A stretch of 64,000 nt of DNA from Squalus acanthias (Eukaryota): positions 62,001 to 126,000 of the forward strand of contig JASTWF010000088.1 of assembly GCA_030390025.1 (NCBI GenBank), in the 5' to 3' direction. Shown here one piece after another: positions 1 through 64,000 of the stretch; positions within the stretch are counted from its first letter, which is position 1; each line of letters begins with the position of its first letter. The notes below the pieces were generated by a model that did no database searches, was not told where the DNA came from, and saw nothing but the letters and a program-made list of their open reading frames with translations. The position numbers and the translations under genes are program-made.

Positions 1-115
1 ACAGCCGGTGAATGGTCTCTGGGGTTTGAGCCGGGCCCACAGCCGGTGAATGGTCTCTGGGGTTTGAGCTGGGCCCACAGCCGGTGAATGGGGCCTGGGG
101 TTTGAGCTGGGAATA
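1..115. repeat. Minisatellite, 38-bp unit, about 3 copies (cut by window start)
   Basis: Unit acagccggtgaatggtctctggggtttgagccgggccc repeats at 1, 39 and 77. Confidence 0.9.
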
Positions 116-489
116 ACAGCATAACTTTAATCCTTTCCTCACTGTCATTTCATTTACTTTCATATCTGTATCAGCACATAGATGAGAACACATGAATGTA
201 CAGGATGAGAAGTGACCAATTTACTCCATTAAGCCAGCCACAGAGTTCAAATAAAATGCAGAGGTCAGACTCACTACATATATCGTTCAAATTTTTTAAA
301 AACCAACGCCATTCCAATTCGTTCTTAAAATGCTGTCAGATACTGTAATATCAGTCTCGAACCCCTCCCTGGGCAATCAATTTCAACGATTCAACACTCT
401 GTGCAGTAGTTCTATCTGATCTGTCTATTCCCTTCTGTGTGCAGTAGTTCTATTGACATGCAAATTGGCATAATGACACACTGATTAGA

Positions 490-1987
490 GATTTAAATGT
501 CACTGACCTAGTCTCCTCCGTAGATTTTCCCTCCAAGGCTGCCAACCTCATAGTCCGCCAACCCCACACAGCCTGCTTCTACCTCCTTCCCAAGATCCAC
601 AAACAGGGCTGCCCTGGTAGACCCATCGTTTCAGCCTGTTCTTGCCCCACGGAACTTATCTCTTCCTATCTCGACTCTTTTTTCTCCCCTTGTCCAGTCT
701 CTTCCCACCTACATCCGCGACTCTACCAATGCCCTCCGTCACTTGAACAGTTTCCTGGCCCCAACCGCCTCCTTTTCACTGGACTTCCAATCGCTCTACA
801 CCTCCATTCCCCCACCAGGATGGCCTGAGGGCGCTCCGCTTCTTCCTTGAACAGAGGCCCAACCAGTCCTCATCCACTACCACCCTCCTCTGCCTGGCTG
901 AACTTGTTCTCACATTGAACAACTTCTCCTTTGACTCCACACACTTCCTCCAAATTAAAGGTGTTGCTATGGGTACCTGCATGGGCCCTAGCTATGCCTG
1001 CCTTTTCATGGGATATATTATTCCAGTCCTACTCGGGTCCCCTCCCTCACCTCTTTTTCCGGTACATTGATGACTGTATCGGTGCCGTTTCCTGCTCTCG
1101 CCCTGAACTAGATAATTTAATTCACTTTGCCTCCAATTTCCACCCTTCCCTCACCTTCACATGGTCCATCTCCGACTCTTCCCTTCCCTTCCTCGACTTC
1201 TCCGTCTCCATCTCTGGGGATAGGTTATTGGCAAACATCCACTACAAGCCCACTGACTCCCACAGCTACCTGGACAACACTTCCTCCCACCCCGCCTCCT
1301 GTAAGGACTCTATTCCCTTCTCCCAGTTTCTCCGTCTCCGCCGCATCTGCTCTGACGATGCCACCTTCCATACCAGTGCTTCCGACATGTCTTCCTTTTT
1401 CCTCAACCGAGGATTCCCCTCTACTGTGGTTGACACGGCCCTCGACCGTGTCCGTTCTATTTTCCCACACTTCTGCTCTCACCCCTTCCCCTCCCTCCCG
1501 GAACCACGATAGGGTTCCCCTTGTCCTCACCTTTCACCCCACCAACCTCCACATGCAACGGATCATCCGCCGCCATTTCCGCCACCTCCAGCATGATCCC
1601 ACCACCAAACGTATCTTCCCCTCACCTCCCCTTTCAGCATTCCGAAGGGACCGCTCCCTCCGCAACACCCTGGTCCACTCCTCTACCACCCCCAGCACCC
1701 CTTCGCCCGGCACCTTCCCGTGCAAGCGCAGGAGATGCAACATCTGCCCTTTTACCTCCCTCCTTCCCACTGTCCAGGGCCCCAAGCACTCCTTCCAGGT
1801 GAAACAGCGATTTACTTGTACTTACAATTTAGTATACTGCATTCGCTGCTCACGATGCGGTCTCCTCTACACTGGGGAGACCAAACACAGATTGGATGAC
1901 CACCTGAAACGTTAACTGTCTTTCTCTCTCTACAGATGCTGTCTGACCTGCTGAGTATTTCCAGCATTTTCTGTTTTTATTTCAGAT
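490..1987 (+). mobile_element. Penelope-like element, decayed (RT plus GIY-YIG endonuclease and 3' tail)
   Basis: Frameshifted ORFs with FRYIDD, YKPTDSHSYL and NLVYCIRCSRCGLLYTGET; tail contains gaaacgttaac...gacctgctgagtatttccagc. Confidence 0.85.
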
Positions 1988-2019
1988 TTTGCGCTTGTAT
2001 TTTATATTAGAGATTGAAA

Positions 2020-5000
2020 TGCATGGCTCACAGTGTGGGAGGAATGGGTTTCAGTTCATGGGGCACTGGCACCAGTACTGGGGAAAGAGGGAGCTGTTCT
2101 GTTGGGACGGGCTCCACTTAAACCGGGCTGGGACCAGAGTCCTGGTGAACCGAATAACTAGGGCAGTAGACCGGGCTTTAAACTAATGAAGTGGGGGGGG
2201 GGGGGCGGTGGTGGGAGGATTCAGGAAAGAGTAAATTTAAAAGCAGCGAGAGAAATGTCAAGGCTCTAGAGCAGAGTAGAGTTTTGGGTAAAAAGCAGAG
2301 TGGGTTAGGAAGGGATGGAGAGAGTAACAAAGGTAATAAGGTATCAGTGACTAAGGTGACATCAGGGAAAAATAGAAATAAGTCAAAGCTAAAGACACTA
2401 TATCTGAATGCGCGAAGCATTTGCAACAAAATAGATGAATTAATAGCGCAGATAGAAATTAACAGGTTTGATCTAATAGCCATAACGGACACGTGGTTGC
2501 AAAGTGGCCAAGGTTGGGAGCTAAATATTCCAGGGTACTTCTCTTTTAGAAGAGAGGCAAAATAGAAAAGGAGGAGGGGTAGCCCTGATAAAGGATGGGA
2601 TAAAGACAGTAGAGAGAAAGGATCTTGGCTCTGAAAATCAAGAAGCAGAATCAGTTTGGGTGGAGCTAAGAAACAGCAAGGGGCAGAAAACATTGGTGGT
2701 AGTTGTTTATAGGCCCCCGAACAGTATTTGTAATGTAGGGCAGAGTATAAATCAGGAAATTAGAAGCGCATGTAACAAGGGCAATACAGTAATCAGGGGG
2801 ACTTTAATCTACATATAGACTGGGCAAACCAAATTTGCAGTAATAGTGTGGAGAATGAATTCATGGAATGTATGCAAGATAGTTTTCTAGATCAGTATGT
2901 TGAGGAACCAACTAGGGAACAGGCTATTTTAGATCTAGTATTGTGCAATGAGAAAGGGTTAATTAATAACCTTGTAGTAAAGGGGCCTTTAGGGAAGAGT
3001 GACCATAATATGATAGAATTTTATATTGAGTTTGAAAGTGATTTAGTTAAATCCGAAACTAGGGTCTTAAATCTAAACAAAGCAAACTATGTAGGTATGA
3101 GGGGCAAGCTGGCTAAGGCAGATTGGGAAACTGCATTAAAAGTATGATGGTAGACAAGCAATGGCTAGCATTTAATGAATTAATAAATAATTTACAACAA
3201 ATATACATTCCTTTAAGGCACAAAAACCCCACTGGAAAAGTGGTCCAACCGTAGCTAACAAGAGAAGTTAAAGATAGTATTAGATCAAAGGAAGAGGCTT
3301 ATAATGTTGTCAGAGTAGTAAGCCTGAGGATTGGGAGGATTTTAGAATTCAGCAAAGGAGGACCAAGAAGTTGATTTAAGAAAGGGAAAATAGAATGAGA
3401 GTAAACTAGCGAGAGACATAAAAACAGACTGTAAAAGCTTCTATAGGTATGTAAAAAGGAAAAAATTAATGAAAAAGTAAATGTGGGTCCCTTACAGACT
3501 AAGACAGGAGAAAATATAATGAGGAATAAGGAAATGGCAGAGAAATTAAACAAATACTTTGTATCTGCCTTCACGGAAGAAGACGCAAAAAACCTCCTAG
3601 AAATAGTGGAGAACCAAGGCTCTAGTGAGAATGAGGAACTGAAAGAAATTAGTATTAGTAAAAAAAATAGTACTGGAGAAATTAATGGCACTGAAAGCCG
3701 ATAAATCCCCTGGACCTGATGGCCTACATCCTAGGGTTTTGAAAGAGGTGGCTATAGAGATAGTGGATGCATTGGTTCCAAAATTCCATAGATTCTAGAA
3801 CGGTTCCTGCGGATTGGAAGATAGCAAATGTAACCCCACTATTTAAGAAAGGAGGGAGAGAGAAAACGGGGAACTACAGACCAGTTAGCCTGACATCAGT
3901 AGTAGGGAAAATGCTAGAATCTATTATTATGGACGTGGTAACAGGGCACTTAGAAAATAATAGGATTGGGCAGAGTCAACACAGATTTATGAAAGGGAAA
4001 TCCTGTTTGACAAATCGGTTAGAGTTTTTTGAGGTTGTAACTAGCAGAATAGATAAGGGGGAACCAGTGGATGTGGTGTATTTGGATTTTCAGAAGGCAT
4101 TCGATAAGGTGCCACACAAGAGGTTATTAAACAAAATTAGGGCTCATGGGATTGGGGGTAATATACTAGCATGGATTGGTTAACGGACAGAAAACAGAGT
4201 AGGAATAAACGGGTCATTTTCGGGTTGGCAGGCTGTAACTAGTGGGGTACCGCAAGGATCAGTGCTTGGGCCTCAGCTATTCACAATCTACATCAATGAT
4301 TTGGATGAGGGGACCAAATGTAATATATCGAAGTTTGCTGATAAGCTGGGTGGGAATGTAAGTTGTGAGGAGGATGCAAGGAGGCTTCAAGGGGATATAG
4401 ACAGGCTAAGTAAGTGGCAAATGGAATATAATTTGGAGAAATGTGAAATTATCCACTTTGGTAGGAAAAATAGAAAAGCAGAGTACTTTTTAAATGGTGA
4501 GAGATTGGGAAATGTTGGTGTTCAGAGGGACCTGGGTGTCCTTGTACACTAATCACTGAAAGTTAACATGCAGGTATAACAAGCAATTAGGAAAGCAAAT
4601 GGTATGTTGGCCTTTATTAAAAGAGGATTTGAGCATAAGAGTAAAGACTTCTTACTGCAATTATATAGGGCCCTGATGAGACCACACCTGGAGTAATGTG
4701 TACAGTTTTGGTCTCCTTACCTAAGGAAGGATATATTTGCCATAGAGGGAGTGCAACAAAGGTTCACCAGACTGGTTCCTAGGATGGGGGGATTGTCCTA
4801 TGAGGAGAGATTGAGTAGACTAGGCCTATATTCTCTAGAGTTTAGAAGAATGAGATCACATATAAAATTCTTACAGGGCTTGACCGGGTAGATGCAGGGA
4901 GGATATTTCCCTCAGAGGCTGGTGAATCTTTGGAATTCTCTACACCAGAGGGCTGTGGAGGCTCAGTATATTCCAGACAGAGATCGATAGATTTTTGAAT

Positions 5001-5140
5001 ATTAAGGGAACCAAGGGATATGGGGATAGTGCAGGAAAGTGATGATGAGGTAAAAGATCAGCCATGATCTTACTGCATGGCGGAGCAGGCTCGAAGGGCC
5101 AAATGGCCGACTCCTGCTCCTATTTCGTATGTTCTTATCT
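2020..5140 (+). mobile_element. CR1 LINE, decayed (end of ORF1 esterase, ORF2 EN-RT, 3'UTR)
   Basis: WDGLHLNRAG, YLNARSI, LGKSDHN, GNYRPVSLTS and YLDFQKAFDKVPH across several frames with stops. Confidence 0.9.
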
Positions 5141-5819
5141 GATCTGTCCATTCCCCTTCCTGCTGTGTAATTCAAGACTGCTCCTGGGCTAGCAGCTCCC
5201 TCGGGAGCTCCTTTGCAGTGCACCTCTATCCTGGGCCATCCGTTGCCATCCTTTGCTGTTTTTCCCCCCAGTCTCCTCTCTTCTAGTATTTACATTTCCC
5301 CTGGCTCTAATCGTGGGTGTATTTTAGCCCTAAATACAAGTTCAAGCTGCAAGTTTAAAGTTACCTGCTCCCCTACCCATCCCCCGAAGATGTCCATTTC
5401 CCGGCATGCCTGATCTGAGCACTGGATCTTTGCTCAAATTTGGCTTCCAAATTCCTGGACTTCTCTGGTCATCAAGACTACCCTTCTCCACTGGACTGGA
5501 CTGTAAGGCTCAGCTGCTTTGACCCTGATTTGCTGCTCAGTTGCTTCAGTTTTAAGGTATCTTTGTCTGGCCTACAGCCCCTCCTCACCGCTGCTGTTAC
5601 CTGCTGACTGTCCTACTGCTCCCACCGGTTTTTCAGCTTTATTTTGCTACAGTCTGGTTTCTGGCCAGAATATTTCTCTCCTGGGCTGCAGCCCATTCTC
5701 TGCCACTTCTGGATCTTATGGTGACCTCCAACCTCACCACCGTTTTTCTGCACACCTCCTGGATCTTCATTCTCACAGAAATACCTCCATCAGTGCATCC
5801 TCCTATACTCTACTACAAC

Positions 5820-8600
5820 AACAACTTGTATTTATATAGTGCCTTTAACATAGTAAAACGCCCCCAAGGTGCTGCACAGGAATATTTTAAGACACAATTT
5901 AACACCGATCCACATAAGGATAAATTAGGACAGGTGACCAAAAGCTTAGTCAAAGAGGTAGGTTTTAAGGAGCGTCTTAAAGGAGGAAAGAGAGGTACCG
6001 AGGCAGACAGGTTTAGGCAGGGAATTCCAGAGCTTAGGGCCTAGGCGACAGAAGGCACGGCCATCAAAGATGAGCGATTATAATCAGGGATCCTCGAGGG
6101 AAGAATTAGAGGAGCGCAGATATTTCGGCGGCGGGGGGGGTTTGTGGGGCTGAAGGAGATTAGAGATAGGGAGGGGCGAGGCCATGGAGGGATTTGAAAA
6201 CAAGGATGAGAATTTTGGAATCGAGGCGCTGCTTAACTGGGAGTCAGTGTAGGTCAGTGAGCACAGGGGTGATGGGTGAACGGGACTTGGTGCGAGTTAG
6301 GACACGGGCAGCCGAGTTTTAGATGACCTCAAGTTTATGTAGGGTGGAATGTGGGAGGCCAGCTAGGAGTGCGTTGGAATTGTCAAGTCTAGAGGTAACA
6401 AAGGCATGGATAAGGGTTTCAGCAGCGGATGAGCTGAGGCAAGGGCGGAGACGGGTGATGTTACGGAGGTGGAAGTAGGCGGTCTTAGTTATGCTGCGGA
6501 TATGTGGTCGGAAGCTCATTTCAGGGTCAAATATGACACCAAGGTTGCGAACAGTGTGGTTCAGCATCAGACAGATGTTAGGGAGAGGGATGGAGTCAGT
6601 GGCTAGGGAACAGTTTGTGGCGGGGACCGAAAACAATGGCTTTGTTTTTCCCAATATTTAATTGGAGAAAATTTTTGCTCATCCAGAACTCTGTCGGACA
6701 AGCAGTCTGACAATTTAGACACCGTGGAGGGGTCGAGAGAAGAAGTAGTGAGGTAGAGCTGGGTGCCGTCAGCATACATGTGGAAACTGACACGGTGTTT
6801 TCGGATGATGTCGCCAAGGGGCAACATGTAGATAAGAAATAGGAGGGGGCCAAGGATAGATCCTTGGGGGTCACCAGAGGTAACGATGCGGGAGCGGGAA
6901 GAGAAGCCGTTGCCGGTGATTCTCTGGCTATGATTAGATAGATAAGAATGCAGCAAGGGCGGAAACCTGATTGAAGGGATTCAAACATGGAATTGCGGGA
7001 AAGATGGGCACGGATTTGGGAGGCAGCAACACGTTCGAGGACTTTGGAGAGGAAAAGGAGGTTGAAGATGGGGTGGTAGTTTGCAAGGACGGAGGGATCA
7101 AGGTTTGGTTTCTTGAGGAGAGGGGGACCGTACCTGAGGAGAGAGAACCGTTAATATCAGCTAACATGGGAGCCAGAGAAGAAAGTTGGGTGGTCAGCAG
7201 TTTGGTGGGAATAGGGTCGAGGGAGCAGGAAGTGGGTCTCATGGACAGGAGATTGGAGAGAAACTGGAGAAAGATGTGAGTTCGGGGGGTGTGGGGGGGG
7301 TGTCCTTAGAGGAAGTTTGGCCTGGTGGGCTAGGGTAAGGATGGGAAGTGGCAGAGGCAGCTGAATGGATGGTCTCAATCTTGGAAACAAAGAAGTTCAT
7401 GAGCTCCTCACACATGTCAGAATTGAGGGTGGAGGGGTTTAAGAAGACCGTTCGCAGTAGAGAATAGAAGCCTGGGTTTATCTTTGCATTCCAGAATAAT
7501 TCTGGAATAGTGAGCAATTTTGGCAGACGAGAGCAGGACCCGATCGTGCTGTATGTGGTTCAGCCAGATCTAGCAGTGAATGGCTAAACCAGTTGTCTGC
7601 CGTATCCGTTCAAGTCTGTGTCCCTTGGATTTAAGGGAGCGAACATGAGGCCTGTACCAGGGGGAATGGCCAGGGTGAGAGTAATTGTTTTAATAGGTAC
7701 TGGGGCATCAATGGTGGTGGTGAGGGTGTGGTTGAGCAGATCGGTAGCTGCAGAAATGTCATGGTGAATGGAGGGCCACAGGCTGGACAGATGGGATTTC
7801 ATAAGTGCAGTTGGAAGAGAGTTTTATCCCGGAGCGGACACAGAAAGAAGTAGGGTTGGGGGGGGAGGTGGTGGAAGGGGGATGTGGGTGGAGAGCGATA
7901 CGAGGAAGTGGTCAGAGATGGCCTTATCTGCGATTGACATGATGGGAGTGGCAAGGTCGAGGGAGTGACCATGAATATGGGTTGGGGAGTTTACATGGAG
8001 GGAGCAATTAAGGGAGGATAGGAGGCTAGTGAACTCCGAGGAGAGAGAGCGTGATGAATTGAGATGGAGTTGAAATCACCGAGGATGAGAAGTAGTTCGG
8101 TGCAGAGGCTGAGGGGAGGGAAAGCAGTGAAGATATCTTGGTAATAAAATTTTTATGGTACTTGGGTGGGCGGAGAGAATGAGAATTTTAAATGAGGTGT
8201 GAGAGGGATGGAATAAGGTGAGACGCTCAAAGGAGAAGAAAGTGCCGGGGGACAGATTTGGTGATGAGCCACACCACCACCACGGTGGTTTGAGCAGGGC
8301 ACATGGTGGAAGGTATAGCCAGGAGGGGAGGCTTCATTTAAGGGTAAGGTGTCATCACCCCTCAACCAGGTTTCCGTCAGGGCCATGATGTAGATGCAAT
8401 CATCCATGATGAGCTCATGGATGGCAAGGGCCTTGTTCACTTGCGAATGGACATTTTGGAGGGAGATGCGGACAAGATCGGCGATGGCTGCCCCACTGCC
8501 AGTATCCACAGGGTCAGCACTGGGGTGGGATGAGTTGGATGGGGAGGAGATTGGCAAGATTAGTCCCCAGTGGGTGGGAATGTCGGCAAGAGAGTAGGAT
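5820..8600 (-). mobile_element. L2/CR1-group LINE, decayed
   Basis: ALTETWL endonuclease motif; PQGSILGPLLF and HMYADGTQLY RT motifs; AETLIHAFVTSRLD. Confidence 0.8.
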
Positions 8601-8899
8601 GGGACAGTTGGGGTTGTTGCTCGTAAGGAGGCAGCGATGAGTGCCTCAATGGGCCCTTCGTAGGATGCCAAGAGGGAAGCTGTAGGCTTATCGAAGGGGG
8701 GAGTCAAGCCTGGGACGGTGGCAGGAGAGTACGAAGGTTGAAGAGTAATGAAGGATTGGGGTAGGGATTTGGGAGGACAGAGTATCAGAGAGAGGAGATG
8801 AAAGGAGGCATGACGACAGGAGAGAGCGGTCAGGGAGGAATAGAGAGAAAAGGAAAAGGGGGTAAAAAGTGTAAAAGTATTGAATGGCTCGGGTCCGGA

Positions 8900-9680
8900 G
8901 CAGCAGCCAAAGTGCACACATGAATGGGCACGGGAAAAGCTCAGGTTACATAGGCCTGTTTTATTGGGATACATATTTCCTGGTAGCAGGGAATAGGTTG
9001 GAGACGATAGTAGGGAGACCAGAAGTGAAGTGCCAAGTGGATGATCCATCTCAGCCTCCTCCTGAGGTCCTCACCATCGCAGAAGCGAGTCTTAAGCCAA
9101 TTCGATTCACTCCACGTGATAGAGAAACGGCTGAGCGCACTGGATACAGCAAAGGCTATTGTCCCCGACAACATCCTGGCTGTTGAGCTAGAGACATGTA
9201 CTCCAAAATTGGCCGCACCTCTAGCCAAGCAGTTCCAGTACAGCTGCAACACTGGCATCCACCCAACAAAGTGGAAAATTGCCCAGGTATGTCCTGTCCA
9301 CAAAAAGCAGGACAAATCCAATCTAGCCAATGACTGCCCCATCAGCCTACTCTCAATCATCAGCAAAGTGATGGAAGGTGTCGTTGACAGTGCTATCAAT
9401 CGGCACTTACTCACCAATAACCTGCTCACCGATGCTCAGTTTGGGTTCCGCCAGGACAACTTGGTTCCAGACCTCATTACAGCCTTGGTCCAAACATGGA
9501 CAAAAGAACTGAATTCCAGAGGTGAGGTGAGAGTGACTGCCCTTGACATCAAGGCAGCATTTGCCCAAGTGTGGCATCAAGGAGCCCTAATAAAATTGAA
9601 GTCATTGTGAATCGTGGGTAAACTCTCCAGTGGCTAGAGTCATACCTAGCACAAAGGAAGATGGGTGTGGTTGTTGGAGG
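8900..9680 (+). mobile_element. CR1-group LINE RT fragment
   Basis: ORF 9041-9610 with KWKIAQVCPVHKK, QFGFRQ and ALDIKAAF. Confidence 0.75.
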
Positions 9681-9684
9681 TTGA

Positions 9685-10460
9685 TTGTTAAGGTTAATGG
9701 GGGAAATGATGAACTGCTGATCCCTGGTGAAGAGGGTGTCGGTGATCTGCTTAACCGAGCTGTGTATTGCAGGCTGGGAGATAGCCCCTGTGACAGAGTA
9801 GAAAGAGTTAGTGGCAAAGAAGTTAAGGGCTGTGGTGAAACTGAGAGCCACTGGCAAAGCGTGGTGCCCCTGGACCAGCAGTCAGCAGGTGCGGTTGCAG
9901 AGGTCTGAGACAGACTGGAGAAGCACAATCTCCTCCTGCGCTGCTGCTCAGATGGTGACTGTGGGCCTGAACACCCTGTGTGCTGGGTATGGCCTCCTAG
10001 CATAGCTCCGTCTCACTGAGAGCTTCTGAAGCTGCTACTGATCATCTTCCTCCATCTAGAAAGTAAGTGGCAATAACAGCACCCCTAATGATGACAAAAT
10101 GTTTGAGGTAAAGTAAAGGAAAAAAGTGGTGAAGAGGCAGTCTGGAAGCTGGAGACTCTCAGTGAACCAGAACACTGAAGGTTCAATGACTCACTAAGCT
10201 GCAGTTGCATGCCCTTTTATACTGCCTCAGACTTCCAATCACATTGGGCTGGCCTCCCATTTTGGCGGGGTAAAATTGTGTTGCATCACCGATTATGGCA
10301 TCGGGCTGCAACTCTTGCATTTAAAGTAGGCCCCCATCTGGTTGGGGAGGGCTCCCCTCCTGATAGGTAAGTTAAATGGGGGAGATAGAAACGTGCCAGT
10401 GACCCCCACCCGCAATTATAACAACCCACCGACCAATTCGAGCTGGATTAAAATCAGGGC
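9685..10460 (-). mobile_element. Harbinger (PIF/HARBI1-like) transposon 5' remnant
   Basis: LPVALSFTTALNFFATNSF...ISQPAIHSSVKQITDTLF matches the Harbinger transposases at 39.2-42.7 kb. Confidence 0.65.
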
Positions 10461-10504
10461 TCTAGGGTGAGAGGTTCAGGGTAACACCTGAACCGGGGTA
10501 ACAA

Positions 10505-11128
10505 AGGGTAACAGCAGTTTAAAAAAAGCTTACAGGATCCTGGACTTAATGAATAGAGGCATAGAGTACAAAAGCATGGAAAACACTGGTTCAGCCTCAA
10601 CTGGAGTATTGTGTCCAATTCTGTGACGGCCTTGGAGAGGGTGCGGAAAAGATTTACAAGAATGATTCCAGGGATGAGAGACTTCAGTTAGGTGGATAGA
10701 CTGGAGAAGCTGAGGTTGTTCTCCTTGGAGCAGAGAAGGTTGAGAGGAGATTTGATAGAAGTGTTTAAAATCACGAGGGGTCTGGACAGAGTAGAAAGAG
10801 AGAAACTGTTCCCATTGGCGGAAAGGTCGAGAACCAGAGGACACAGATTTAAGGTGATTGGCAGAAGAACCAAAGGCGACATCAGGAAAAAAAAATGTAT
10901 GCAGCGATTGGTTAAGATCTGGAATGCACTGCCTGAAAGGGTGGTGAAGACAGATTCAATCGTGGCTTTCAAAAGGGAATTGGATAACTACCTGAAGGAA
11001 AGAAATTTGCATGGCTACAGGGAACAGGTGGGGGAGTGGAACTTGCTGAGGTGCTCTTGCAGAGAGCCGGCACGGGCTCAACAGGCCGAATGGCCGCCTT
11101 CCGTGCTGTAACCATTCTATGATTCTAC
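10505..11128 (+). mobile_element. CR1 LINE 3' fragment
   Basis: LFSLEQRRLRGDLIEVFK, WNALPERVV and an attctatg tail. Confidence 0.85.
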
Positions 11129-11318
11129 TCTTCACGTTCTTAACCTGATGTGGCTTGTAGATGTGTTTTAATTCCTTTTGGATTATTTACAATATTTTTC
11201 TCTTTTTTGCATTTTGTATACTCTCCTCTCTGGGATACTCCTCATATATTTATCCTGATGTGTATATAATTGTTTATATTGTATAATAGACCTCTTATGT
11301 GCCCCACCTTTTTCACAG

Positions 11319-11600
11319 TTCACCCTGATGTTTCTGTGTACTCTGAAGACCTTGTAGAATGGGGACGGTCCAACACGTTGATCTGTCTGGCTGATGGATT
11401 CTACCCTCCGCACATCACCATGGAGTGGAGAAGAAACAATGAACCCATGACTGATGGAAACTACATCACAGAGTTCTATGTTAAAGAGGATTTTTCGTAC
11501 CGGAGATTCTCGTACCTGAGCATTGTCCCGAGTCCTGGAGACATGTACTCCTGTCATGTGAAGCATGAGAGCCTGGAGGAGCCAACTACTGTATTCTGGG
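11319..11600 (+). CDS. MHC class II alpha chain, alpha-2 (Ig C1) exon
   Basis: 282-bp phase-1 exon between tttcacag and gtcagt; VHPDVSVYSEDLVEWGRSNTLICLADGFYPP...W...YSCHVKHESL..VFW, typical of shark class II alpha. Confidence 0.93.
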
Positions 11601-11789
11601 GTCAGTGAGAGGTTTGATTATAAACTGACATCAGCACTGGTTTAAAATAGGCTTTTGTGCAACATTTTAACTTAATTCGCAAAAGAAAAAACTAAATGTA
11701 AGAAATCTAAAATAAAAACAAATACTAGAAATGCATGTTACTGGTAAGGAGAATAGACAGGTTATGACCTTTTGAGTGTTTAGCCCTTA

Positions 11790-12660
11790 GGATCATAAAA
11801 TCATAGAAGTTTACTGCACAGAAGGAGGCCATTCGGCCCATCGTGTCTGTCGGCCGAAAAAGAGCTATCCAGACTAATCCCACTTTCCAGCTCTTGGTCC
11901 GTATCCTTGTAGGTTACAGCACTTTAAGTACATATTCAAGCACTTTTTAAATGTGATGATGGTTTCTGCCTCTACCACCCTCTCAGGCAGTGAGTTCCAG
12001 ACCCCCACCACCCTCTGGGTGAAAATAATTCTCCTCAACTCCCCTCTAAACCTCTGACCAATTACTTTAAACCCATGCCCCCTGGTTATTGACCCTTCTA
12101 CTAAGGGAAATATGTTCTTACAGTCCACACTATCTAGGCCCCTCACAATTTTATACACCTCAATCAAATCTCCCCTCAGCCTCCTGTTCCAAAGAAAACA
12201 ACACCAGCCTATCCAATCTTTCCTCGTAGTGAAATTTTTCCAATCCTGGCAACATCCTCGTAAATCTCCTCTGTATCCTCTCCAGTGCAATCACATCTTT
12301 CCTGTAATGTGGTGACCAGAACTGTACACAGTATTCTAGCTGTGGCCTAACTAGTGTTTTATACAGTTCAAGCATAACCTCCCTGCTCTTATATTCTATG
12401 CCTCAGATAATAAAGGCAAGTATGCCTTTTTAACCACCTTATTTACCTGTCCTGCTACCTTCAGGGACCTGTGGACATGCACTCCAAGGTCCCTCTGTTC
12501 CACTACACTTCTCAGTATCCGACCATTTATTGTGTATCCCCTTGCCTTGTTAGCCCTCCCCAAATGCATTACCTCACACTTCTCTGGACTGCATTCTTTT
12601 TGCCACTGTTCTGCCCACCGGACCAGTCCATTGATATCTTCCTGCAGTCTACAGTTCTCC
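11790..12660 (-). mobile_element. CR1 LINE 3' fragment in the MHC intron
   Basis: [29 protein letters not shown]. Confidence 0.85.
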
Positions 12661-12715
12661 CTCACTATCAACTATCACTATCAAAGGTATCATTGCCTCC
12701 TTTCTTGTTATACAG

Positions 12716-12861
12716 ATCAGGAAGTACCTGAGGAAAAGTCTGGTCCTGGGACAGTGATCTGTGCTCTGGGACTCACTCTGGGAATCATCAGTGCTGTTGT
12801 AGGGATCATCTTACTGATCAAAGAGAGACAGCGGCTGCAAGCTCAGCAACAGGGCATCTAA
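12716..12861 (+). CDS. MHC class II alpha chain, connecting peptide/TM/cytoplasmic exon
   Basis: Acceptor ttgttatacag; DQEVPEEKSGPGTVICALGLTLGIISAVVGIILLIKERQRLQAQQQGI*; in phase with the previous exon; donor gg|gtaagt 2 nt after the stop. Confidence 0.93.
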
Positions 12862-13239
12862 GGGTAAGTACAGGAAACAGTAACTTCATAACCTGAGTAT
12901 TATTAACATAACTTCACCCTCTGATCTCCTTCAGTTTACAAGGCTCCACTGCCTGATTCATTGCACTCCTTTTTCAATGCTGGATTTGGGGTATGACACA
13001 ACAGGCATTCAGGAGTCCCATTTAAATAGTCGATTTATTAAATTTGGGGACCCATAACGAGTTTCATGACTTTGGGTGAGGTTTCATTTGTCCCATCAAG
13101 GCTGTACTGCCATTTTGTTAACTATGGAAGCTTAATCACTTTAAGGGTACAGTAGTGTAGTGGATAAGGTACTGGACTAGCAACCCAGAGGTTGAGAGTT
13201 TAAACCCACCACGTGAGGTTGTGAAATTGAATTGAATGG

Positions 13240-13420
13240 AGGTAATTTTTCGGCACTGTCGGGATGTAATCTGATGATGTGGATCACCTGCCCATTATAG
13301 AACCGGCCAGATTTTCATCCCATTGATTTCAATGAAAGTGAAACTCCAGACAGGTTCTACAATGGGCAGGTGATCCGCTCCACTGGATTACATCCCAGAT
13401 GGCAAAGTGAAAATTACCCA
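13240..13420. mobile_element. Short palindromic MITE
   Basis: Imperfect inverted repeat: ggatcacctgcccattatagaac / gttctacaatgggcaggtgatcc, with ends ggtaatttt / aaaattacc. Confidence 0.6.
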
Positions 13421-15074
13421 CATAAGTCTGGTAACTTCTGCATTGGCACCAGAAAAATAACCTTGAAAGCTGCCAGATTGTCATAAAACCCAACTGGTTC
13501 ACTCGTATCCTTCACAGAAGGAACCTGCTACTCCTACCTGGTTTGGCCTATGTGTAACTCCAACCCCACACTATGTTCACGCTTAATGCCCTCTGAAGTG
13601 GCCAGTTTGTAAAAAAAAATTGTTACTAAGGGCAGTAAAAGGACACTTATCAGCATTGCCCACATTGAGAACAAATAAAATAATCAATTCTCTCTGCCTT
13701 CTCTCCATATCACTTAATCCCCTTACTTCCCAAGTATCATCTTTTAAAGACCTCAATTGATTGTGCATCATTAACCTTCACATCCTCACTACTTTTGTGT
13801 TAAGTATTTCTCCTGGATTCACTTTTTAAATCACCTTTGTTTAAATTCTAAAAGCTGCCCTCTTGTTCTGGATTCCCCATCTACATGGAAAAGACATTCA
13901 CCATCTATCCTGTCAATTCCCCTCATTATTTTAAATGCCCCAACCAGATCAGTCCTCAACATCCTCAACTCCAGAGAATATAACTCAAGTTTACCCAGTC
14001 TCCCATCACAACTCCGTCCCTTCATTCCAGTTATCGTCTTCGTAAATTGTCATTGGACTTTCTGCAGGGTCAGTATATCCTTCCTAAGTAGGGTGCCCGG
14101 AACTCAACTCAATGGACCCAGTTTCCATGTTCATTAAGCTTCGGAAATGAATGCAACACCAGAAACAGGCAGATGTTTAACAATATTACAGGGAAAGTGA
14201 TCGTTACGTCTGAGTTTTTTCTAACTTCTAGTTTTTTTTAAGATGTCTCAATCGAGTTCCAACTTCCTGTGCCATTTTCCTGAGCCTGGATATCTAGTTC
14301 ATCTTTCAATATTATGTCCCAAGATAACAAATTAAACAACTGTTCTGTTAGCTATTTTAGCTACTGGAATTGTCTTCTGTCTTTGAGTGATTGAGCATCA
14401 CAACTTCAGATCTCATTTTAGGTTTAAAATAGTCAATGAATTTTTTTTAATTAATATATTTACAATGGAGGTCCTTCGATGTAGGTCTTTTAAAAGGAAA
14501 ACAATGAGCGGTCTCAATCTAATTGTTAAACAATTTTTTTGTAGAATATTTGTATAGAGTGTTTCTTTCCTTGTATTTCTTACCACTGTGGGAGCTGCAG
14601 TTGGCTTGAAGTATTAGCTGGAGATTTTTAATAACTGCCAACCACATTTAAAAATAACTGGCTGTCATACATCTAACTGAAGAAACCAGTCTGTGTTTGT
14701 CTTAAAGCTTTACAAATAACCAGATGAAACTTGACACACAGGTATCAAGTTAAGCTTGGTACAAGATTCTAGCTGCAACTGGCTTTTAAACTCTAGGGTC
14801 TGGTTGAGGTGCATTAGCAGCATAAACAGGGTGGGCTGGAATTTGGGCACGGACCCATTCTGGCAGGTCTCCACTCCTTTTTTAACAGTACCAAATTCCA
14901 TTGGGCTTGGCCCATGCTTCTCGGGTCTGACGTCCTCCTGGGTGGCTGTCATTAGAAGACATCCCACCAGTTCCAACTCACTTGCCTTCATGGCTAATTG
15001 CAGCACATTCTGGTTTCCAACTGACAATCGCAGTGAAAAGTGAATGTGTAAAACCTTGAGCTGGTACAACATCC

Positions 15075-15215
15075 CATCATTCCCCATCCCCAGCTTCCTC
15101 CATAGTCGCTGTGTCTCGGATTGCTTGTGCTGCCTCCTCAAAGGGTGTAAAAGGGCAGAGGTTGAGCTCCTACTCCACCTGGCTTCTTCTCCCTCTTATT
15201 ATTCACCGTCTTCTC
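15075..15215 (-). pseudogene. Decayed exon of a Harbinger Myb/SANT-like partner gene
   Basis: Acceptor ttctttttgcag, then EKTVNNKREKKPGG and (frameshifted) FTPFEEAAQAI...GDGE. Confidence 0.45.
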
Positions 15216-15919
15216 CTGCAAAAAGAACAAAAGGATTTTGAATAATTGAATTTGACAGGAAGGATAGCCAAGTTTCAGCCTCTGCCCATAGTGTGATTAG
15301 AGGGATCTGCATGTACAGTGGTTGGAAGGATTTATCAGGGGAAACAGTAGTCAAGGATGTGAGAAAAGGAGCTGTTAGTGGCAATGGGGGCTGCTACAAA
15401 ATATGTCCTAATCCAGAATGGATATTCATGGAAACCTTTCAAAGTACAACAACATCTTACATTTATATAGCACCTTTAACGTAACAAAATGTCCCACGGT
15501 GCTTCACAGGAGTGTAATCAGGAAAAAATGGATACCAAGCCAAAGATGGAGATAGTAGACAGGGAGGCCAAAAGCATGGTCAAAGACGTGGATTTAATGA
15601 GGGTGCTAAAGGAGGAGGGAGAGGCGGACAGGTTTCAGAAAAGAATTCCAGAGCTTGGCACCTGCATGGCTGAAGGCAGAATGACCAATGGTAGAGTGAA
15701 GGGGGGATGCAAAAGAGGCTAAAGTCTGAGGAATGAAGAGTTGAAAGTGGGAATTGTAGGGCTGAAGGAGGTTATAGGGAAAGGGAGGAGCGAGGCCATG
15801 GAGGAATTTAAACATGACCGTAAGAGACAATTGGAGGCGTGGGAGACTGGGAACCAATGTAGGTCAGCAAACCCCGGGATGACGGGTGAACGGGACTTGG
15901 TGGAGGATAGAATACAGAA

Positions 15920-16365
15920 AGAAAGACTTGCATTTATAGAGCGCCTTTCATGACCACCGGACATCCCAAAGTGCTTTACAACCAATGGAATACTTTTTGA
16001 AGAGTAGTCACTGTTGTAATGTAGGAAATGCGGCAGCCAAGTTGCGCACAGCAAGCTCCCACAAACAGCAATATGATCATGACCAGATAATCTCTGTTGT
16101 TTGATAAATATTGGCCAGGACACTGGGGATAACACCCCTGCTCCTCTTCAAAATAATGCCATGGGATCTTTTACATCCATCTGAGAGAGCAGACGGGGCT
16201 TCGGTTTAACATCTCATCCGAAAGACAGCACCTCAGACAGTGCAGCACTCCCTCAGCACTGCACTGGAGTGTCAGCCTAGCTTTACGTGCTCAAGTGTCT
16301 GGAGTGGGACTTGAACACACAACCTTCTGACTCAGGCCAGAGTGCTACTAACTGAGCCATGGTTG
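15920..16365 (-). mobile_element. tRNA-derived DeuSINE (SacSINE1-like) inserted in an L2 fragment (about 15455-16545)
   Basis: Deu-domain core gtgcagtgctgagggagtgctgcactgtc..gtctttcggatgag on the - strand. Confidence 0.7.
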
Positions 16366-18045
16366 ACAAGCAACAAAGTTTTGGTTGAGTTGAAGTTTAT
16401 GAAGAGAAGAGAATGGGAGGCCGGCCAGGAGAACATTGGAATAGTCGGGTCTAGAGGTAACAAGGCATGGATATGGGTTTCAGCAGCAGATGGGCTGAGG
16501 CAGGGGTTGAGATGGGCGCTATTACGGAGGTGGAAATAGAAGGACTCTGTGATGAAGAGGATATAGAATCATATAACACAGGAGGCCATTTGGCCCATCA
16601 TGCCTGTGCCAGCTCTTTGAAAGAGCTATCCAATTAGTCCCATTACTCTGCTCTTTTCCCCATAGCCCTGCAAATTATCCTCTTCAAGTATATATCGAAT
16701 TCCTTTGAAAGTTACTATTGAATCTGCTTACACTATTGAATCTGCTTACACTACCCTTTCAGGCAGTGCATTCCAGATCATCATCATCCACTGTGTTTAT
16801 ATATAAAAAAAAACTCTCACCTTTTATAAATTACTGGTTAGACAGGCACAGCACATGACTAGGCAGACCGTTTCCTTTCTTCTAATCTGATTTTATCTTT
16901 GGAAATAAAACAAGTTTAATTTTGAAAGCAAACAAAAACCTCTGATTAAATTAGATAGGGAATAAATGTATAAAGGGGACGGGAGGCAGGAAACTGGTTG
17001 CGAGTGAGGGAACCTCTGGCCTCTCACCACCTGCCCTTTGGAGAGAGTGAGGTTTAAGGGTGAAATGAGTGGCAGTGGAGAATATAAAGGGGTTCAGTAG
17101 GTGGGAGTGAATGGGTAGTGGGAAGCACAAGTAATTGGAGAGGGAATGGGAAGGGCCATAATTTCTTCCCAACCCGCAGCCCAAATGCAGCTTGTAGTAG
17201 ATGGAGTGGCTCCTTTCCCCACCGTAGCACACAATACCACCCACCACATCCCACCCAAATAGAAAGAAGAAACAGACAAAGAGGAGGAGCAACAGAGGAG
17301 AAAGCGAGATTCCAAGGCAAAAGAGGGGGACAGGAATATATGAACGTAAGAAAATAATGGGCAGGAAAAGACTAGTTGGTCCATCAAGCCCGTCCCACAT
17401 GTGTGATGCCTAACCAATGTTCCCTCGTGCGGGCCATTCAAAATACCGCGCATGTGCGGTTTGTACGTTGAAAAGCTGACAGCCGTCTGCGCAGGATCCC
17501 TGGAGCGCTACGCAGCCACACAGCTTACAGGGACCGTTGTTCCTAACCCTCCCACAGGTATGTAATCTCCTGGGAGGGGCAAAAAAAACTCGAGGACAAT
17601 ACAGGAAGAGATCTGGAAAATTGCTCTGACCCCCTCAGGCGATCGAAACAAGTGCAGGAGATCATATGGACCATGTGTATATTAATTATTAATCCATTTA
17701 CTTTTTATATGATGTGATCTCTGCCCAGCCAAGAAATGGTCCTGCTCCCTCTTGAAGGCATGCAGAGAGTCATCGCACGCCACACCAGTGTCTCAGCAAT
17801 CCTTACAGACATTTCTTTTAACTTCAGCCAGTCTGGAGCCAATTTGTTAGCAGCAACATTCTGTTGGTATTGTGTCTGAAGGTGCTGATGTGAGGGTCAA
17901 GTTATGTGACCTAATTAAGGATAATGTAGCTCAACCAACATCACATGACAGCCCTACATGGTACTGAATCCTCAGATTCCAAGTATTGAGAAAGTACTTT
18001 GTTTCCCTACCCGAATAATTTGTGAATGAGCGAGTTCTTAGGGAT

Positions 18046-18221
18046 AGAAATTCGTCCTGGACGGTATTGCAAAATGGGCGGTATCACATCCAATGCTTGT
18101 ACTACACCCCACCTGATGTCACTTCCATTGACTGCGGTGGAACTGAATATCGGGCAGTGCGTTTAACAGATGACCGGTGCGATACCGCCCGCTTTGTACT
18201 ACCGCCTAAGATGAATTTCTA
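18046..18221. mobile_element. Short palindromic MITE
   Basis: agaaattcgtc...gggcggtatc / gataccgccc...gatgaatttct. Confidence 0.6.
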
Positions 18222-18704
18222 ACCTTCGATGTTCTCAAGCCTGACAGTCATTTGCATGAAGTTAGTGGCCTGAAATAAAACAATTTTATTCCAGCCCCAT
18301 TCATCGTGAGAGCGTTGTAATCTGAAGCACCTCATGAGTCCTTCCTGAACAGTAGAATATGAGAACATTGCTCAAGTATATGTACAGAAAGCTGCTCCAA
18401 CCCAATGAGCAAAAACAAATCCCAATGCACAATGCTCCCCCTAACTGAGAGGAAGGGCCACTGCCATCCCCCAATTAATACTGCACCCTCCCTCCTATCA
18501 TTGCTCATATCAATGTAAGAAAGCCTGTACTAATGTTATATTTGTATCAAAATTAATGGAAGGAAAATTTGGCGGGTTCTGTAGGGGCATGTGATCCTCT
18601 CCACTCTGCCCAGACGATGCTTAATACCCAGGCGGCAAAGACCAAAATCTACCCCCATATTTTGCTACTTACTGTGTGAAATGTCACCGGATGCTAGAAA
18701 AAAA

Positions 18705-19145
18705 GGAATATCTTGCATTTATGATCTTTCATGACCTTGGAACGTCCCAAAGCGCATTACTGCTAATGAAGTACTTTAAGTGTAGTCACTGTTGTAATGT
18801 GGGAAATGCAGCAGCCAATTTGCGCACAGCAAGCTCCCACAAACAGCAATGAGATAATGACTTGATAATCCGTTTTAGGGATGTTGGTTGAGGGATAAAT
18901 ATTGGCCAGGACGCCAGGGAGAACTCCCCGACGACTCCTCTACGTCCACCTGAAACAACACATGGGGTCTAGGTTTAACGTCACATCTGAAAGACGGCAC
19001 CTCTGACAGTGCAGCACTCCCCTCAGTACTGCACTGGAGTGTCAGCCTGGGTTTTGTTTTTGTTTCGTTTTTGTGCTCAAATTTTTGACTTGAATCCACA
19101 ACCTGCTGACTCAAGTGAGAGTACTGCCACTGAGCCATGGTTGAC
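18705..19145 (-). mobile_element. DeuSINE (SacSINE1-like), second copy
   Basis: Homologous to 15920-16365. Confidence 0.7.
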
Positions 19146-19787
19146 ACCTAATCTAATAGTGTATATAAGAAATACAGCAAGAAGTGGTGTAAATCTTTGC
19201 CTCAAATTCTGAAGAAATTTGCTGATTGAAGTCAATGGAAAATAAAATTTGCACGCTGTGTAAAAGGGGCTGCCAATTTCACCCTCCCAGACTCTCAAAT
19301 CTTTTTACTTGAATTTCTTTCTCTCTGCCCCCTCCCCTGGTTGTCCATGACATTTATCATTAATATATATCCTATGATGTCTCATTCGTAAAGGTGAAAT
19401 ACTGTAGAACTAATTCATGGTCAATAAAATTTGTGCATTTTGCAGGGAGTCCTGTCCCATGAAAATACACACTGCAATTAGTTACATTTATTTGGAGCTC
19501 TCTGCCAGCAGTACAGAGCTGTAGAATGACCTCCATTCTTTTTATCAGTTATGGTGGATGGCAAGTTTGGCAATAACCATACTTTTGGCATTTCATTATA
19601 TTATAAAAATCATGGCCATCCCACTCATGCAAAAATATTTGGCTGTTAACACTAAGCAGTCTACATTATATTTTCATTGATATTCCACACACAGCCCATG
19701 TAACAAGGAGAATGAACAGATAACTAAAGTCAGTACTCTTATGGTTTATTGATGCCTTTGTGATGATTGGTCTTTTTTTCTGTTCAG

Positions 19788-20285
19788 GTACTTCCATTGA
19801 GATGCAGAAAGTCAAAGCAGCAGGTTCTGAGAAACTGTACCAAGCTAAAAGTTGTTTCTTCAATAATTCAGAACTGGCCTATGATGTAGTCTGATGTAAG
19901 TTATTGACTATGACTGGGTGGAAATCTACTAATGTCTTCAGATTTTGTAATCGGCTTTTAGTTTCATTAGCACAATGTCTCCTGTCCCTGAATGTTAACA
20001 TACAAGTCATGTTATATAACATGGCCAGCTCATTAATATGCTGATGGAATCTTGATTTATTAAAACTGTACCAATGTCTGCATTTTGTTAGCTCATTTTC
20101 CTGTTAGATTTTCAATGTTCCAGAAACCCTTGTTCTGCAATCTATTGTACAATAAATACTGTTGGCTTATTACTTTGTTTTCAAATTTTCTTTTACAATA
20201 TAACAAGAAAAACAAATATAATGTGAATACTAAAATAAAAATGAGATTTTAAAATAAGTGAAGCATTGGATGACAATAAATAGCA
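19788..20285 (+). other. Probable non-coding last exon (3'UTR) of the MHC class II alpha gene
   Basis: Acceptor tctttttttctgttcag at 19787; unique AT-rich sequence; AATAAA at about 20151, 20234 and 20275; the coding exon ends in a donor and needs a further exon. Confidence 0.5.
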
Positions 20286-20975
20286 TAAATGAACTTTGAT
20301 TTCTTGGAGACACTTGGCTGGGTGAAAGACCCTTTGGATACTGGATATAAAAGGGCCAAGTCAGCATTAATGCAGTCTGAGTATGGACCAATGCACTTCA
20401 GCTCATCAAACTGGACTAGTAGGCCTAAGCACTCAGTCATAAAGTGCCAAATTCTGCAATTAAAATTAAAATTACCAGCTAGTTGAGACTTGCACGGAGA
20501 ATGTTTGATCCTCATTGCATTTATTCACTTTAGTCAATTGCATGTAAATTGGTTCCACACTGAAATTGCTGATCTTAATCAGATGTTTGCTCCCTCAGAC
20601 TTCCTCACCCATTTAGAACAGGTGTTGCTGGGATTTCCTGCTCTAGCCAGTAGAAGTGTGATTCTTGAAGGGGTGATTCAGTTTAATATAGTGTTCATAT
20701 TCTTTTTCGTGCTTTTTGCTTTATCTGCATTTGCTTTGGTGCCTTACTTTCTGCAGCTGCATTTCTGCATATTTTTGTTCTTGGGATGTGGGCATCGCTG
20801 GCAAGGCTGCTTGCTCCCCCCATCCCTAGTTGCCCTGAGAAGGTGGTAGCAAGCTTTCTCCTTGAACTGTTGCAGTCTGTGTGGTGAAGGTACAATTCTG
20901 TTAGCTAGGGAGTTCCAGGTTTTTGACCCAGAGCTGATGAAGGAACGGCGATATACCTCCAAGTCAGGATGGTGT

Positions 20976-23024
20976 TGTGAAGGAATAAGCCATAAAACCT
21001 ATTCAGAAAAATACACCATTCTATGAAAGAATTCTGGCCTTATTAAAACATGACAAACTGGGTTTGGAAATCTAAAAACCTAACAATGGAGAAGCTGTAT
21101 TGTTAACAGCATTCTGGCTGTGGGGATGGGATGGTTGTTGACAGTCAATGGCCTTGTTGAAACAGAAGGTTGGAGGCTCCTGATGGTCTGAATCTTTGGA
21201 AAGAAGACAATGGTGCATCCTGGTTAAGGTGTTCTAAGTTACACTTCGTAAAGAGGCACATAAAATTAAGAAACATGCCTTCGTAAAAATGACATCGTAA
21301 AAGAAACACCTGCTGTCACACCGTTTTTATGGTAAGCTTAGAACACCTATGGAGGAGAGACAATGAGTCTGTATTGCAACCAGCTGAGGTGACTAAGAAT
21401 TGCATAGATCACCCTGGTTGAGGTGTTCTAATTTACACTTCGTAAAGAGACACAAACAGAAGGCCTTAGTAAAAATGACATCAAATGAAATGCACCTGCT
21501 CTTACACCGTTTTTTATGGTAAGCTTCGAACACCTAGGGTGGAGACACGGGCCCAGAAATTCCAGTTGGAGGCTTCCCGCAGGCGCAAGCCCCCGACCTG
21601 CACTTAAGCGCGCCTACCGTTATGCTCTGGGCCCGCGCAGAATTCCGTTCCTGTGCCTGCTCCAGCTGCCGGTGCGCAGTGCTTGGGTATCGCAGGGGCG
21701 CAGCTAGTTCGCAGCGTCCCTGGGATCACGTGGGCCATGGGGAGCCAATCGGAGCAGGGAATCAAGACCTGTCAAATCTATGAATAGAGATCGGCCCCAA
21801 AACCTAAGTAAAACTTCAAATAAATGTGGGAAAAAAAATCACATTTTTAAAATAACTATAAATTACATAAATTAACTACTTTAAACAAAAATTTAAATTT
21901 TTGAAAAAAATAATTAAAGTTTTTAACAGAGCTAAAAATAAACTTACCTTTAAAGTATTTTAAAATGATAAACCTGTGGAAAAAATGTTTTACTTTCTTC
22001 ACCTCTTACCTTGTTAAAAGCAGGCCTTGCACCTGCTTTTTCCACGCGCAGCTGCTAGGGACTTACCCGCACTGCATCAACTCAGAAACAAAACGGCAGT
22101 TCGATGCGTACGCGCTGCCTCTTCGGCGCACGCGGTTGACCTGCGAACCCCTTCCTTCAAGAGAACGGAAGTTCCGGTTTCCAGCGCATGCGCGAAACCG
22201 GCACTTCCGTTGGCCCTACGTCTGAGTACACAGCGTGTACTCACCCATAGGGAACGAAATTTCATGGCCACGATTCTTAATGCTACCAGCTGAGATGAGT
22301 AAGAATTGCAGGGGTCAGCAGAAAAATGACGAGATAATTAGCTTACATCAGCAGAAAACCTTAAAGGAATACCACTGGAAAAGGGTATAAATATTGAGCT
22401 CTCAAATAGGATACTAGATTCGCTGTAAAGGGGCAAAGCGATTCTCAGGCTTCAGAGGCGGCTCTAAGTCTACAATTCTTTGTATCTCGGGGATCAAAGG
22501 TATTGTACTGTATTTGATTTTGGTGGATATCCTGAATAAAACGAAGAACTGTAAAACTCTAGCGAAGTTAAGATTTGAGAATAAGGATCTCTGATAAGAA
22601 TTGAAAGCTTTCTCTTTTTGGAACTGTTAATGTTGCGATTGACTCACCAACTGTAAAATACATGTCGGTTCTTCAATAAATCTATATATTTTTAGAATTG
22701 TCTCTCAATACTTCTGTATCAAACTCGCAAACTCAATCTCTGTACACTCTTTGGTGAGGAGTTGCAGAATTCTGGGGGAGTTTTCCGGACCCTCATAATA
22801 TCCGGAACGTTAGTCTAGCTAAACTTAGCTAAAAGTGCTATCTGGAGGATGATAACATTTTCAGGTTGTTCCTTTCCTTTAGGGATAGATAGTCCGGACC
22901 TTTAGACCCAATTAAGCGTCTTTAGGATTCGGCTACCTCAAACTTTAGTTGAAAGTGAATGTCTGGGGAATACGCCTGATTCGGGGTAGCCCTAAAGGGG
23001 CTAGGACTAGTAATTATCCCTTCA
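20976..23024 (+). mobile_element. Solo LTR (about 1.3 kb plus an inserted MITE) interrupting a LINE fragment
   Basis: Ends TGTGAAGGAATAA...TTATCCCTTCA; GTGT TSD (20972-20975 / 23025-23028); internal ~190-bp tandem duplication; TATAAA near 22384, AATAAA near 22535; the LINE resumes after it. Confidence 0.75.
21550..22269. mobile_element. Harbinger-type MITE, copy 1
   Basis: TIRs ggcccagaaatt / aatttcatggcc; ACG TSD; splits one repeat unit of the solo LTR. Confidence 0.8.
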
Positions 23025-23439
23025 GTGTATGTCTTGGAAGTGAACTTGGAGGTGATGGTGTTCCAATGCTACTGCTCCCCGTGTCCTTTTTAGGTGGTAG
23101 AGGTCACTGGTTTGGCAGGTGCTGTTGAAGTAACCTTGGTGAGTTACTGCAGTGCATTTTGTAGATCATATACACTGCAGCCATGGAACACGGTGGTGGA
23201 GGGTCTGGATATTCAGCCTGGTGACCGAGATTCTGTTCAGGTGAACTGCTCTGTCCTAGATGGTGTCGAGCTTCTTGCATGTTGTTGCACCTGCACCCCT
23301 CCAGGCAAGTGGAGAGTATTCCATCAAACTCCTGACTTGAGCCTTGTAGGTGGTAGAGAGGCTTTGGGGAGTCAGGAGGTGAGACACTTGCCGCAGAATA
23401 CCCAGCCCCTCACCTGCTCTAGTAGCCACTGTGTTGATA

Positions 23440-23840
23440 TAGAAGCGTATAGCACAGGAGGCCATTCAGCCCACCTTGCTTGTGCCAACTCTTTGTGGAA
23501 AAAGCTATCCAATTAGTCCCACTCCCCTGCTCTTTCCCCATAGCCCTGCAAATTTTTCCCCTTCAAGTATTTATCCAATTCCCTTTTGAAAGTTACTATT
23601 GAATCTGCTTCCACCACTTTCAGGCAGTGCATTCCACATCGTAACAACTCGCTGCGTAAATTTTTTTTTTCCCTCATGTCATTTCTGGTTCTTTTGCCAA
23701 TTATCTTAAATTTGTGTCCTCTGGTTACTGACCCTTCTGCCACTGGAAACAGTTCCTCCTTATTTACTCTATCATGATTCTGAACACCTCATCAAATCTC
23801 CCCTTAACCTCTGCTCTAAGGAGAACAACCCCAGCTTCTC
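23440..23840 (-). mobile_element. CR1 LINE 3' fragment
   Basis: TRGHKFKIIG...FKRELDKYLK. Confidence 0.8.
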
Positions 23841-23844
23841 TAAT

Positions 23845-23980
23845 ACAAAAGCAAAATACTGTGGATGCTGGAAATCTGATATAAAAACAGAAAATGCTGG
23901 AAATGCTCAGCAGGTCAGGCAGCATCTGTGGAGAGAGAAACAGAGTTAATGTTTCAGGTCGATGACCTTGCGTCAGAACT
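23845..23980 (-). mobile_element. Penelope terminal fragment with a degenerate hammerhead motif
   Basis: - strand agttctgacgcaaggtcatcgacctgaaacattaact, followed by the same tail as 1900-1987. Confidence 0.65.
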
Positions 23981-24931
23981 GCTGAGTAGTAATGAATTTA
24001 GTCTTATAGTGGGGATCCCCTTATGCGAACTGCTGTGACATCAACAGGCTGTCTAAGCAGCCAATCAAAATGCAGAATTCTACAGACAGCGAACAAGTGA
24101 GTAAGTTCTTTAACAGTTTTTTTAAAAAAATTAGAATTTTGAGAGTAAAACAAAGATTGGGGCTCTCACCTGGGAAAAAGGCAAACCTGAAACACTTTTT
24201 TTTAATTTTTAAATATTTCTGAAAAGTTTCTTCAATTAAAATTTTTATTCAAATGGACAAATTTCACACTGCACAAAATTAAAATTCGTTTTCCAGGCCC
24301 TTAACATTCCTTTAGCGGGGAAGTGAGACTAGCTGAAGTGTTCTTGCAGAGAGCCGGCATAGGCTCGATGGACCAAATGGCGGCCTCCTGTGCTGTAACC
24401 ATTCTATGATTTTATGATAATGCTGTCAAAACCCCAGTTACACCTAATCCCTTTGGATCTAACTTTTAGTGAGTGGGGAACTTAACAGTGTAATTACTGC
24501 AGAGAGCTGAAGTTTTCATCAGTTTCCCTGATTTGGTTGATTACACAGATTGCCGGCTCTGTGGGGTCAGGGTCACAGCGCAGCCTGTTTCGGAGCTGTC
24601 ATTGACAGACCCCAACTTCAGGATTTCCATATGTGCCTGCTCATGCGCCAAATCCCGAAGTTGCGGTCAGTTTCAAAGGCGGAATGACAGTGTACGCTGC
24701 CAATTTGCTGTCATCCTGACCGCAAATTCCCGATCATAATTTCTAACAATTCTAACTATTTCTTATCTCTGGTCCTCTCAGCATTGTTCAAGTCCGTCAC
24801 CCTTAATTCTGTCGCCTTTTGATACGTGTTCACGTTAGGACTGCTCGAAAACGACACTAATTTCTTGTCTCTGGCACTTTCCCCTTTGGATTTGGCCCCT
24901 ATTGGAGGTGACCAGTCTCCTCTATTTATCC

Positions 24932-25062
24932 AAAAGGAAAATACTGCAGATGCTGGAAATCTGAAATAAAAACAGAAAATGCTGGAAATACTCAGCAGGT
25001 CAGGCAGCATCTGTGGAGAGAGAAACAGAGTTAACGTTTCACGTCTATGACCTTTCGTCAGA
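24932..25062 (-). mobile_element. Penelope terminal fragment with a hammerhead ribozyme core
   Basis: - strand CTGACGA-aaggtcatagacgt-GAAA-CGTT-aact. Confidence 0.7.
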
Positions 25063-25241
25063 TTTATTTATCCTTCCATTGATCCCTGCAATGAGTTATG
25101 AACTCAAAGTGCCAACAAACTTATCAGGCAACATCATGCCTGGAGGTAAAGCAGCCTGCAGCAGTAGAAATGCATCCTTGTCTGTCAAGCTGTGCGCCTG
25201 CTATAGCAATCGAACTTTATTTAATAACTGAGTTGGGTCTC

Positions 25242-25712
25242 CTATTCCCTCGTGGGCAATTGGCCACTGAGTTGGCACAATTCTGAAAGGGTCAGATCCC
25301 AACTTACTTCTTTATCTTCGTGTTCATATACTAGTCGTTTTTCCCTGTTTGTCGTCCCTTCTGTGTACAGATGTTTGGCAACTATGGCTGCCATCTCAAC
25401 ACACCTGTATAACCCCATACTAACACCTGTTTTAGACAGGGTACAATCGGTGACATTCCCTGGATTACTACTGATATTAGAAGTATCACTTCCGCCTTCT
25501 GCCCGCCACCCCCACCCTCGCTTGGCATCCGAAACCTCCACCTTCAGTGGTCTTCTGAACTGTGGGGGCGCTGTTGGGAGGACTAGATCATCCTTGTCAT
25601 CATCACTACTAGGTTCCTCCTCGTGAGTGCTGAAGGACAAGGTTGCCACTCTAACTTTTAATTCTTTAATCTTTCTCTTGTTCTCTGTTCTTCCCATCTC
25701 TCCTCTCTCCAT
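25242..25712 (-). pseudogene. gag-like remnant of an older LTR element into which the ERV inserted
   Basis: Coiled-coil-like stretch, acidic patch and PTAP late-domain motif (LPTAPPQ); related sequence continues past 36094. Confidence 0.4.
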
Positions 25713-26049
25713 TGCCTTACCACCACTCTATCCTTGGTTCCCTGTGACAAATTCCATAGTTCTTGATGAGCTATTTTGGTATCATCCAATTTTCCCTGCG
25801 TCTGAACTATTGTTTCAGCTGGGCACATAATTGAGTTATTACCTGGTGCATCTCCAACTGTTGGATAGCGGCTAATCTACGTTCTGCCTGTACAGCACCC
25901 AATTTGTTTTTAAATCTCTCTTTGTGCCTAAAGAGTCTGAACCTGGCTATTCTGTTTAGTAAATTTCTCAATCAAACTATTTATTATCTGCACCATTGCC
26001 ATTATGCAGTTGGCCTTTTTTGCTTTCTTATTTTTTTCATCTATATTTC

Positions 26050-26350
26050 GATTCACAGAATCCCCACAGTGCAGATACAGGCCATTTCGGCCCATCGAGC
26101 CTGCACCGACACATATCCCACCCTATCCCCGTAACCCCACGTATTTAATCCCCTTAACCCTAAGGGTCAATTTATCATAGCCAAATCAACCTAACCTGCA
26201 CATCTTTGGACTGTGGGAGGAAACCGGAGCACCCGGAGGAAACCCACGCAGACACGGGGAGAATGTGCAAACTCCACACAGACAGTCACCCGGGGCCGGA
26301 TTCGAACCCGGGTCCCTGGTGCTGTGAGGCAACAGTGCTAACCATGTTGC
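26050..26350 (-). mobile_element. HE1/V-SINE
   Basis: V-domain ggaggaaaccggagcacccggaggaaacccacgcagacacggggagaatgtgcaaactccacacagac; B-box ggttcgaatcc on the - strand. Confidence 0.8.
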
Positions 26351-26473
26351 CCTCAATTATCACACGTCATTGTAAGGTCTCTAAGTGTCACTGCTATCCT
26401 CCTCAAAAGGTCCTTCCCTAGGGTGCTTATGGACATAACTTTCTGCCCACAACATCCATGATAATACTCCTTT

Positions 26474-27025
26474 TGTTGTGGAGAAAATTAGATTCTCAGA
26501 GTCTGTGTAAAGTCCAAAAACACATAGTTTATTGACAAAGTACTTTGGGAGAAGGAGTCAAAGGTCCCCGTGACCTAATGTAACCTCCTCTCATCTAACC
26601 TTTGGTTATTACGGCTTATATTCAGTATTTCTGGCTACATGCCATCATACATCGATTTCCATCCAATTACATTGCATTACATTAATCACCTGATTATATT
26701 TTGCCTTATTTATATTTATTTGGCAACAATCATAAAAGCAGTTACATCTTGTTATGCTTTTTTTGATCAAGGTTAATTTCACAATTTACTACTGTATGTT
26801 ATCTGTGATTGGCACCGTGCCTATGGTTTCTAGCTAACTTTGTAAAAGGCCTCTTTCAATACCTTCCAGTAGACACTGAATCCCACACTGAATCCTCCCC
26901 AAGAGTCTATTTGGCAGCTGTAGTCGTATCTATTCCTTATCTTGTTTTGCAAAACCTTCACTGCACATGGTTTTATTACGAATTCTGCAGAAATTGAATT
27001 TAACCATTTCAAATTAACCCTTTCA
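26474..27025 (-). repeat. ERV 3' LTR (552 bp)
   Basis: - strand TGAAAGGG...CAACA; AATAAA (tttatt at 26528); preceded by PPT aaacaggagggac (27026-27038). Confidence 0.95.
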
Positions 27026-27198
27026 GTCCCTCCTGTTTGGTCCCGGATCAAGCTTTTTGTCCCGGGAACCAATTACCTTGCCTTTGTTACCATCCCCGGG
27101 GTTATAACCCTGTATTGATGGTTTAGGATCCCTGTCCTGAGGACCCGTCCTTGTTTCTCTCTGCATCGGATAGGATGGGTTCAGTGTTTTATTCTTTG

Positions 27199-28776
27199 TT
27201 ACATAAAAGTGCCATCTCCTTCCTCCTCCCATAGCAGCATCATGGGGGCCACTTTTGCTGCCCCCACAATTGATTGTTTACACACGCATTTTAATAGTAA
27301 TATTATAGAATACATAATCAAGATTACAATGAAGAACAAAATCAATCCTTGTGCTATTGATGTCCCCAACATCCCTAGCCACCTAGTTGCCCAGCTCCAG
27401 AGGGTAAGTGCTGGAGGTTGCTTTAATTTCTTTATCTCCTGTTGTATATGCTCAGCCAGATTAGTTATATTTTCTGAGTTGTCTGGAATGTAGGTACAAC
27501 ATTCTGACCCTATTATTGCGCACGTTCCTCCTTCTTTGGCCAGAAGGTAATCGAGGGCCATCCTATTCTGAAGGGTTACTGTTCTTAAAGCGACCATCTC
27601 CGCATTAACGTGTCTCAAAGCTTCGGCTGTGTCGTTGGCTACTTGCTCTAACACCGCCGCTATGTTAATAGATTCTCTTGCTAACTTCCCCGATCCATAC
27701 CAGGGGAAGGCAATAGCGAAGCACCTTTCGGTTTCTGTGATTGCTCTTTTCGTGCGCAAAGTTAGGGTTTTAGTAATTCGAGTATACGGGATTACATATC
27801 CCATGTAACATGACCCTGTCCAGGACTGGGGCAACCATGGATATGCCTTGTGGCCGCATATAAAATAGGTACCGTTATAGGCGGTGAGGGATTGTACTGT
27901 TTCGGGGCTCCATCTCTGTATGAAACTACTGCCACTATTGGTGAGATTTTTGAACGAGAGTCTGGAACTGTTGGCGTTCTTATTTAAGTTCCAAGACTGG
28001 GAGCAACGACTCCATCCCATCTCTGTCCCCTTTTCTCCTTTCTTTAGGTTCCTGATCATGCATATCGCTCCCTGGGGTCTACCTACCCCTGAGGTATTTG
28101 TTAACATCAAAGACGGGGGTGGTTGAGTACGATTGTATTTGGGCTGATACCACCCCTGGAAGGTGGTCAGGTTGTAACCTGACGATTGCCATTCCTTTTT
28201 ATCCCCACTCACATCCACCTTATAGGTCCCTCCTTTAGTTTGAGCTCCCATCCTGAGACCATTCCTGGAAGAGTTTTGATTTAAATACCATGCTGCCATC
28301 TCTGACTCATTAAACGGTATTGGTCTTAAAGGGATCCCTTCCTGTGCATGTATAGGAACGTGTACACATACCCAACATTTAGATACATTACTTCGTTTTG
28401 CATAAGTATAAGACATATACAGAAATGTGTTTACATTTAATTCTCGTTTCAATCATCTGTTTGATTTCTCTTTTTGATATTTCTGGGCTGTGGGACACCG
28501 TAAGTCAACTAGGCAAGGAGTATCCCCGCATGGGACAGTCCAATTACTCCTGCCAGTTATATAAGTTCTTGAACCTTTGGTAAGCCGGGCTGTAGTGTTG
28601 GTTTCTCGCTCCAGCCTCCACTCCTCTCCGTCTCTTTCATCAGAGGCTGGGCAGTAAATCGTATCTTGGTCACACAATCTTATTGGATCTTGTCTCCGAA
28701 GAAGGCACTTGTATTTCAACGAGGCAATGTCCGTAGCGCATATTGCGATTACACTAATACACATAAGCAATTTCAT
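27199..28776 (-). pseudogene. env: ERV env, about 525 codons, one in-frame TGA at 28453-28455
   Basis: Signal peptide MKLLMCISVIAICA, CWVC (CXXC), RTKR furin site, ISD LQNRMALDYLLA, CX6CC (CAIIGSECC) and TM helix; the two ORF-track pieces are in the same frame. Confidence 0.9.
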
Positions 28777-28879
28777 CTTATTACTCTAAATTAACAACGT
28801 CCCAAAGGCTATATCGCCAACCTAACTATTTGTTGCTTGTAGATTCTGTTCTTCCTGTGAGGGTGTAATAATACAATTG

Positions 28880-29161
28880 TTAGTTTGGTTCTCCGATCAC
28901 AACCATTTGGATTTCCTCCCTTACTACCGGTCGGAGTTGATGTTGGCGGGACTGTTCCCATACATACTTCAGGATATAACCTAAGGTGTATCCTATTAGA
29001 AAAATGCATATAGTCCAAACCAGCGCTTGTACCAGCGCCCATTCGGATTCTTTATACTGTCTGGCATACTCTTCACTTTCTGTGAACGGTATTTGTTCTG
29101 GTGTAGCCATTTCTATGTTTGTGAAGGGTTGTAGGCTTTTAACTGTGTCCAGTGCTTCCAT
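28880..29161 (-). CDS. Putative ERV accessory single-pass membrane protein (76-93 aa)
   Basis: ATGs at 29161 and 29110 in good Kozak context; hydrophobic WALVQALVWTICIFLIGYTLGYILKYVW; fills the pol-env gap. Confidence 0.55.
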   Translation of the reverse strand: MEALDTVKSLQPFTNIEMATPEQIPFTESEEYARQYKESEWALVQALVWTICIFLIGYTLGYILKYVWEQSRQHQLRPVVREEIQMVVIGEPN

Positions 29162-32100
29162 CGTCCCATGCCCTTTATATCAATGCAAGCACACGTATCT
29201 CCGCTGATAAGGATTTGATATGGCCCCGACCATTTAGGGGCAAATGTGATTCCTGGCTTCCCTGGCAAGCTTTTAACCATGACCTTAGTCCCTGCCGGGG
29301 GAACGTATGGAAGCGCAGTTAATTCCCAATCCTTGTCTTTCTCTTCCTGCCTTTCCCGAGTTTGTTGTCGCATCTCTTTTAACTGATTACTTAATTCCAA
29401 GACGTACCGGCGGAGTCTATCTTTTAAAGGTCCTACGTCCTCCCCTCCGGTTATTATACCGTGTGGAAGCCGCATTGCCCTTCCTGTCATTAGCTCATAT
29501 GGTGATAAGCCTGTGGTCCGGTTTGGAGTTGCTCTTAATTTCATTAACACGGTTGGTAGCATATCTACCCATCGTTGATGCTTTTCCCCTAATGCCTTAG
29601 CTAAGGCTGTTTTCAGGGTTCGATTCATTCTCTCCACCATCCCGGAACTCTGAGGATGGTAGGGGATATGAAACTTCTGTTTGATGCCCATCCATGCGCA
29701 TATCTGTTTAACTATGGCTCCTGTAAAGTGAGTGCCCTGATCTGAGTCAATTTGAATTGGTACTCCCCATCTGGGAATTATTTCCTCTGCCATTATTCGT
29801 GCTACAGTGGTGGCAGTGCAATTCCGGGTGGGGAACGCTTCGACCCACCTTGTGAATTGGTCTATAATCACCAGGCAGTACCTGCGTCCCCTTGAGGTGG
29901 GTAGTGGCCCAGTGAAGTCTATCTGCATGTTCTCCCATGGTCCCCTTGGTCTCGGCTGGTGGGCCATTCGTATCTTAACTGGCCGTCCCGGATTATGTTG
30001 GGCACACGTTATGCATCTCTGGCAATGTTTCGCCACATCTCTTCCCAACCCCGGCCACCACCATTCCTTGCCTATTAATTCAATCATTGATCCCCGCCCG
30101 GTATGGGCATTTCCATGATGTAATTCTAAGAGTAACTGCCTAATACAGGTAGGGGCTATCACCTTTCCCTCTTTTCGCCATATGGCCTCTCTATCCGGTC
30201 TCCCTCCTGCATGGTACCATTCCTGCCTTTCTCCTTCTGAGGTATCTTTGTGTAGTTTACTAATATTTATTTCTTCCACCTGAACACTGGCTACACTTTC
30301 TTCGATGGTCTCTTGTTCGAGAGCCTGTTGTGCAGCCAGGTCGGCTGCATGATTACCCTCCTGTTCTATACTCTGTATCTTTTGGTGCGCTTTTATTTTC
30401 ATTACTGCTGCCTGCGTTGGGGCTTTTGCCGCTTCTAGGAGGTCTTCTATACGTTGTTGGTGCTTAATATGATCCCCTCCTGTTGTTACGAATCCCCTCC
30501 TTCCCCAAGCTGTCATGTAATCATGTACTACCCCAAACGCATATCTACTATCTGTGTAGATGTTTACAGTTCTGTCTTTAGCTAATTCCAGGGCTTTCGT
30601 TAGGGCTACTATCTCTGCCACTTGTGCCGAGAGTCCCCCGTCTAACCTTCCAGATAACTCAGTTTCCAACTGGCCATTAACAACTGCCCACCCGGTTCGT
30701 GGTGTTCCGTTAATATACTTTCGGGATCCATCCACATAAAGGGTAAGCTGAGCTTCCTCCAGTAGTTCATCCTGTATTGGGCTACTATCAACTTCGTCAT
30801 CTACATCCGCACATTCATGGGGTTCTCCCATCCCTAGAATACCTTCTGCTGGGTTCTCCCCGGTGTCCCGAACGATTTTTACTGATTCATCTTTGGGTAT
30901 CAATACAGCTTCCCATCGCGCCCTACGCATGTTTGACACTGACCTCAATTTGTTGTTATTTAACATTTCTACCAACGTATGTTTGGTGTGCAGGGTGATA
31001 TCCCCGGTCATTACTGTGGGTTCGCTCACCCTCACAGCCCATGCTGCACAATCTAATGCTGCTACACACCGTGACAGCCCTGCAGCCACCGGTGACTGCT
31101 GGGTGGAATAGTATGCTACCGGTCGTTTTCTGTCTCCATGCTGCTGGGTAACGACTGCAGCATAGAATCCTCCCTCATTTTCACAGTGTATATGGAATGG
31201 CTTTTTCATATCGGGTAGCCCGAGTCCCGGGGCTGTTATCAATGCCTGTTTTAATTTTCCATATGCTTCCTGTTGCTCATGTCCCCATTCAATGAGGGTG
31301 TTACTGGGGTTTCCCCCTTTTACGAGCCTCTGAATCGGTTCCGCTATCGCTGCGAAATTAGGTATAAAGTTCCTACTATAATTAAAAAGACCCAGGACTT
31401 TTCGGACTCCTCTAACTGAGACCGGTCGAGGCATCTCTTGTATTGCCTTTCGACGGTCACTAGGCATTGTCCTGATCCCCTGGGATATTTGTTGTCCCAA
31501 GTAAGTAACAATGCTCTGTCCAATCTGAGCCTTCCTGGGGTTTACTTTAAATCCACCCTTTTCTAGTGCTTGTAGGATTACACCCAGGGCTGCAGCATGC
31601 CCCTTTTCATCCTCTGATGCTATTAACAGATCATCTACATATTGTAATTCAGTGCTACGATACGGGGAAAGATCTATAGGTTCTAATAATGAACTCATTA
31701 CCCGATGAAATATTGCTGGACTATTGTGGAATCCCTGTGGCAATCGGGTCCACGTGTACTGTTTATTCCCCACGGTGAAGGCGAACTTACTCTGGGACTC
31801 CGGGTCCAAGGGCAAGGACCAGAATCCGTTGGCTATGTCCAATACTGTGAATATTTTGTGCTCCATACTCAAACCGTTTAAAATAGTGGCCGGGCTGGCC
31901 ACTATTGGGTGTAATTTTGGAGTTACCTTATTTAGGGCTGTGTAGTCAATAGTCAATCGATATGACCCATCTGGCTTCTTTACTGGCCACGCAGGGGAAT
32001 TGGTTGTACTTTCTGTTGCCCTAATTATTCCTCTTTCCTCCAAATCCCGTACTATCTTTAACACAGCTTCCTGTGCTTCTGGCTTAATGGGATATTGTCT

Positions 32101-32658
32101 GTGTGATTTATGCTCCGGACCGGGAACTATGATAGGGTCCACCTCTGCCAACCCAGTATCCTGCTTTGAGACTGCCCACACTGTCTTGATGTTCTCACAT
32201 ATAGCCCCATACGTCCCGTCTTTCTGACTCCAGTCTCGTTTTAATGTTTTTGCACTCCCCACCTTAGCTAGGTGACCCAAAGGTTTTGTTAATCCTGTCT
32301 TGTTTCCGTCTGTTTGGGACCAAATTAATTTATTCAGTATTGGACTTACCAGTATATTATATTCTCTTAACAGATCTATTCCTAAAATAGTTCCTTCATT
32401 ATTGGGGCATACATAAAATTGCGCGGGGAGTAATCGTCCCGCTATCTCTAATACCTGCACTTCACTTTTATATGCAGAGATTCGTTCCCCTCCTAATCCT
32501 GATATATATATTTTGTGTTTGGTGACGGGAAGAGGCAGGTCCGTTATTGACACTGCTGCTCCCGTGTCTACCAGCATATCGCACTGCCGGCCCCCTATCA
32601 GCACTGGCACATAGACACGGTCGTCATGCTCCTCTCCTCCCGCGGGGGCCGCTGCTAG
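29113..32658 (-). CDS. pol: ERV pro-pol (PR-RT-RNase H-IN), uninterrupted and in frame with gag
   Basis: LVDTGA, LPQGF, YVDD, LYVDGS, HHCC zinc domain, DFTG/DSDQG/ERMN DDE triad, KWSGPY. Confidence 0.95.
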   Translation of the reverse strand, partial: LAAAPAGGEEHDDRVYVPVLIGGRQCDMLVDTGAAVSITDLPLPVTKHKIYISGLGGERISAYKSEVQVLEIAGRLLPAQFYVCPNNEGTILGIDLLREYNILVSPILNKLIWSQTDGNKTGLTKPLGHLAKVGSAKTLKRDWSQKDGTYGAICENIKTVWAVSKQDTGLAEVDPIIVPGPEHKSHRQYPIKPEAQEAVLKIVRDLEERGIIRATESTTNSPAWPVKKPDGSYRLTIDYTALNKVTPKLHPIVASPATILNGLSMEHKIFTVLDIANGFWSLPLDPESQSKFAFTVGNKQYTWTRLPQGFHNSPAIFHRVMSSLLEPIDLSPYRSTELQYVDDLLIASEDEKGHAAALGVILQALEKGGFKVNPRKAQIGQSIVTYLGQQISQGIRTMPSDRRKAIQEMPRPVSVRGVRKVLGLFNYSRNFIPNFAAIAEPIQRLVKGGNPSNTLIEWGHEQQEAYGKLKQALITAPGLGLPDMKKPFHIHCENEGGFYAAVVTQQHGDRKRPVAYYSTQQSPVAAGLSRCVAALDCAAWAVRVSEPTVMTGDITLHTKHTLVEMLNNNKLRSVSNMRRARWEAVLIPKDESVKIVRDTGENPAEGILGMGEPHECADVDDEVDSSPIQDELLEEAQLTLYVDGSRKYINGTPRTGWAVVNGQLETELSGRLDGGLSAQVAEIVALTKALELAKDRTVNIYTDSRYAFGVVHDYMTAWGRRGFVTTGGDHIKHQQRIEDLLEAAKAPTQAAVMKIKAHQKIQSIEQEGNHAADLAAQQALEQETIEESVASVQVEEINISKLHKDTSEGERQEWYHAGGRPDREAIWRKEGKVIAPTCIRQLLLELHHGNAHTGRGSMIELIGKEWWWPGLGRDVAKHCQRCITCAQHNPGRPVKIRMAHQPRPRGPWENMQIDFTGPLPTSRGRRYCLVIIDQFTRWVEAFPTRNCTATTVARIMAEEIIPRWGVPIQIDSDQGTHFTGAIVKQICAWMGIKQKFHIPYHPQSSGMVERMNRTLKTALAKALGEKHQRWVDMLPTVLMKLRATPNRTTGLSPYELMTGRAMRLPHGIITGGEDVGPLKDRLRRYVLELSNQLKEMRQQTRERQEEKDKDWELTALPYVPPAGTKVMVKSLPGKPGITFAPKWSGPYQILISGDTCACIDIKGMGRWKHWTQLKAYNPSQT

Positions 32659-34827
32659 TCAGCGGTCATTTCCCTGGTCCTTGACAAGTTGCAAAAACCT
32701 CTGATATTCTTCGGGGCTCAGTCTAGGACCCTGATTTCCCGACCCCATATTTTCCCGCTTTGGGCCCCAGCAGTTGTTGGCGCGGTGTCCCGGCTTGCCG
32801 CAATTACCGCAAGTCGGGATACTTTGTTTGGGACTCCTACACTCCTTAGCCATATGTCCCATCTTCCCACAATTGAAACACGCCCCTCTCTTTGGCTGGG
32901 AGTTTCTTTGCTGAACTCCGACTGCTCCCACCTTTTCTTGTTTAATAACCTTTCCTCGCTCTCCTTCTGTTCCATCTATCTGACAAGCCCATTTAACTAC
33001 CGCATCGTAAGTGTCAGCCGTAACTACCCCCATTTTTAGTATCTTTTGGTGTTCTGAGGACAGACGATCTTTGTACATTTTTACAAATACCGGGTCGTCC
33101 CTTTGGGGGTTTTCCTGTCCCGAGGATTCCTGATATTGGTACCAGAGCCATTCCCCATACGAATTTGAATTTTCTCCCTTCTTCTGTTGTATCTGCATTA
33201 TTAAACCCCAATTTGGTGACGCAGCCCCCATCGTTTCCTGGACCGCTCTCTTGAACTCACTCCTCATTGTGTCCCGATTGGCTTGGGTTTCACTTGCTGT
33301 TGGACACCAAGTGCCATTTCGGAAATTATCTGGTAATGCATTCCACTTGTCTCTTGGGCACGTGGCACGAACTATCTGGTGGACATCCCTTTCATGCATA
33401 TTATGTATATCGTATAATTCTTCCAATTTTTCCCAAAATTCCACATTTCGTTTTCTTGGCTGTAATGTTCCCAAATCTTGATTTATCATTTGTTTTTCGG
33501 CGGGGGTAAATGCCTGATACCTAATTCTTGCGGCACGAGGACTACCTCCCACAGTCCGTATTATGGGTGCTGCCTTTTTAGTGATTGGCCCAAAAATTCG
33601 TGAGGAAGCCTTCGTGCGAGGGTAAGGCTTCCCCGCGATCTCTCTCTGCGCGTTGGCTTTTTCAGTCCCAGCTCACACGAACTTGATGTTCTGGACAGCA
33701 GCTGTGCAGGGCATCCGTATCCCACAGGCGCAGTTAGTTCGTGCGAGCTGTGGGATCACGTGACTCAGTTAGAGCCAATGGCAGCACACCATCTTTCATT
33801 CATAGCTTTCACATAAGTGCTGTGAAAGCTATGAATACTATACCCCCCCAAAAGAACAGCTAAACCTCAATTAAATTTAAAAAAAAACCATCACATTAAT
33901 AAAATAAGTATAGTTAAATAAATTAACTATTTTAAACAAAAAATTAAATTTTTGAAAAAATTTAAAATCTTTTAAAAAGTTATAAAAATAAACTTACCTG
34001 TCTTTAAAGTCTCTAAAAAAGATATACCTGTTAAAAAAAATTCAAAAAAATACTTAATTAACTACTTACCTTGTTAAAAGAGGGTCTTACGCCTCTTTTT
34101 TTTATGTGTAAAATCTTCCATACTTACCTGCGCGTTCAAAGCACTAAGTGCACTGCGTGCGCGCAGCCTGTAGTGCGCACACGGTTCACTTAGGAACCGC
34201 CCCCTTTTGCATTCACCAAGTGCCGGTTTTCAGCGCATGCGCAGTGCATGCAGAAAACCGGCAATTGGAGAAAGAATACGCGAGAGTACACAGTGCGTAC
34301 TCTCGCGTATCAACACTAATTTTTGGGCCATTATCTTTTCATCTTCATCATCCCCTTCGCTAAAATTATCTACCGGGGGTGCCGAAGCTGATACGGCATA
34401 TGGGGGGGGGGGGTATGTCATTTTCCTCACCATATCTTCTAACCCCCGCGCCAGCACTCAAGCCTGCCTGTTGTTCATTCCAGAGTTCACTTTTATCCAT
34501 TCTATATCCATCCTTTAATTTCTGTCCTGTCCTTAAGTATTCATTCTCCTGTTGTAGCTCTAAGATTTTCTCATTGTGTCTCATCAAGCCCACATGTAGA
34601 TCTCGCACCTTCCTGGTCACTACGACCAGTTGGTGTACCAAGATCACTCCTGCTTTCTTAATCTTTTTCTGTTTCTGTCTCATCCACCACTCCCTCTGAG
34701 TGACAGGTGACTGGAGCGGATCCCATCCGTCCTTAATCATCTTTTCCACCATACCCTTCCGGTCATCTGCATAGAACCTAGTAAGGGACCCCTCTGGCCC
34801 CCAGTCTAGTCCTTTCCCCGATGCCAT
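32659..34827 (-). pseudogene. gag: ERV gag, 473 aa after removing the MITE and one G from the G12 run
   Basis: PPPY late domain, MHR-like QIQQKKGENSNSY and two CCHC knuckles; the frame is restored across the MITE. Confidence 0.9.
33587..34329. mobile_element. Harbinger-type MITE, copy 2, inserted in gag
   Basis: TIRs ggcccaaaaatt / aatttttgggcc; ATT TSD. Confidence 0.9.
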
Positions 34828-35519
34828 CTATAGTCCGACATCAGTCCTCCACTGCGTCCCTCTAATCGGGCTGGTCTAGGAAACCTAGTCTGACGTCAGT
34901 CTTACCCTACTTCTGCTGCGTCTCGCTAGGCGACAGAGTCTCCTTTGAATAAAAAGTTCATGACACTTTGGTTACTCAATCACACCTCTGACTTTGCCTC
35001 CCGGAGTGCTTTGGAGCCTCTACGCCTACTTTATGGTCCTGGCCTTCACGTGGGGCATTTGCCCTCTTAATAACCGGCCTGAGGCTAGGCATATGAGACA
35101 GGCACTCCCCTTGTCCGCTGGGCTTAATCAGGTCTTACCCTTCTCGGCATATATCGCTACAACAGTTCTGCCTTAATTACTTTATATCATTCAAATGTCC
35201 TCAAATTGTGTACTCTTACTTTCATTCAATCCACACACTCAGTTAATCCTGGCCTTCGTGTGGGGCATTTGCCATCTTAACAACCAGCTCAGGCTGAGTG
35301 TGCCTTATTCAACATCCACAGTCACCATTTACTCACTTTCTCTCTCTCTCTCTTTCTCACATCTACTTACTGTGTGTTTTTCACTTCCCACAGCTCTTTC
35401 TCATTCGGAATGCTACGATGCTGTTACTCCGCGTTCCCAGATGACACAATTTTTGGACGGTCAAAATTTTGACTGCTCGTCCGAGTTCACTGGTACAAAC
35501 GGTCTGTCAACCTCGCAGC

Positions 35520-35537
35520 ACCCTGCTCGCAGCGCCA
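35520..35537 (-). promoter_or_regulatory. Primer-binding site, tRNA-Ser-like
   Basis: TGGCGCTGCGAGCAGGGT 3 nt after the 5' LTR; complementary to ACCCTGCTCGCAGCGCCA, close to the vertebrate tRNA-Ser 3' end as recalled. Confidence 0.8.
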
Positions 35538-35540
35538 AAT

Positions 35541-36093
35541 TGTTGTGGAGAAAATTAGATTCTCAGAGTCTGTGTAAAGTCCAAAAACACATAGTTTATT
35601 GACAAAGTACTTTGGGAGAAGGAGTCAAAGGTCCCCGTGACCTAATGTAACCTCCTCTCATCTAACCTTTGGTTATTACGGCTTATATTCAGTATTTCTG
35701 GCTACATGCCATCATACATCGATTTCCATCCAATTACATTGCATTACATTAATCACCTGATTATATTTTTGCCTTATTTATATTTATTTGGCAACAATCA
35801 TAAAAGCAGTTACATCTTGTTATGCTTTTTTTGATCAAGGTTAATTTCACAATTTACTACTGTATGTTATCTGTGATTGGCACCGTGCCTATGGTTTCTA
35901 GCTAACTTTGTAAAAGGCCTCTTTCAATACCTTCCAGTAGACACTGAATCCCACACTGAATCCTCCCCAAGAGTCTATTTGGCAGCTGTAGTCGTATCTA
36001 TTCCTTATCTTGTTTTGCAAAACCTTCACTGCACATGGTTTTATTATGAATTCTGCAGAAATTGAATTTAACCATTTCAAATTAACCCTTTCA
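35541..36093 (-). repeat. ERV 5' LTR (553 bp)
   Basis: Same as 26474-27025 except one T indel and one C/T change seen by eye. Confidence 0.95.
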
Positions 36094-37519
36094 CCTTTAT
36101 TATTGTTTATTTTTAGCTGTTCTCGGTTTGGCCCTCTTCTTGGACTCGGTCTTTATTGGAGGTGATCAGTCTCCAATTTCCCCACTTACAACAACCTCCC
36201 CTTTTCTAGGATGCCTATAAAATATTGAGGACTATGACTAGCACACTGATCTCCCTGTCACGTTAAAACACCATACAACTTGGTATCTGCTGTACTCCCT
36301 TATCAAATTGGATATGTCTCTCATGTGTATGCGTTCTTTATCCTGAGTCCTGCTGCGTTGCCTTGGTTTGTCGACGGTGAAAGTAGTCGACCTCCTGTCC
36401 CAGAGCTCATTCGTGATGAGTTCTTGATGGTTGAGGTTCGACTTCAGTCCAGTCTCGATGCCCCCCGTTTTCAAAAAGCAACAAGTTCAGGTCCTTCACT
36501 CGGCTAACCAAATGTTGTTTTAAACAATCCTCCATTGTTCACTTGAGTCATAACAAATTCAGTCTTATGGTTATAATCACTTTATTTTTTCTACTTTAAC
36601 ATAAACAATCTAAAAGCGGAGTATAACTTCTTCAGAGTAGAATGCAGTTTACAAGCAGCGTTTTGTCAGCAGATTTGAACATAGGCATGCGCTCATCCGT
36701 GTAGATTTCTCTCTCCTAAAACTTAGCACAAAAGCTTTTTTTATTCACTGATCTCTTTATCAAACCGGAAATGGCCTTGCCTTATATTGTCGTCTCTGGT
36801 CAATGCATCATCCTTCAGCCGATTCTTATGCACACAAGTTTACATTTCTTGACAACATTCGTATATCAACATTTTTGGCAATGTACACCAACATCCCTTT
36901 GCATAGGTTGCAATGCCCTTGTTGATCATCCTATTGGCAGGAATCCCAGTTTCAGTCCCAAGGGCCTGAAACTGGTCACATGAACAAACTGGCTAAGTGA
37001 AGTCTGTATCTCTCTCCCTTCAATGATGCCAATCACTTTTTTTTGTTCTATATTGAATGAGCTAAAAATGAACACCTTTCAGAAGCCAAATTAGCCAAGT
37101 TCCAGATGCAAAGTATTCATTTATTACCTCAGCCGTGCCCTCTGCCTCCACAGGAAGATCTCCTTTTTGGTCCCTAATCGGCCCCACCCTTTTTTTTGAC
37201 TACCTTTTTACTATTTATATGTTTATAAAATACTTTTGTGTTCTCTTTTATGTTACCTGCAAGTCTAGTCTCATGCACTCTCCTTGCCTCTTTTTTCCTT
37301 TTTTAGTTCTCCTCTGCACTTTCTGTATTCTGCTTGTTTCTCTACTGTATTATGAACCTGACATTTATCATAAGCCTCCTTTTTCTGTTTCATTTTAATC
37401 TTTATAGCTTGGAGTTTCCATTCAATTGTGCTGGATTTTTCAGCGCAATTCACCCAAAATCAGCGTAACCGGCGCAAAAGATTGCGGAATTTTAAGCGCA
37501 AGTTACGTTCAACGCAACT

Positions 37520-38900
37520 CCAGTACTACTGACATCGGTAGTGGGGAAAATGCTAGAGTCCATTATAAAAGATGTAATAGCAGAGCACTTGGAAAACAGT
37601 GACAGGATCGGACAAAGTCAACATGGATTTACAAAAGGTAAATCATGCTTGACTAATCTACTGGAATTTTTTGAGGATGTAACTGATAGAATAGATAAGG
37701 GAGAACCAGTAGATGTGGTGTATTTGGACTTTCAGAAGGCTTTCGATACGGTCCCGCATAAGAGATTAGCGTGCAAAGTTAAAGCACATGGGATTGGGGG
37801 TAAGGTACTGACTTGGATAGAGAACTGGTTGGCAGACAGGAAGCAAAGAGTTGGACTAAACGGGTCTTTTTCCGAGTGGCAGGCAGTGACTAGTGGGGTA
37901 CCGCAGGGATAACAGTGCTAGGACCCCAGCTATTCACAATATATATTAATGATCTAGACGAGGGAACTAGATGTAATATCTCCAAGTTTGCAGACGACAC
38001 AAAGCTGTGAGGAGGATGCAGAGAAACTCCAGTATGATTTGGACAAGTTGGGTGATTGGGCAGATGCATGGCAGATGCAGTATAATGTGGATAAATGCGA
38101 GGTTATCCACTTTGGTGGCAAAAACAGGAAGGCAGATTATTATCTGAACGGCAATAGATTGGGAAAAGGGGAAGTGCAACGAGACCTGGGAGTCCTTGTG
38201 CACCAGTCGTTGAAGGTAAGCATGCAGGTGCAGCAGGCGGTTAAGAAGGCAAATTGTATGTTGGCCTTCATAGCGAGAGGATTCGAGTAAAGGAGCAAGG
38301 ATGTCTTGCTGCAGTTGTACAGGACCTTGGTGAGACCACACCTTGAGTATTGTGTGCAGTTTTGGTCGCCTTATCTGAGGAAGGAGGTTCTTGCCATGGA
38401 GGGAGTGCAGCGAAGATTCACCGGACTGATACCTGGGATGGCAGGAATGACGTATGAAGAGAGATTGGGACGATTGGGCTTGTATTCGCTAGAGTTTAGA
38501 AGATTGAGAGGGGAATCTCATTGAAACTTATAAAATTCTAACAGGACTAGACAGACTAGATGCAGGAAGGATGTTCCCGATGGTGGGGGAGTCCAGAACC
38601 AGGGGTCACAGTCTAAGGATAAGGGGTAAGCCATTTAGGACTGAGATGAGGAGGAATTTCTTCACCCAGAGAGTGGTGAACCTGTGGAATTCTCTACCAC
38701 AGAAGGCAGTTGAGGCCAACTCATTAAATATATTCAAGAAGGAGTTAGATATATTTCTTAAGGCTAAAGGGATCAAGGGATATGGGGAGAAAGCAGGGAC
38801 AGGGTACTGAATTTGGATGATCAGCCATGATCTCATTAAATGGCAGAGCAGGCTCGAGGGGCCGAATGGCCTACTGCTGCTCCTATCTTCCATGTTTCTA
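37520..38900 (+). mobile_element. CR1 LINE, 5'-truncated and decayed
   Basis: [30 protein letters not shown] and 3'UTR hairpin. Confidence 0.9.
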
Positions 38901-39241
38901 TGTTAGAGGCAGGCCCCACCCACAGAACTGGCCACGCCCCTTGATATATTCTGTGGCACACCGCTGGTAACTGGTCTCCAGTCCGAAAATGTTCCATCCA
39001 CCACCACCCTCTGCCTTCTATGAGATAGCCAGTTACTTATCCAATCGGCCAAATTTCCCTCTATCCCACAACTCCTTACTTTCTTCATGAGATATGTGTT
39101 CTCTGATTATTGATAAATGTATTCATTCAGTTTGGATTATTTTGTGGTGTCTCTCATTTCAGCATTGCACTGTGATATGGCCTGCGACAGAGATGGAATG
39201 ATAGGGTTGTAGTGAGCAACGGGGATCTGGGGTTTAATTTA

Positions 39242-40913
39242 TTAGAACTGCAGTCTGATGAGGTGGTCATGGACTGCCCTTCCGGAAGGCCAATTGAGTG
39301 GCTGCCTCCTCCCTCGCTCCTGTTCCTCCTCCTCCTGCTCCATGTCCTCCTCATCTTCCTCTACCACCTCCTCATCCTGCTTCTCTACCTTTTCCTCCTC
39401 CTGAGGTGGTCCCACAATCCCTGCTGGCAAGGGCTGGGCCCACATGATGACCAAGTTGTGGAGCATGCAGCAGACCATCACAAAATGGGACACCCGCTCA
39501 GCCGAGTACTGGAGGGCTCCTCCCAAGTGGTCAAGGCAGCAGAACCGTTGCTTGAGCACCTCGATGGTCTGCTCAATGATGTTCCTGGTGGCGGTATGGC
39601 TCTCATTATATGATTGCTGAGTAGGAGTGTTGGGGTTGCGGAGGGGAGTCATGAGCCAGGTGGAGAGCGGATAGCCCTTGTCTCTGACCAGCTAGCCGCA
39701 AGCTTGATGTGGTGGCTGGAAGAGTGCTGGCACACCAGTCTGGCGAAGGATGAAGGCATCGTGGCTGCTGCCAGGTTAGCTGTCTGTGGTTGCACACACA
39801 CTCCACATTAAGTGAGTGGTAGCCTTTGCGGTTATGGAAGATCTGAGGGTTGTTATGCGGTGCCCGCAAAGCCACATGGGTGCAGTCAATGGCACCCTGC
39901 ACCATGGGGAAGCCCGCTATCCTGGCAAAGCCACATGCACATTTGTCCTGCTTCTCTCTGGTGATGGGGAAGGAAATGTCGTCCCTTCTCCTACTGTAGA
40001 GAGCCTCTGTGACCTCCGGGATGCAGCGATGGACGGTGAACTGCGAGATGTTAGCTATATCTCCTGTTGCAGACTGGAAGGATCTGGTGGTGAAGAAATC
40101 GAGGGCGACGATGACCTTGACTGCCACTGAAAGAGCTGTGGTCACCCTGATCTGAGGCTCAAGGTCTGGTTGCAGGAGGTGGCAGAGTTCTGTGACCACC
40201 TCCTTGCTGAAGCGGAGCCTTCTAATACACTGCTCCTGGCTTAATTGGAGGTAGGAGAAGTGCTGTCGGAATACCCTCGGAGGGTAAGGCCTTCTGTTGA
40301 GAGCCCTGATGGCCCTCCTCCTCCCTCTGACCACATGTTCCAATCTTTCTCGCTGCCTCCGCTCCCTCTGCCGTAGATCCTGGAGGGTGAGGTCGACTGT
40401 CAGTACAGCCCCCATTAATGTAACCAAGTGTAGCACTTTGATATATTGTGAGAATAAATGTAACTAATTTTTAGTAGCCACAACACTCCAGAGACTAAAC
40501 AACCTTTAAATGATTGCATTCAACTGTTGCACAATGTGAAACTGACACGGAAGCAGTGAAACAGCACGAACTTGAGAGCTGCAACTCATGATCCCTTTAA
40601 GTAGCGCTCCTGGAGCTGGCTACCGACTGCTTCATGCCTCCTCTCCCTGTTGCTGCCGGGGCGAGGCGCTAAGGCAGGGGGGCGACAATGAATTTTGCAG
40701 ATCGGGCGCCCAGTGAACATTGCACGCTCACTGACGTCACGATCTGCCTGGTGCTAAAGCCCCAGGCGCTAACTGTTAGTGGCAGCACTAAGGGGCGACT
40801 GGATTTGACGTGCAGCGCTGGATTCGCCTCGCCCCGGTACTACTGCATCAGCGCACCATTAGCGCCCCTGTCAGGTGCTAATGGGAGGAGCTAACCAACT
40901 GAATTTTTCCCCC
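39242..40913 (-). mobile_element. Harbinger transposon A, decayed HARBI1-like transposase
   Basis: GFPMVQGAIDCTHV, NRKGYHSLN and [16 protein letters not shown], frameshifted; terminal gggggaaaaatt at about 40902-40913. Confidence 0.85.
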
Positions 40914-41112
40914 TTGAATTCTTAAAACTGCTGGATCTCTTGCTATGCCATTAACCTCCATACAGTCTGGGAAACCGTGGTCCCCTGTTTATAAGAAAAA
41001 AAACAACAGAGAATCCACTGTGGCTCTACTTAAGAGCCCAAGGGGTTAATTTGTCAAATCATACTTTCCTTCTGTCACCATGGGGAAATATCCACTTAAA
41101 TTAAGAAACTTA

Positions 41113-44100
41113 GGGGGAGAAATTGGGTACCTTAGCGCCTCCCGTCACTTGCCGGTTTGCGGCGACACTAACTACTACCGTCACGCCCTCCTGCAGCCGG
41201 AGATCGTAACGTCATCCAGCCGCGCATCACCCCGGTAACGCCCCGGACCGGAAATTCATTCTCGACCCCTGCCTCAGCACCTGCCATTAGGAACGGCAAG
41301 TAGAGGAGGCAGTTTGCAGTCAGCTGGAAGCTGCAGGAGTGCTATTTAAAGGAGTGAACTTTCAGGTTTTTTTAAGTCAGCAAACAATGCTGCCTTGTCA
41401 CTTTGACAGAAGCAGACAGGTGTTTTGACCCATTTGAGGTTTTCCTACTTGAAGGAGTTTTGCTCCAGACAAAAATTTATCAGGTTCATTTGTCTTACTT
41501 TTGATACTGCAACATTTCCAACACTTAATGAGGGCTGTATTGGCACGGGACCTCGCCCTCCAGCGTCACCGTCGGAGGCGGAGAGAAAGATTGGAAAACA
41601 TGGCCAGAGAGAGGAGGGCCAACAGGGCTCTCAACGGGAGACCTTACCCTCCCAGGGTATTCCGGGAGCAGTTCTCCTACAGTCATCTGTCAGAGGAGCA
41701 GTGCCTTAGTGGGCTCCGCTTCAGCAAGGAGGTGGTCACAGAGCTCTGCCACCTCCTGCAGCCGGAGCTCCAGCCTCAGCTCAGGACAAGGACGTCTCTC
41801 TCAGTGGCAGTTAAGGTCACAGTCGCTCTCAATTTCGACGCCAGCGGCTCCTTCCAGGCTTCAACAGGGGATACTGCAAACATTTCACAGTTCGCCGTCC
41901 ATTGCTGCATCCGGGAGGTAACAGACGCTCTCTACAGAAGGAGAAGGGAGTACATATCATTCCCCATCACCAGAGAGAAGCAAGATGAATGCTCATGTGG
42001 CTTTGCAAGAATAGCGGGCTTCCCCATGGTTCAGGGCGCCATTGACTGCACCCACGTGGCATTGCGGCACCTCATCACAATGCAGAGGTGTTCCGCAAAC
42101 ACAAAGGCTACCACTCTCTGAACATGCAGTTGGTGTGCGACCACAGACAGCTCATCCTCGCCGTCAATGCCCGCTATCCTGGCTGCAGCCACGATGCATT
42201 CATCCTGCGATAGTCCCAGCACTGTTCCACCCACCACATGAATCTCATGGCTGGCTGCTCAGAGACAAGGGTTATCCATTCACCACCTGGCTGATGACAC
42301 CCCTCCGCAACCCCAACACTCCTGCTCAGCACGCATACAATGAGAGCCATAGTGCCACCAGGAACCTGATCGAACAGACTATCAGGGTGCTAAAGCAATG
42401 GTTCCGCTGCCTTGACCGCTCTGGAAGAGCCCTGCAGTACTCCCCAATCGAGTCTCCCTTTTCATCGTTGTGTGCTGTATGCTGCACAACCTGGCCATTC
42501 TGAGGGCCCAGCCATTGCCATCAGGGATTGCAGGTCCACCTCAGGAGGCGGAAGAGGGAGAGGAGGAGGAGGTGGAGGATGAAGAGCAGCAGCAACGTAG
42601 GAGGGAGCCACTCAATCTTGCTTCTGTTCATAATCGCCTCATAACACAGCGCTTCCAATAAATGAGATAGCACATGGCATTTGCGCAGCACAACCACATC
42701 ATTACAGACAGCTCGCAGCCCCTATCACCGGGCAAAGGTCAAATGAGAAACATATCAAAATTTGCTACGTCGAAATAAACATTTATTATTCTGCACAACT
42801 CTCTCTTATCAAACACAACCAATAATAAACAAACACAACAATTTATCAACAAACACAACTGGTTCTTAGCAAACGGAACTTATTTCTTACCAAACTGAAC
42901 AATATATTTACAAACACATCAATTTATTTACACATACTCCCCCATTTGCTGTTAACATATTGGCCCAGAAATTAGACTTCGATGGTTGCCGCAGGGGTAA
43001 GGATCCGGCGCGATCCTACCTACCGCGCCTGCCTTTATGTTTCGGGCCCACACGAACTTCTGGTCCTGGGCCTCACCCTGGTGCCGGCGCGCAGTGTGTG
43101 CGTGTCCCAGAGGCGCAGTTAGTTCGATGCGACCTCTGGGATCACGTGGGCCATGGAGAGCCAATGGCAGCACACCATCTTTCATTCATAGATTTGACAG
43201 GAGAACTGTCAAAACTATGAATACAAATTGCCCCCAAAAGAACAGCTAAACCTCAAATAAATTTTAAAAAACCCATCACATTAATAAAATAACTATAGTT
43301 AAATAAATTAACCCCTTTAAACAAAAATTTAAATTTTTGAAAAAATTTAAATTCTTTTTAAAAGTTATAAAAATAAATTTACCTTTCTTTAAAGTCTCTA
43401 AAAAAGATAAACCTGTTGAAAAAAATTTAAAATACTTAATTAACTACTTACCTTGTTAAAAGGGGGTCTTACGCCTCCTTTCTTCATGTGTAAAATCTTC
43501 AATACTTACCCCTCGCGTTGAAACCTGAAAAAATACCTAAGTGTGCTGCGTGCGCACAGCCTGTAGTGCGCATGCGGTTCACTTAGGAACCGCCCCCTTA
43601 GCAATACCGGAAGTGCCGGTTTCCCGCGCATGCGCAGTGCATGCAGGAAACCGGCACTTCGGGACCGAATACGCAAGAGTACACAGTTCGTACTCTCCCG
43701 TATTCAGCCGAAGTTTTGGGCCATTATTTACTGGGCCTTCCTCAATTGATTCCCTCCCTTTTGCACTTCCCCCCTCTCAACCCTACTGCTCCTCCGTAAT
43801 GTGGCCCCAGTAGCTGCAGCAAGGCTGGTCGAAGGCTGCTGAGTCTGGGAGCCAGAGACTGCAGATGGCCTTGCAGGATGCCCTTGACCAGCTCTGGGCC
43901 TGGAAGGCCCGGCTGCAGACTGCACCAACTCTGCATGGGTGGCAGCAGTCTGGGCTGGCTGGGTTACAGGCTGCGGCAAGTGCAATGACGGATTGGCAGT
44001 GGTGGGAACAGGAATGCTGTGATCCTGAGAGAGGACAGCACCTTCCTGCTCGACCGACACACTGCCACACCCCCAGGGAAGAACCACAACATCTGGAGCA

Positions 44101-44970
44101 ATCTGCTCGAGCACAGATTGCTGGCCTGCTGCGGCACCGTCAGATCCCCGGTGGACAGTAGTCACCCCAGCGCTTGCGTGGCATCAACCTGAGACTGCAT
44201 CAGAGCAGTCTGAGATTGGATGCCACCAACCACTGACTCGATTCCAGCACTAAGCCATTGAGTTGCCTCGGCCTGTGCTGCAATAGCTGCTGCCACCTCA
44301 CCCATTACACGCGGCATGGAGTCTGGGTCCCCACGGTCTCTCTGCGAGTCAACCATCCTCTGCAAAGTGCCAAGGATGGGCTCGATGGTTTGTGCAAAGA
44401 TGACTGCAATGCTGGAGGTGGACTCCTCCACGCTCCTAGCCAGTGCATCCATGCTCTCGAGCACCCTTGCCATTGCACCCATGAGCTCAGTATGCATGCT
44501 CATCGCCTATGTGGTCATCGCCTTGACATTGAGGTCCTCATCTGAGTCCTCTGCAGCAGAACTCGTGCGCGCACTCCCCCTCCGGGGAGATGGCTCCCGA
44601 GCTTCCCTTTCCCCATGGTGTTGCTGCAGCCCACTGGGTCCCAGAGCTTTACCCACATCAGAGCCAAATCCCCAGTTCCCCTCCAGTGACTGCGTGGTCC
44701 CATTATCGAACGTCTCACCCTCAGGAGACACAGGCAATGAGGCTCCGGCTTGGTGTTCTAGACACAAAAGGCATCAAGGGGTATGGGGAGAGAGCGGGAA
44801 TATGGTATTGAGATAGAGGATCAGCCATGATCATATTGAATGGCGGAGTAGGCTCGAAGGGCCGAATGGCCTACTCCTGCTCCTATGTTTCTATGTTCCT
44901 CCTCCTCTTCCGCGTCACTGCCACTGGGAGGCTGAGGGACAGGCTGTTCAGATGGTGGCTGATTATCTGA
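41113..44970 (+). mobile_element. Harbinger transposon B: frameshifted transposase (41501-42661) and convergent partner-gene remnant (43728-44970, -)
   Basis: TTA + gggggagaaatt start; GFPMVQGAIDCTHV, DKGYP, IEQTIRVLKQWFRCLD; convergent low-complexity ORFs. Confidence 0.8.
42962..43722. mobile_element. Harbinger-type MITE, copy 3
   Basis: TIRs ggcccagaaatt / aagttttgggcc; ATT TSD. Confidence 0.88.
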
Positions 44971-45999
44971 AAGCATTAAGGCACAAGAGTGGGTTTAACG
45001 TCAGGGGAGGGGACAGGAAGGGAGCAAGGAATGGAGACAGTATACTTAGATGGAAAGTGGGAAGGGCTTGTGTTGTGAGGGGGAAGTGGTATGAGAGAAG
45101 GCAAGGAGAGAGTGGACAAGTACAAATAATCATTTAAAAGATTAAAAGGAATGTTGGTCTTTATCTCGAGGGCTGGAATACAAAGGGGTGGAAGTTCTGT
45201 TACAGCTGTACAGAGCTCTGGTCAGACCCCATCTAGAGCAGTGTGTTTAGTTCTGGGCACCGCACCTCAGGAAGGATATAGTGGCTTGGGAAAGGGTGCG
45301 GTGGAGATTTACCAGAATGATACTGGGCCTAGCTAAGGTGGCCATCAACAGGTCCAGAATGGACACAGCCGATTGGGGTGTTTGCTCCGACTGCCTGCTC
45401 CTCTTACATGGCTATGTCTGTGCCTGGGTGTCCCTAGAGAGGTATTTACAGGGAATATCCAGGAGGTAAAAGAGTTAAATTATGAGACAGGTTGCATAGA
45501 CTAGGCTTATATTCCCTTGAATATAGAAGATTAAGGGGTGATATAATTGAGGTGTTCAAGATGATTAAACGATTTGATAGGGTAGAGATAAATTATTTCC
45601 TCTGGTGGGAGAGTCCAGAACAAGGGGGCACAGCCTATAAATTGGAGCTAGGCCGTTCAGGGGTGATATCAGGAAGCACTTCTTCACACAAAAATAGCAG
45701 AAATCTGGAACTCTCTCTTCCCACAAAACTGTCACAGCTGGGGGGTCAATTGAAAATTTCAAAACTGTGATTTATAGATTTTTGTTATGCAAGGGTATTA
45801 AGGGTTACGGGACCACAGCAGGTAGAGATCAGCCATGTTCTAATTGAATGGCGGAATAGGCTTGAGGACTGAAAGGCCCACTCCTGTTCCTGTGTAAATG
45901 TGATTCGATGGATCGAATGGCCTGTCTCTGTTGTAACTTCTACTCTTTTTGGCTACCAGTTAGGATGATTAAATCATCACTCAGAATCACTTAAACCAT

Positions 46000-46345
46000 A
46001 AGTGCCCCCTTTTTAAAGGGGCACAAACAATAAGTTCCAAATTACAATAAAACTAACATAAACGCTTATCAAATTAAAATGTTATTCCCTGTATCCATGA
46101 TGCTCTCCAGCCCCTCCTGTGCCCACCAGTTGCGGAAGGCCTCAAGTGTGTCGGCAGACACTGCCTGCTCCATCTCCAGGGACACCTGGGCACGGACACT
46201 GCCGCGGAACAGAGGCAGCAGTCGGAGCAAACAGTCAGTGGCATCTAACCTGGACCTGTTAATGGCCACCTTGGCCAGGCACAGGAGCAGTCCCACGCGG
46301 AGATCCCTCGGCCTGCCTGCCTGCCTCCCTCCACACCGGGTGCGG
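46000..46345 (-). mobile_element. Tx1-clade LINE 3' fragment (a similar + strand piece lies at about 45325-45440)
   Basis: LLLCLAKVAINRSR...VSLEMEQAVS..FRNWW, homologous to the ORF2 C-terminus at 56700-56966. Confidence 0.75.
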
Positions 46346-46554
46346 TAACTTCTCAGTCTTTCTGTGTTCAATATTTCCTACATTACAACAGTGACTACAC
46401 TTCAAAAAGTACGTCATTGGCTGTAAAGCACTTTGGGACGTCCGGCGGTCGTGAAAGGCGCTATATAAATGTAACAGTCAGGTTCTGGTTCCTGACCGCT
46501 GGCTCTGATTGGAACCTTTCTGTCGAGTAATTAATGACAATGCTATCTTCTATA

Positions 46555-48035
46555 AAAGCAAAATACTGCGGATGCTGGAAATCTGAAATAAAAACAGAAA
46601 ATGCTGGAAATACTCAGCAGGTCAGGCAGCATCTGTGGAGAGAGAAACAGAGTTAGTGTTTCAGGTCGATGACCCTTCTTTAGAACTGGAAAAAGTTGGA
46701 GATGGAACAGGTTTTTAAGCACGTGTAGGAGCAGGGAGAGGGGGGAGGGGAGGAAAGAACAAAAGGGAAGGTCTGTGATAGGCTGGAAGGCAGGAGAGAT
46801 TAAGAGACAAAGGGGATGATGGTGCAAAGCAAAAGGAAATGAGACGAGTTAAGAAACAAAAGATGGCTCCAGATGAAGTAAATGGCAATGGCAGAATGAT
46901 CGACAGCTGCCATGTGAGAGAGAAAAAAAATGGAAAAAATATAGGGGCCGAGGTTATAGTCTGAAATTGTTGAACTCGATGTTTAGTCCAGAAGGCTGTA
47001 AAGTGCCTAATCGAAAGATGAGGTGCTGTTCCTCGAGCTTACGTTGAGCTTCATTGGAACAGTGTAATAGGCCGAGGACGGTGAGGTCAGAGTGGGAGTG
47101 GAGCGGAGAATTAAAGCGACAGGCAACCGGAAGCTCGGGGTCACCCTTGCGGACTGAATGGAGTGTTCTGCAAAGAGATCACCCAATCTGCGTTTGGTCT
47201 CCCCAATGTAGAGGAGACGCATCGTGAGCAGCGAATACACTATACTAAATTGCAAGAAGTACAAGTAAATTGCTGTTTCACCTGGAAGGCGTGTTTGGGG
47301 CCCTGGACAGTGGGAAGGAAGGAGGTAAAAGGGCAGGTGTTGCATCTCCTGCGCTTGCACGTGAAGGTGCTGGGTGAAGGGGAAGGGGTGTTGGGGGTGA
47401 TAGAGGAGTTGATCAGGGTGTCGCGGAGGGAGCGGTCCCTTCGGAATGCTGAAAGGCGAGGTGAGGGGAAGATGTGTTTGGTGGTGGGATCACGCTGGAG
47501 GTGGCGGAAATGGCGGAGGCTGATCCGTTGAATGTGGAGGCTGGTGGGATAAAAGGTGAGGACAAGGGGATCCCTATCGTGGTTCCGGGAGGGAGGGGAA
47601 GGGGTGAGGGCAGAAGTGCGGGAAATGGAATGGACACGTCAAGGACCGTGTCAACCACAGTAGAGGGGAATCCTCCCCTCACCTCCCCTTTCAGCATTCC
47701 GAAGGGACCGCTCCCTCCACAACACCCTGGTCCACTCCTCTTACACCCAACAACACCCCTTCCCCTTCGCCCGGCACCTTCACTTGCAAGCGCAGGAGAT
47801 GCAACACATGCCCTTTTACCTCTTCCCTTCCCACTGTCCAGGGCCCCAAACACTCCTTCCAGGTGAAACAGTGATTTACTTGTACTTCTTGCAATTTAGT
47901 ATACTGTATTCGCTGCTCACGATGCGGTCTCCTCTACATTGGGGATACCAAACGCAGATTGGGTGACCGCTTTGCGGAACACCTCCATTCAGTCCGTAAG
48001 GGTGATCCCGAGCTTCCAGTCGCCTGTCACTTTAA
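46555..48035. mobile_element. Penelope-like element (-) with an inverted partial copy (+, about 47672-48035)
   Basis: GIY-YIG LLYIGETKRRLGD on -; the same segment repeated on +; tail with a degenerate hammerhead at 46651-46689. Confidence 0.8.
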
Positions 48036-48036
48036 T

Positions 48037-49195
48037 TCAGAAGGCCTTTGATAAAGTCCCACATAAGAGGTTAGTGTGCAAAATTAAAGCACATGGGATT
48101 GGGGGTAATATACTGGCATGGATTGAAAATTGGTTAACAGACAGGGAACAGAGAGTAGGAATAAATCGGTTTTTTCGGGGTGGCAGGCAGTGACAAGTGG
48201 GGTACTGCAGGGATCAGTGCTATTCACAATATATATCAATGATTTGAATGAGGGAACCAAATGTAATATTTCCAAGTTTGCTGATGACACGAAACTAGGT
48301 GGGATTGTGAGTTGTGAGGAGGATGTAAAGAGGCTTCAAGGCGATTTAGACAAGTTGAGTGAGTGGGCAAATACATGGCAGATGCAGTATAACGTGGATA
48401 AATGTGAAGTTATCCACTTCGGTAGGAAAAACAGAAAGGCAGAGTATTATTTAAATGGTGATAGATTGGGAAATGTTGATGTACAAAGGGACCTGGGGGT
48501 GTCCTTGTACACCAGTCACTGAAAGCAAACATGCAGGTGCAGCAAGCAGTTAGGAAGGCAAATGGTATGTTGGCCTTCATTGCAAGAGGAACAAGGATGT
48601 CTTACTACAGTTATAGAGGGCCTTGGTGAGACCACACCTGGAGTACTGTGTGCAGTTTTGGTCTCCTTACCTAAGAAAGGATATACTTGCCATAGAGGGA
48701 GTGCAGCGAAGGTTCACCAGACTGATTCCTGGGATGGCAGGACTGTCGTATGAGAGATTGGATCGACTAGGCCTTTATTCACTAGAGTTTAGAAGAATGA
48801 GAGGGGATCTCATTGAAACGTATAAAATTCTGACAGGGCGAGACAGACTGGATGCAGGGAGGATGTTTCCCCTGGCTGGGGGGGTCTAGAACGAGGGGTC
48901 ACAGTCTCAGGATATGGGGTAGAACATTTAGGACTGAGATGAGGAGAAATGTCTTCACTCAGAGGGTGGTGAACCTGTGGAATTTTCTATCACAGAAGGC
49001 TGTGGAGGCCAAGTCACTGAATATATTTAAGAAGGAGATAGATAGATTTCTAGACGCAAAAGGCGTCAAGGAGTATGGGGAGAGAGCGGGAATATGGTAT
49101 TGAGATAGAGGATCAGCCATGATCATATTGAATGGCGGAGTAGGCTCGAAGAGCTGAATGGCCTACTCCTGCTCCTATTTTTCTATGTTTCTATA
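48037..49195 (+). mobile_element. CR1 LINE 3' part
   Basis: [19 protein letters not shown] and 3'UTR. Confidence 0.88.
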
Positions 49196-49803
49196 GAATC
49201 ATAGAAAGTTACAGCACGGAAGGAGGCCATTTCGGCCCATCGTGTCCGTGCCGGCGAACAAAGAGCTATCCAGCCTAATCCCACTTCCCAGCTCTTGGTC
49301 TGTAGCCCTGCAGGTTAGAGCATCCCAAGTGCACATCCAAGTACTTTTTAAATGTGGTTAGGGTTCCTGCCTCTACCACCCTTTCAGGCAGTGGGTTCCA
49401 GACCCCCACAACCCTCTGGGTGAAGAAATTTCCACTCAAATCCCCTCTAAACCTTTCACCAATTACTTTAAATCTGTGCCCCCTGGTTTTTGACCCCTCT
49501 GCTAAGGGAAATAGGTCCTTTCTATCCACTTTATCTATGCCCCTCATAATTTTATACACCTCAATAAGGTCTCCCCTCAGCCTCCTCTGTTCCAAGGAAA
49601 ACAGACCCAGCCTATCCAGTCTTTCCTCATAGCTAAGATTCTCTACTCCCGGCAACACCCTTGTAAATCTCCTCTGTACCCTCTCTAGTGCAATCACATC
49701 TTTCCTGTAATGTGGTGACCAGAACTGCATGCAGCACTCTAGCTGAGGCATAACTAGTGTTTTATACAGTTGAAGCATAACCCCCCTGCTCTTGTAGTCT
49801 ATG
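49195..49803 (-). mobile_element. CR1 LINE 3' fragment
   Basis: LQLYKTLVMPQLECC...WNPLPERVV. Confidence 0.85.
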
Positions 49804-49906
49804 ATGCGGAGATGCCGGTGTTGGACTGGGGTGGACAAATGTGAGAAGTGGCACAACACCAGGTTATAGTCCAACAGCTTTATTTGAAATCACAAGCTTT
49901 CGGAGC
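49804..49906 (-). mobile_element. Terminal segment of a Penelope-type repeat (the Tx1 target), cut within its hammerhead motif
   Basis: - strand gctcc-GAAA-GCTT-gtgatttcaaataaagctgttggactataacctggtgttg...cagtccaacaccggcatc. Confidence 0.6.
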
Positions 49907-50883
49907 TGCTGACTGAGGAGCAGAAGCAGCAGAGTGGTGGTCTCTGTGGCCAGGAAGAGGAGAAGGAGAAGGAGACCAGACAGCAGACCACCACCAACAA
50001 CCAACAACTACAACTGAGGTGCCTGGAGAGAGAGGACAGGAGAGGAGAGGAGAAAGAAAAGGGAAGGCCAAGGCCATCAACAACAGAGGAGAGGCCTTTC
50101 CACACTGCCTCCTCAATTGGCCTCCATTTTAGGAGAGGGAGAGAGGGGAGAAAACAACACAACATCCATCATCTGTTTGGAAGGAGGAAGAAGGAAGGAA
50201 AGAACAGCTACAGGTGGGTGTGATTCTGGGGCACTCTCCCAGAGACTTTGTTTTGTAGGTGGGGGGAGGAAAGAAGAAAAAGAAGAAGGCCGGAACATCC
50301 AAGGGGTGTGTGTGTGTGTGTGTGGCTTCTGTAAAAGCTAGGCCGCACACACCATATTAAACACCCCTTTCCCATTGCCTGACCTGGGGCAGCTGGAGCT
50401 GCCTAGGTGAAGTTCCCCAATTAATTATATCCAATTGGGCATCGTTAAGACCTGGTGCAGGACTGAGCCTGGGCATCTCCAGCTATCCCAGGTGAAGACA
50501 TCTTCTCCCCCCACCAGAAGACCACCACCAAAGACTTTTTTACATCGGAGAGTGCACCCCCCTGCCAACACCCACCCACCCACCATCCTGAGTGGCGACC
50601 CTGCCCTTGCGGCTTCCCTCCTTCCCACCCCCCTCTCTCTCTCTCTCTCTTTGTCTCTTGTCTCTCTCTGCCTCTCTCTCTCTAAGAGGCACCTCATCTA
50701 TTTTTAATTAAGTACCCATTGAGCAGAGGGGAGAAGGCCCCTCTCCCAATTCAATCAACTAAAGGGAGAGGTGTGCCTTCAATTTAAGAGCTCCCTCTGC
50801 TCAGGGAAAAAAAAAAACCGAGGCCATTAACACCTTCAGGCCTGTGACTTGGGGTGAGTGTAGCCCTTAAAGAACCCTCCATT

Positions 50884-53041
50884 ATGGCGAGTACATCTTC
50901 GTCGGTGGCGGGGGCAGCGAGGACGTACGCGAGCGTGGCAGCCGCGGCCACGGCCGCAGCCACGAGTCCTCCTGTTACCCCGTCACCTTTTACCCTCCTT
51001 ACGAGGAAGAATGGGGTCAAGAGCTACACTCACCCCAACATGACTATAGAGGCGTGCGTTAAAGCCATGGCTGGGGTTGTCGGCCCTTCAGCCATCGTCG
51101 CCGCCTCTAAAATGTACGGCAAGGCTGTGTTCTTCCTGGGGTCGGAGCGGGCGGTGTCCCTGGCCATCGAGAAGGGGCTCACCGTGGGCGGGACCTTCCT
51201 GCCGGTGGACCCCCTTGAGGCCACCGCGCAAAGGATTGTGGTTTCCAACGTCCCGCCCTTTGTTCCGGGTGAGCTCCTCCTCCCCCACCTACGTCAACTG
51301 GGGGAGGTGAGGTCGGGGATCACACCCATCCCGCTCGGCTTCCGGGAAGCCAGCCTTCGGCACGTCTTCTCCTTCCGGCGCCAGCTTTTCGTCCGGCTGG
51401 CGCGGGAGGAGGACGCGGACGGCGCGTTCACGGTGCTCCACGGGGGGACCGCCCACCGCGTCTTCTGGACCTCGGACGGCGTGCGGTGCTACGCCTGTAA
51501 GGAGGTGGGGCACGTCCGCAAAAACTGCCCCGCCTCCAAGGCCGCCACGACACCTGGCGCGGCCGGGGTTGGCGCCGCCGCCCCCCCTCCCCCTGATACT
51601 GTCCGCGCGTCGACGGCGACGGATGCGCGGTCGAAATCGGAGGCCAACTCCACCACGGCCTCCGGCGGGGAGGAGGGAGAGCGTCCGGGGGGAAGGAAGG
51701 CGCGTAGGAAAAATAAACACATAAGGGCGGATCCCCTCGCGGAGGAAACATCTGAATTGGCCGAACTCACGCCCGAGTATATCGCGGAGTTGGTCGGGAC
51801 GCATGAGACTGGGGGGATCCTCGTGCCCGGGCCCGTGACCGTGACCGCAACTGCTAAGGCAGCTGAATCAAGACCTGCGGCCGGGCTCGGGCCCGAGGGG
51901 CCCAAGAAACCCAGTCGTCGGAAAGGGGCAGAGAGGGAGGCCCCAGCAGACATGGAGGCCTCCCCCTCTCCGGGCCCCAATTTGTTAAAAAGAAAGCTCC
52001 GCCCCCAGCAGGAGGACTGCGAGGAGGAAGGTCCCTCCGCAAAAGGGGGGCAGTCGCCCGCCGCGGGTGCTGCGCCCCACCCCACCACCGTCATCGTCGC
52101 GCGCGATCGGCAGGGGTCGTCTGTCCCTCGGGAGGGTGAGGCAGCCGAGTCTGTCCGACCTGTGCCTCCCGGGGATGGGGAAGAGACCCTGCCCGTGGGG
52201 GGGGGCGCGGAACAACCCGCGGAAGAAAATGTAGAAACTGAACCGTTGCTCCTCGCCGGGTCGGGCGTCCTGGGGACTGGGGCGGGCGAGGCCAAAGAGG
52301 CTGAAGCCAAGCCCGCCTTTTATAACCCAGACATCTCCCAGGGACTGCTCGACCTGGTGGAGGAGTGTAGCAATCCCCAGCCCGCTGGGTCGGAGGTTGG
52401 TGGCGGGGAGACGGAAAGCCCCCTGACTCCGTCTCTGTTGTTGGCGCCGGACGTGCTGGAGGAATTTGGGATTATTTTCTCCCCGGTTTCTCCGGTCGCC
52501 CCGGCGCCTGAGGCGGGGGGGGGGCCCCGAACCGCCGCCGCCGCCTCCCGGCCCGGCGCCCCTGAAGGAGCCCAGGGTGGACTCCTCTGCCACCGATCCT
52601 GGGGGTGGGATCGTGACGGAGGCGGGGCCGGCCGGTGCGGCCGAGCCGTTCGCTGCACCCTGTGTGACGGACGGGTTGGCCGCCGGTGACGACCTCCCGG
52701 AGGAGGACGGGGACTCGGTGGGGGGCGCTGAGGAAGATTTGGAGTCCATCAGCAGCGAGGCGATGGACGCCCTCGTGCCCTTCACCGACTCTCCCCTCAT
52801 CCCCGTAGGGGAACTCCGGGATTTTATGGCCGTGAGCCAGGGTCGTCACAAGAAGATCCGGCTGGCCCTCGACAAGTGGTCGGAGCTGACGCTGCTCGTC
52901 GTGTCCGTCCGCGCCGCCGTTAAAATCATGGGCGCGGACAAGGACGTTGACCGGCTCGAGCTGCGTCGGCTCAAGACGTTCCACACTGGGCTGCTGAGGG
53001 AGTGGCGGTCGTCAGTGACCGCCCTCCCTCCCCTCCGTTAG
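50884..53041 (+). CDS. Tx1 ORF1 (CCHC knuckle), about 718 aa, with a +1 G in the run at 52515-52524
   Basis: IVAASKMYGKAVFFL, SNVPPF, SFRRQ and CYACKEVGHVRKNC. Confidence 0.85.
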
Positions 53042-53066
53042 GTAGAGGTTGCACTATGCTTCTGAG

Positions 53067-56000
53067 ATGAAGATAACCATAGCCAGCCTCAACATCAACG
53101 GCAGCAGGGAGGCGCGCCGTAGATTCAATAACTTCTCGGTCCTTCGGGATGGGAAATATGCGGTGTGCTTCCTGCAAGAAACCCACACCGTTCCGGGAGA
53201 CGAGGCCACGTGGCTCCTGGAGTGGCAAGGAGGGGTCAGCATGAGTCACCTCTCCAACAATTCCTGCGGGGTGGCTGTCTTGCTGGCCCCGCTTTTTCAG
53301 CCGGAGATCTTGAGGGTCAAGGAGCACGTGCCGGGCCGCTTGCTCCAGGTCACTGTTCGCCTGGGAGGCGTGCCGCTCCATTTAGTGAACGTGTACGCCC
53401 CCCGGACCGGTGCGCAGCAAGTGCGCTTCTTCGGAGAAGTGTCCGCTCTTCTGGGCTCCATCGACGTGGGCGAGTGCGTCATCCTCGGGGGGGATTTCAA
53501 TTGTACCCTCGAGGCGCGGGACCGGTCGGGTCCCCCGCGAAGCCCGGCGGCGATGGAGAAGTTGCGGGACCTGGTCGGGTCCTTCGACTTGGTGGACGTC
53601 TGGCGAAATCTCCATCCCGACTCCAGCGCCTTCACGAGCGTGAGGTCTGGAGGAGGAAGGTCCAGAATCGACCGCCTTTACATTTCCCGGGCGTACGTCT
53701 CCTGCGTTCCGGCGGCTTCCATGCGGCCGGTGCCGTGCACGGACCACCACCTGGTGTGGGCGGAGCTCGCTCCGCTGCGCGCGCGGGGGGGGTCCGCGTA
53801 CTGGCATTTTAACAACCTGCTGCTGGAGGACGCGCGGTTCCGGGATTCGTTTCGCCGGTTCTGGGCCGACTGGAGAAGGAAGCGGGGAGGCTTCCCCTCC
53901 TTGAGGCTATGGTGGGACGTGGGCAAGGCTCACGTCCGCGTCTTCTGTCAGGAGTACGCGAAGGGGTCGACCAAGAGGCGGGAGGCCCGGGTCGGGCGAT
54001 TGGAGAAAGAAGTGCTCGACCTGGAGTCCCGTCTCGGTCAAGTCGTCGAGGACCCGGCCCTGCGGAAGGTGTACGAAGAGAAGAAGGGCGCGCTGAAGGA
54101 CCTGCAGCTGGTCGGGTCCCGAGGCGCGTACGTGAGGTCGCGGATCCAGCTCCTGCGGGACCTGGACCGCGGCTCCCCCTTCTTCTACTCGCTGGAAAAA
54201 AGACGGGGGGTCCGTAAGCAGCTCTTGGAGCTGCTGGCCGACGACGGATCTCTGGTCTCGGATCCGGAGGGCATCAGCGCGGAGGCCCGGGCCTATTACG
54301 GGGCTCTGTTCTCTTCGGATCCGTCCAGCGAGGATGCGCGCAGAGTTTTGTGGGAGGACCTGCCGAAGGTCGGCCCGGAGGGCGCCGAGAATCTAGAAGC
54401 TCCGCTAAGCCTGGCGGAGCTGACCGGCGCCCTGCGCCAGCTCTCGAGGGGCAAGTCCCCGGGGCTGGACGGGCTGACCGTGGAGTTCCACAGGGCGTTC
54501 TGGGACGTCTTGGGGGACGACTACGCGCGGGTCCTGGGGGAAAGTCTGGCGACCGGGGAGATGCCCCTCTCTTGGCGCAGGGCGGTCATCGTCCTGCTGC
54601 CCAAGAAGGGCGATCTCCGCCTACTTAAGAACTGGCGCCCGGTCTCCCTCCTCAGCACGGACTACAAAATTTTCGCCAGGGCTATGTCTGCTCGCCTTGG
54701 CACCGTGCTGGCCCGCATGATCCACCCCGACCAGTCCTACACGGTCCCGGGCCGGAGTATCCACGATAACATCCATCTGGTCCGGGACCTGGTCCACCAT
54801 TCCCAGAGGGCTGGTCTGTCGGTCGCCTTCCTTTCCCTGGATCAGGAGAAGGCGTTCGACAGGGTGGATCACGAGTATCTTTTCGGGACTCTGCGCGCGT
54901 TCGGGTTCGGGACGCATTTCGTCGCCCGGATCCGACTTCTGTACGCCGCCGCGGAGTGTCTGATTAAAGTTAACGGGTCTTTGACGGCGCCCCTTCGCTT
55001 CGGGAGGGGGGTGCGTCAGGGATGCCCCATGTCCGGTCAGTTATACGCCGTTTGCGTGGAGCCTTTCCTGCGCCTCTTGCGGAAGAGGTTGACGGGACTG
55101 GCTCTGCAAGGGCCGGGCGTGGAGGTGGTCCTCTCGGCTTACGCCGATGACGTGCTCCTCGCGGTCACGGATCCCGTCGACTTGCGGAGGATGCGAGAAT
55201 GCCAGCAGATTTACTCGGACGCATCCTCCGCCAAGATCAACTGGGAGAAATGTTCTGGACTCCTGGTGGGCCCATGGCGGGTGGACTCCCTGCCGGAGGA
55301 GTTCGGGCCTTTCGCCTGGAGCACCACGCACCTCCTCTACCTGGGAGTCTACCTCAGCCCGGCCGAGGACGCCTGGCCGGCGAACTGGCAAGAGCTGGAG
55401 GCCAAAGTCACCGCTCGCCTAGGACGCTGGACAGGACTGCTCCGAGTGTTGTCCTACAGGGGTCGAGCGCTGGTCATAAACCAGCTGGTGGCCGCCATGT
55501 TGTGGTACCGGTTGGTCACTTTGATCCCTCCCCCTGCGTTTGTCGCCAAGATGCAGAAGAAGCTCGTCGACTTCTTCTGGGACAAAAGGAAGCACTGGGT
55601 CTCTGCCGCGGTTTTGAGTCTCCCGCTTAGGGAGGGCGGTCAGGCGCTGGTGTGCCTTCGCACCCAGGCGGCGACTTTCCGTCTTCAGACGCTGCAGAGA
55701 TACCTGTACGTGGAGAATCCTCCTAGGTGGCGTGCGCTGGCGACGTATTTCTTCCGCCAGCTGCACGGCCTCAATTACGACACGCAGCTCCTGTTTGTGA
55801 GAGTGGGTGGCACGCGTGCCAGCCTGCGGGAGCTGCCTGTCTTCTACCAGGAACTGCTATGGGTTTGGAACAGCGTCGCCTCCGAGCGCAGTTCTCCCCC
55901 GTCAGGAGCGGCGGCCGTCCTTCGGGAGCCGCTGTTCAGGAATCCGCACCTCCACGACCGCGGGTTCGGCTGGCTGGCGGAGGGCAGGGCTGTGCCCGGT

Positions 56001-56966
56001 AAGGTGACCAGAGTCGGGGACCTGCTCGATGGCGGAGGAGCGGGCTGGATGGCGCCGGAGGAGTTGGCGAGGCGCATGTCTTGGGTCAACGTCCGGCTCG
56101 CGGTCAAAGCCATCGAGTCGCTAAAAGTGGCACTGGGCCCCGTCTCCACTAGGTGTGTCGAGGAGGCTCAAGCACGTGGGGCGATCCCGTCCGAACTGAC
56201 CCCCGTTCGGACGGAATTCCTTATCGGCGCCCGGCCCCGAATCCTCCCTCGGGAGCCGCCGCCTCACCACTTGAGCCTTCTCGGAGAAATGCCCTCCGTG
56301 CCCTTTCAATCCGCACGGAGGCGTTTCCTGTACGGGCTGCTCCTGCACACTCTCCACTTTGCCATCTTCGTCTGCCGTCCGGACACGCCTTGGCGTACCA
56401 TCCTGCCGTCCGGCGGAGGCGAAGGTCCCCATTGGAAGGCTCTCTACGCGGGAGTCTTCCCTTGTTCTATTGGGGACTTGGCCTGGAGGGTGTTGCACGG
56501 AGCAGTCCCGTGCAATAGGATTTTAAGTAGGTTTACGGACTCCCAGGCTGCTTGCCATTTTTGCGGCCTGGAGGAGTCCGTTTATCACATTTATGTTGAA
56601 TGTGAGAGGTTGCAGCCCCTCTTTCATTATTTGAAGGGGCTGCTCCTCAATTTCTGGTTGCACTTCAGCCCCACGCTCCTGATCTACGGTCACCCGGTGC
56701 GGAGGGGAGCGGGTAGGTCGGAGGACCTCCTCGTAGGACTGCTCCTGGGCCTGGCCAAGAAAGCCATTAATTGGTCCAGGCAGCGGGCGGTCGAGGGGGT
56801 CGTTCGGCCCGATTGCCTGCCTCTCTTCCGCGGCCATGTTCGCGCCCGGGTGGCCCTGGAGATGGAGCACGCGGTGTCCGCCGGCACGCTTGAGTTTTTC
56901 CGCGACCGGTGGGCACCGCGGGGACTGGAGTGCATCGTCACCCCGGACTTTCAAATTTTAATTTGA
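53067..56966 (+). CDS. Tx1 ORF2 (APE endonuclease-RT-zinc finger), 1299 aa, intact
   Basis: SLNING, LQETH, GGDFN, RIDR, TDH, GVRQGCP, YADD and CHFCGLEESVYHIYVEC. Confidence 0.95.
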   Translation: MKITIASLNINGSREARRRFNNFSVLRDGKYAVCFLQETHTVPGDEATWLLEWQGGVSMSHLSNNSCGVAVLLAPLFQPEILRVKEHVPGRLLQVTVRLGGVPLHLVNVYAPRTGAQQVRFFGEVSALLGSIDVGECVILGGDFNCTLEARDRSGPPRSPAAMEKLRDLVGSFDLVDVWRNLHPDSSAFTSVRSGGGRSRIDRLYISRAYVSCVPAASMRPVPCTDHHLVWAELAPLRARGGSAYWHFNNLLLEDARFRDSFRRFWADWRRKRGGFPSLRLWWDVGKAHVRVFCQEYAKGSTKRREARVGRLEKEVLDLESRLGQVVEDPALRKVYEEKKGALKDLQLVGSRGAYVRSRIQLLRDLDRGSPFFYSLEKRRGVRKQLLELLADDGSLVSDPEGISAEARAYYGALFSSDPSSEDARRVLWEDLPKVGPEGAENLEAPLSLAELTGALRQLSRGKSPGLDGLTVEFHRAFWDVLGDDYARVLGESLATGEMPLSWRRAVIVLLPKKGDLRLLKNWRPVSLLSTDYKIFARAMSARLGTVLARMIHPDQSYTVPGRSIHDNIHLVRDLVHHSQRAGLSVAFLSLDQEKAFDRVDHEYLFGTLRAFGFGTHFVARIRLLYAAAECLIKVNGSLTAPLRFGRGVRQGCPMSGQLYAVCVEPFLRLLRKRLTGLALQGPGVEVVLSAYADDVLLAVTDPVDLRRMRECQQIYSDASSAKINWEKCSGLLVGPWRVDSLPEEFGPFAWSTTHLLYLGVYLSPAEDAWPANWQELEAKVTARLGRWTGLLRVLSYRGRALVINQLVAAMLWYRLVTLIPPPAFVAKMQKKLVDFFWDKRKHWVSAAVLSLPLREGGQALVCLRTQAATFRLQTLQRYLYVENPPRWRALATYFFRQLHGLNYDTQLLFVRVGGTRASLRELPVFYQELLWVWNSVASERSSPPSGAAAVLREPLFRNPHLHDRGFGWLAEGRAVPGKVTRVGDLLDGGGAGWMAPEELARRMSWVNVRLAVKAIESLKVALGPVSTRCVEEAQARGAIPSELTPVRTEFLIGARPRILPREPPPHHLSLLGEMPSVPFQSARRRFLYGLLLHTLHFAIFVCRPDTPWRTILPSGGGEGPHWKALYAGVFPCSIGDLAWRVLHGAVPCNRILSRFTDSQAACHFCGLEESVYHIYVECERLQPLFHYLKGLLLNFWLHFSPTLLIYGHPVRRGAGRSEDLLVGLLLGLAKKAINWSRQRAVEGVVRPDCLPLFRGHVRARVALEMEHAVSAGTLEFFRDRWAPRGLECIVTPDFQILI

Positions 56967-58062
56967 TTTATTAAGTTTCATTTCAAGTTTTAATTGATTT
57001 ACCGTAAATTTGTGTTGTCCAACCAAAAAGAGCAACACCAGGTTATAGTCCAACAGCTTTATTTGAAATCACAAGCTTTCGGAGCTGCTGACTGAGGAGC
57101 AGAAGCAGCAGAGTGGTGGTCTCTGTGGCCAGGAAGAGGAGAAGGAGAAGGAGACCAGACAGCAGACCACCACCAACAACCAACAACTACAACTGAGGTG
57201 CCTGGAGAGAGAGGACAGGAGAGGAGAGGAGAAAGAAAAGGGAAGGCCAAGGCCATCAACAACAGAGGAGAGGCCTTTCCACACTGCCTCCTCAATTGGC
57301 CTCCATTTTAGGAGAGGGAGAGAGGGGAGAAAACAACACAACATCCATCATCTGTTTGGAAGGAGGAAGAAGGAAGGAAAGAACAGCTACAGGTGGGTGT
57401 GATTCTGGGGCACTCTCCCAGAGACTTTGTTTTGTAGGTGGGGGGAGGAAAGAAGAAAAAGAAGAAGGCCGGAACATCCAAGGGGTGTGTGTGTGTGTGT
57501 GTGGCTTCTGTAAAAGCTAGGCCGCACACACCATATTAAACACCCCTTTCCCATTGCCTGACCTGGGGCAGCTGGAGCTGCCTAGGTGAAGTTCCCCAAT
57601 TAATTATATCCAATTGGGCATCGTTAAGACCTGGTGCAGGACTGAGCCTGGGCATCTCCAGCTATCCCAGGTGAAGACATCTTCTCCCCCCACCAGAAGA
57701 CCACCACCAAAGACTTTTTTACATCGGAGAGTGCACCCCCCTGCCAACACCCACCCACCCACCATCCTGAGTGGCGACCCTGCCCTTGCGGCTTCCCTCC
57801 TTCCCACCCCCCTCTCTCTCTCTCTCTCTTTGTCTCTTGTCTCTCTCTGCCTCTCTCTCTCTAAGAGGCACCTCATCTATTTTTAATTAAGTACCCATTG
57901 AGCAGAGGGGAGAAGGCCCCTCTCCCAATTCAATCAACTAAAGGGAGAGGTGTGCCTTCAATTTAAGAGCTCCCTCTGCTCAGGGAAAAAAAAAAACCGA
58001 GGCCATTAACACCTTCAGGCCTGTGACTTGGGGTGAGTGTAGCCCTTAAAGAACCCTCCATT

Positions 58063-60214
58063 ATGGCGAGTACATCTTCGTCGGTGGCGGGGGCAGCGAG
58101 GACGTACGCGAGCGTGGCAGCCGCGGCCACGGCCGCAGCCACGAGTCCTCCTGTTACCCCGTCACCTTTTACCCTCCTTACGAGGAAGAATGGGGTCAAG
58201 AGCTACACTCACCCCAACATGACTATAGAGGCGTGCGTTAAAGCCATGGCTGGGGTTGTCGGCCCTTCAGCCATCGTCGCCGCCTCTAAAATGTACGGCA
58301 AGGCTGTGTTCTTCCTGGGGTCGGAGCGGGCGGTGTCCCTGGCCATCGAGAAGGGGCTCACCGTGGGCGGGACCTTCCTGCCGGTGGACCCCCTTGAGGC
58401 CACCGCGCAAAGGATTGTGGTCTCCAACGTCCCGCCCTTTGTTCCGGGTGAGCTCCTCCTCCCCCACCTACGTCAACTGGGGGAGGTGAGGTCGGGGATC
58501 ACACCCATCCCGCTCGGCTTCCGGGAAGCCAGCCTTCGGCACGTCTTCTCCTTCCGGCGCCAGCTTTTCGTCCGGCTGGCGCGGGAGGAGGACGCGGATG
58601 GCGCGTTCACGGTGCTCCACGGGGGGACCGCCCACCGCGTCTTCTGGACCTCGGACGGCGCGCGGTGCTACGCCTGTAAGGAGGTGGGGCACGTCCGCAA
58701 AAACTGCCCCGCCTCCAAGGCCGCCACGACACCTGGCGCGGCCGGGGTTGGCGCCGCCGCCCCCCCTCCCCCTGATACTGTCCGCGCGTCGACGGCGACG
58801 GATGCGCGGTCGAAATCGGAGGCCAACGCCACCACGGCCTCCGGCGGGGAGGAGGGAGAGCGTCCGGGGGGAAGGAAGGCGCGTAGGAAAAATAAACACA
58901 TAAGGGCGGATCCCCTCGCGGAGGAAACATCTGAATTGGCCGAACTCACGCCCGAGTATATCGCGGAGTTGGTCGGGACGCATGAGACTGGGGGGGTCCT
59001 CGTGCCCGGGCCCGTGACCGCAACCGCCGAGGCGGCTAAATCAAGACCTGCGGCCGGGCTCGGGCCCGAGGGGCCCAAGAAACCCAGTCGTCGGAAGGGG
59101 GCAGAGAGGGAGGCCCCAGCAGACATGGAGGCCTCCCCCTCTCCGGGCCCCAACTTGTTAAAAAGAAAGCTCCGCCCCCAGCAGGAGAACTGCGAGGAGG
59201 AAGGTCCCTCCGCAAAAGGGGGGCAGTCGCCCGCCGCGGGTGCTGCGCCCCACCCCACCACCGTCATCGTCGCGCGCGATCGGCAGGGGTCGTCTGTCCC
59301 TCGGGAGGGTGAGACAGACGAGTCTGTCCGACCTGTGCCTCCCGGGGATGGGGAAGAGACCCTGCCCGTGGGGGGGGGGCGCGGAACAACCCGCGGAGGG
59401 AAATGTAGTACCGGAACCGTTGCTCCTCGCCGGGTCGGGCGTCCTGGGGACTGGGGCGGGCGAGGCCAAAGAGGCTGAAGCCGAGCCCGCCTTTTATAAC
59501 CCAGACATCTCCCAGGGACTGCTCGACCTGGTGGAGGAGTGTAGCAATCCCCAGCCTGCTGGGTCGGAGGTTGGTGGCGGGGAGACGGAAAGCCCCCTGA
59601 CTCCGTCTCTGTTGTTGGCGCCGGACGTGCTGGAGGAATTTGGGATTATTTTCTCCCCGGTTTCTCCGGTCGCCCCGGCGCCTGAGGCGGGGGGGGGCCC
59701 CGAACCGCCGCCGCCGCCTCCCGGCCCGGCGCCCCTGAAGGAGCCCAGGGTGGACTCCTCTGCCACCGATCCTGGGGGTGGGATCGTGACGGAGGCGGGG
59801 CCGGCCGGTGCGGCCGAGCCGTTCGCTGCACCCCGTGCGACGGACGGGTCGGCCGTCGGTGACGACCTCCCGGAGGAGGACGGGGACTCGGTGTTGGGCA
59901 ACGAGGACGATTTGGAGTCCATCGGCAGCGAGGTGATGGACGCCCTCGTGCCCTTCACTGACTCTCCCCTCATCCCCGTAGGGGAACTCCGGGATTTTAT
60001 GGCCGTGAGCCAGGGTCGTCACAAGAAGATCCGGCTGGCCCTCGACAAGTGGTCGGAGCTGACGCTGCTCGTCGTGTCCGTCCGCGCCGCCGTTAAAATC
60101 ATGGGCGCGGACAAGGACGTTGACCGGCTCGAGCTGCGTCGGCTCAAGACGTTCCACACTGGGCTGCTGAGGGAGTGGCGGTCGTCAGTGACCGCCCTCC
60201 CTCCCCTCCGTTAG
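58063..60214 (+). CDS. Tx1 ORF1, copy 2, with a +1 G in the run at 59370-59379
   Basis: Homologous to copy 1, with the frameshift in a different G run. Confidence 0.85.
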
Positions 60215-60239
60215 GTAGAGGTTGCACTATGCTTCTGAG

Positions 60240-63200
60240 ATGAAGATAACCATAGCCAGCCTCAACATCAACGGCAGCAGGGAGGCGCGCCGTAGATTCA
60301 ATAACTTCTCGGTCCTTCGGGACGGGAAATATGCGGTGTGCTTCCTGCAAGAAACCCACACCGTTCCGGGAGACGAGGCCACGTGGCTCCTGGAGTGGCA
60401 AGGAGGGGTCAGCATGAGTCACCTCTCCAACAATTCCTGCGGGGTGGCTGTCTTGCTGGCCCCGCATTTTCAGCCGGAGATCTTGAGGGTCAAGGAGCAC
60501 GTGCCGGGCCGCTTGCTCCAGGTCACTGTTCGCCTGGGAGGCGTGCCGCTCCATTTAGTGAACGTGTACGCCCCCCGGACCGGTGCGCAGCAAGTGCGCT
60601 TCTTCGGAGAAGTGTCCGCTCTTCTGGGCTCCATCGACGTGGGCGAGTGCGTCATCCTCGGGGGGGATTTCAATTGTACCCTCGAGGCGCGGGACCGGTC
60701 GGGTCCCCCGCGAAGCCCGGCGGCGATGGAGAAGTTGCGGGACCTGGTCGGGTCCTTCGACTTGGTGGACGTCTGGCGAAATCTCCATCCCGACTCCAGC
60801 GCCTTCACGAGCGTGAGGTCTGGAGGAGGAAGGTCCAGAATCGACCGCCTTTACATTTCCCGGGCGTACGTCTCCTGCGTTCCGGCGGCTTCCATGCGGC
60901 CGGTGCCGTGCACGGACCACCACCTGGTGTGGGCGGAGCTCGCTCCGCTGCGCGCGCGGGGGGGGTCCGCGTACTGGCATTTTAACAACCTGCTGCTGGA
61001 GGACGCGCGGTTCCGGGATTCGTTTCGCCGGTTCTGGGCCGACTGGAGAAGGAAGCGGGGAGGCTTCCCCTCCTTGAGGCTATGGTGGGACGTGGGCAAG
61101 GCTCACGTCCGCGTCTTCTGTCAGGAGTACGCGAAGGGGTCGACCAAGAGGCGGGAGGCCCGGGTCGGGCGATTGGAGAAAGAAGTGCTCGACCTGGAGT
61201 CCCGTCTCGGTCAAGTCGTCGAGGACCCGGCCCTGCGGAAGGTGTACGAAGAGAAGAAGGGCGCGCTGAAGGACCTGCAGCTGGTCGGGTCCCGAGGCGC
61301 GTACGTGAGGTCGCGGATCCAGTTCCTGCGGGACCTGGACCGCGGCTCCCCCTTCTTCTACTCGCTGGAAAAAAGACGGGGGGTCCGTAAGCAGCTCTTG
61401 GGGCTGCTGGCCGACGACGGATCTCTGGTCTCGGATCCGGAGGGCATCAGCGCGGAGGCCCGGGCCTATTACGGGGCTCTGTTCTCTTCGGATCCGTCCA
61501 GCGAGGATGCGCGCAGAGTTTTGTGGGAGGACCTGCCGAAGGTCGGCCCGGAGGGCGCCGAGAATTTAGAAGCTCCGCTAAGCCTGGCGGAGCTGACCGG
61601 CGCCCTGCGCCAGCTCTCGAGGGGCAAGTCCCCGGGGCTGGACGGGCTGACCGTGGAGTTCCACAGGGCGTTCTGGGACGTCTTGGGGGACGACTACGCG
61701 CGGGTCCTGGGGGAAAGTCTGGCGACCGGGGAGATGCCCCTCTCTTGGCGCAGGGCGGTCATCGTCCTGCTGCCCAAGAAGGGCGATCTCCGCCTACTTA
61801 AGAACTGGCGCCCGGTCTCCCTCCTCAGCACGGACTACAAAATTTTCGCCAGGGCTATGTCTGCTCGCCTTGGCACCGTGCTGGCCCGCATGATCCACCC
61901 CGACCAGTCCTACACGGTCCCGGGCCGGAGTATCCACGATAACATCCATCTGGTCCGGGACCTGGTCCACCATTCCCAGAGGGCTGGTCTGTCGGTCGCC
62001 TTCCTTTCCCTGGATCAGGAGAAGGCGTTCGACAGGGTGGATCACGAGTATCTTTTCGGGACTCTGCGCGCATTCGGGTTCGGGACGCATTTCGTCGCCC
62101 GGATCCGACTTCTGTACGCCGCCGCGGAGTGTCTCATTAAAGTTAACGGGTCTTTGACGGCGCCCCTTCGCTTCGGGAGGGGGGTGCGTCAGGGATGCCC
62201 CATGTCCGGTCAGTTATACGCCGTTTGCGTGGAGCCTTTCCTGCGCCTCTTGCGGAAGAGGTTGACGGGACTGGCTCTGCAAGGGCCGGGCGTGGAGGTG
62301 GTCCTCTCGGCTTACGCCGATGACGTGCTCCTCGCGGTCACGGATCCCGTCGACTTGCGGAGGATGCGAGAATGCCAGCAGATTTACTCGGACGCATCCT
62401 CCGCCAAGATCAACTGGGAGAAATGTTCTGGACTCCTGGTGGGCCCATGGCAGGTGGACTCCCTGCCGGAGGAGTTCGGGCCTTTCGCCTGGAGCACCAC
62501 GCACCTCCTCTACCTGGGAGTCTACCTCAGCCCGGCCGAGGACGCCTGGCCGGCGAACTGGCAAGAGCTGGAGGCCAAAGTCACCGCTCGCCTAGGACGC
62601 TGGACAGGACTGCTCCGAGTGTTGTCCTACAGGGGTCGAGCGCTGGTCATAAACCAGCTGGTGGCCGCCATGTTGTGGTACCGGTTGATCACTTTGATCC
62701 CTCCCCCTGCGTTTGTCGCCAAGATGCAGAAGAAGCTCGTCGACTTCTTCTGGGACAAAAGGAAGCACTGGGTCTCTGCCGCGGTTTTGAGTCTCCCGCT
62801 TAGGGAGGGCGGTCAGGCGCTGGTGTGCCTTCGCACCCAGGCGGCGACTTTCCGTCTTCAGACGCTGCAGAGATACCTGTACGTGGAGAATCCTCCTAGG
62901 TGGCGTGCGCTGGCGACGTATTTCTTCCGCCAGCTGCACGGCCTCAATTACGACACGCAGCTCCTGTTTGTGAGAGTGGGTGGCACGCGTGCCAGCCTGC
63001 GGGAGCTGCCTGTCTTCTACCAGGAACTGCTATGGGTTTGGAACAGCGTCGCCTCCGAGCGCAGTTCTCCCCCGTCAGGAGCGGCGGCCGTCCTTCGGGA
63101 GCCGCTGTTCAGGAATCCGCACCTCCACGACCGCGGGTTCGGCTGGCTGGCGGAGGGCAGGGCTGTGCCCGGTAAGGTGACCAGAGTCGGGGACCTGCTC

Positions 63201-64000
63201 GATGGCGGAGGAGCGGGCTGGATGGCGCCGGAGGAGTTGGCGAGGCGCATGTCTTGGGTCAACGTCCGGCTCGCGGTCAAAGCCATCGAGTCGCTAAAAG
63301 TGGCACTGGGCCCCGTCTCCACTAGGTGTGTCGAGGAGGCTCAAGCACGTGGGGCGATCCCGTCCGAACTGACCCCCGTTCGGACGGAATTCCTTATCGG
63401 CGCCCGGCCCCGAATCCTCCCTCGGGAGCCGCCGCCTCACCACTTGAGCCTTCTCGGAGAAATGCCCTCCGTGCCCTTTCAATCCGCACGGAGGCGTTTC
63501 CTGTACGGGCTGCTCCTGCACACTCTCCACTTTGCCATCTTCGTCTGCCGTCCGGACACGCCTTGGCGTACCATCCTGCCGTCCGGCGGAGGCGAAGGTC
63601 CCCACTGGAAGGCTCTCTACGCGGGAGTCTTCCCTTGTTCTATTGGGGACTTGGCCTGGAGGGTGTTGCACGGAGCAGTCCCGTGCAATAGGATTTTAAG
63701 TAGGTTTACGGACTCCCAGGCTGCTTGCCATTTTTGCGGCCTGGAGGAGTCCGTTTATCACATTTATGTTGAATGTGAGAGGTTGCAGCCCCTCTTTCAT
63801 TATTTGAAGGGGCTGCTCCTCAATTTCTGGTTGCACTTCAGCCCCACGCTCCTGATCTACGGTCACCCGGTGCGGAGGGGAGCGGGTAAGTCGGAGGACC
63901 TCCTCGTAGGACTGCTCCTGGGCCTGGCCAAGAAAGCCATTAATTGGTCCAGGCAGCGGGCGGTCGAGGGGGTCGTTCGGCCCGATTGCCTGCCTCTCTT
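60240..64000 (+). CDS. Tx1 ORF2, copy 2 (appears open to the window end)
   Basis: ATG at 60240; near-identical to 53067 onward. Confidence 0.85.
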   Translation, partial: MKITIASLNINGSREARRRFNNFSVLRDGKYAVCFLQETHTVPGDEATWLLEWQGGVSMSHLSNNSCGVAVLLAPHFQPEILRVKEHVPGRLLQVTVRLGGVPLHLVNVYAPRTGAQQVRFFGEVSALLGSIDVGECVILGGDFNCTLEARDRSGPPRSPAAMEKLRDLVGSFDLVDVWRNLHPDSSAFTSVRSGGGRSRIDRLYISRAYVSCVPAASMRPVPCTDHHLVWAELAPLRARGGSAYWHFNNLLLEDARFRDSFRRFWADWRRKRGGFPSLRLWWDVGKAHVRVFCQEYAKGSTKRREARVGRLEKEVLDLESRLGQVVEDPALRKVYEEKKGALKDLQLVGSRGAYVRSRIQFLRDLDRGSPFFYSLEKRRGVRKQLLGLLADDGSLVSDPEGISAEARAYYGALFSSDPSSEDARRVLWEDLPKVGPEGAENLEAPLSLAELTGALRQLSRGKSPGLDGLTVEFHRAFWDVLGDDYARVLGESLATGEMPLSWRRAVIVLLPKKGDLRLLKNWRPVSLLSTDYKIFARAMSARLGTVLARMIHPDQSYTVPGRSIHDNIHLVRDLVHHSQRAGLSVAFLSLDQEKAFDRVDHEYLFGTLRAFGFGTHFVARIRLLYAAAECLIKVNGSLTAPLRFGRGVRQGCPMSGQLYAVCVEPFLRLLRKRLTGLALQGPGVEVVLSAYADDVLLAVTDPVDLRRMRECQQIYSDASSAKINWEKCSGLLVGPWQVDSLPEEFGPFAWSTTHLLYLGVYLSPAEDAWPANWQELEAKVTARLGRWTGLLRVLSYRGRALVINQLVAAMLWYRLITLIPPPAFVAKMQKKLVDFFWDKRKHWVSAAVLSLPLREGGQALVCLRTQAATFRLQTLQRYLYVENPPRWRALATYFFRQLHGLNYDTQLLFVRVGGTRASLRELPVFYQELLWVWNSVASERSSPPSGAAAVLREPLFRNPHLHDRGFGWLAEGRAVPGKVTRVGDLLDGGGAGWMAPEELARRMSWVNVRLAVKAIESLKVALGPVSTRCVEEAQARGAIPSELTPVRTEFLIGARPRILPREPPPHHLSLLGEMPSVPFQSARRRFLYGLLLHTLHFAIFVCRPDTPWRTILPSGGGEGPHWKALYAGVFPCSIGDLAWRVLHGAVPCNRILSRFTDSQAACHFCGLEESVYHIYVECERLQPLFHYLKGLLLNFWLHFSPTLLIYGHPVRRGAGKSEDLLVGLLLGLAKKAINWSRQRAVEGVVRPDCLPL

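Follow-up and report, generated by a model that had tools for sequence, protein, structure and literature searches.

Snakehead retrovirus (SnRV) is the only exogenous member of its retroviral clade; it has an Arg PBS, and its Env signal peptide is encoded in the leader. The shark ERVs already described have LTR divergences of 2.4% and 3.3%, the latter in a visibly decayed copy of CmiERV lineage I (elephant shark scaffold 2), which clusters with SnRV (PMC4422223). A screen of 2,004 genomes found no actively invading ERV in any of 13 cartilaginous fishes. Because no second exogenous virus of the clade is described and the shark copies reported so far are in heavy decay, a near-intact shark provirus is informative.

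We analyzed a 64,000-nt stretch of Squalus acanthias DNA (GCA_030390025.1, contig JASTWF010000088.1, positions 62,001-126,000 of the forward strand), hereafter the window, to which all coordinates refer. It holds a provirus of 9,620 bp on the minus strand (8.9 kb without a MITE insertion). The layout read from the sequence comprises two LTRs, a 5-bp TSD, a PBS, a PPT, gag and pro-pol in one frame split by a stop, and a class I-type Env. The initial annotation had reported a real, nearly intact provirus not of MLV type, and the full anatomy is indeed present. The three lesions that it listed each map to a defined position: a MITE insertion in gag, a frameshift in a 12-C run in gag, and an in-frame stop in env. 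Very probably, this is the germ-line provirus of an orthoretrovirus of the SnRV-like clade (clade Huo), belonging to neither class I nor class II. In our view the clade is a known one and the provirus a new member of it, well preserved and perhaps equipped with accessory genes.

The 5' LTR (35541..36093, 553 bp) has TATA-like boxes and a poly(A) signal about 55 nt from its 3' end, the 3' LTR (26474..27025) is 552 bp long, and both end in TG...CA on the minus strand. As annotated, they are nearly identical, with 2 of 553 columns unlike; the first is a transition and the second an indel within a run of T. The reported CCTTT duplication (26469..26473 on the left and 36094..36098 on the right) also holds; when lengths from 3 to 8 were tested, a match was found at 5 bp only (chance ~0.001). 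A polypurine tract read from the sequence adjoins the 3' LTR (27026..27038, minus strand). The 18-nt PBS (35520..35537, minus strand) starts 3 nt after the 5' LTR, and its 17-nt core has a single match in the 64-kb window at up to 2 mismatches. The annotated binding site is thus located and, judged by known tRNA ends, is probably of tRNA-Ser type.

The leader (34828..35519, minus strand, ~690 nt) contains a duplicated 50-nt block (35037-35086 and 35247-35295, 86% alike), six splice-donor-like sites and no ATG ORF longer than 38 codons. The 5' part of gag (34330..34827, minus strand) opens with M-A-S at 34827. A crude score finds a basic patch and a heptad-rich, coiled-coil-like stretch, and the frameshift sits in a run of 12 C (34402-34413). 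This part is homologous to a horn-shark record, P0003 (50% over 58 aa). The MITE that follows (33587..34329) is 743 bp long with 12-bp TIRs and a 3-bp TSD, appears Harbinger-like, and has a second copy, 85% identical, at 42962-43722. The 3' part of gag (32659..33586, minus strand) encodes a capsid with a retroviral CA fold and two CCHC knuckles, both CX2CX4HX4C, and ends in a TGA stop in frame with pro-pol. Translation and motif checks thus agree with the annotated two knuckles and lack of Gly2. The CA fold search, run on a model of pLDDT 66, does not discriminate between groups: PEG10 and Arc domains matched as well as the best retroviral capsid, MLV CA (Z 9.9, rmsd 6.2 over 199 residues). 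It should also be noted that both homopolymer differences, in the LTR T run and the gag 12-C run, could be sequencing errors.

Pro-pol (29113..32658, minus strand) is open for 1,181 codons, as expected from the annotation of an uninterrupted frame, and encodes PR, RT, tether, RNase H and IN. Its RT YVDD and its IN HHCC, DDE and GPY-type motifs are present, with the catalytic motifs checked, and no dUTPase match was found in pro-pol. The env gene (27199..28776, minus strand, 525 codons) is broken by the stop at 28453-28455. Its product runs from a signal peptide, inside env, through a Cys-rich N-terminal domain of ~90 aa, an SU with CWVC, a furin site, an ISD and CX6CC to an anchor and a short tail of ~25-30 aa. 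The Pfam match is TLV_coat (2.5e-15). With CWVC and CX6CC checked and the ISD read directly off the translation, the gamma-type Env of the initial annotation stands. A splice acceptor is predicted within 28845..28890 (minus strand), at about 28854 with a branch-point-like motif, and the first ATG downstream of it is that of env.

The parent virus would have primed reverse transcription with tRNA-Ser, made Gag-Pol by read-through of the gag/pol stop, targeted Gag to the membrane through the basic patch and coiled coil in place of myristate, and packaged its RNA with two knuckles. Env would have been made from an RNA spliced from the leader to 28854 and would have served cell-to-cell infection. 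Since insertion, the coding capacity for Gag and Env has been lost from this copy, which therefore cannot produce virus on its own.

The 336-nt gap between pol and env contains two overlapping ORFs of 76 and 77 codons, absent from the earlier description. ORF-X (28880..29110, minus strand, 76 codons) is a candidate accessory gene that begins with an ATG 2 nt after the pol stop and has one predicted transmembrane helix. It is open in the sister copy P0162 (73 of 76 residues identical); neutral drift could account for this conservation, which was observed in a single close sister. ORF-Y (28809..29042, minus strand, 77 codons), also a candidate, starts with an N-myristoylation pattern and ends in a basic C-terminus; a Pfam search gave no match, and no known homologue was found. 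Two ATG ORFs of at least 76 codons within 336 nt occurred in 0 of 60,000 Markov simulations and in 1 of 94 host-flank tiles. The gap probably encoded at least one small accessory protein in the parent virus. A weaker candidate 3' ORF (27023..27232, minus strand, 69 codons, in an open frame spanning 27023-27277), which may be due to chance, overlaps the end of env in another frame, stops at the LTR edge and had no Pfam match; it sits where the 3'ORF of SnRV does. A bolder joint reading, which we put forward tentatively, is that of a recent, still-polymorphic insertion of a complex SnRV-clade shark retrovirus, with intact sister proviruses or an exogenous form circulating in sharks. Its pol-env cassette, of a kind undescribed so far, would encode two small proteins, one that crosses the membrane once and resembles Vpu in nothing but layout, and one that is basic and myristoylated; the 3' ORF might come in addition.

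The LTR divergence of ~0.2% (1 substitution in 552) corresponds to about 4 Myr (0.1-23) at shark rates, and the most likely age lies between a few hundred thousand and a few tens of millions of years. The provirus had been called very young; it is far better kept than the described shark ERVs, but at shark rates "very young" may mean millions of years. With two LTR differences and broken gag and env, it departs from the actively invading ERVs of PMC10435555, which are recognized by identical LTRs and by gag, pro, pol and env that are all unbroken. Its LTRs might also overstate its youth, having been homogenised by gene conversion in an older insertion of a lineage long extinct. We consider this unlikely. 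Three independent lesions, a shark mutation rate of 7e-10 per generation, and a sister env (P0121; 94% identical, uninterrupted) with 30 of 524 residues unlike, spread evenly over SU and TM, could be read this way. However, the probability that pro-pol stays free of stops is 0.16 if neutral divergence is 1% and 0.03 if it is 2%, and the one nonsense change seen, in env, fits the 0.3 (range 0.01-1.8) expected from the LTR divergence. In gag-3', pol and env the observed/expected ratio of CpG lies at 0.58-0.73, compared to 0.40-0.45 in the flanks (LTR, 0.30). Furthermore, the differences from the sister env are conservative (mean BLOSUM +0.47 versus -0.42 to -0.51 in neutral single-base nulls, P 0.0002-0.0024). 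This signature of purifying selection suggests a lineage that spread by infection.

To place the element, an RT-tether tree was built from it and 39 named records. It grouped with horn shark and minnow elements (98/94), with frog and coelacanth elements as sister. The nine-row group holding it was parted from class I at 100/100; the provirus also lay apart from the fish and shark class I-like rows of this tree, which had no named epsilon row. RT-only and IN-only trees agreed, and the element is outside gamma/class I in both RT and IN. Because SnRV, ERV-L, ERV4, foamy, named epsilon and loki sequences were outside the sampling of the trees, the trees show only that the element is not class I. 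That it belongs with SnRV is suggested by RT and RNase H motifs compared by eye and by hand counts. Among the 412 ERVi and 50 references whose RTs are aligned in PMC10435555, the seven-residue motif RLPQGFH of the provirus RT turns up a single time, in the SnRV row. Approximate RT identities over 212 trimmed columns, aligned by eye, are 52% to the turtle Cmyd.ERVi.2, 47% to SnRV, 39% to simian foamy virus and 32% to MuERV-L. The SnRV RNase H row has the same DGSR, TGWA, SAQVAE-VAL and W-RRG blocks as the provirus; by eye, the WDSV and Xen-1 rows are without the RT blocks of the provirus.

The initial annotation had proposed a distinct, recently active chondrichthyan lineage. A new lineage specific to chondrichthyans and apart from all described clades is, in our view, improbable. 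The named Pol relatives among the matches listed are only 51-55% identical, sharks supply the nearest named Gag (horn shark, 39-50%) as well as the top named Env matches listed (45% in sevengill shark, 54% in horn shark and 39-45% in catsharks), and the Squalus, horn shark and minnow elements make their own branch. CmiERV-I shows neither the second knuckle nor the additional N-terminal domain of Env nor the pol-env ORFs. On the other hand, the best named RT match among those listed is from a teleost (fathead minnow, 61%), the Gag matches include loggerhead turtle, sole and a characiform, and a green-turtle ERV has ~52% RT identity. Since close relatives occur in minnow and sea turtles, the lineage is not confined to chondrichthyans. 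Each hallmark trait has, moreover, already been described in SnRV-like or class III elements. A 5-bp TSD, a Ser PBS, an unmyristoylated Gag and a class I Env are all known there, so gammaretroviruses, against which the provirus had been held, were the wrong yardstick. Nesting in a described family with the same traits, which the initial annotation had named as what would refute its proposal, is found at the level of the clade (with CmiERV lineage I), not of the family.

An origin from class I (gamma/epsilon), or from recombination with class I as the source of RNase H, is largely refuted and very improbable. The class I-type Env, the read-through stop, the GPY motif and two knuckles as in epsilonretroviruses would fit such an origin, as would the best PDB match of RT (MLV/XMRV), the best BFVD fold match (WEHV2 Gag), and an RNase H with 42-47% identity to class I records versus 26-29% to frog and coelacanth records. 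However, the RT and IN trees speak against it, and an AU test rejected forcing the element together with five gamma-type rows (p-AU 4.4e-10). No Gag_p30 match was found in the element and no MLV IN C-terminal Pfam match in pro-pol, the PDB integrase matches were led by foamy virus, and the TSD is 5 bp rather than the 4 bp of class I. An RNase H swap is not needed, because the blocks recur in the RNase H of SnRV itself and the unrooted tree of RNase H, in which the element falls in no starred group, is divided in the way seen for RT (91/95).

The MHC class II gene noted next to the provirus is in the window, but 13.6 kb away. Its class II alpha-type C1-set exon (11319..11600, plus strand, 282 bp; C1-set 4e-21) is followed by a connecting peptide/TM/cytoplasmic exon (12716..12861, plus strand), presumably of class II alpha, which ends the coding sequence at 12861. 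Host co-option, either of a secreted Env N-terminal domain of ~107 aa left by the stop or of an LTR regulating this gene, is most implausible: truncated Env restriction factors reportedly exist (PMC9245640), and the stop falls at the junction of the N-terminal domain and SU with the signal peptide intact before it, but one random stop is expected anyway, and the gene lies upstream of the provirus in opposite orientation, leaving the provirus downstream and antisense.

As a probable member of the SnRV-like clade, the provirus makes the genome plan of this group clear, from its TSD and PBS through its knuckles and the layout of Env to accessory genes that it may have had. Known so far with no knuckle or a single one, the group gains a case with two. 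The provirus also suggests that spread dependent on Env took place in sharks within the past few million years. Should ORF-X and ORF-Y prove real, the complexity that accessory genes bring would reach shark retroviruses; a polymorphic insertion would be a marker on an MHC class II haplotype. Retroviral classification is unchanged by these findings. The traits that seem odd are mostly usual for the SnRV-like group, and it is the preservation that is unusual.

Among known systems, the provirus does not fit lokiretroviruses, which carry a paramyxo/pneumovirus-type fusion Env where the provirus has TLV_coat; their RT rows differ by eye. MLV-type gammaretroviruses share the Env architecture, read-through, GPY motif, and tether plus RNase H, but the provirus RT is 40% identical to that of REV, the grouping is rejected, and the 5-bp TSD, lack of Gly2, two knuckles and lack of a Gag_p30 match in the element differ; epsilonretroviruses have two NC knuckles, as here. 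ERV4 of crocodilians and turtles (PMC4299795) shares the 5-bp TSD, env and lack of dUTPase, and is without knuckles or GPY/F, both of which the provirus has. XtERV-S of Xenopus (PMC8278194) shares a Ser PBS, 5-bp TSD, lack of a myristoylation signal, in-frame gag/pol stop and class I TM (CWIC, ISD). However, XtERV-S, ERV-L and ERV-S have an ERV-L-type RT (MuERV-L ~32% by hand), no knuckle and a dUTPase; two knuckles and a GPY motif likewise place the provirus outside ERV3 (ERV-L/S).

Of the RTs compared, the nearest are those of green-turtle Cmyd.ERVi.2 (~52% by hand; PMC10435555) and the unannotated horn-shark P0003 (57%) and fathead-minnow P0004 (61%). The provirus has its Gag N-terminal block and its two knuckles in common with P0003, and because RT identity is only 52-61%, all three represent other families. 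SnRV shares ~47% of RT by hand, the RT and RNase H blocks and a read-through-type stop, here predicted from sequence. The Gag of SnRV, according to its published description, is not myristoylated but has a coiled coil and a polybasic region, which the Squalus Gag resembles in sequence, and SnRV carries accessory ORFs of small size as well as one that overlaps the end of env, where the provirus has candidates. The provirus is not SnRV itself, which is 11.2 kb long and has a single knuckle, an Env tail of 136 aa and a 3'ORF of 205 codons, in contrast to two knuckles, a short tail and a 3' ORF of at most 69 codons here. CmiERV-I differs in its one knuckle, its RNase H blocks, and its lack of an ORF-sized pol-env gap and extra Env N-terminal domain; with RT identity of ~54% by hand (146 residues), these differences rule out a single family. 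Nevertheless, CmiERV-I and the provirus share SnRV-like RT motifs, a class I Env that is much alike in both (~68% of TM by hand translation over 109 residues), the 3-nt LTR-PBS spacer, a Ser-type PBS, repeated leader blocks, a Gag without Gly2, a TGA gag/pol stop and a similar PPT end.

The minus strand of the window carries an endogenous retrovirus of 9,620 bp that extends from a 5' LTR at 35541-36093 to a 3' LTR at 26474-27025 (8,874 bp without an inserted MITE and its TSD). Aligned over 553 columns, the two LTRs show 2 differences, one a transition and the other an indel in a T run. Among flank lengths of 3-8 bp only 5 bp (CCTTT) is duplicated, an outcome with a chance probability of about 0.001. 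An 18-nt PBS, presumably of tRNA-Ser type, begins 3 nt past the 5' LTR; neither tRNA genes nor Rfam matches were detected in the window. A 50-nt block occurs twice in the leader (34828-35519, minus strand), which also carries recurring sites that resemble splice donors. Pro-pol (29113-32658), in frame with the gag TGA, reads without interruption through 1,181 codons, has Pfam matches to PR, RT, tether, RNase H and IN, and retains every catalytic motif checked as well as a GPY-type motif. Pfam gave no match to dUTPase or Gag_p30. Three lesions are present in this assembly: the 743-bp MITE (33587-34329), a frameshift in gag within a run of 12 C (34402-34413) and an in-frame stop in env (28453-28455). 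This structure and these lesions are directly observed, and each anatomical feature reported in the initial annotation was seen again (near-identical LTRs, 5-bp TSD, open pro-pol, two knuckles, no Gly2, gamma-type Env, three lesions).

Gag starts without Gly2 and has a basic patch, a heptad-rich stretch and two knuckles; its N-terminus had no Pfam match above cut-off. The number of knuckles varies across five named Gag relatives (2, 2, 1, 1 and 0, the last perhaps truncated). The core motif of the capsid major homology region is present, with one consensus position departing, as it does in 2 of the 5 named relatives; this position is a candidate fourth lesion. We modelled the uninterrupted capsid stretch from a 6-row alignment (pLDDT 66). 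The model aligned to MLV CA with Z 9.9 and an rmsd of 6.2 over 199 residues, and PEG10 and Arc domains tied with it. The predicted structure matches retroviral CA folds in general and does not separate the genera. Foldseek returned no PDB match at E<=0.001 and three BFVD matches, with WEHV2 Gag ranked first. The second-best BFVD match to the model (window 32902-33585) was V5NX06, "ICP4c" of chelonid alphaherpesvirus 5 (E 2e-4, TM 0.60); although the model is of moderate confidence, this hints that a turtle herpesvirus may contain a domain resembling retroviral capsid.

None of seven window proteins was found by exact look-up in the protein collection. A Pol search gave 183 matches at E<=1e-30, 120 of which were listed. 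Among those listed, the best named matches were horn shark (55%), fathead minnow (51%), coelacanth (38-44%) and frogs (40-41%), with REV at 37%; some swallow records ranked high by E-value at 33-35% identity, and the top two matches without a species name (72% and 65%) stood outside all trees. Trees were built from 39 named non-primate records (RT-tether) or 33 (RNase H, RT-only, IN-only), leaving out unnamed matches, one primate and the remaining named ones; coverage removed 2 of the 33 from the RNase H tree and 13 from the IN tree. In the RT-tether tree, the window grouped with the horn-shark and minnow elements at 98/94, frog and coelacanth elements joined next, and this wider group was split from class I at 100/100, in agreement with the RT-only and IN-only trees. 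Forcing the window together with five gamma-type rows was rejected (p-AU 4.4e-10).

Since the tree set contained no snakehead retrovirus (SnRV), ERV-L, foamy or loki rows, published rows were inspected visually. Within the PMC10435555 RT alignment, RLPQGFH of the window RT occurs only in the SnRV row and DIANGFW only in four rows of green-turtle ERVi (actively invading ERVs), while a third window motif is absent from every row. Identities counted by hand and by eye over 212 RT columns were 52% for turtle, 47% for SnRV, 39% for foamy and 32% for MuERV-L, and loki rows looked unlike the window. RNase H identities (42-47% to class I, 26-29% to frog and coelacanth, 50% to minnow) raised the possibility of an RNase H swap with class I. 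This was dropped because the unrooted RNase H tree keeps the same split as RT (91/95) and the SnRV RNase H row has the same blocks as the window.

Env comprises 525 codons, with a signal peptide, CWVC, a furin site, an ISD, CX6CC and an anchor. A Cys-rich domain of ~90 aa lies ahead of SU proper; it was matched in 2 of 34 named env records at E<1e-4 (sevengill shark and one catshark), with no Pfam match above cut-off and no usable ESM Atlas match. A good splice acceptor is predicted at ~28854, upstream of the env ATG. The Env signal peptide of SnRV is leader-encoded; that arrangement was rejected here, as no leader ATG ORF exceeds 38 codons and the N-terminus of env is itself hydrophobic. The annotated proteins of the hagfish Myxine glutinosa include a class I-type Env relative (P0141; 34% over 69%), although PMC4422223 reported no hagfish retrovirus.

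Between the pol stop and the env ATG lie 336 nt in which two ATG ORFs overlap, neither of them mentioned in the initial annotation: ORF-X (28880-29110, minus strand; 76 codons, one predicted hydrophobic helix) and ORF-Y (28809-29042, minus strand; 77 codons, a myristoylation pattern). One such ORF arose in 547 of 60,000 Markov simulations and two in none. Host-flank tiles, serving as real controls, contained two in 1 of 94 cases and at least one in 9 of 94; alternative-frame tiles of pol and env contained one in 0 of 26. A close sister record (P0162) keeps ORF-X open, with 73/76 identity. There the end of pol, which overlaps it in another frame, matches at 22/23, which means that DNA divergence is low and that conservation of ORF-X is weak evidence of selection. 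Neither ORF had a Pfam match above cut-off; ORF-X had no usable ESM Atlas match, and exact look-up likewise gave no ORF-Y homologue. A 69-codon frame that overlaps the end of env and stops at the LTR edge, in the same position as the SnRV 3'ORF, may be due to chance. That at least one of the candidate small ORFs is a real gene is, in our view, about an even bet.

At the yearly rate of 2.2e-10 that PMC4422223 assumes, one substitution in 552 LTR positions corresponds to 4.1 Myr (95% 0.1-23), and at 1e-9 to 0.9 Myr (0.02-5); with the single nonsense change included, the estimate is 0.6-7.1 million generations for a pedigree rate of 7e-10. The provirus was first described as very young. This holds relative to the described elephant-shark ERVs (CmiERVs), whose divergence is some 13-18 times higher, but in years the insertion need not be recent. 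A much greater age is made less likely by the open pol. A sister Env (P0121) is an uninterrupted, gap-free 525 aa, identical at 494 of 524 positions. The 30 differences are milder substitutions than neutral single-base change would produce (P 0.0002-0.0024), a sign of replication dependent on Env; however, their even spread over SU and TM points the other way. The copy in the window is not an ERVi under the criteria of PMC10435555, whose screen found 0 in 13 cartilaginous fishes, and alone it is a dead end.

The MHC class II gene that was said to adjoin the provirus is present and of alpha type, although it ends 13.6 kb away. Its C1-set exon (11319-11600, plus strand, 282 bp) and TM/tail exon (12716-12861, plus strand) both have open frames. 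The PDB matches listed are class II alpha chains, chimeric beta-2-microglobulin constructs aside, and we take the gene to resemble nurse-shark class II alpha. On this likeness, and on the predominance of sharks among the Env matches, the host is presumed to be a shark. Pattern searches, which can miss exons, detected no alpha1 or beta-chain exon in the window, and the 11 kb upstream are mostly repeats; the gene could have a long intron or be a fragment. A tRNA-derived SINE (26060-26350), of the type common in elasmobranchs, precedes the provirus on its left side by about 120 bp. Beside an 85%-identical MITE copy (42962-43722) lies an inverted pair of DDE_Tnp_4 (Harbinger-type) transposase remnants (39367-42578) that share ~80% identity, and a third, partial MITE-like copy begins near 21550. 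Presumably Penelope-like fragments at 47108-48038 and 1409-1901 form a near-palindromic arrangement with arms 90-94% complementary. Positions 49854-64000 (plus strand) contain two tandem non-LTR retrotransposons of ~7.18 kb, 99.2% identical and, we assume, Tx1-type, with an open ORF1 (50848-52689, plus strand, one knuckle) and an open endonuclease-RT ORF2 (53046-56966, plus strand, 1,306 codons). Both units start at an identical ~45-nt motif, which suggests target-specific insertion. Their GC is 0.64 and CpG o/e 0.92, and the element is young and possibly active.

Family knowledge suggests how the provirus would have replicated. Reverse transcription would be primed by Ser-tRNA and the second strand at the PPT, integrase would cut with a 5-bp stagger, Gag would bind membranes through basic residues, env would be expressed from spliced RNA, and spread would be infectious. 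Gag-Pol would be made by stop read-through; folding of 96 nt around the gag stop gave no support for a read-through signal (z -1.6, 13 of 200 shuffles as good). We consider this mechanism, jointly with placement in the SnRV-like clade (clade Huo), highly probable.

The provirus is a real, well-preserved member of this clade in a shark, and apparently undescribed. No description was found in the literature searched, chiefly outside subscription journals; PMC4299795 Table S2 and the PMC6001957 data may hold close relatives. Its remaining interest lies in its state of preservation and the candidate accessory ORFs. A distinct chondrichthyan lineage had been proposed, but Gag relatives (10 looked up, 3 bearing names) include loggerhead turtle, two soles and a characiform, and the lineage is therefore not shark-only.

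The feature combination regarded as unusual is so only against MLV and is ordinary for the SnRV-like clade. ERV3 and ERV4 make 5-bp TSDs, and GPY/F and zinc fingers can occur in SnRV/Ovex1-related ERVs (PMC4299795). XtERV-S combines a Ser PBS and a class I TM with an in-frame gag/pol stop, lacks a myristoylation signal and, in two close copies, shows a 5-bp TSD (PMC8278194). For SnRV, PMC2717909 describes a Gag that is not myristoylated and has polybasic and coiled-coil character; SnRV uses read-through and has one knuckle (PMC1224870), against two in the provirus. Elephant-shark lineage I clusters with SnRV (PMC4422223), and its sequence is the most telling parallel. On reading, the sequence in the PMC4422223 supplement has one knuckle rather than two but shares the 3-nt spacer, Ser-type PBS, repeated leader blocks, absence of Gly2 and TGA gag/pol stop, with ~54% RT and ~68% Env TM identity to the provirus by hand translation.

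Follow-up and report, generated by a model that had tools for sequence, protein, structure and literature searches.

Lentiviruses supply the best-known examples of small membrane accessory proteins encoded between pol and env. Vpu has an N-out/C-in topology and an ExxxLV string in its tail, is translated from a bicistronic mRNA shared with env, the start of which its ORF overlaps, and down-regulates CD4 and tetherin. According to the accessible part of PMC7764263, Vpu recruits beta-TrCP, and Vpu, glycoGag and S2 convergently antagonise host surface factors. Fish foamy-like ERVs carry acc3/acc4 and DrFV ORF-1 between pol and env; in the available passages of PMC5512871 and PMC5210030, these ORFs encode 334-465 aa, are under purifying selection and have no detected TM motif. 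MDG1 LTR retrotransposons encode sORF2/FAST-like single-helix membrane proteins of 63-107 aa, as described in the accessible text of PMC11952523. The genome of the snakehead retrovirus (SnRV), a complex virus, contains ORF1-3 and a 3'ORF (accessible part of PMC12193657), and SnRV-related ERVs with a gamma-type env are described, also in a shark, in the available sections of bioRxiv 2021.11.23.469661 and PMC4422223.

In the window, which is the whole 64,000-nucleotide stretch of Squalus acanthias DNA that was analysed, a provirus on the minus strand contains a 76-codon frame that occupies the gap between pol and env. This small ORF is probably a genuine, lineage-specific accessory membrane gene of a shark retrovirus lineage. 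The best explanation as a whole, to which we give an even chance, is that it encodes an accessory single-pass protein that re-routes a membrane protein. No prior report of this ORF is found in the open-licence literature, and supplements of the cited papers could list the family. A 76-aa membrane protein in a multi-species shark ERV family would be a compact probe for shark surface defences against retroviruses.

The provirus and the frame between pol and env

The features of the provirus are shown in Table 1. The two LTRs differ by one substitution and one indel (2/554 positions), and a 5-bp target duplication, AAAGG, flanks the provirus on both sides; the provirus is young. The primer binding site-like sequence presumably resembles the 3' end of tRNA-Ser. 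In this copy gag and env are broken, and pol is intact. The env stop is not general, because the contigs in all four sequencing runs compared below differ at that codon. Mobilisation of the already damaged copy in trans is conceivable, because its LTRs are near-identical despite the gag break, the 620-nt insertion and the env stop. At the gag stop, the sequence TGA-CTA-G (32661-32655, minus), which shares the frame of pol, forms a known readthrough context; a CUAG readthrough motif is mentioned in the accessible part of PMC13517186. At the other end of the provirus, a 69-aa Gly/Pro/basic ORF (27232-27023, minus) runs over the end of env, and its stop codon falls on the first three bases of the 3' LTR; its position is that of the SnRV 3'ORF, and it has no match among the fetched proteins or loci. 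Outside the provirus, a frame of 161 codons from stop to stop (25242-25727, minus), which encodes an acidic tract, has no Pfam family and no second copy within the window.

Table 1. Positions of the features in the window, with the evidence for each
Feature	Positions	Strand	Evidence or remark
5' LTR (TG...CA)	35541..36093	minus	99.6% identity to 3' LTR
Primer binding site-like sequence	35521..35537	minus	TGG start 3 nt beyond LTR end
gag 5' piece, ends early after C run	34366..34827	minus	153-aa ORF; L037 Gag N-terminus match, E 6e-5
Dispersed repeat inserted in gag	33716..34334		85% copy at 43101-43727
gag 3' piece, two zinc knuckles, TGA stop in pol reading frame	32659..33519	minus	Pfam zf-CCHC
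pol (PR-RT-RH-IN), intact, 1181 codons	29113..32658	minus	ORF list, Pfam
Acceptor-like site within pol, ill-suited to small ORF	29291..29321	minus	pyrimidine count rank 6/720 AGs
Optional 17-codon extension from ATG 29161, over pol end	29111..29161	minus	stop at 29131 in 4/4 runs
Small ORF, 76 aa	28880..29110	minus	ORF list, shuffles, 96% copy P0001
Predicted transmembrane helix, residues 25-47, GxxxG at 40-44	28970..29038	minus	hydropathy, motif scan, AlphaFold2
Candidate env branch point and acceptor, CTAAC includes ORF stop	28854..28883	minus	pyrimidine count rank 17/720 AGs
gamma-type env, own signal peptide, in-frame stop 28455-28453	27199..28776	minus	Pfam TLV_coat
3' LTR	26474..27025	minus	99.6% identity to 5' LTR

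The small ORF starts at ATG 29110 (G at −3, G at +4), which is located 2 nt past the pol TAG (29115-29113), the junction being TAG-AA-ATG, and ends at TAA 28882-28880, 103 nt ahead of the env ATG. A second ATG at 29161 (A at −3, G at +4) gives a form of 93 codons that ends at the same TAA. An intact ORF with these two ATGs in good context had been described from the sequence alone, and the presence and context of both ATGs are verified.

When the 336-nt spacer is shuffled 5000 times each as mono-, di- or trinucleotides, ATG ORFs of at least 76 codons are obtained in 0.7, 0.6 and 1.8% of the shuffles respectively. ORFs that also contain a hydrophobic window of at least 2.0 are obtained in 0/5000 shuffles under each of the three nulls, the thresholds being post hoc, set after the ORF was seen. 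Such an ORF is found in 1/380 real 336-nt tiles of the window. A chance origin of the 76-codon ORF is unlikely, because no shuffle under any null yields an ORF as long and as hydrophobic. This result and the retained strong start context argue against an incidental ORF, that is, against a spacer kept for the env splice signal or RNA elements, in which an open hydrophobic frame persists by chance and young age. We consider this alternative unlikely, but not negligible: no distant homolog and no codon signal are found, and the ORF stop codon falls inside the CTAAC branch-like motif ahead of acceptor 28854, all of which favour it. The close packing of the ORF between the pol stop and this motif is also counted in favour of a gene. 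The codon-usage test has no power (0.11 for the ORF versus −1.95 for a held-out env piece). The RNA fold around the junction of the pol stop and the ORF start gives a z of −0.11.

Acceptor-like sites were ranked by pyrimidine count over the 720 AG dinucleotides of the internal region. The sequence-only reading had proposed acceptors at 29291 and 28854 and a separately spliced accessory protein. Both sites exist, but 29291 is a poor acceptor for the small ORF, because AUGs at 29280, 29233 and 29169, two of them in strong context, come first and lie between this acceptor and both ORF starts. No joint or loose end at 29291 or 28854 is present among the 3 joints and 24/145 loose ends examined in the contigs, and the leader donor is outside the compared stretch. 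Translation of the ORF by restart at TAG-AA-ATG or from another acceptor would be likelier than translation from an mRNA spliced at 29291.

The predicted protein and its likeness to Vpu and FAST proteins

Residues 1-24 of the 76-aa protein contain six D/E and two K/R, its tail contains four K/R and four D/E, and its top 19-residue Kyte-Doolittle window is 2.04. These counts and the hydropathy bear out the initial description of an acidic N-terminus, one hydrophobic helix and a short charged tail. AlphaFold2 without an alignment gives one long helix (residues 9-58) with pLDDT above 90 across residues 21-50. The charges flanking the helix are −3 on the N side and +2 on the C side, and the product is predicted by the charge rule to be a single-pass membrane protein with N-out/C-in topology.

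Both Vpu and the product of the small ORF, the latter by prediction, are small, single-pass and N-out/C-in proteins encoded just upstream of env. The tail of the 76-aa protein contains the acidic-dileucine-like strings EEIQMV/EIQMVV, detected by motif scan, which are non-canonical and short and are comparable to ExxxLV of Vpu. Unlike Vpu, however, it has a longer acidic ectodomain and a shorter tail, its ORF does not overlap env, the DSGxxS beta-TrCP motif is missing from its tail, and the virus that carries it is no lentivirus, unlike HIV-1. YxxPhi, a myristoylation start and a polybasic patch are likewise not found in the 76-aa protein by motif scan. A Pfam search with the ORF gives nothing significant and no Vpu family at E≤1, and a fold search of the single helix against BFVD gives 0 matches at E≤0.001 and three at E of about 9. 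The comparison with Vpu had been called positional only, and the likeness is one of position and topology only.

A second comparison is that with the FAST/sORF2-like cell-cell fusogens. The product, with 76 aa, one helix and a predicted N-out/C-in topology, falls inside the range of 63-107 aa given for sORF2-like proteins in the accessible part of PMC11952523. However, it starts with MA, so that the MGxxxS/T myristoylation motif is absent, it has no adjacent basic pair and no juxtamembrane polybasic patch (net +2 over 15 juxtamembrane residues), its ectodomain is acidic, and the element has an env. A fusogen is therefore very improbable, and the small ORF belongs to neither the Vpu nor the FAST family by the tests run.

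The gene might be real and act by another mechanism, as an oligomeric viroporin or in support of Env trafficking or of virion release, and not as a host antagonist. The size and topology are like those of small viral channels, the polar residues Q28, C35 and T42 share one helix face, and GxxxG is present. The ESM Atlas leads, which are leads only, include influenza M2 and geminivirus movement proteins, but all of them score below 0.9, within the range of shuffled proteins. The ORF sequence has no usable match in this atlas, and no channel motif is known in it, so that we regard this alternative as improbable.

If the product is an accessory protein that re-routes a membrane protein, as we prefer, its translation would start at ATG 29110, either through re-initiation just past the pol stop or on a subgenomic RNA. 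According to the charge rule, the acidic N-terminus would be placed outside and the short tail inside. The helix would then bind a host or viral membrane protein, and the sorting-like motif of the tail would re-route the bound protein. This mechanism is proposed because of the analogy with Vpu, glycoGag and S2. By this analogy, trafficking-type modulation of a membrane protein is a possibility somewhat short of even, provided that the gene is real; a real gene that acts by Vpu-like trafficking modulation is, overall, rather doubtful.

Related copies and conservation of the frame

The sole protein homolog of the 76-aa ORF is P0001, which is 96% identical, and no distant homologs are found among 1.84 billion representatives. 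Another candidate, P0122 (E 3.6e-4), was rejected as a tandem-repeat protein. P0001 differs from the ORF at 3/76 residues and the env counterpart at 30/524, which neutrality fits as well. P0001 and P0123 are both from 2275-nt contigs, probably one contig; P0123 is an intact env of 525 aa that begins where the env in the window does. This result suggests that the ORF is separate from env and is not a broken env leader, because an intact env with the same start is probably located on the contig of P0001. Certain fish envs have long leaders (L055, P0144), a point in favour of reading the ORF as a detached piece of env (long leader) or of pol. However, pol is complete and the ORF is located past its stop in another frame, env begins at its own signal peptide both here and in P0123, and the ORF matches nothing among the fetched proteins and loci except P0001. 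A detached piece is therefore hardly credible.

Related copies of the element occur in several species. Parts of the region are contained in 20 sequencing runs (8 studies, five organisms), none of which has half of its words and none of which is on record as RNA; X11 and X12 are RNA by guess. Four of the 20 runs were compared over 28300-30100 at 80% likeness, and 32/248 contig pieces and 40/322 variant rows were examined. Among these pieces, at least six span the ORF body, three of them 96-98% and three 81-84% alike. The divergent pieces, which may represent one subfamily, differ from the ORF at 29/163 nt without gaps, at 30/156 nt without gaps, and at 29/180 nt with a single in-frame gap of 6 nt. 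Among the indels listed, none would break the frame in 28915-29110, although local alignments that end at indels favour gap-free pieces. An unplaced gap of 1 nt is present in one of the near-identical pieces; the 1-nt gap of X12 record 18 may be at 29158. Under a non-coding model, zero frameshifts at 29 substitutions have a p of about 0.03-0.31 if the indel ratio is taken as 0.15-0.05. The non-coding spacer has 5-nt insertions at 28828-28829 in three of the four runs.

The 31 variant rows annotated are those from 29082 upward, and 9 env rows were left out. The divergent relatives separated while replicating, because 21 of the 28 pol variants listed are synonymous. The row at 29113 indicates that the divergent copies retain the pol stop, and with it a purine at −3 of the ORF. 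A variant at 29131, which is synonymous in pol, creates a stop in the frame of the 17-codon extension. It is present in all four runs and closes the extension from 29161, which suggests that the 76-aa form is the conserved unit. One variant within the ORF is synonymous and one is not, and divergent copies may have stops in this frame, because these 2 are the ORF rows among the 40/322 examined. An incidental ORF is not readily reconciled with divergent pieces that hold the length of the frame while 5-nt insertions are present in the spacer and a stop in the 5' extension. The accessory membrane ORF proposed by the sequence-only reading is still the best reading, since the frame is separate from env, improbable by chance and kept in length at about 82% likeness, but the start at 29161 is not conserved.

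In each of the two runs guessed to be RNA, one contig departs from the window at 28914, a position in the tail of the ORF. This departure is absent among the loose ends examined for the DNA runs (24/145 in all). Because the contigs depart at a position where the window has no AG, a related copy without most of the ORF probably exists. An abundant related copy appears to lack most of the ORF, which suggests that copying within the genome does not require it, and the departure in two runs is a point in favour of an incidental ORF. The depth over the ORF body is low, but contig depth cannot rank genes.

Placement of the virus and its relatives

Over integrase, the nearest proteins of pol have 44-47% identity; few of those near the top are named, and these are from fish. 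The nearest named relatives of env are shark ERVs, which points to a cartilaginous-fish host. A careful RT tree was made from 41 rows chosen from a quicker first tree plus L056 and was rooted at the midpoint. The element is placed outside both the gamma/epsilon (class I) clade (100/99) and the foamy one (100/100). It falls into a loose, unresolved grade that includes L056, with which it has no supported pairing. The foamy-like ERV ORFs thus share the pol-env position with the 76-aa ORF, whereas the element itself is outside the foamy clade. Apart from two fish ERV contigs, L056 is the top one, and exogenous, among the 15 fetched loci by RT (231 bits, 40%). It has a 205-codon 3'ORF that overlaps the env end, from which we take it to be SnRV; L054 and L055 are presumably WDSV and SSSV. 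The gag-pol stop is in frame both in SnRV and in the element, but L056 has no ORF between pol and env.

Such an ORF is likewise absent in L054, L055 and the fish ERV contig L036. In L036 and L056 env overlaps pol. The RT identity of the relatives without the small ORF (L036, L056 and L038) is 40-51%. L038, the closest locus with downstream DNA, carries an unrelated 85-aa frame in its post-pol spacer, which is compatible with an incidental ORF. The small ORF is lineage-specific, because L054, L055, L056 and L036 have no ORF at this position and the frame of L038 is unrelated. The spacer of L038 (6012-6382) also contains a strong pyrimidine-tract acceptor-like site near 6250. When viral and metagenome contigs are scanned with the Pol pieces of the window, no close relative is found, the alignment-based scans giving reference retroviruses and distant fish ERVs only.

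If the preferred reading of an accessory protein is correct, the small ORF would have arrived at the Vpu layout by convergence. It is unlikely, though conceivable, that a cartilaginous-fish retrovirus of a lineage remote from lentiviruses evolved, on its own, a single-pass protein that antagonises host surface proteins in the manner of Vpu and is translated by restart directly behind the pol stop. If so, counter-defence genes acting at the membrane would be as old as the earliest jawed vertebrates.

Rfam and tRNA scans of the window, including 49854-64000, give no hits. The region 49854-64000 is GC-rich (56-67%) and contains a direct duplication with a spacing of about 7.17 kb, the copies being 96-100% alike.

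Follow-up and report, generated by a model that had tools for sequence, protein, structure and literature searches.

The Squalus acanthias window (the whole stretch of 64,000 nucleotides analysed, from contig JASTWF010000088.1) contains a provirus in which a single TGA stands between gag and pol, and this raises the question of how the parent virus would have made its Pol proteins. The TGA is most readily read as the parent virus's programmed leaky stop, with UGA readthrough driven by the CUAG that follows and probably aided by a predicted stem; a probability of roughly three in four is assigned to this reading.

The provirus is complete, lies on the minus strand from 36093 to 26474 and spans 9.6 kb. 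Its genes are arranged in the order gag, pro-pol (protease, reverse transcriptase, RNase H and integrase), a 76-codon open reading frame and env, and the following features are distinguished:

35541..36093, minus strand: 5' LTR of 553 bp, TG...CA, with the target-site duplication AAAGG ahead of it
35520..35537, minus strand: primer-binding site, seen in the sequence directly after the 5' LTR
34366..34827, minus strand: 5' part of gag, running for 153 codons from its AUG to a TAA
33716..34334, no strand assigned: repeat insertion in gag with internal palindromes, its true ends slightly wider at about 33680-34335
32662..33672, minus strand: 3' part of gag, a 337-codon open frame with the capsid region and two CCHC zinc knuckles
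32655..32661, minus strand: gag stop and its context UGA-CUAG, the TGA occupying 32661-32659
29113..32658, minus strand: pro-pol, 1181 open codons with PR, RT (YVDD), tether, RNase H and IN, ending at TAG
28880..29110, minus strand: 76-codon open reading frame between pol and env, with a hydrophobic stretch
27199..28776, minus strand: env of gamma type, with TLV_coat, an immunosuppressive domain and CX6CC
26474..27025, minus strand: 3' LTR of 552 bp, TG...CA, with a purine-rich tract before it and AAAGG after it

The insertion is young, because the LTRs are 99.6% identical (one substitution and one gap) and the provirus is flanked by the 5-bp target duplication AAAGG. The primer-binding site is presumably that of tRNA-Ser; the 64-kb window contains no tRNA genes for comparison with it, and no second copy of the provirus. 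The copy is defective, with two lesions in gag and one in env, and its pol is fully open. A frameshift falls within a C run of gag near 34410, as a three-frame view makes visible, and gag is further interrupted by the repeat insertion of ~620-660 bp, which is 85% identical to 43101-43727 and 74% identical to 21769-22041 of the same window. In env the lesion is a TGA in frame at 28455-28453. Ribosomes that set out from the AUG of gag halt at 34366, so the junction is out of their reach in this copy and is a relic of the parent virus's strategy, not a working site. The two parts of gag remain recognizable: the 5' part shares 50% identity over 58 amino acids with the N-terminus of the Heterodontus P0005 Gag, and the 3' part, which has a Pfam zf-CCHC match and a C-terminus in the form of a short helix-like tail, is 39% identical to that Gag. 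In the ESM Atlas, Gag matches general retroviral Gag clusters at 0.87-0.91 and the 76-codon frame has no usable match, while a PDB search returns distant relatives of the reverse transcriptase and integrase only.

At the junction the minus strand reads AAT GAC CGC TGA CTA GCA GCG GCC CCC GCG GGA, exactly as an initial annotation of this DNA had it. The TGA closes the 337-codon gag frame (33672-32662), and the 1181 open codons behind it (32658-29113) keep to that frame; across the 1519 codons between 33672 and 29116 it is the sole stop. The claim that the frame continues unbroken into the protease also holds, with the active site LVDTGA lying 29 residues past the gag stop. UGA-CUA(G) also drives readthrough in mammalian genes such as AQP4. 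Such a context is rare in the surrounding DNA: on both strands of the window, CTAG follows 4 of 2024 TGAs (CTA follows 21), and on the sense strand of the provirus it follows 1 of 158, namely the one at the junction itself. Elsewhere in pol, 4 of 1150 codon pairs consist of an in-frame CTA and a codon that begins with G. The post-hoc chance of meeting the motif here is perhaps about 1%, which is the author's own estimate and allows for several known leaky-stop motifs. The GC-rich tract that had been noted after the stop is real as well, since the 70-nt window directly past the stop has the highest GC content (0.69, against a mean of 0.47) of 696 windows along pol. Weighing the other way, GC3 across those first 25 codons comes to 0.64, a value equalled in 86 of 1156 windows.

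Whether the stop is ancestral can be judged from relatives, which were compared as protein records. The capsid region is matched by 43 of the 178 stored proteins that were compared; these carry at least two CCHC knuckles (16 proteins), one (9) or none (18). Thirteen of the 16 Gags with two or more knuckles end without a protease, and 12 of these 13 end 39-60 residues past the start of the last CCHC, the distance in the squalid element being 50; three of the Gag pairs involved are cluster sisters, which reduces the count to about 9 of 10 independent cases, one match is weak, and some of the predicted Gag ends may be contig ends. Named Gag relatives come from sturgeon, eel and sea turtles, and many related Gags finish in a similar short helix-like tail. 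From where these Gags end, the TGA is very likely the true end of gag.

The remaining three of the 16 run on past the gag end. P0257 passes Gln400 in frame into a protease and has its active site 29 residues on, the same as here; P0258 matches it with 100% identity over residues 60-399 and ends at 399. This shared spacing indicates that the junction is homologous and in frame in the two elements. Judging by Gln400, that relative would have either another stop codon here or a sense codon, and the UGA-CUAG context is therefore not family-wide. The Heterodontus gene model P0005 fuses Gag to the reverse transcriptase with the protease skipped, as would be expected if a stop lay there. Wider searches yielded little: bacterial genome contigs, scanned twice for stray copies, gave 3 and 65 pattern matches, none of them confirmed; a Gag search at near lengths gave 2 zinc-knuckle-only matches among 553 candidates; and a Gag-profile search of longer fused proteins gave 2 unrelated matches among 6592.

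These comparisons bear on the possibility that the TGA arose by nonsense mutation, either once the virus had integrated or shortly before, and that Gag-Pol of the parent was fused or its gag stop lay elsewhere. The copy does carry other lesions, including the in-frame TGA in env, and the Mobula protein P0086 (38% identity) passes from Gag into protease without a stop. That protein counts against a universal stop, though it ends abnormally soon afterwards and the copy looks decayed. A chance mutation would nevertheless have had to fall where related Gags end, 29 residues before the protease site as in P0257/P0258, and in a context as rare as CTAG. It would also be the lone stop in 1519 codons of an element whose LTRs differ at two positions only, and a virus with no stop here would have been left without free Gag. 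An accidental stop is accordingly judged quite improbable. Slightly less probable still is a separate origin of Pol, from a spliced mRNA or its own start in the manner of foamy viruses, which use a separate pol start (PMC8278194, available part), with the UGA an ordinary stop. Its appeal is that the reverse transcriptase falls outside the class I clade and that several splice-donor-like sites can be picked out by eye in the leader. The first in-frame AUG, however, lies at +85, inside the protease and past its N-terminal strands, and the six AGs between the stop and +35 have an upstream pyrimidine fraction of only 0.20-0.53. Foamy pol, moreover, occupies another frame and has its own start ahead of the protease, whereas pol here is in the gag frame; the element does not have a pol of that type.

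The readings in which the stop is bypassed by a frameshift, or the UGA is decoded as selenocysteine, are the least credible of all. Slippery-type heptamers do occur at 32740 and 32674 in phase with gag, but the frame of pol is the zero frame, and slippage by -1 at 32674 would run straight into a stop. For selenocysteine, an Rfam search over the provirus (E up to 5) recovers no SECIS element; its three matches are all far below gathering scores and none is at the junction.

The question of what would make the stop leaky leads to the RNA that surrounds it, for which folding predicts two competing structures:

32588..32651, minus strand: predicted stem-loop of 64 nt from RNA folds, starting 7 nt after the stop (+11..+74)
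32649..32665, minus strand: predicted rival 6-bp hairpin over the stop, pairing -4..+2 with +8..+13

The predicted basal stem of the larger structure consists of 8 bp, all G-C, between +11..+18 (32651-32644) and +67..+74 (32595-32588), and the G run in its 3' arm encodes the di-glycine of the protease. The rival hairpin takes in the end of the stop together with the CUAG, and it cannot coexist with the base of the 3' stem; its pair probabilities reach 0.85-0.93 in a 250-nt context, and 32 of 200 shuffles fold as well. The 70-nt window past the stop has the lowest folding energy of the 696 in pol (-32.3 kcal/mol, mean -13.4). Against shuffled sequences, the result depends on the segment taken. 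The 100-nt fold downstream of the stop, which the initial annotation had proposed as a check on its helper stem, is not significant, as 23 of 200 shuffles fold as well; the figures are 21 of 200 for 200 nt (z -1.4 for both lengths), 8 of 200 for 72 nt, 118 of 300 for +8..+107 and 4 of 300 for +8..+157. For windows of 62-75 nt it is 2-11 of 300, these windows having been picked after the fold was known. Adding 50 nt upstream shifts the prediction mainly to the hairpin over the stop and to other pairings. An enumeration limited to perfect stems of at least 4 bp starting at +8..+16 gave 0 H-type pseudoknot candidates.

The 3' stem-loop is thus plausible as a model. Readthrough could also be real with the heptamer alone sufficient and the GC-rich stem-loop incidental, a reading that is given a substantial but minority weight. 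It draws on the lack of significance at 100 and 200 nt, on the rival pairings that dominate in longer context, and on the review literature, in which downstream structure is described as only conditionally required for UGACUA (PMC13517186, available part). It has to reckon, on the other hand, with a post-stop window that ranks first among the 696 of pol in GC content and in stability alike, with a stem start at +11 that is close to the +9 to +13 of the chikungunya and MoMLV elements (PMC13517186), and with codons rare in pol that sit in the 3' arm (GGC, 6 of 91 Gly codons; CGG, 11 of 71 Arg codons). Of the two parts of the earlier proposal, UGA suppression in the CUAG context is the best-supported mechanism for Gag-Pol, while the helper stem is a prediction with weak support from shuffling.

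Under programmed readthrough, most ribosomes of the parent virus would release Gag at the UGA, while a few percent would add a residue there and go on into Gag-Pol. A near-cognate tRNA would compete with the release factor, the residues usually inserted at UGA being Arg, Cys or Trp (PMC13517186, available part). The CUAG context would drive the process and the predicted stem-loop 7 nt downstream would probably help. An arriving ribosome would melt the hairpin over the stop and free +11..+13, allowing these bases to complete the 3' stem at the entrance of the mRNA channel; since a ribosome at the stop covers the 5' arm of the rival hairpin, the 3' stem would be favoured at that moment. The junction also carries +8C and +9A, both of which are reported to raise readthrough (PMC13517186). 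In human genes UGACUAG gives at least about 1.3% readthrough, and the MoMLV signal gives 2.5-12% (PMC13517186); the stem could raise such basal readthrough toward what a retrovirus needs.

The placement of the element sets the comparison with other retroviruses. Its nearest Pol is in a cluster with a Mustelus asterias protein (66% over 914 residues). A reverse transcriptase tree was built from 34 rows, without named reference retroviruses and with no SnRV row; two of 35 candidate rows were dropped, P0257 as too short and P0173 for lack of a match. In this tree the element groups with the Mustelus asterias cluster (96/95) and next, at weaker support, with Heterodontus and Pimephales elements. 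Class I (gamma/epsilon-like) membership was considered and rejected, as the reverse transcriptase lies outside the 16-row clade of Gag_p30-bearing matches with a split of 99/99. By eye, its motifs resemble those that a published alignment gives for SnRV and for two groups of ERVs from ray-finned fish (PMC10435555, available part), and its env bears a clear likeness to the env of CmiERV scaffold 2 from the elephant shark (PMC4422223, available part), an element assigned to lineage I, which clusters with SnRV (PMC4422223). An in-frame gag-pol with a stop, together with a gamma-type env TM, is a further SnRV-like trait, and the element is probably SnRV-like.

The significance of the site lies in the pairing of the best-studied cellular leaky-stop motif with a predicted stem at a retroviral junction, which makes it a short candidate element. 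According to the available part of a 2026 review (PMC13517186), gammaretroviruses are the only retroviruses with measured readthrough, the cis-elements of epsilonretroviruses and of unclassified fish and frog retroviruses are called unclear, and no UGACUA junction is among the retroviral junctions listed there. Full-text literature, from which subscription papers are mostly absent so that an earlier mention is possible, yielded no statement naming UGA-CUAG as a retroviral gag-pol signal. The novelty is modest and consists only of the CUAG context and the predicted stem-loop behind it, as retroviruses of fish and frogs with a UGA junction have been described before. If the site was functional, type II readthrough would extend to Retroviridae, and annotators should not score a TGA of this kind as a disabling mutation. 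The surprise is limited by those known UGA junctions, by a published bullfrog ERV in which the heptamer went unremarked, and by the defective state of the present copy. A broader and more tentative proposal, held to be somewhat less than evenly probable, is that a shark-and-fish lineage outside class I sets its Gag:Gag-Pol ratio through a full alphavirus-type cassette (UGA-CUAG, 3' stem-loop and a hairpin switch over the stop), and also that class III-type retroviruses reached UGA-CUAG at least twice, swapping UAG, UGA-CAG, UGA-CAUG and UGA-CUAG at one homologous site.

Comparison with known retroviral junctions tempers one earlier claim, which had set this stop apart from a retroviral UAG. 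SSSV (UGAAGA), ZFERV (UGACGA) and the cane toad ERV (UGAAGU) all have an in-frame UGA between gag and pro, come from aquatic hosts and are inferred to use readthrough (PMC13517186, available part). Unlike the squalid element, none has CUA after the stop, and they are distantly related to epsilonretroviruses (PMC13517186) whereas the reverse transcriptase here is outside class I. A TGA is also reported at the gag-pol junction of XtERV-S (PMC8278194, available part); by eye, XtERV-S and XlERV-S read UGA-CAG and a defective bullfrog ERV (Pyxicephalus adspersus) reads UGA-CUAG at its gag end (PMC8278194 supplement), while elephant shark CmiERV scaffold 2 has an in-frame UGA-CAUG (PMC4422223). The available parts of PMC8278194 and PMC4422223 carry no remark on the UGA-CUAG, UGA-CAG or UGA-CAUG contexts. 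These frog elements are class III viruses that share with the present one the in-frame TGA, a class III-type pol, a gamma-type env TM and a 5-bp target duplication, and they differ in being related to ERV-L, in having a dUTPase-like segment and in a Gag with no distinguishable NC (PMC8278194); the squalid element has two CCHC knuckles and no dUTPase match. SnRV itself uses a UAG (UAGGGC; PMC13517186) in place of the UGA found here.

Two classes of readthrough signal are relevant to the site. The type III signal of MoMLV comprises UAG-GGR, an 8-nt purine-rich spacer and an H-type pseudoknot from about +12 (PMC13517186, available part). It occupies the same genome position, and its post-stop C run pairs with the G run of the di-glycine codons, as is predicted here (PMC13517186). 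The gammaretroviral signal as such is not what the squalid junction contains, since the context is UGA-CUAGCAGC, the spacer is not purine-rich and the pseudoknot search among perfect stems found no H-type candidate. The nearer counterpart is the type II signal, UGA-CUA(G), of which UGACUA is the context in Sindbis and chikungunya viruses (PMC13517186, available part). A conditional component of this type is an extended 3' stem-loop whose start lies some 8-12 nt from the stop. Human OPRL1 and MDH1 carry the same UGACUAG motif, and the alphaviruses share with this element both UGA-CUA(G) and a long polymerase gene in the zero frame downstream (PMC13517186). The extended alphavirus stem-loop is 126-177 nt long against the predicted 64 nt here, where the signal stands at a retroviral gag-pro junction, and it starts at about +11, like the one predicted for the squalid element (PMC13517186).

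The UGA-CUAG signal at the end of the provirus gag gene is also found outside the shark sequence. In supplementary file 5 of PMC8278194, the gag gene of a defective class III endogenous retrovirus of the bullfrog ends in UGA-CUAG when read by eye, so that this heptamer occurs there independently. One relative, recorded under P0257, P0258 and P0096, is represented both by a stopped Gag and by a Gag-Pol in which Gln occupies the place of the stop. This may reflect either the genetic code chosen by the gene caller or a real variant. The features discussed below are located in the window as follows:

28453-28455, minus strand: env reading frame interrupted by a TGA about 107 codons past the signal peptide start
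28880-29110, minus strand: 76-codon ORF beginning directly after the pol stop
33716-34334: repeat interrupting gag, with related copies at 43101-43727 and 21769-22041
35037-35086 and 35247-35295: 50-bp repeat in the provirus leader, 86% identity between copies
39504-42442: large inverted repeats flanking a DDE_Tnp_4 (Harbinger-type) transposase remnant
49854-64000, plus strand: two LINE copies, head-to-tail

The repeat within gag contains three strong palindromes and splice-donor-like sites, and its termini are Harbinger-like as judged by eye. Identity to the closest of the related copies in the window is just 85%, compared with 99.6% for the provirus LTR pair; either the insert derives from a younger copy elsewhere, or a genome that was already defective was copied in trans. 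The leader, about 700 nt long, also has several splice-donor-like sites. The GC-rich LINE copies are spaced about 7.17 kb apart, are 96-100% alike and encode an ORF1 with a zinc-knuckle and an endonuclease-RT ORF2, which is open for 1306 codons in the first copy and broken in the second. A CT repeat lies upstream of each copy, suggesting that the LINE has a target preference.

The env TGA has the context AGA-TGA-TTG, which matches no known leaky motif, and is treated as a lesion. By eye, the provirus env (27199-28452, minus strand) is much closer to that of the elephant shark element CmiERV scaffold 2 (PMC4422223) than pol is to pol, a pattern that may stem from exchange of env among shark retroviruses.

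The 76-codon ORF, for which the ESM Atlas returned no usable match, encodes a transmembrane-like stretch and could be an accessory gene. Snakehead retrovirus (SnRV) has a small ORF in the same location, between pol and env.

What the first reader, a model, noticed from the sequence alone, without database searches (positions are those of the whole stretch)
49804..57085. Tx1 LINE apparently site-specific for a Penelope element's hammerhead-ribozyme tail, with a 53-bp target duplication and tandem stacking
Seen: each Tx1 copy is preceded by the same 53 bp (caacaccaggttatagtcc...aagctttcggagc, 49854-49906 and 57033-57085). Before copy 1 this continues upstream as a longer repeat (49804-49853). 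Before copy 2 it directly abuts the 3' end of copy 1, with no poly-A. On the - strand it reads ...gctcc-GAAA-GCTT..., the same stem II / GAAA / palindromic stem III layout as the Penelope hammerheads at 25033-25061. Known: Tx1-clade APE elements are often sequence-specific (Xenopus Tx1L targets Tx1D; Keno targets U2 snRNA genes), and Penelope elements carry minimal hammerhead ribozymes. Inference: this family targets another retroelement, breaking its ribozyme at stem II, and the long duplication regenerates a target that allows tandem arrays. I do not know of a described LINE family with this target.
Basis: partly seen in the sequence, partly recalled or inferred. Interest (0 to 1): 0.85.

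Follow-up and report, generated by a model that had tools for sequence, protein, structure and literature searches.

The report
LINE that lands in a ribozyme repeat
Two head-to-tail copies of a Tx1-type jumping gene sit in one spot of a very common short repeat that carries a hammerhead ribozyme motif, an apparent new target for a group of elements already known to aim at other repeats.

Summary
The same 53 bp precede both Tx1 copies (49854-49906, 57033-57085). Copy 1 ends at 57032 with no poly-A.

Public contigs of four coded organisms show the 53 bp is an internal piece of an independent, abundant repeat. To the left it continues as in 49804-49853. To the right it supplies the missing CUGACGA half of a minimal, Penelope-type hammerhead on the minus strand. 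In this organism the match to the intact repeat runs 5 bases further, so the duplication is 53-58 bp.

The two copies differ in a mosaic pattern, which speaks against a plain duplication or an assembly artefact.

Best reading: a target-specific Tx1-clade LINE with staggered nicks and repeated insertion at the regenerated site.

Not shown:
- The right flank past base 64000.
- Any link of the repeat to a Penelope coding element.

A diverged Tx1 fragment in the window (46344-45942) lies elsewhere, with a 9-bp duplication.

Other first-stage notes of this scan report the same association on other pieces of this genome. I could not check them.

Tx1 families that target other transposons, and tandem inserts sandwiching a duplication, are in print (PMC4494074). 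This is a new member of a known kind.

The parts
49804..49853 (-). Upstream part (U) of the hammerhead-bearing short repeat. The repeat's ribozyme sense is the minus strand. It abuts unrelated DNA at 49803.
   Evidence: Loose-end consensus before 57033 in X1 (53 contigs), X7 (15) and X16 (46) matches this stretch, 26 of 30 for X7 by my count.
49854..49906 (-). Target stretch T, left copy, contiguous with U. The minus strand holds the helix II 3' strand, the GAAA box, the 4-base palindrome AGCU, the predicted cleavage site and 40 further bases.
49907..57032 (+). Tx1-clade LINE copy 1, full length. The first 5 bases (tgctg, 49907-49911) may belong to the target instead.
50854..52689 (+). ORF1 of copy 1, 611 codons as listed. 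First ATG at 50884. Carries a CCHC zinc knuckle.
53049..56966 (+). ORF2 of copy 1, 1305 codons as listed. First ATG at 53067. Holds an AP-type endonuclease, a reverse transcriptase and zf-RVT.
   Evidence: 50% identity over 99% of its length to the Xenopus Tx1 149 kDa protein (P0004).
56967..57032 (+). 3' UTR of copy 1, 66 bases, AT-rich. Ends CCAAAAAGAG with no poly-A.
   Evidence: The same terminal 10 bases end the diverged Tx1 fragment.
57033..57085 (-). Target stretch T, second copy, between the 3' end of copy 1 and the 5' end of copy 2.
57086..64000 (+). Tx1 copy 2, cut by the window end about 211 bases before its expected 3' end. ORF1 (58033-59862) is broken by a +1 at 59370 and a -1 at 59688, plus a 6-base deletion at 59011. 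ORF2 (60222 onward) is open for 1259 codons.
45942..46344 (-). Comparison piece: a 5'-truncated fragment of a diverged Tx1 family (74.5% over 251 bases). It ends CCAAAAAGAG(T), is flanked by a 9-bp duplication agaagttac (46353-46345 and 45941-45933), and does not lie in T.

Best explanation
A young Tx1-clade LINE family inserts, antisense, at one site of a very abundant short repeat. That repeat carries a minimal, Penelope-type hammerhead motif.

Inferred mechanism:
- The element's AP-type endonuclease nicks the bottom strand right after ...GGTGTTG, 40 bases 3' of the predicted ribozyme cleavage site. The nick primes reverse transcription from the RNA end ...CCAAAAAGAG.
- The top strand is opened 53-58 bases downstream, inside helix II or loop 2 of the hammerhead.
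- Fill-in duplicates the 53-58 bases (T). Each insert is therefore flanked by T, the left junction holds a broken ribozyme half, and the right flank keeps an intact T plus the rest of the repeat.
- The left U-T junction is intact after insertion, so a second insertion at the same site gives U-T-LINE-T-LINE-T, the head-to-tail pair seen here.

Shown: the anatomy, the clade, the independent existence and continuation of the repeat, and the hammerhead layout.
Inferred: the nick positions, the order of events, and site preference at genome scale.
For: - Clade: ORF2 has Exo_endo_phos, RVT_1 and zf-RVT, and ORF1 has a CCHC knuckle. ORF2 is 50% identical over 99% of its length to Xenopus Tx1 ORF2.
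- 3' boundary: the two junctions diverge exactly at 57032/57033. The same terminal CCAAAAAGAG ends a diverged Tx1 fragment that has its own 9-bp duplication.
- T is target, not private to the LINE. Contigs carry T with other DNA to the left in X1 (53), X7 (15) and X16 (46). Their consensus matches window 49824-49853.
- Contigs also carry T with other DNA to the right: behind 57085 in X7 (7) and X16 (43), and behind 57090 in X1 (45), X6 (2) and X7 (12). All read ...CTCCTTCGTCAGGTG.
- On the minus strand that continuation plus T gives CUGACGA, one unpaired A, GGAGC-loop-GCUCC, GAA, the palindrome AGCU, U, and a 4-bp helix I. These match the traits listed for Penelope min-hammerheads (PMC4209133, passages).
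- Copy 1 has T on both sides, and the left T runs in register into U.
- The differences between the copies are mosaic. There are 0 in the first 1000 bases, 29 in 1836 (ORF1), 9 in 359 (inter-ORF) and 11 in 3773 (ORF2); chi-square 52.8, p = 2e-11.
- One X1 contig joins T bases 1-15 to the last ~27 bases of the Tx1 tail (joint 57047 to 57015). That would be a separate, extremely 5'-truncated event at the same bottom-strand site.
- Both inferred nick sites look alike: GGTGTTG|TGCC and GCTGCTG|CTCC. This is my reading, with roughly 0.03 by chance.
- Precedent exists for Tx1 families that target transposons, and for tandem inserts sandwiching a duplication (PMC4494074).
Against:
- The right flank of copy 2 lies past base 64000.
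- Only rows chosen by the tool were shown; 590 loose-end rows were not. Tx1 tails with other flanks cannot be excluded.
- The tool warns that contig depth is not copy number.
- The truncated-tail event rests on one contig, and I did not see how far it runs on.
- A diverged Tx1 fragment in the same window lies outside T, with a 9-bp duplication. The habit is therefore not shared by all local Tx1 lineages.
- A 53-58-bp duplication is long for a LINE.
- Full-length copies cannot tell a staggered-nick duplication from a T carried on the RNA.
- Run X16 holds the repeat and Tx1-like ORF2 sequence but almost nothing of this tail or 5' UTR.
Confidence: 0.65

Rival explanations
1. T is a head carried on the element's RNA. 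It would be target sequence captured earlier by read-through or upstream initiation, as with the U1/U2 heads of some crocodilian Tx1 families. Insertion is then near-blunt at the U|T boundary. T appears twice because the RNA brings one copy, not because the nicks lie 53-58 bases apart. Site specificity still holds.
For: Some Tx1-Mar families carry target-derived U1 or U2 sequence at their 5' ends (PMC4494074, passages). Full-length copies look the same under both models. There are no differences between the two copies in T plus the first ~950 bases.
Against: An X1 contig shows T bases 1-15 left of a 27-base tail remnant. Another shows T bases 1-40, 5 filler bases, then T again (table 5c). Both fit variable top-strand nicks, and neither fits an RNA head. 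Each is a single contig.
Confidence: 0.15
2. There was one chance insertion into a very abundant repeat. The unit [T + LINE] was then duplicated in tandem by unequal crossing-over or replication error. There is no site preference.
For: Only one locus is visible. The repeat is very abundant, so chance hits are not rare. The copies are 99.24% alike.
Against: The differences are strongly clustered, 38 of 49 events in 2195 bases of ORF1 plus spacer and none in the first 1000. Uniform decay after a duplication does not give this. The separate contig-level event lies at the same base. Unchecked notes by other first-stage readers report the same association on other pieces of this genome.
Confidence: 0.12
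3. The tandem pair is an assembly artefact: a collapsed or mis-joined repeat.
For: Young repeats are hard to assemble. I have no read-level view of this locus, because contigs of low-coverage runs cannot span it (no piece spans the stretch).
Against: The two copies differ at 49 events, including frame-breaking indels in only one of them. An artefactual duplicate would be identical. There are no N runs in the window.
Confidence: 0.03

Closest known systems
Xenopus Tx1L, inserted at a fixed site of the piggyBac-type element Tx1D
   Same: Same clade: 50% ORF2 identity over 99% of the length. A LINE that uses another mobile element as its landing site (PMC4494074, passage).
   Different: The target here is a short repeat with a hammerhead motif, not a DNA transposon. 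The duplication is 53-58 bp. Head-to-tail stacking is seen here.
Crocodilian Tx1-Mar families and SINEU-3, which target Mariner-N4_AMi
   Same: Tx1 lineage with a preferred site inside an abundant transposon. Tandem inserts that sandwich a target duplication are described for SINEU-3. Some families carry target-derived sequence at their 5' ends (PMC4494074, passages).
   Different: The duplication there is 16 bp (as quoted for SINEU-3) against 53-58 bp here. The target class differs. Here the 5' end carries an inverted, not direct, piece of the target (variants at 57093/57094).
Keno, Kibi, Koshi and other target-specific Tx1 families (U2 snRNA genes, microsatellites)
   Same: Target choice in the Tx1 clade is attributed mainly to the endonuclease (PMC4494074, passage).
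   Different: Those targets are host RNA genes or simple repeats. Here the target is a retroelement-type ribozyme repeat. I did not place the family on an RT tree with them.
Minimal hammerheads of Penelope-like elements (Cervera and de la Pena 2014)
   Same: The target's motif has the two conserved boxes, the unpaired base after position 9, G10.1-C11.1, a 4-base palindrome instead of helix III, and a 4-bp helix I.
   Different: Helix II is 5 bp, against the 6-8 bp given for most families. No RT-GIY-YIG frame is linked to this repeat in the window. No cleavage test was done and there is no Rfam match.

Membership tests
Tx1 clade of non-LTR retrotransposons | ORF2 with an N-terminal AP-type endonuclease, a reverse transcriptase and a C-terminal zinc-binding region | tested here: met
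   Exo_endo_phos at 12-233 (E 1.1e-10), RVT_1 at 518-767 (E 8.5e-38), zf-RVT at 1127-1187 (24.5 bits, just under Pfam's 27.5 cut-off).
Tx1 clade of non-LTR retrotransposons | Full-length similarity of ORF2 to the type element | tested here: met
   P0004, Xenopus laevis transposon TX1 149 kDa protein, 50% identity, 99% of the query covered.
Tx1 clade of non-LTR retrotransposons | Placement inside the clade on an RT tree with reference families | not tested
   No Repbase reference set was at hand.
Target-specific LINE | The target exists without the element, and the element interrupts it at a fixed base | tested here: met
   contigs in four runs carry T with the repeat's own continuation on both sides; both 5' junctions and the one visible 3' junction lie at the same bases.
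Target-specific LINE | Most copies of the family lie at that site | tested here: inconclusive
   2 of 2 copies of this family in the window, plus one contig-level event. No genome-wide count was made, because searches were closed and searches were blank. Other readers' notes are unchecked.
Target-specific LINE | The endonuclease nicks the target sequence specifically | not testable with these tools
   Needs a nicking assay.
Penelope-type minimal hammerhead | CUGANGA and GAAA boxes in type I order around a helix II hairpin | tested here: met
   The window gives GCUCC-GAAA. Contigs give the CUGACGA-A-GGAGC half directly adjoining it. In this locus the two halves are separated by the LINE array.
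Penelope-type minimal hammerhead | Unpaired base between positions 9 and 10.1, G10.1-C11.1, palindromic 15.2-16.2 without a real helix III, and a short helix I | tested here: met
   Read against the traits listed in PMC4209133. Helix I is 4 bp (UCAC/GUGA). Helix II is 5 bp, shorter than the 6-8 bp given there.
Penelope-type minimal hammerhead | Match to a curated covariance model | tested here: not met
   No hammerhead family was listed at gathering score or at E up to 10 on 49750-50000. Only half the motif is present there.
Penelope-like element (as owner of the target repeat) | The repeat forms the pLTR or 3' end of a unit with an RT-GIY-YIG frame | tested here: inconclusive
   No such frame lies next to 49804-49906. 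Notes by other readers mention Penelope copies elsewhere in the genome, but they are unchecked and not linked to this repeat.
Penelope-like element (as owner of the target repeat) | Frequent 5' truncation and tandem or inverted arrangements | tested here: inconclusive
   One X6 loose end behind 57084 is a palindrome centred in the hammerhead box. That fits inverted copies as described in PMC8557442.

The most novel reading that the evidence does not exclude
The long, fixed duplication may be set by base pairing rather than by protein alone.

In 9 X1 contigs and 2 X7 contigs, the first bases of the Tx1 5' end read as an exact inverted copy of the neighbouring hammerhead half, CTGACGAAGGAGCAG (variants at 57093/57094). 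The window's copies differ from it at 2 bases.

The RNA 5' end is therefore complementary to the target's top strand across the very place where that strand is opened. If this pairing positions second-strand cleavage or 5' joining, it would be an RNA-guided step at the 5' end of a LINE insertion. It would also explain why the array regenerates its own site.
Probability: 0.12. Interest if true: 0.7.

Novelty: new member of a known kind. Interest (0 to 1): 0.45.

Why it matters
If the site preference holds genome-wide, three things follow.
- A Penelope-type ribozyme repeat joins the list of Tx1 targets. I found no such target in print (searches, open-access library only; Repbase could not be searched).
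- It gives a natural case of a LINE with two defined nick sites more than 50 bases apart on a short, known sequence. That is convenient for studying how an AP-type endonuclease picks both strands.
- Young Tx1 arrays in this genome would mark the repeat and should be masked together with it in annotation.

It does not change the general picture of target-specific LINEs.

Tried and rejected
- Exact search for 24 bases of T in metagenome, viral and prokaryote genome collections: 0 hits each.
- Rfam: no family at gathering score in the whole window. No hammerhead family even at E up to 10 at 49750-50000 or 24900-25150. The listed weak hits (ArcZ and others) are chance.
- A loose CTGANGA...GAAA scan gives 4 hits against 5.37 expected, so it carries no weight by itself.
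- The 13-base end of T at 2 mismatches is also not above chance alone: 2 found, 1.73 expected.
- Folding 49804-49911 (-) gives z = -0.81, no unusual stability.
- A functional hammerhead on the LINE's own (+) strand at the 5' junction was rejected. There is a CUGA-type box but no following GCUCC-GAAA.
- The idea that T belongs to the LINE's 3' end was rejected. The diverged fragment ends at the same CCAAAAAGAG and then has its own flank.
- The search of earlier findings by sequence was blank.
- My naming of 49275-49803 (-) as CR1-like is recalled from the look of its translation. Pfam found nothing there.
- Supplementary figures S3-S6 of PMC4494074, on the target preferences of Tx1 families, could not be seen and may hold closer precedents.
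Full report
**What is there**

The window ends in two head-to-tail copies of one element.
- Copy 1 spans 49907-57032. Copy 2 starts at 57086 and is cut by the window end.
- Each copy is preceded by the same 53 bases, here called T (49854-49906 and 57033-57085). Aligning the two junctions shows that identity begins exactly at caacacc.
- The first 24 bases of T occur only at these two places in the window at up to 3 mismatches, with 0 expected.
- The unit is 7179 bp. The copies are 99.24% alike over 6975 aligned bases, with 45 mismatches and 5 gap openings.
- The window has no N runs.

**The element**

- ORF2 (53049-56966, first ATG 53067) carries Exo_endo_phos, RVT_1 and zf-RVT. ORF1 (50854-52689, first ATG 50884) carries a CCHC knuckle.
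- ORF2 is 50% identical over 99% of its length to the Xenopus Tx1 149 kDa protein (P0004). That places it in the Tx1 clade.
- The nearest hits from cartilaginous fishes are partial gene models: Heterodontus francisci at 75% over 26% of the query, and Hemitrygon akajei at 69% over 33%. From this I infer that the window comes from a cartilaginous fish. The run tables give only coded names.
- The 3' UTR is 66 bases, ends CCAAAAAGAG, and has no poly-A.
- A 5'-truncated fragment of a diverged Tx1 family (74.5% over 251 bases) lies at 46344-45942 on the minus strand. It ends with the same ten bases and is flanked by a 9-bp duplication, agaagttac. This fixes the 3' terminus of copy 1 at 57032. It also shows that not all local Tx1 lineages use T.

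**What T is**

I laid Logan contigs of four runs on 56583-57482 at 90% likeness. The runs were X1, X6, X7 and X16, coded organisms A, B, C and H. The numbers of contigs laid were 6345, 151, 1287 and 9863.
- Many contigs carry T with something other than the LINE on either side.
- To the left of 57033, the loose-end consensus of 53 (X1), 15 (X7) and 46 (X16) contigs reads like window 49824-49853. For X7 the match is 26 of 30 by my count.
- To the right, the homology breaks at 57085 in X7 (7 contigs) and X16 (43), and at 57090 in X1 (45), X6 (2) and X7 (12). Every one of these rows goes on ...CTCCTTCGTCAGGTG.
- The summed contig depth jumps at the two bins that hold T. For example, X6 goes from 0 and 88 beside T to 15830 and 13980 on it. 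The tool warns that contig depth is not copy number, so I use this only as a sign that very high-depth contigs lie on T.
- X16 has the repeat and Tx1-like ORF2 sequence but almost nothing of this tail or 5' UTR.

T is therefore an internal piece of an independent, abundant repeat shared by several organisms. In organism A the shared sequence includes tgctg (57086-57090), so the duplicated stretch is 53-58 bp.

**The hammerhead**

On the minus strand, the right-hand continuation plus T reads as follows:
- a 4-base helix I strand (UCAC);
- CUGACGA;
- one unpaired A;
- GGAGC, a 3-4-base loop, GCUCC;
- GAA;
- the palindrome AGCU;
- U, the predicted cleavage site;
- GUGA.

The passages I read of Cervera and de la Pena 2014 (PMC4209133) list these traits as recurring in Penelope min-hammerheads:
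- an unpaired base between positions 9 and 10.1;
- G10.1-C11.1;
- palindromic 15.2-16.2 in place of helix III;
- a 4-5-bp helix I.

All are met. Helix II, at 5 bp, is shorter than the 6-8 bp they give.

Caveats:
- Rfam lists no hammerhead, either for the whole window at gathering score or for 49750-50000 at E up to 10. Only half the motif is there.
Its helix II is imperfect, and the pattern that finds it is not above chance (4 found, 5.37 expected).
- I could not link the repeat to a Penelope coding unit. Nothing of that kind adjoins it.
- Penelope elements are described as often 5'-truncated, tandem or inverted, with hammerheads in their terminal repeats (PMC8557442; PMC6155905). This fits a short abundant repeat of this sort.
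- One X6 loose end is a palindrome centred in the hammerhead box.

**How it most likely arose**

- Copy 1 has T on both sides. Its left T runs in register into U, and its right T starts at the very base where U would end.
- This is the picture of a target duplication. The bottom-strand nick falls after ...GGTGTTG, 40 bases 3' of the predicted ribozyme cleavage site. The top-strand nick falls 53-58 bases downstream, in helix II or loop 2.
- The two inferred sites resemble each other: GGTGTTG|TGCC and GCTGCTG|CTCC. By my estimate that is about 0.03 by chance, given the 6 possible registers.
- After insertion the U-T junction is intact. A second insertion there gives the observed pair, with the upstream copy the younger.
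- In keeping with that, copy 1 has both frames open. Copy 2 has ORF1 broken by a +1, a -1 and a 6-base deletion, and its ORF2 is open for the 1259 codons visible.
- The 49 differences between the copies are not spread evenly:

| Region | Differences | Length (bases) |
|---|---|---|
| T plus 5' UTR (first 1000 bases) | 0 | 1000 |
| ORF1 | 29 | 1836 |
| Inter-ORF spacer | 9 | 359 |
| ORF2 | 11 | 3773 |

  The chi-square is 52.8 and p = 2e-11. Such a mosaic speaks for two source RNAs, or for later conversion. It speaks against a plain duplication or an assembly artefact.
- Table 5c adds separate events in run X1. One contig joins T bases 1-15 to the last ~27 bases of the tail. Another joins T bases 1-40, five filler bases and T again. 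Both fit a fixed bottom-strand site with a variable top-strand site. Each is a single contig.

**What speaks against, or is missing**

- The right flank of the array lies past base 64000.
- One search shows only the best-supported rows, and 590 loose-end rows were hidden. Tails with other flanks cannot be excluded.
- Full-length copies cannot separate a staggered-nick duplication from a T carried on the RNA as a captured head. Such heads are known in crocodilian Tx1 families (PMC4494074).
- Other first-stage notes of this scan describe the same Tx1/hammerhead-repeat association on other pieces of this genome. I treat them as leads, not support.

**An unexplained detail**

In 9 X1 contigs and 2 X7 contigs the Tx1 5' end differs from the window at 57093 and 57094. 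It then reads CTGACGAAGGAGCAG, an exact inverted copy of the neighbouring hammerhead half. The RNA 5' end would then be complementary to the top strand across the top-strand break. I cannot say whether this helps 5' joining or is a relic of an inverted copy of the repeat.

**Comparison and novelty**

The passages I read of Kojima 2015 (PMC4494074) state the following:
- many Tx1 families are target-specific;
- the known targets are Tx1D (a piggyBac element), U2 genes, microsatellites, Mariner-N4_AMi, LTR retrotransposons and Harbinger elements;
- tandem inserts sandwiching a duplication occur.

A Penelope-type ribozyme repeat as target did not turn up in my searches of the open-access library (listings and abstracts only, apart from the papers named above). 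Repbase and the supplements were out of reach.

I therefore rate this a new member of a known kind, of moderate interest. The long duplication and the inverted target piece at the 5' end are its unusual points.

Noticed in passing
window 27199-33552 (-): Endogenous retrovirus-like unit with three open frames. The first has two CCHC knuckles. The second is a 1164-codon pol with protease, RT, RNase H and integrase. The third is a 416-codon frame with a TLV_coat match. Observed only.
   Followed up: partly
window 45942-46344 (-): 5'-truncated fragment of a second, diverged Tx1 family. It has the same terminal CCAAAAAGAG and a 9-bp target duplication, and is inserted in unrelated repeat DNA.
   Followed up: yes
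window 45317-45440 (+): About 125 bases similar to the ORF2 C-terminus of Tx1 (51% over 41 residues), embedded in other repeat sequence. Origin unclear.
   Followed up: no
window 25037-25061 (-): CTGACGA...GAAA plus an ACGT palindrome, a possible decayed minimal hammerhead of another family. Helix II is imperfect, there is no Rfam match, and the pattern is not above chance.
   Followed up: partly
window 51243-52786 versus 58422-59959: 38 of the 49 differences between the two Tx1 copies lie in ORF1 and the spacer, and none lie in the first 1000 bases. The pair is a mosaic, not an evenly diverged duplicate.
   Followed up: yes
window 49907-49925 and 57086-57104: The Tx1 5' end resembles an inverted copy of the hammerhead half that adjoins T in the intact repeat. 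It is exact in variant contigs of runs X1 and X7.
   Followed up: partly
window 49275-49803 (-): A 199-codon open frame that abuts the hammerhead repeat. It looks to me like the C-terminal part of a CR1-type LINE ORF2, which is recalled. Pfam found no family.
   Followed up: no
window 39606-40436 (-): A 275-codon frame with a weak DDE_Tnp_4 match (E 4.4e-05, just under the cut-off), perhaps a Harbinger-type transposase remnant.
   Followed up: no
table 5c, run X1: A contig joins the Tx1 5' UTR at 57404 through three bases (GAT) to the start of T. This may be a short deletion derivative, or a unit made of T plus part of the 5' UTR flanked by T.
   Followed up: no
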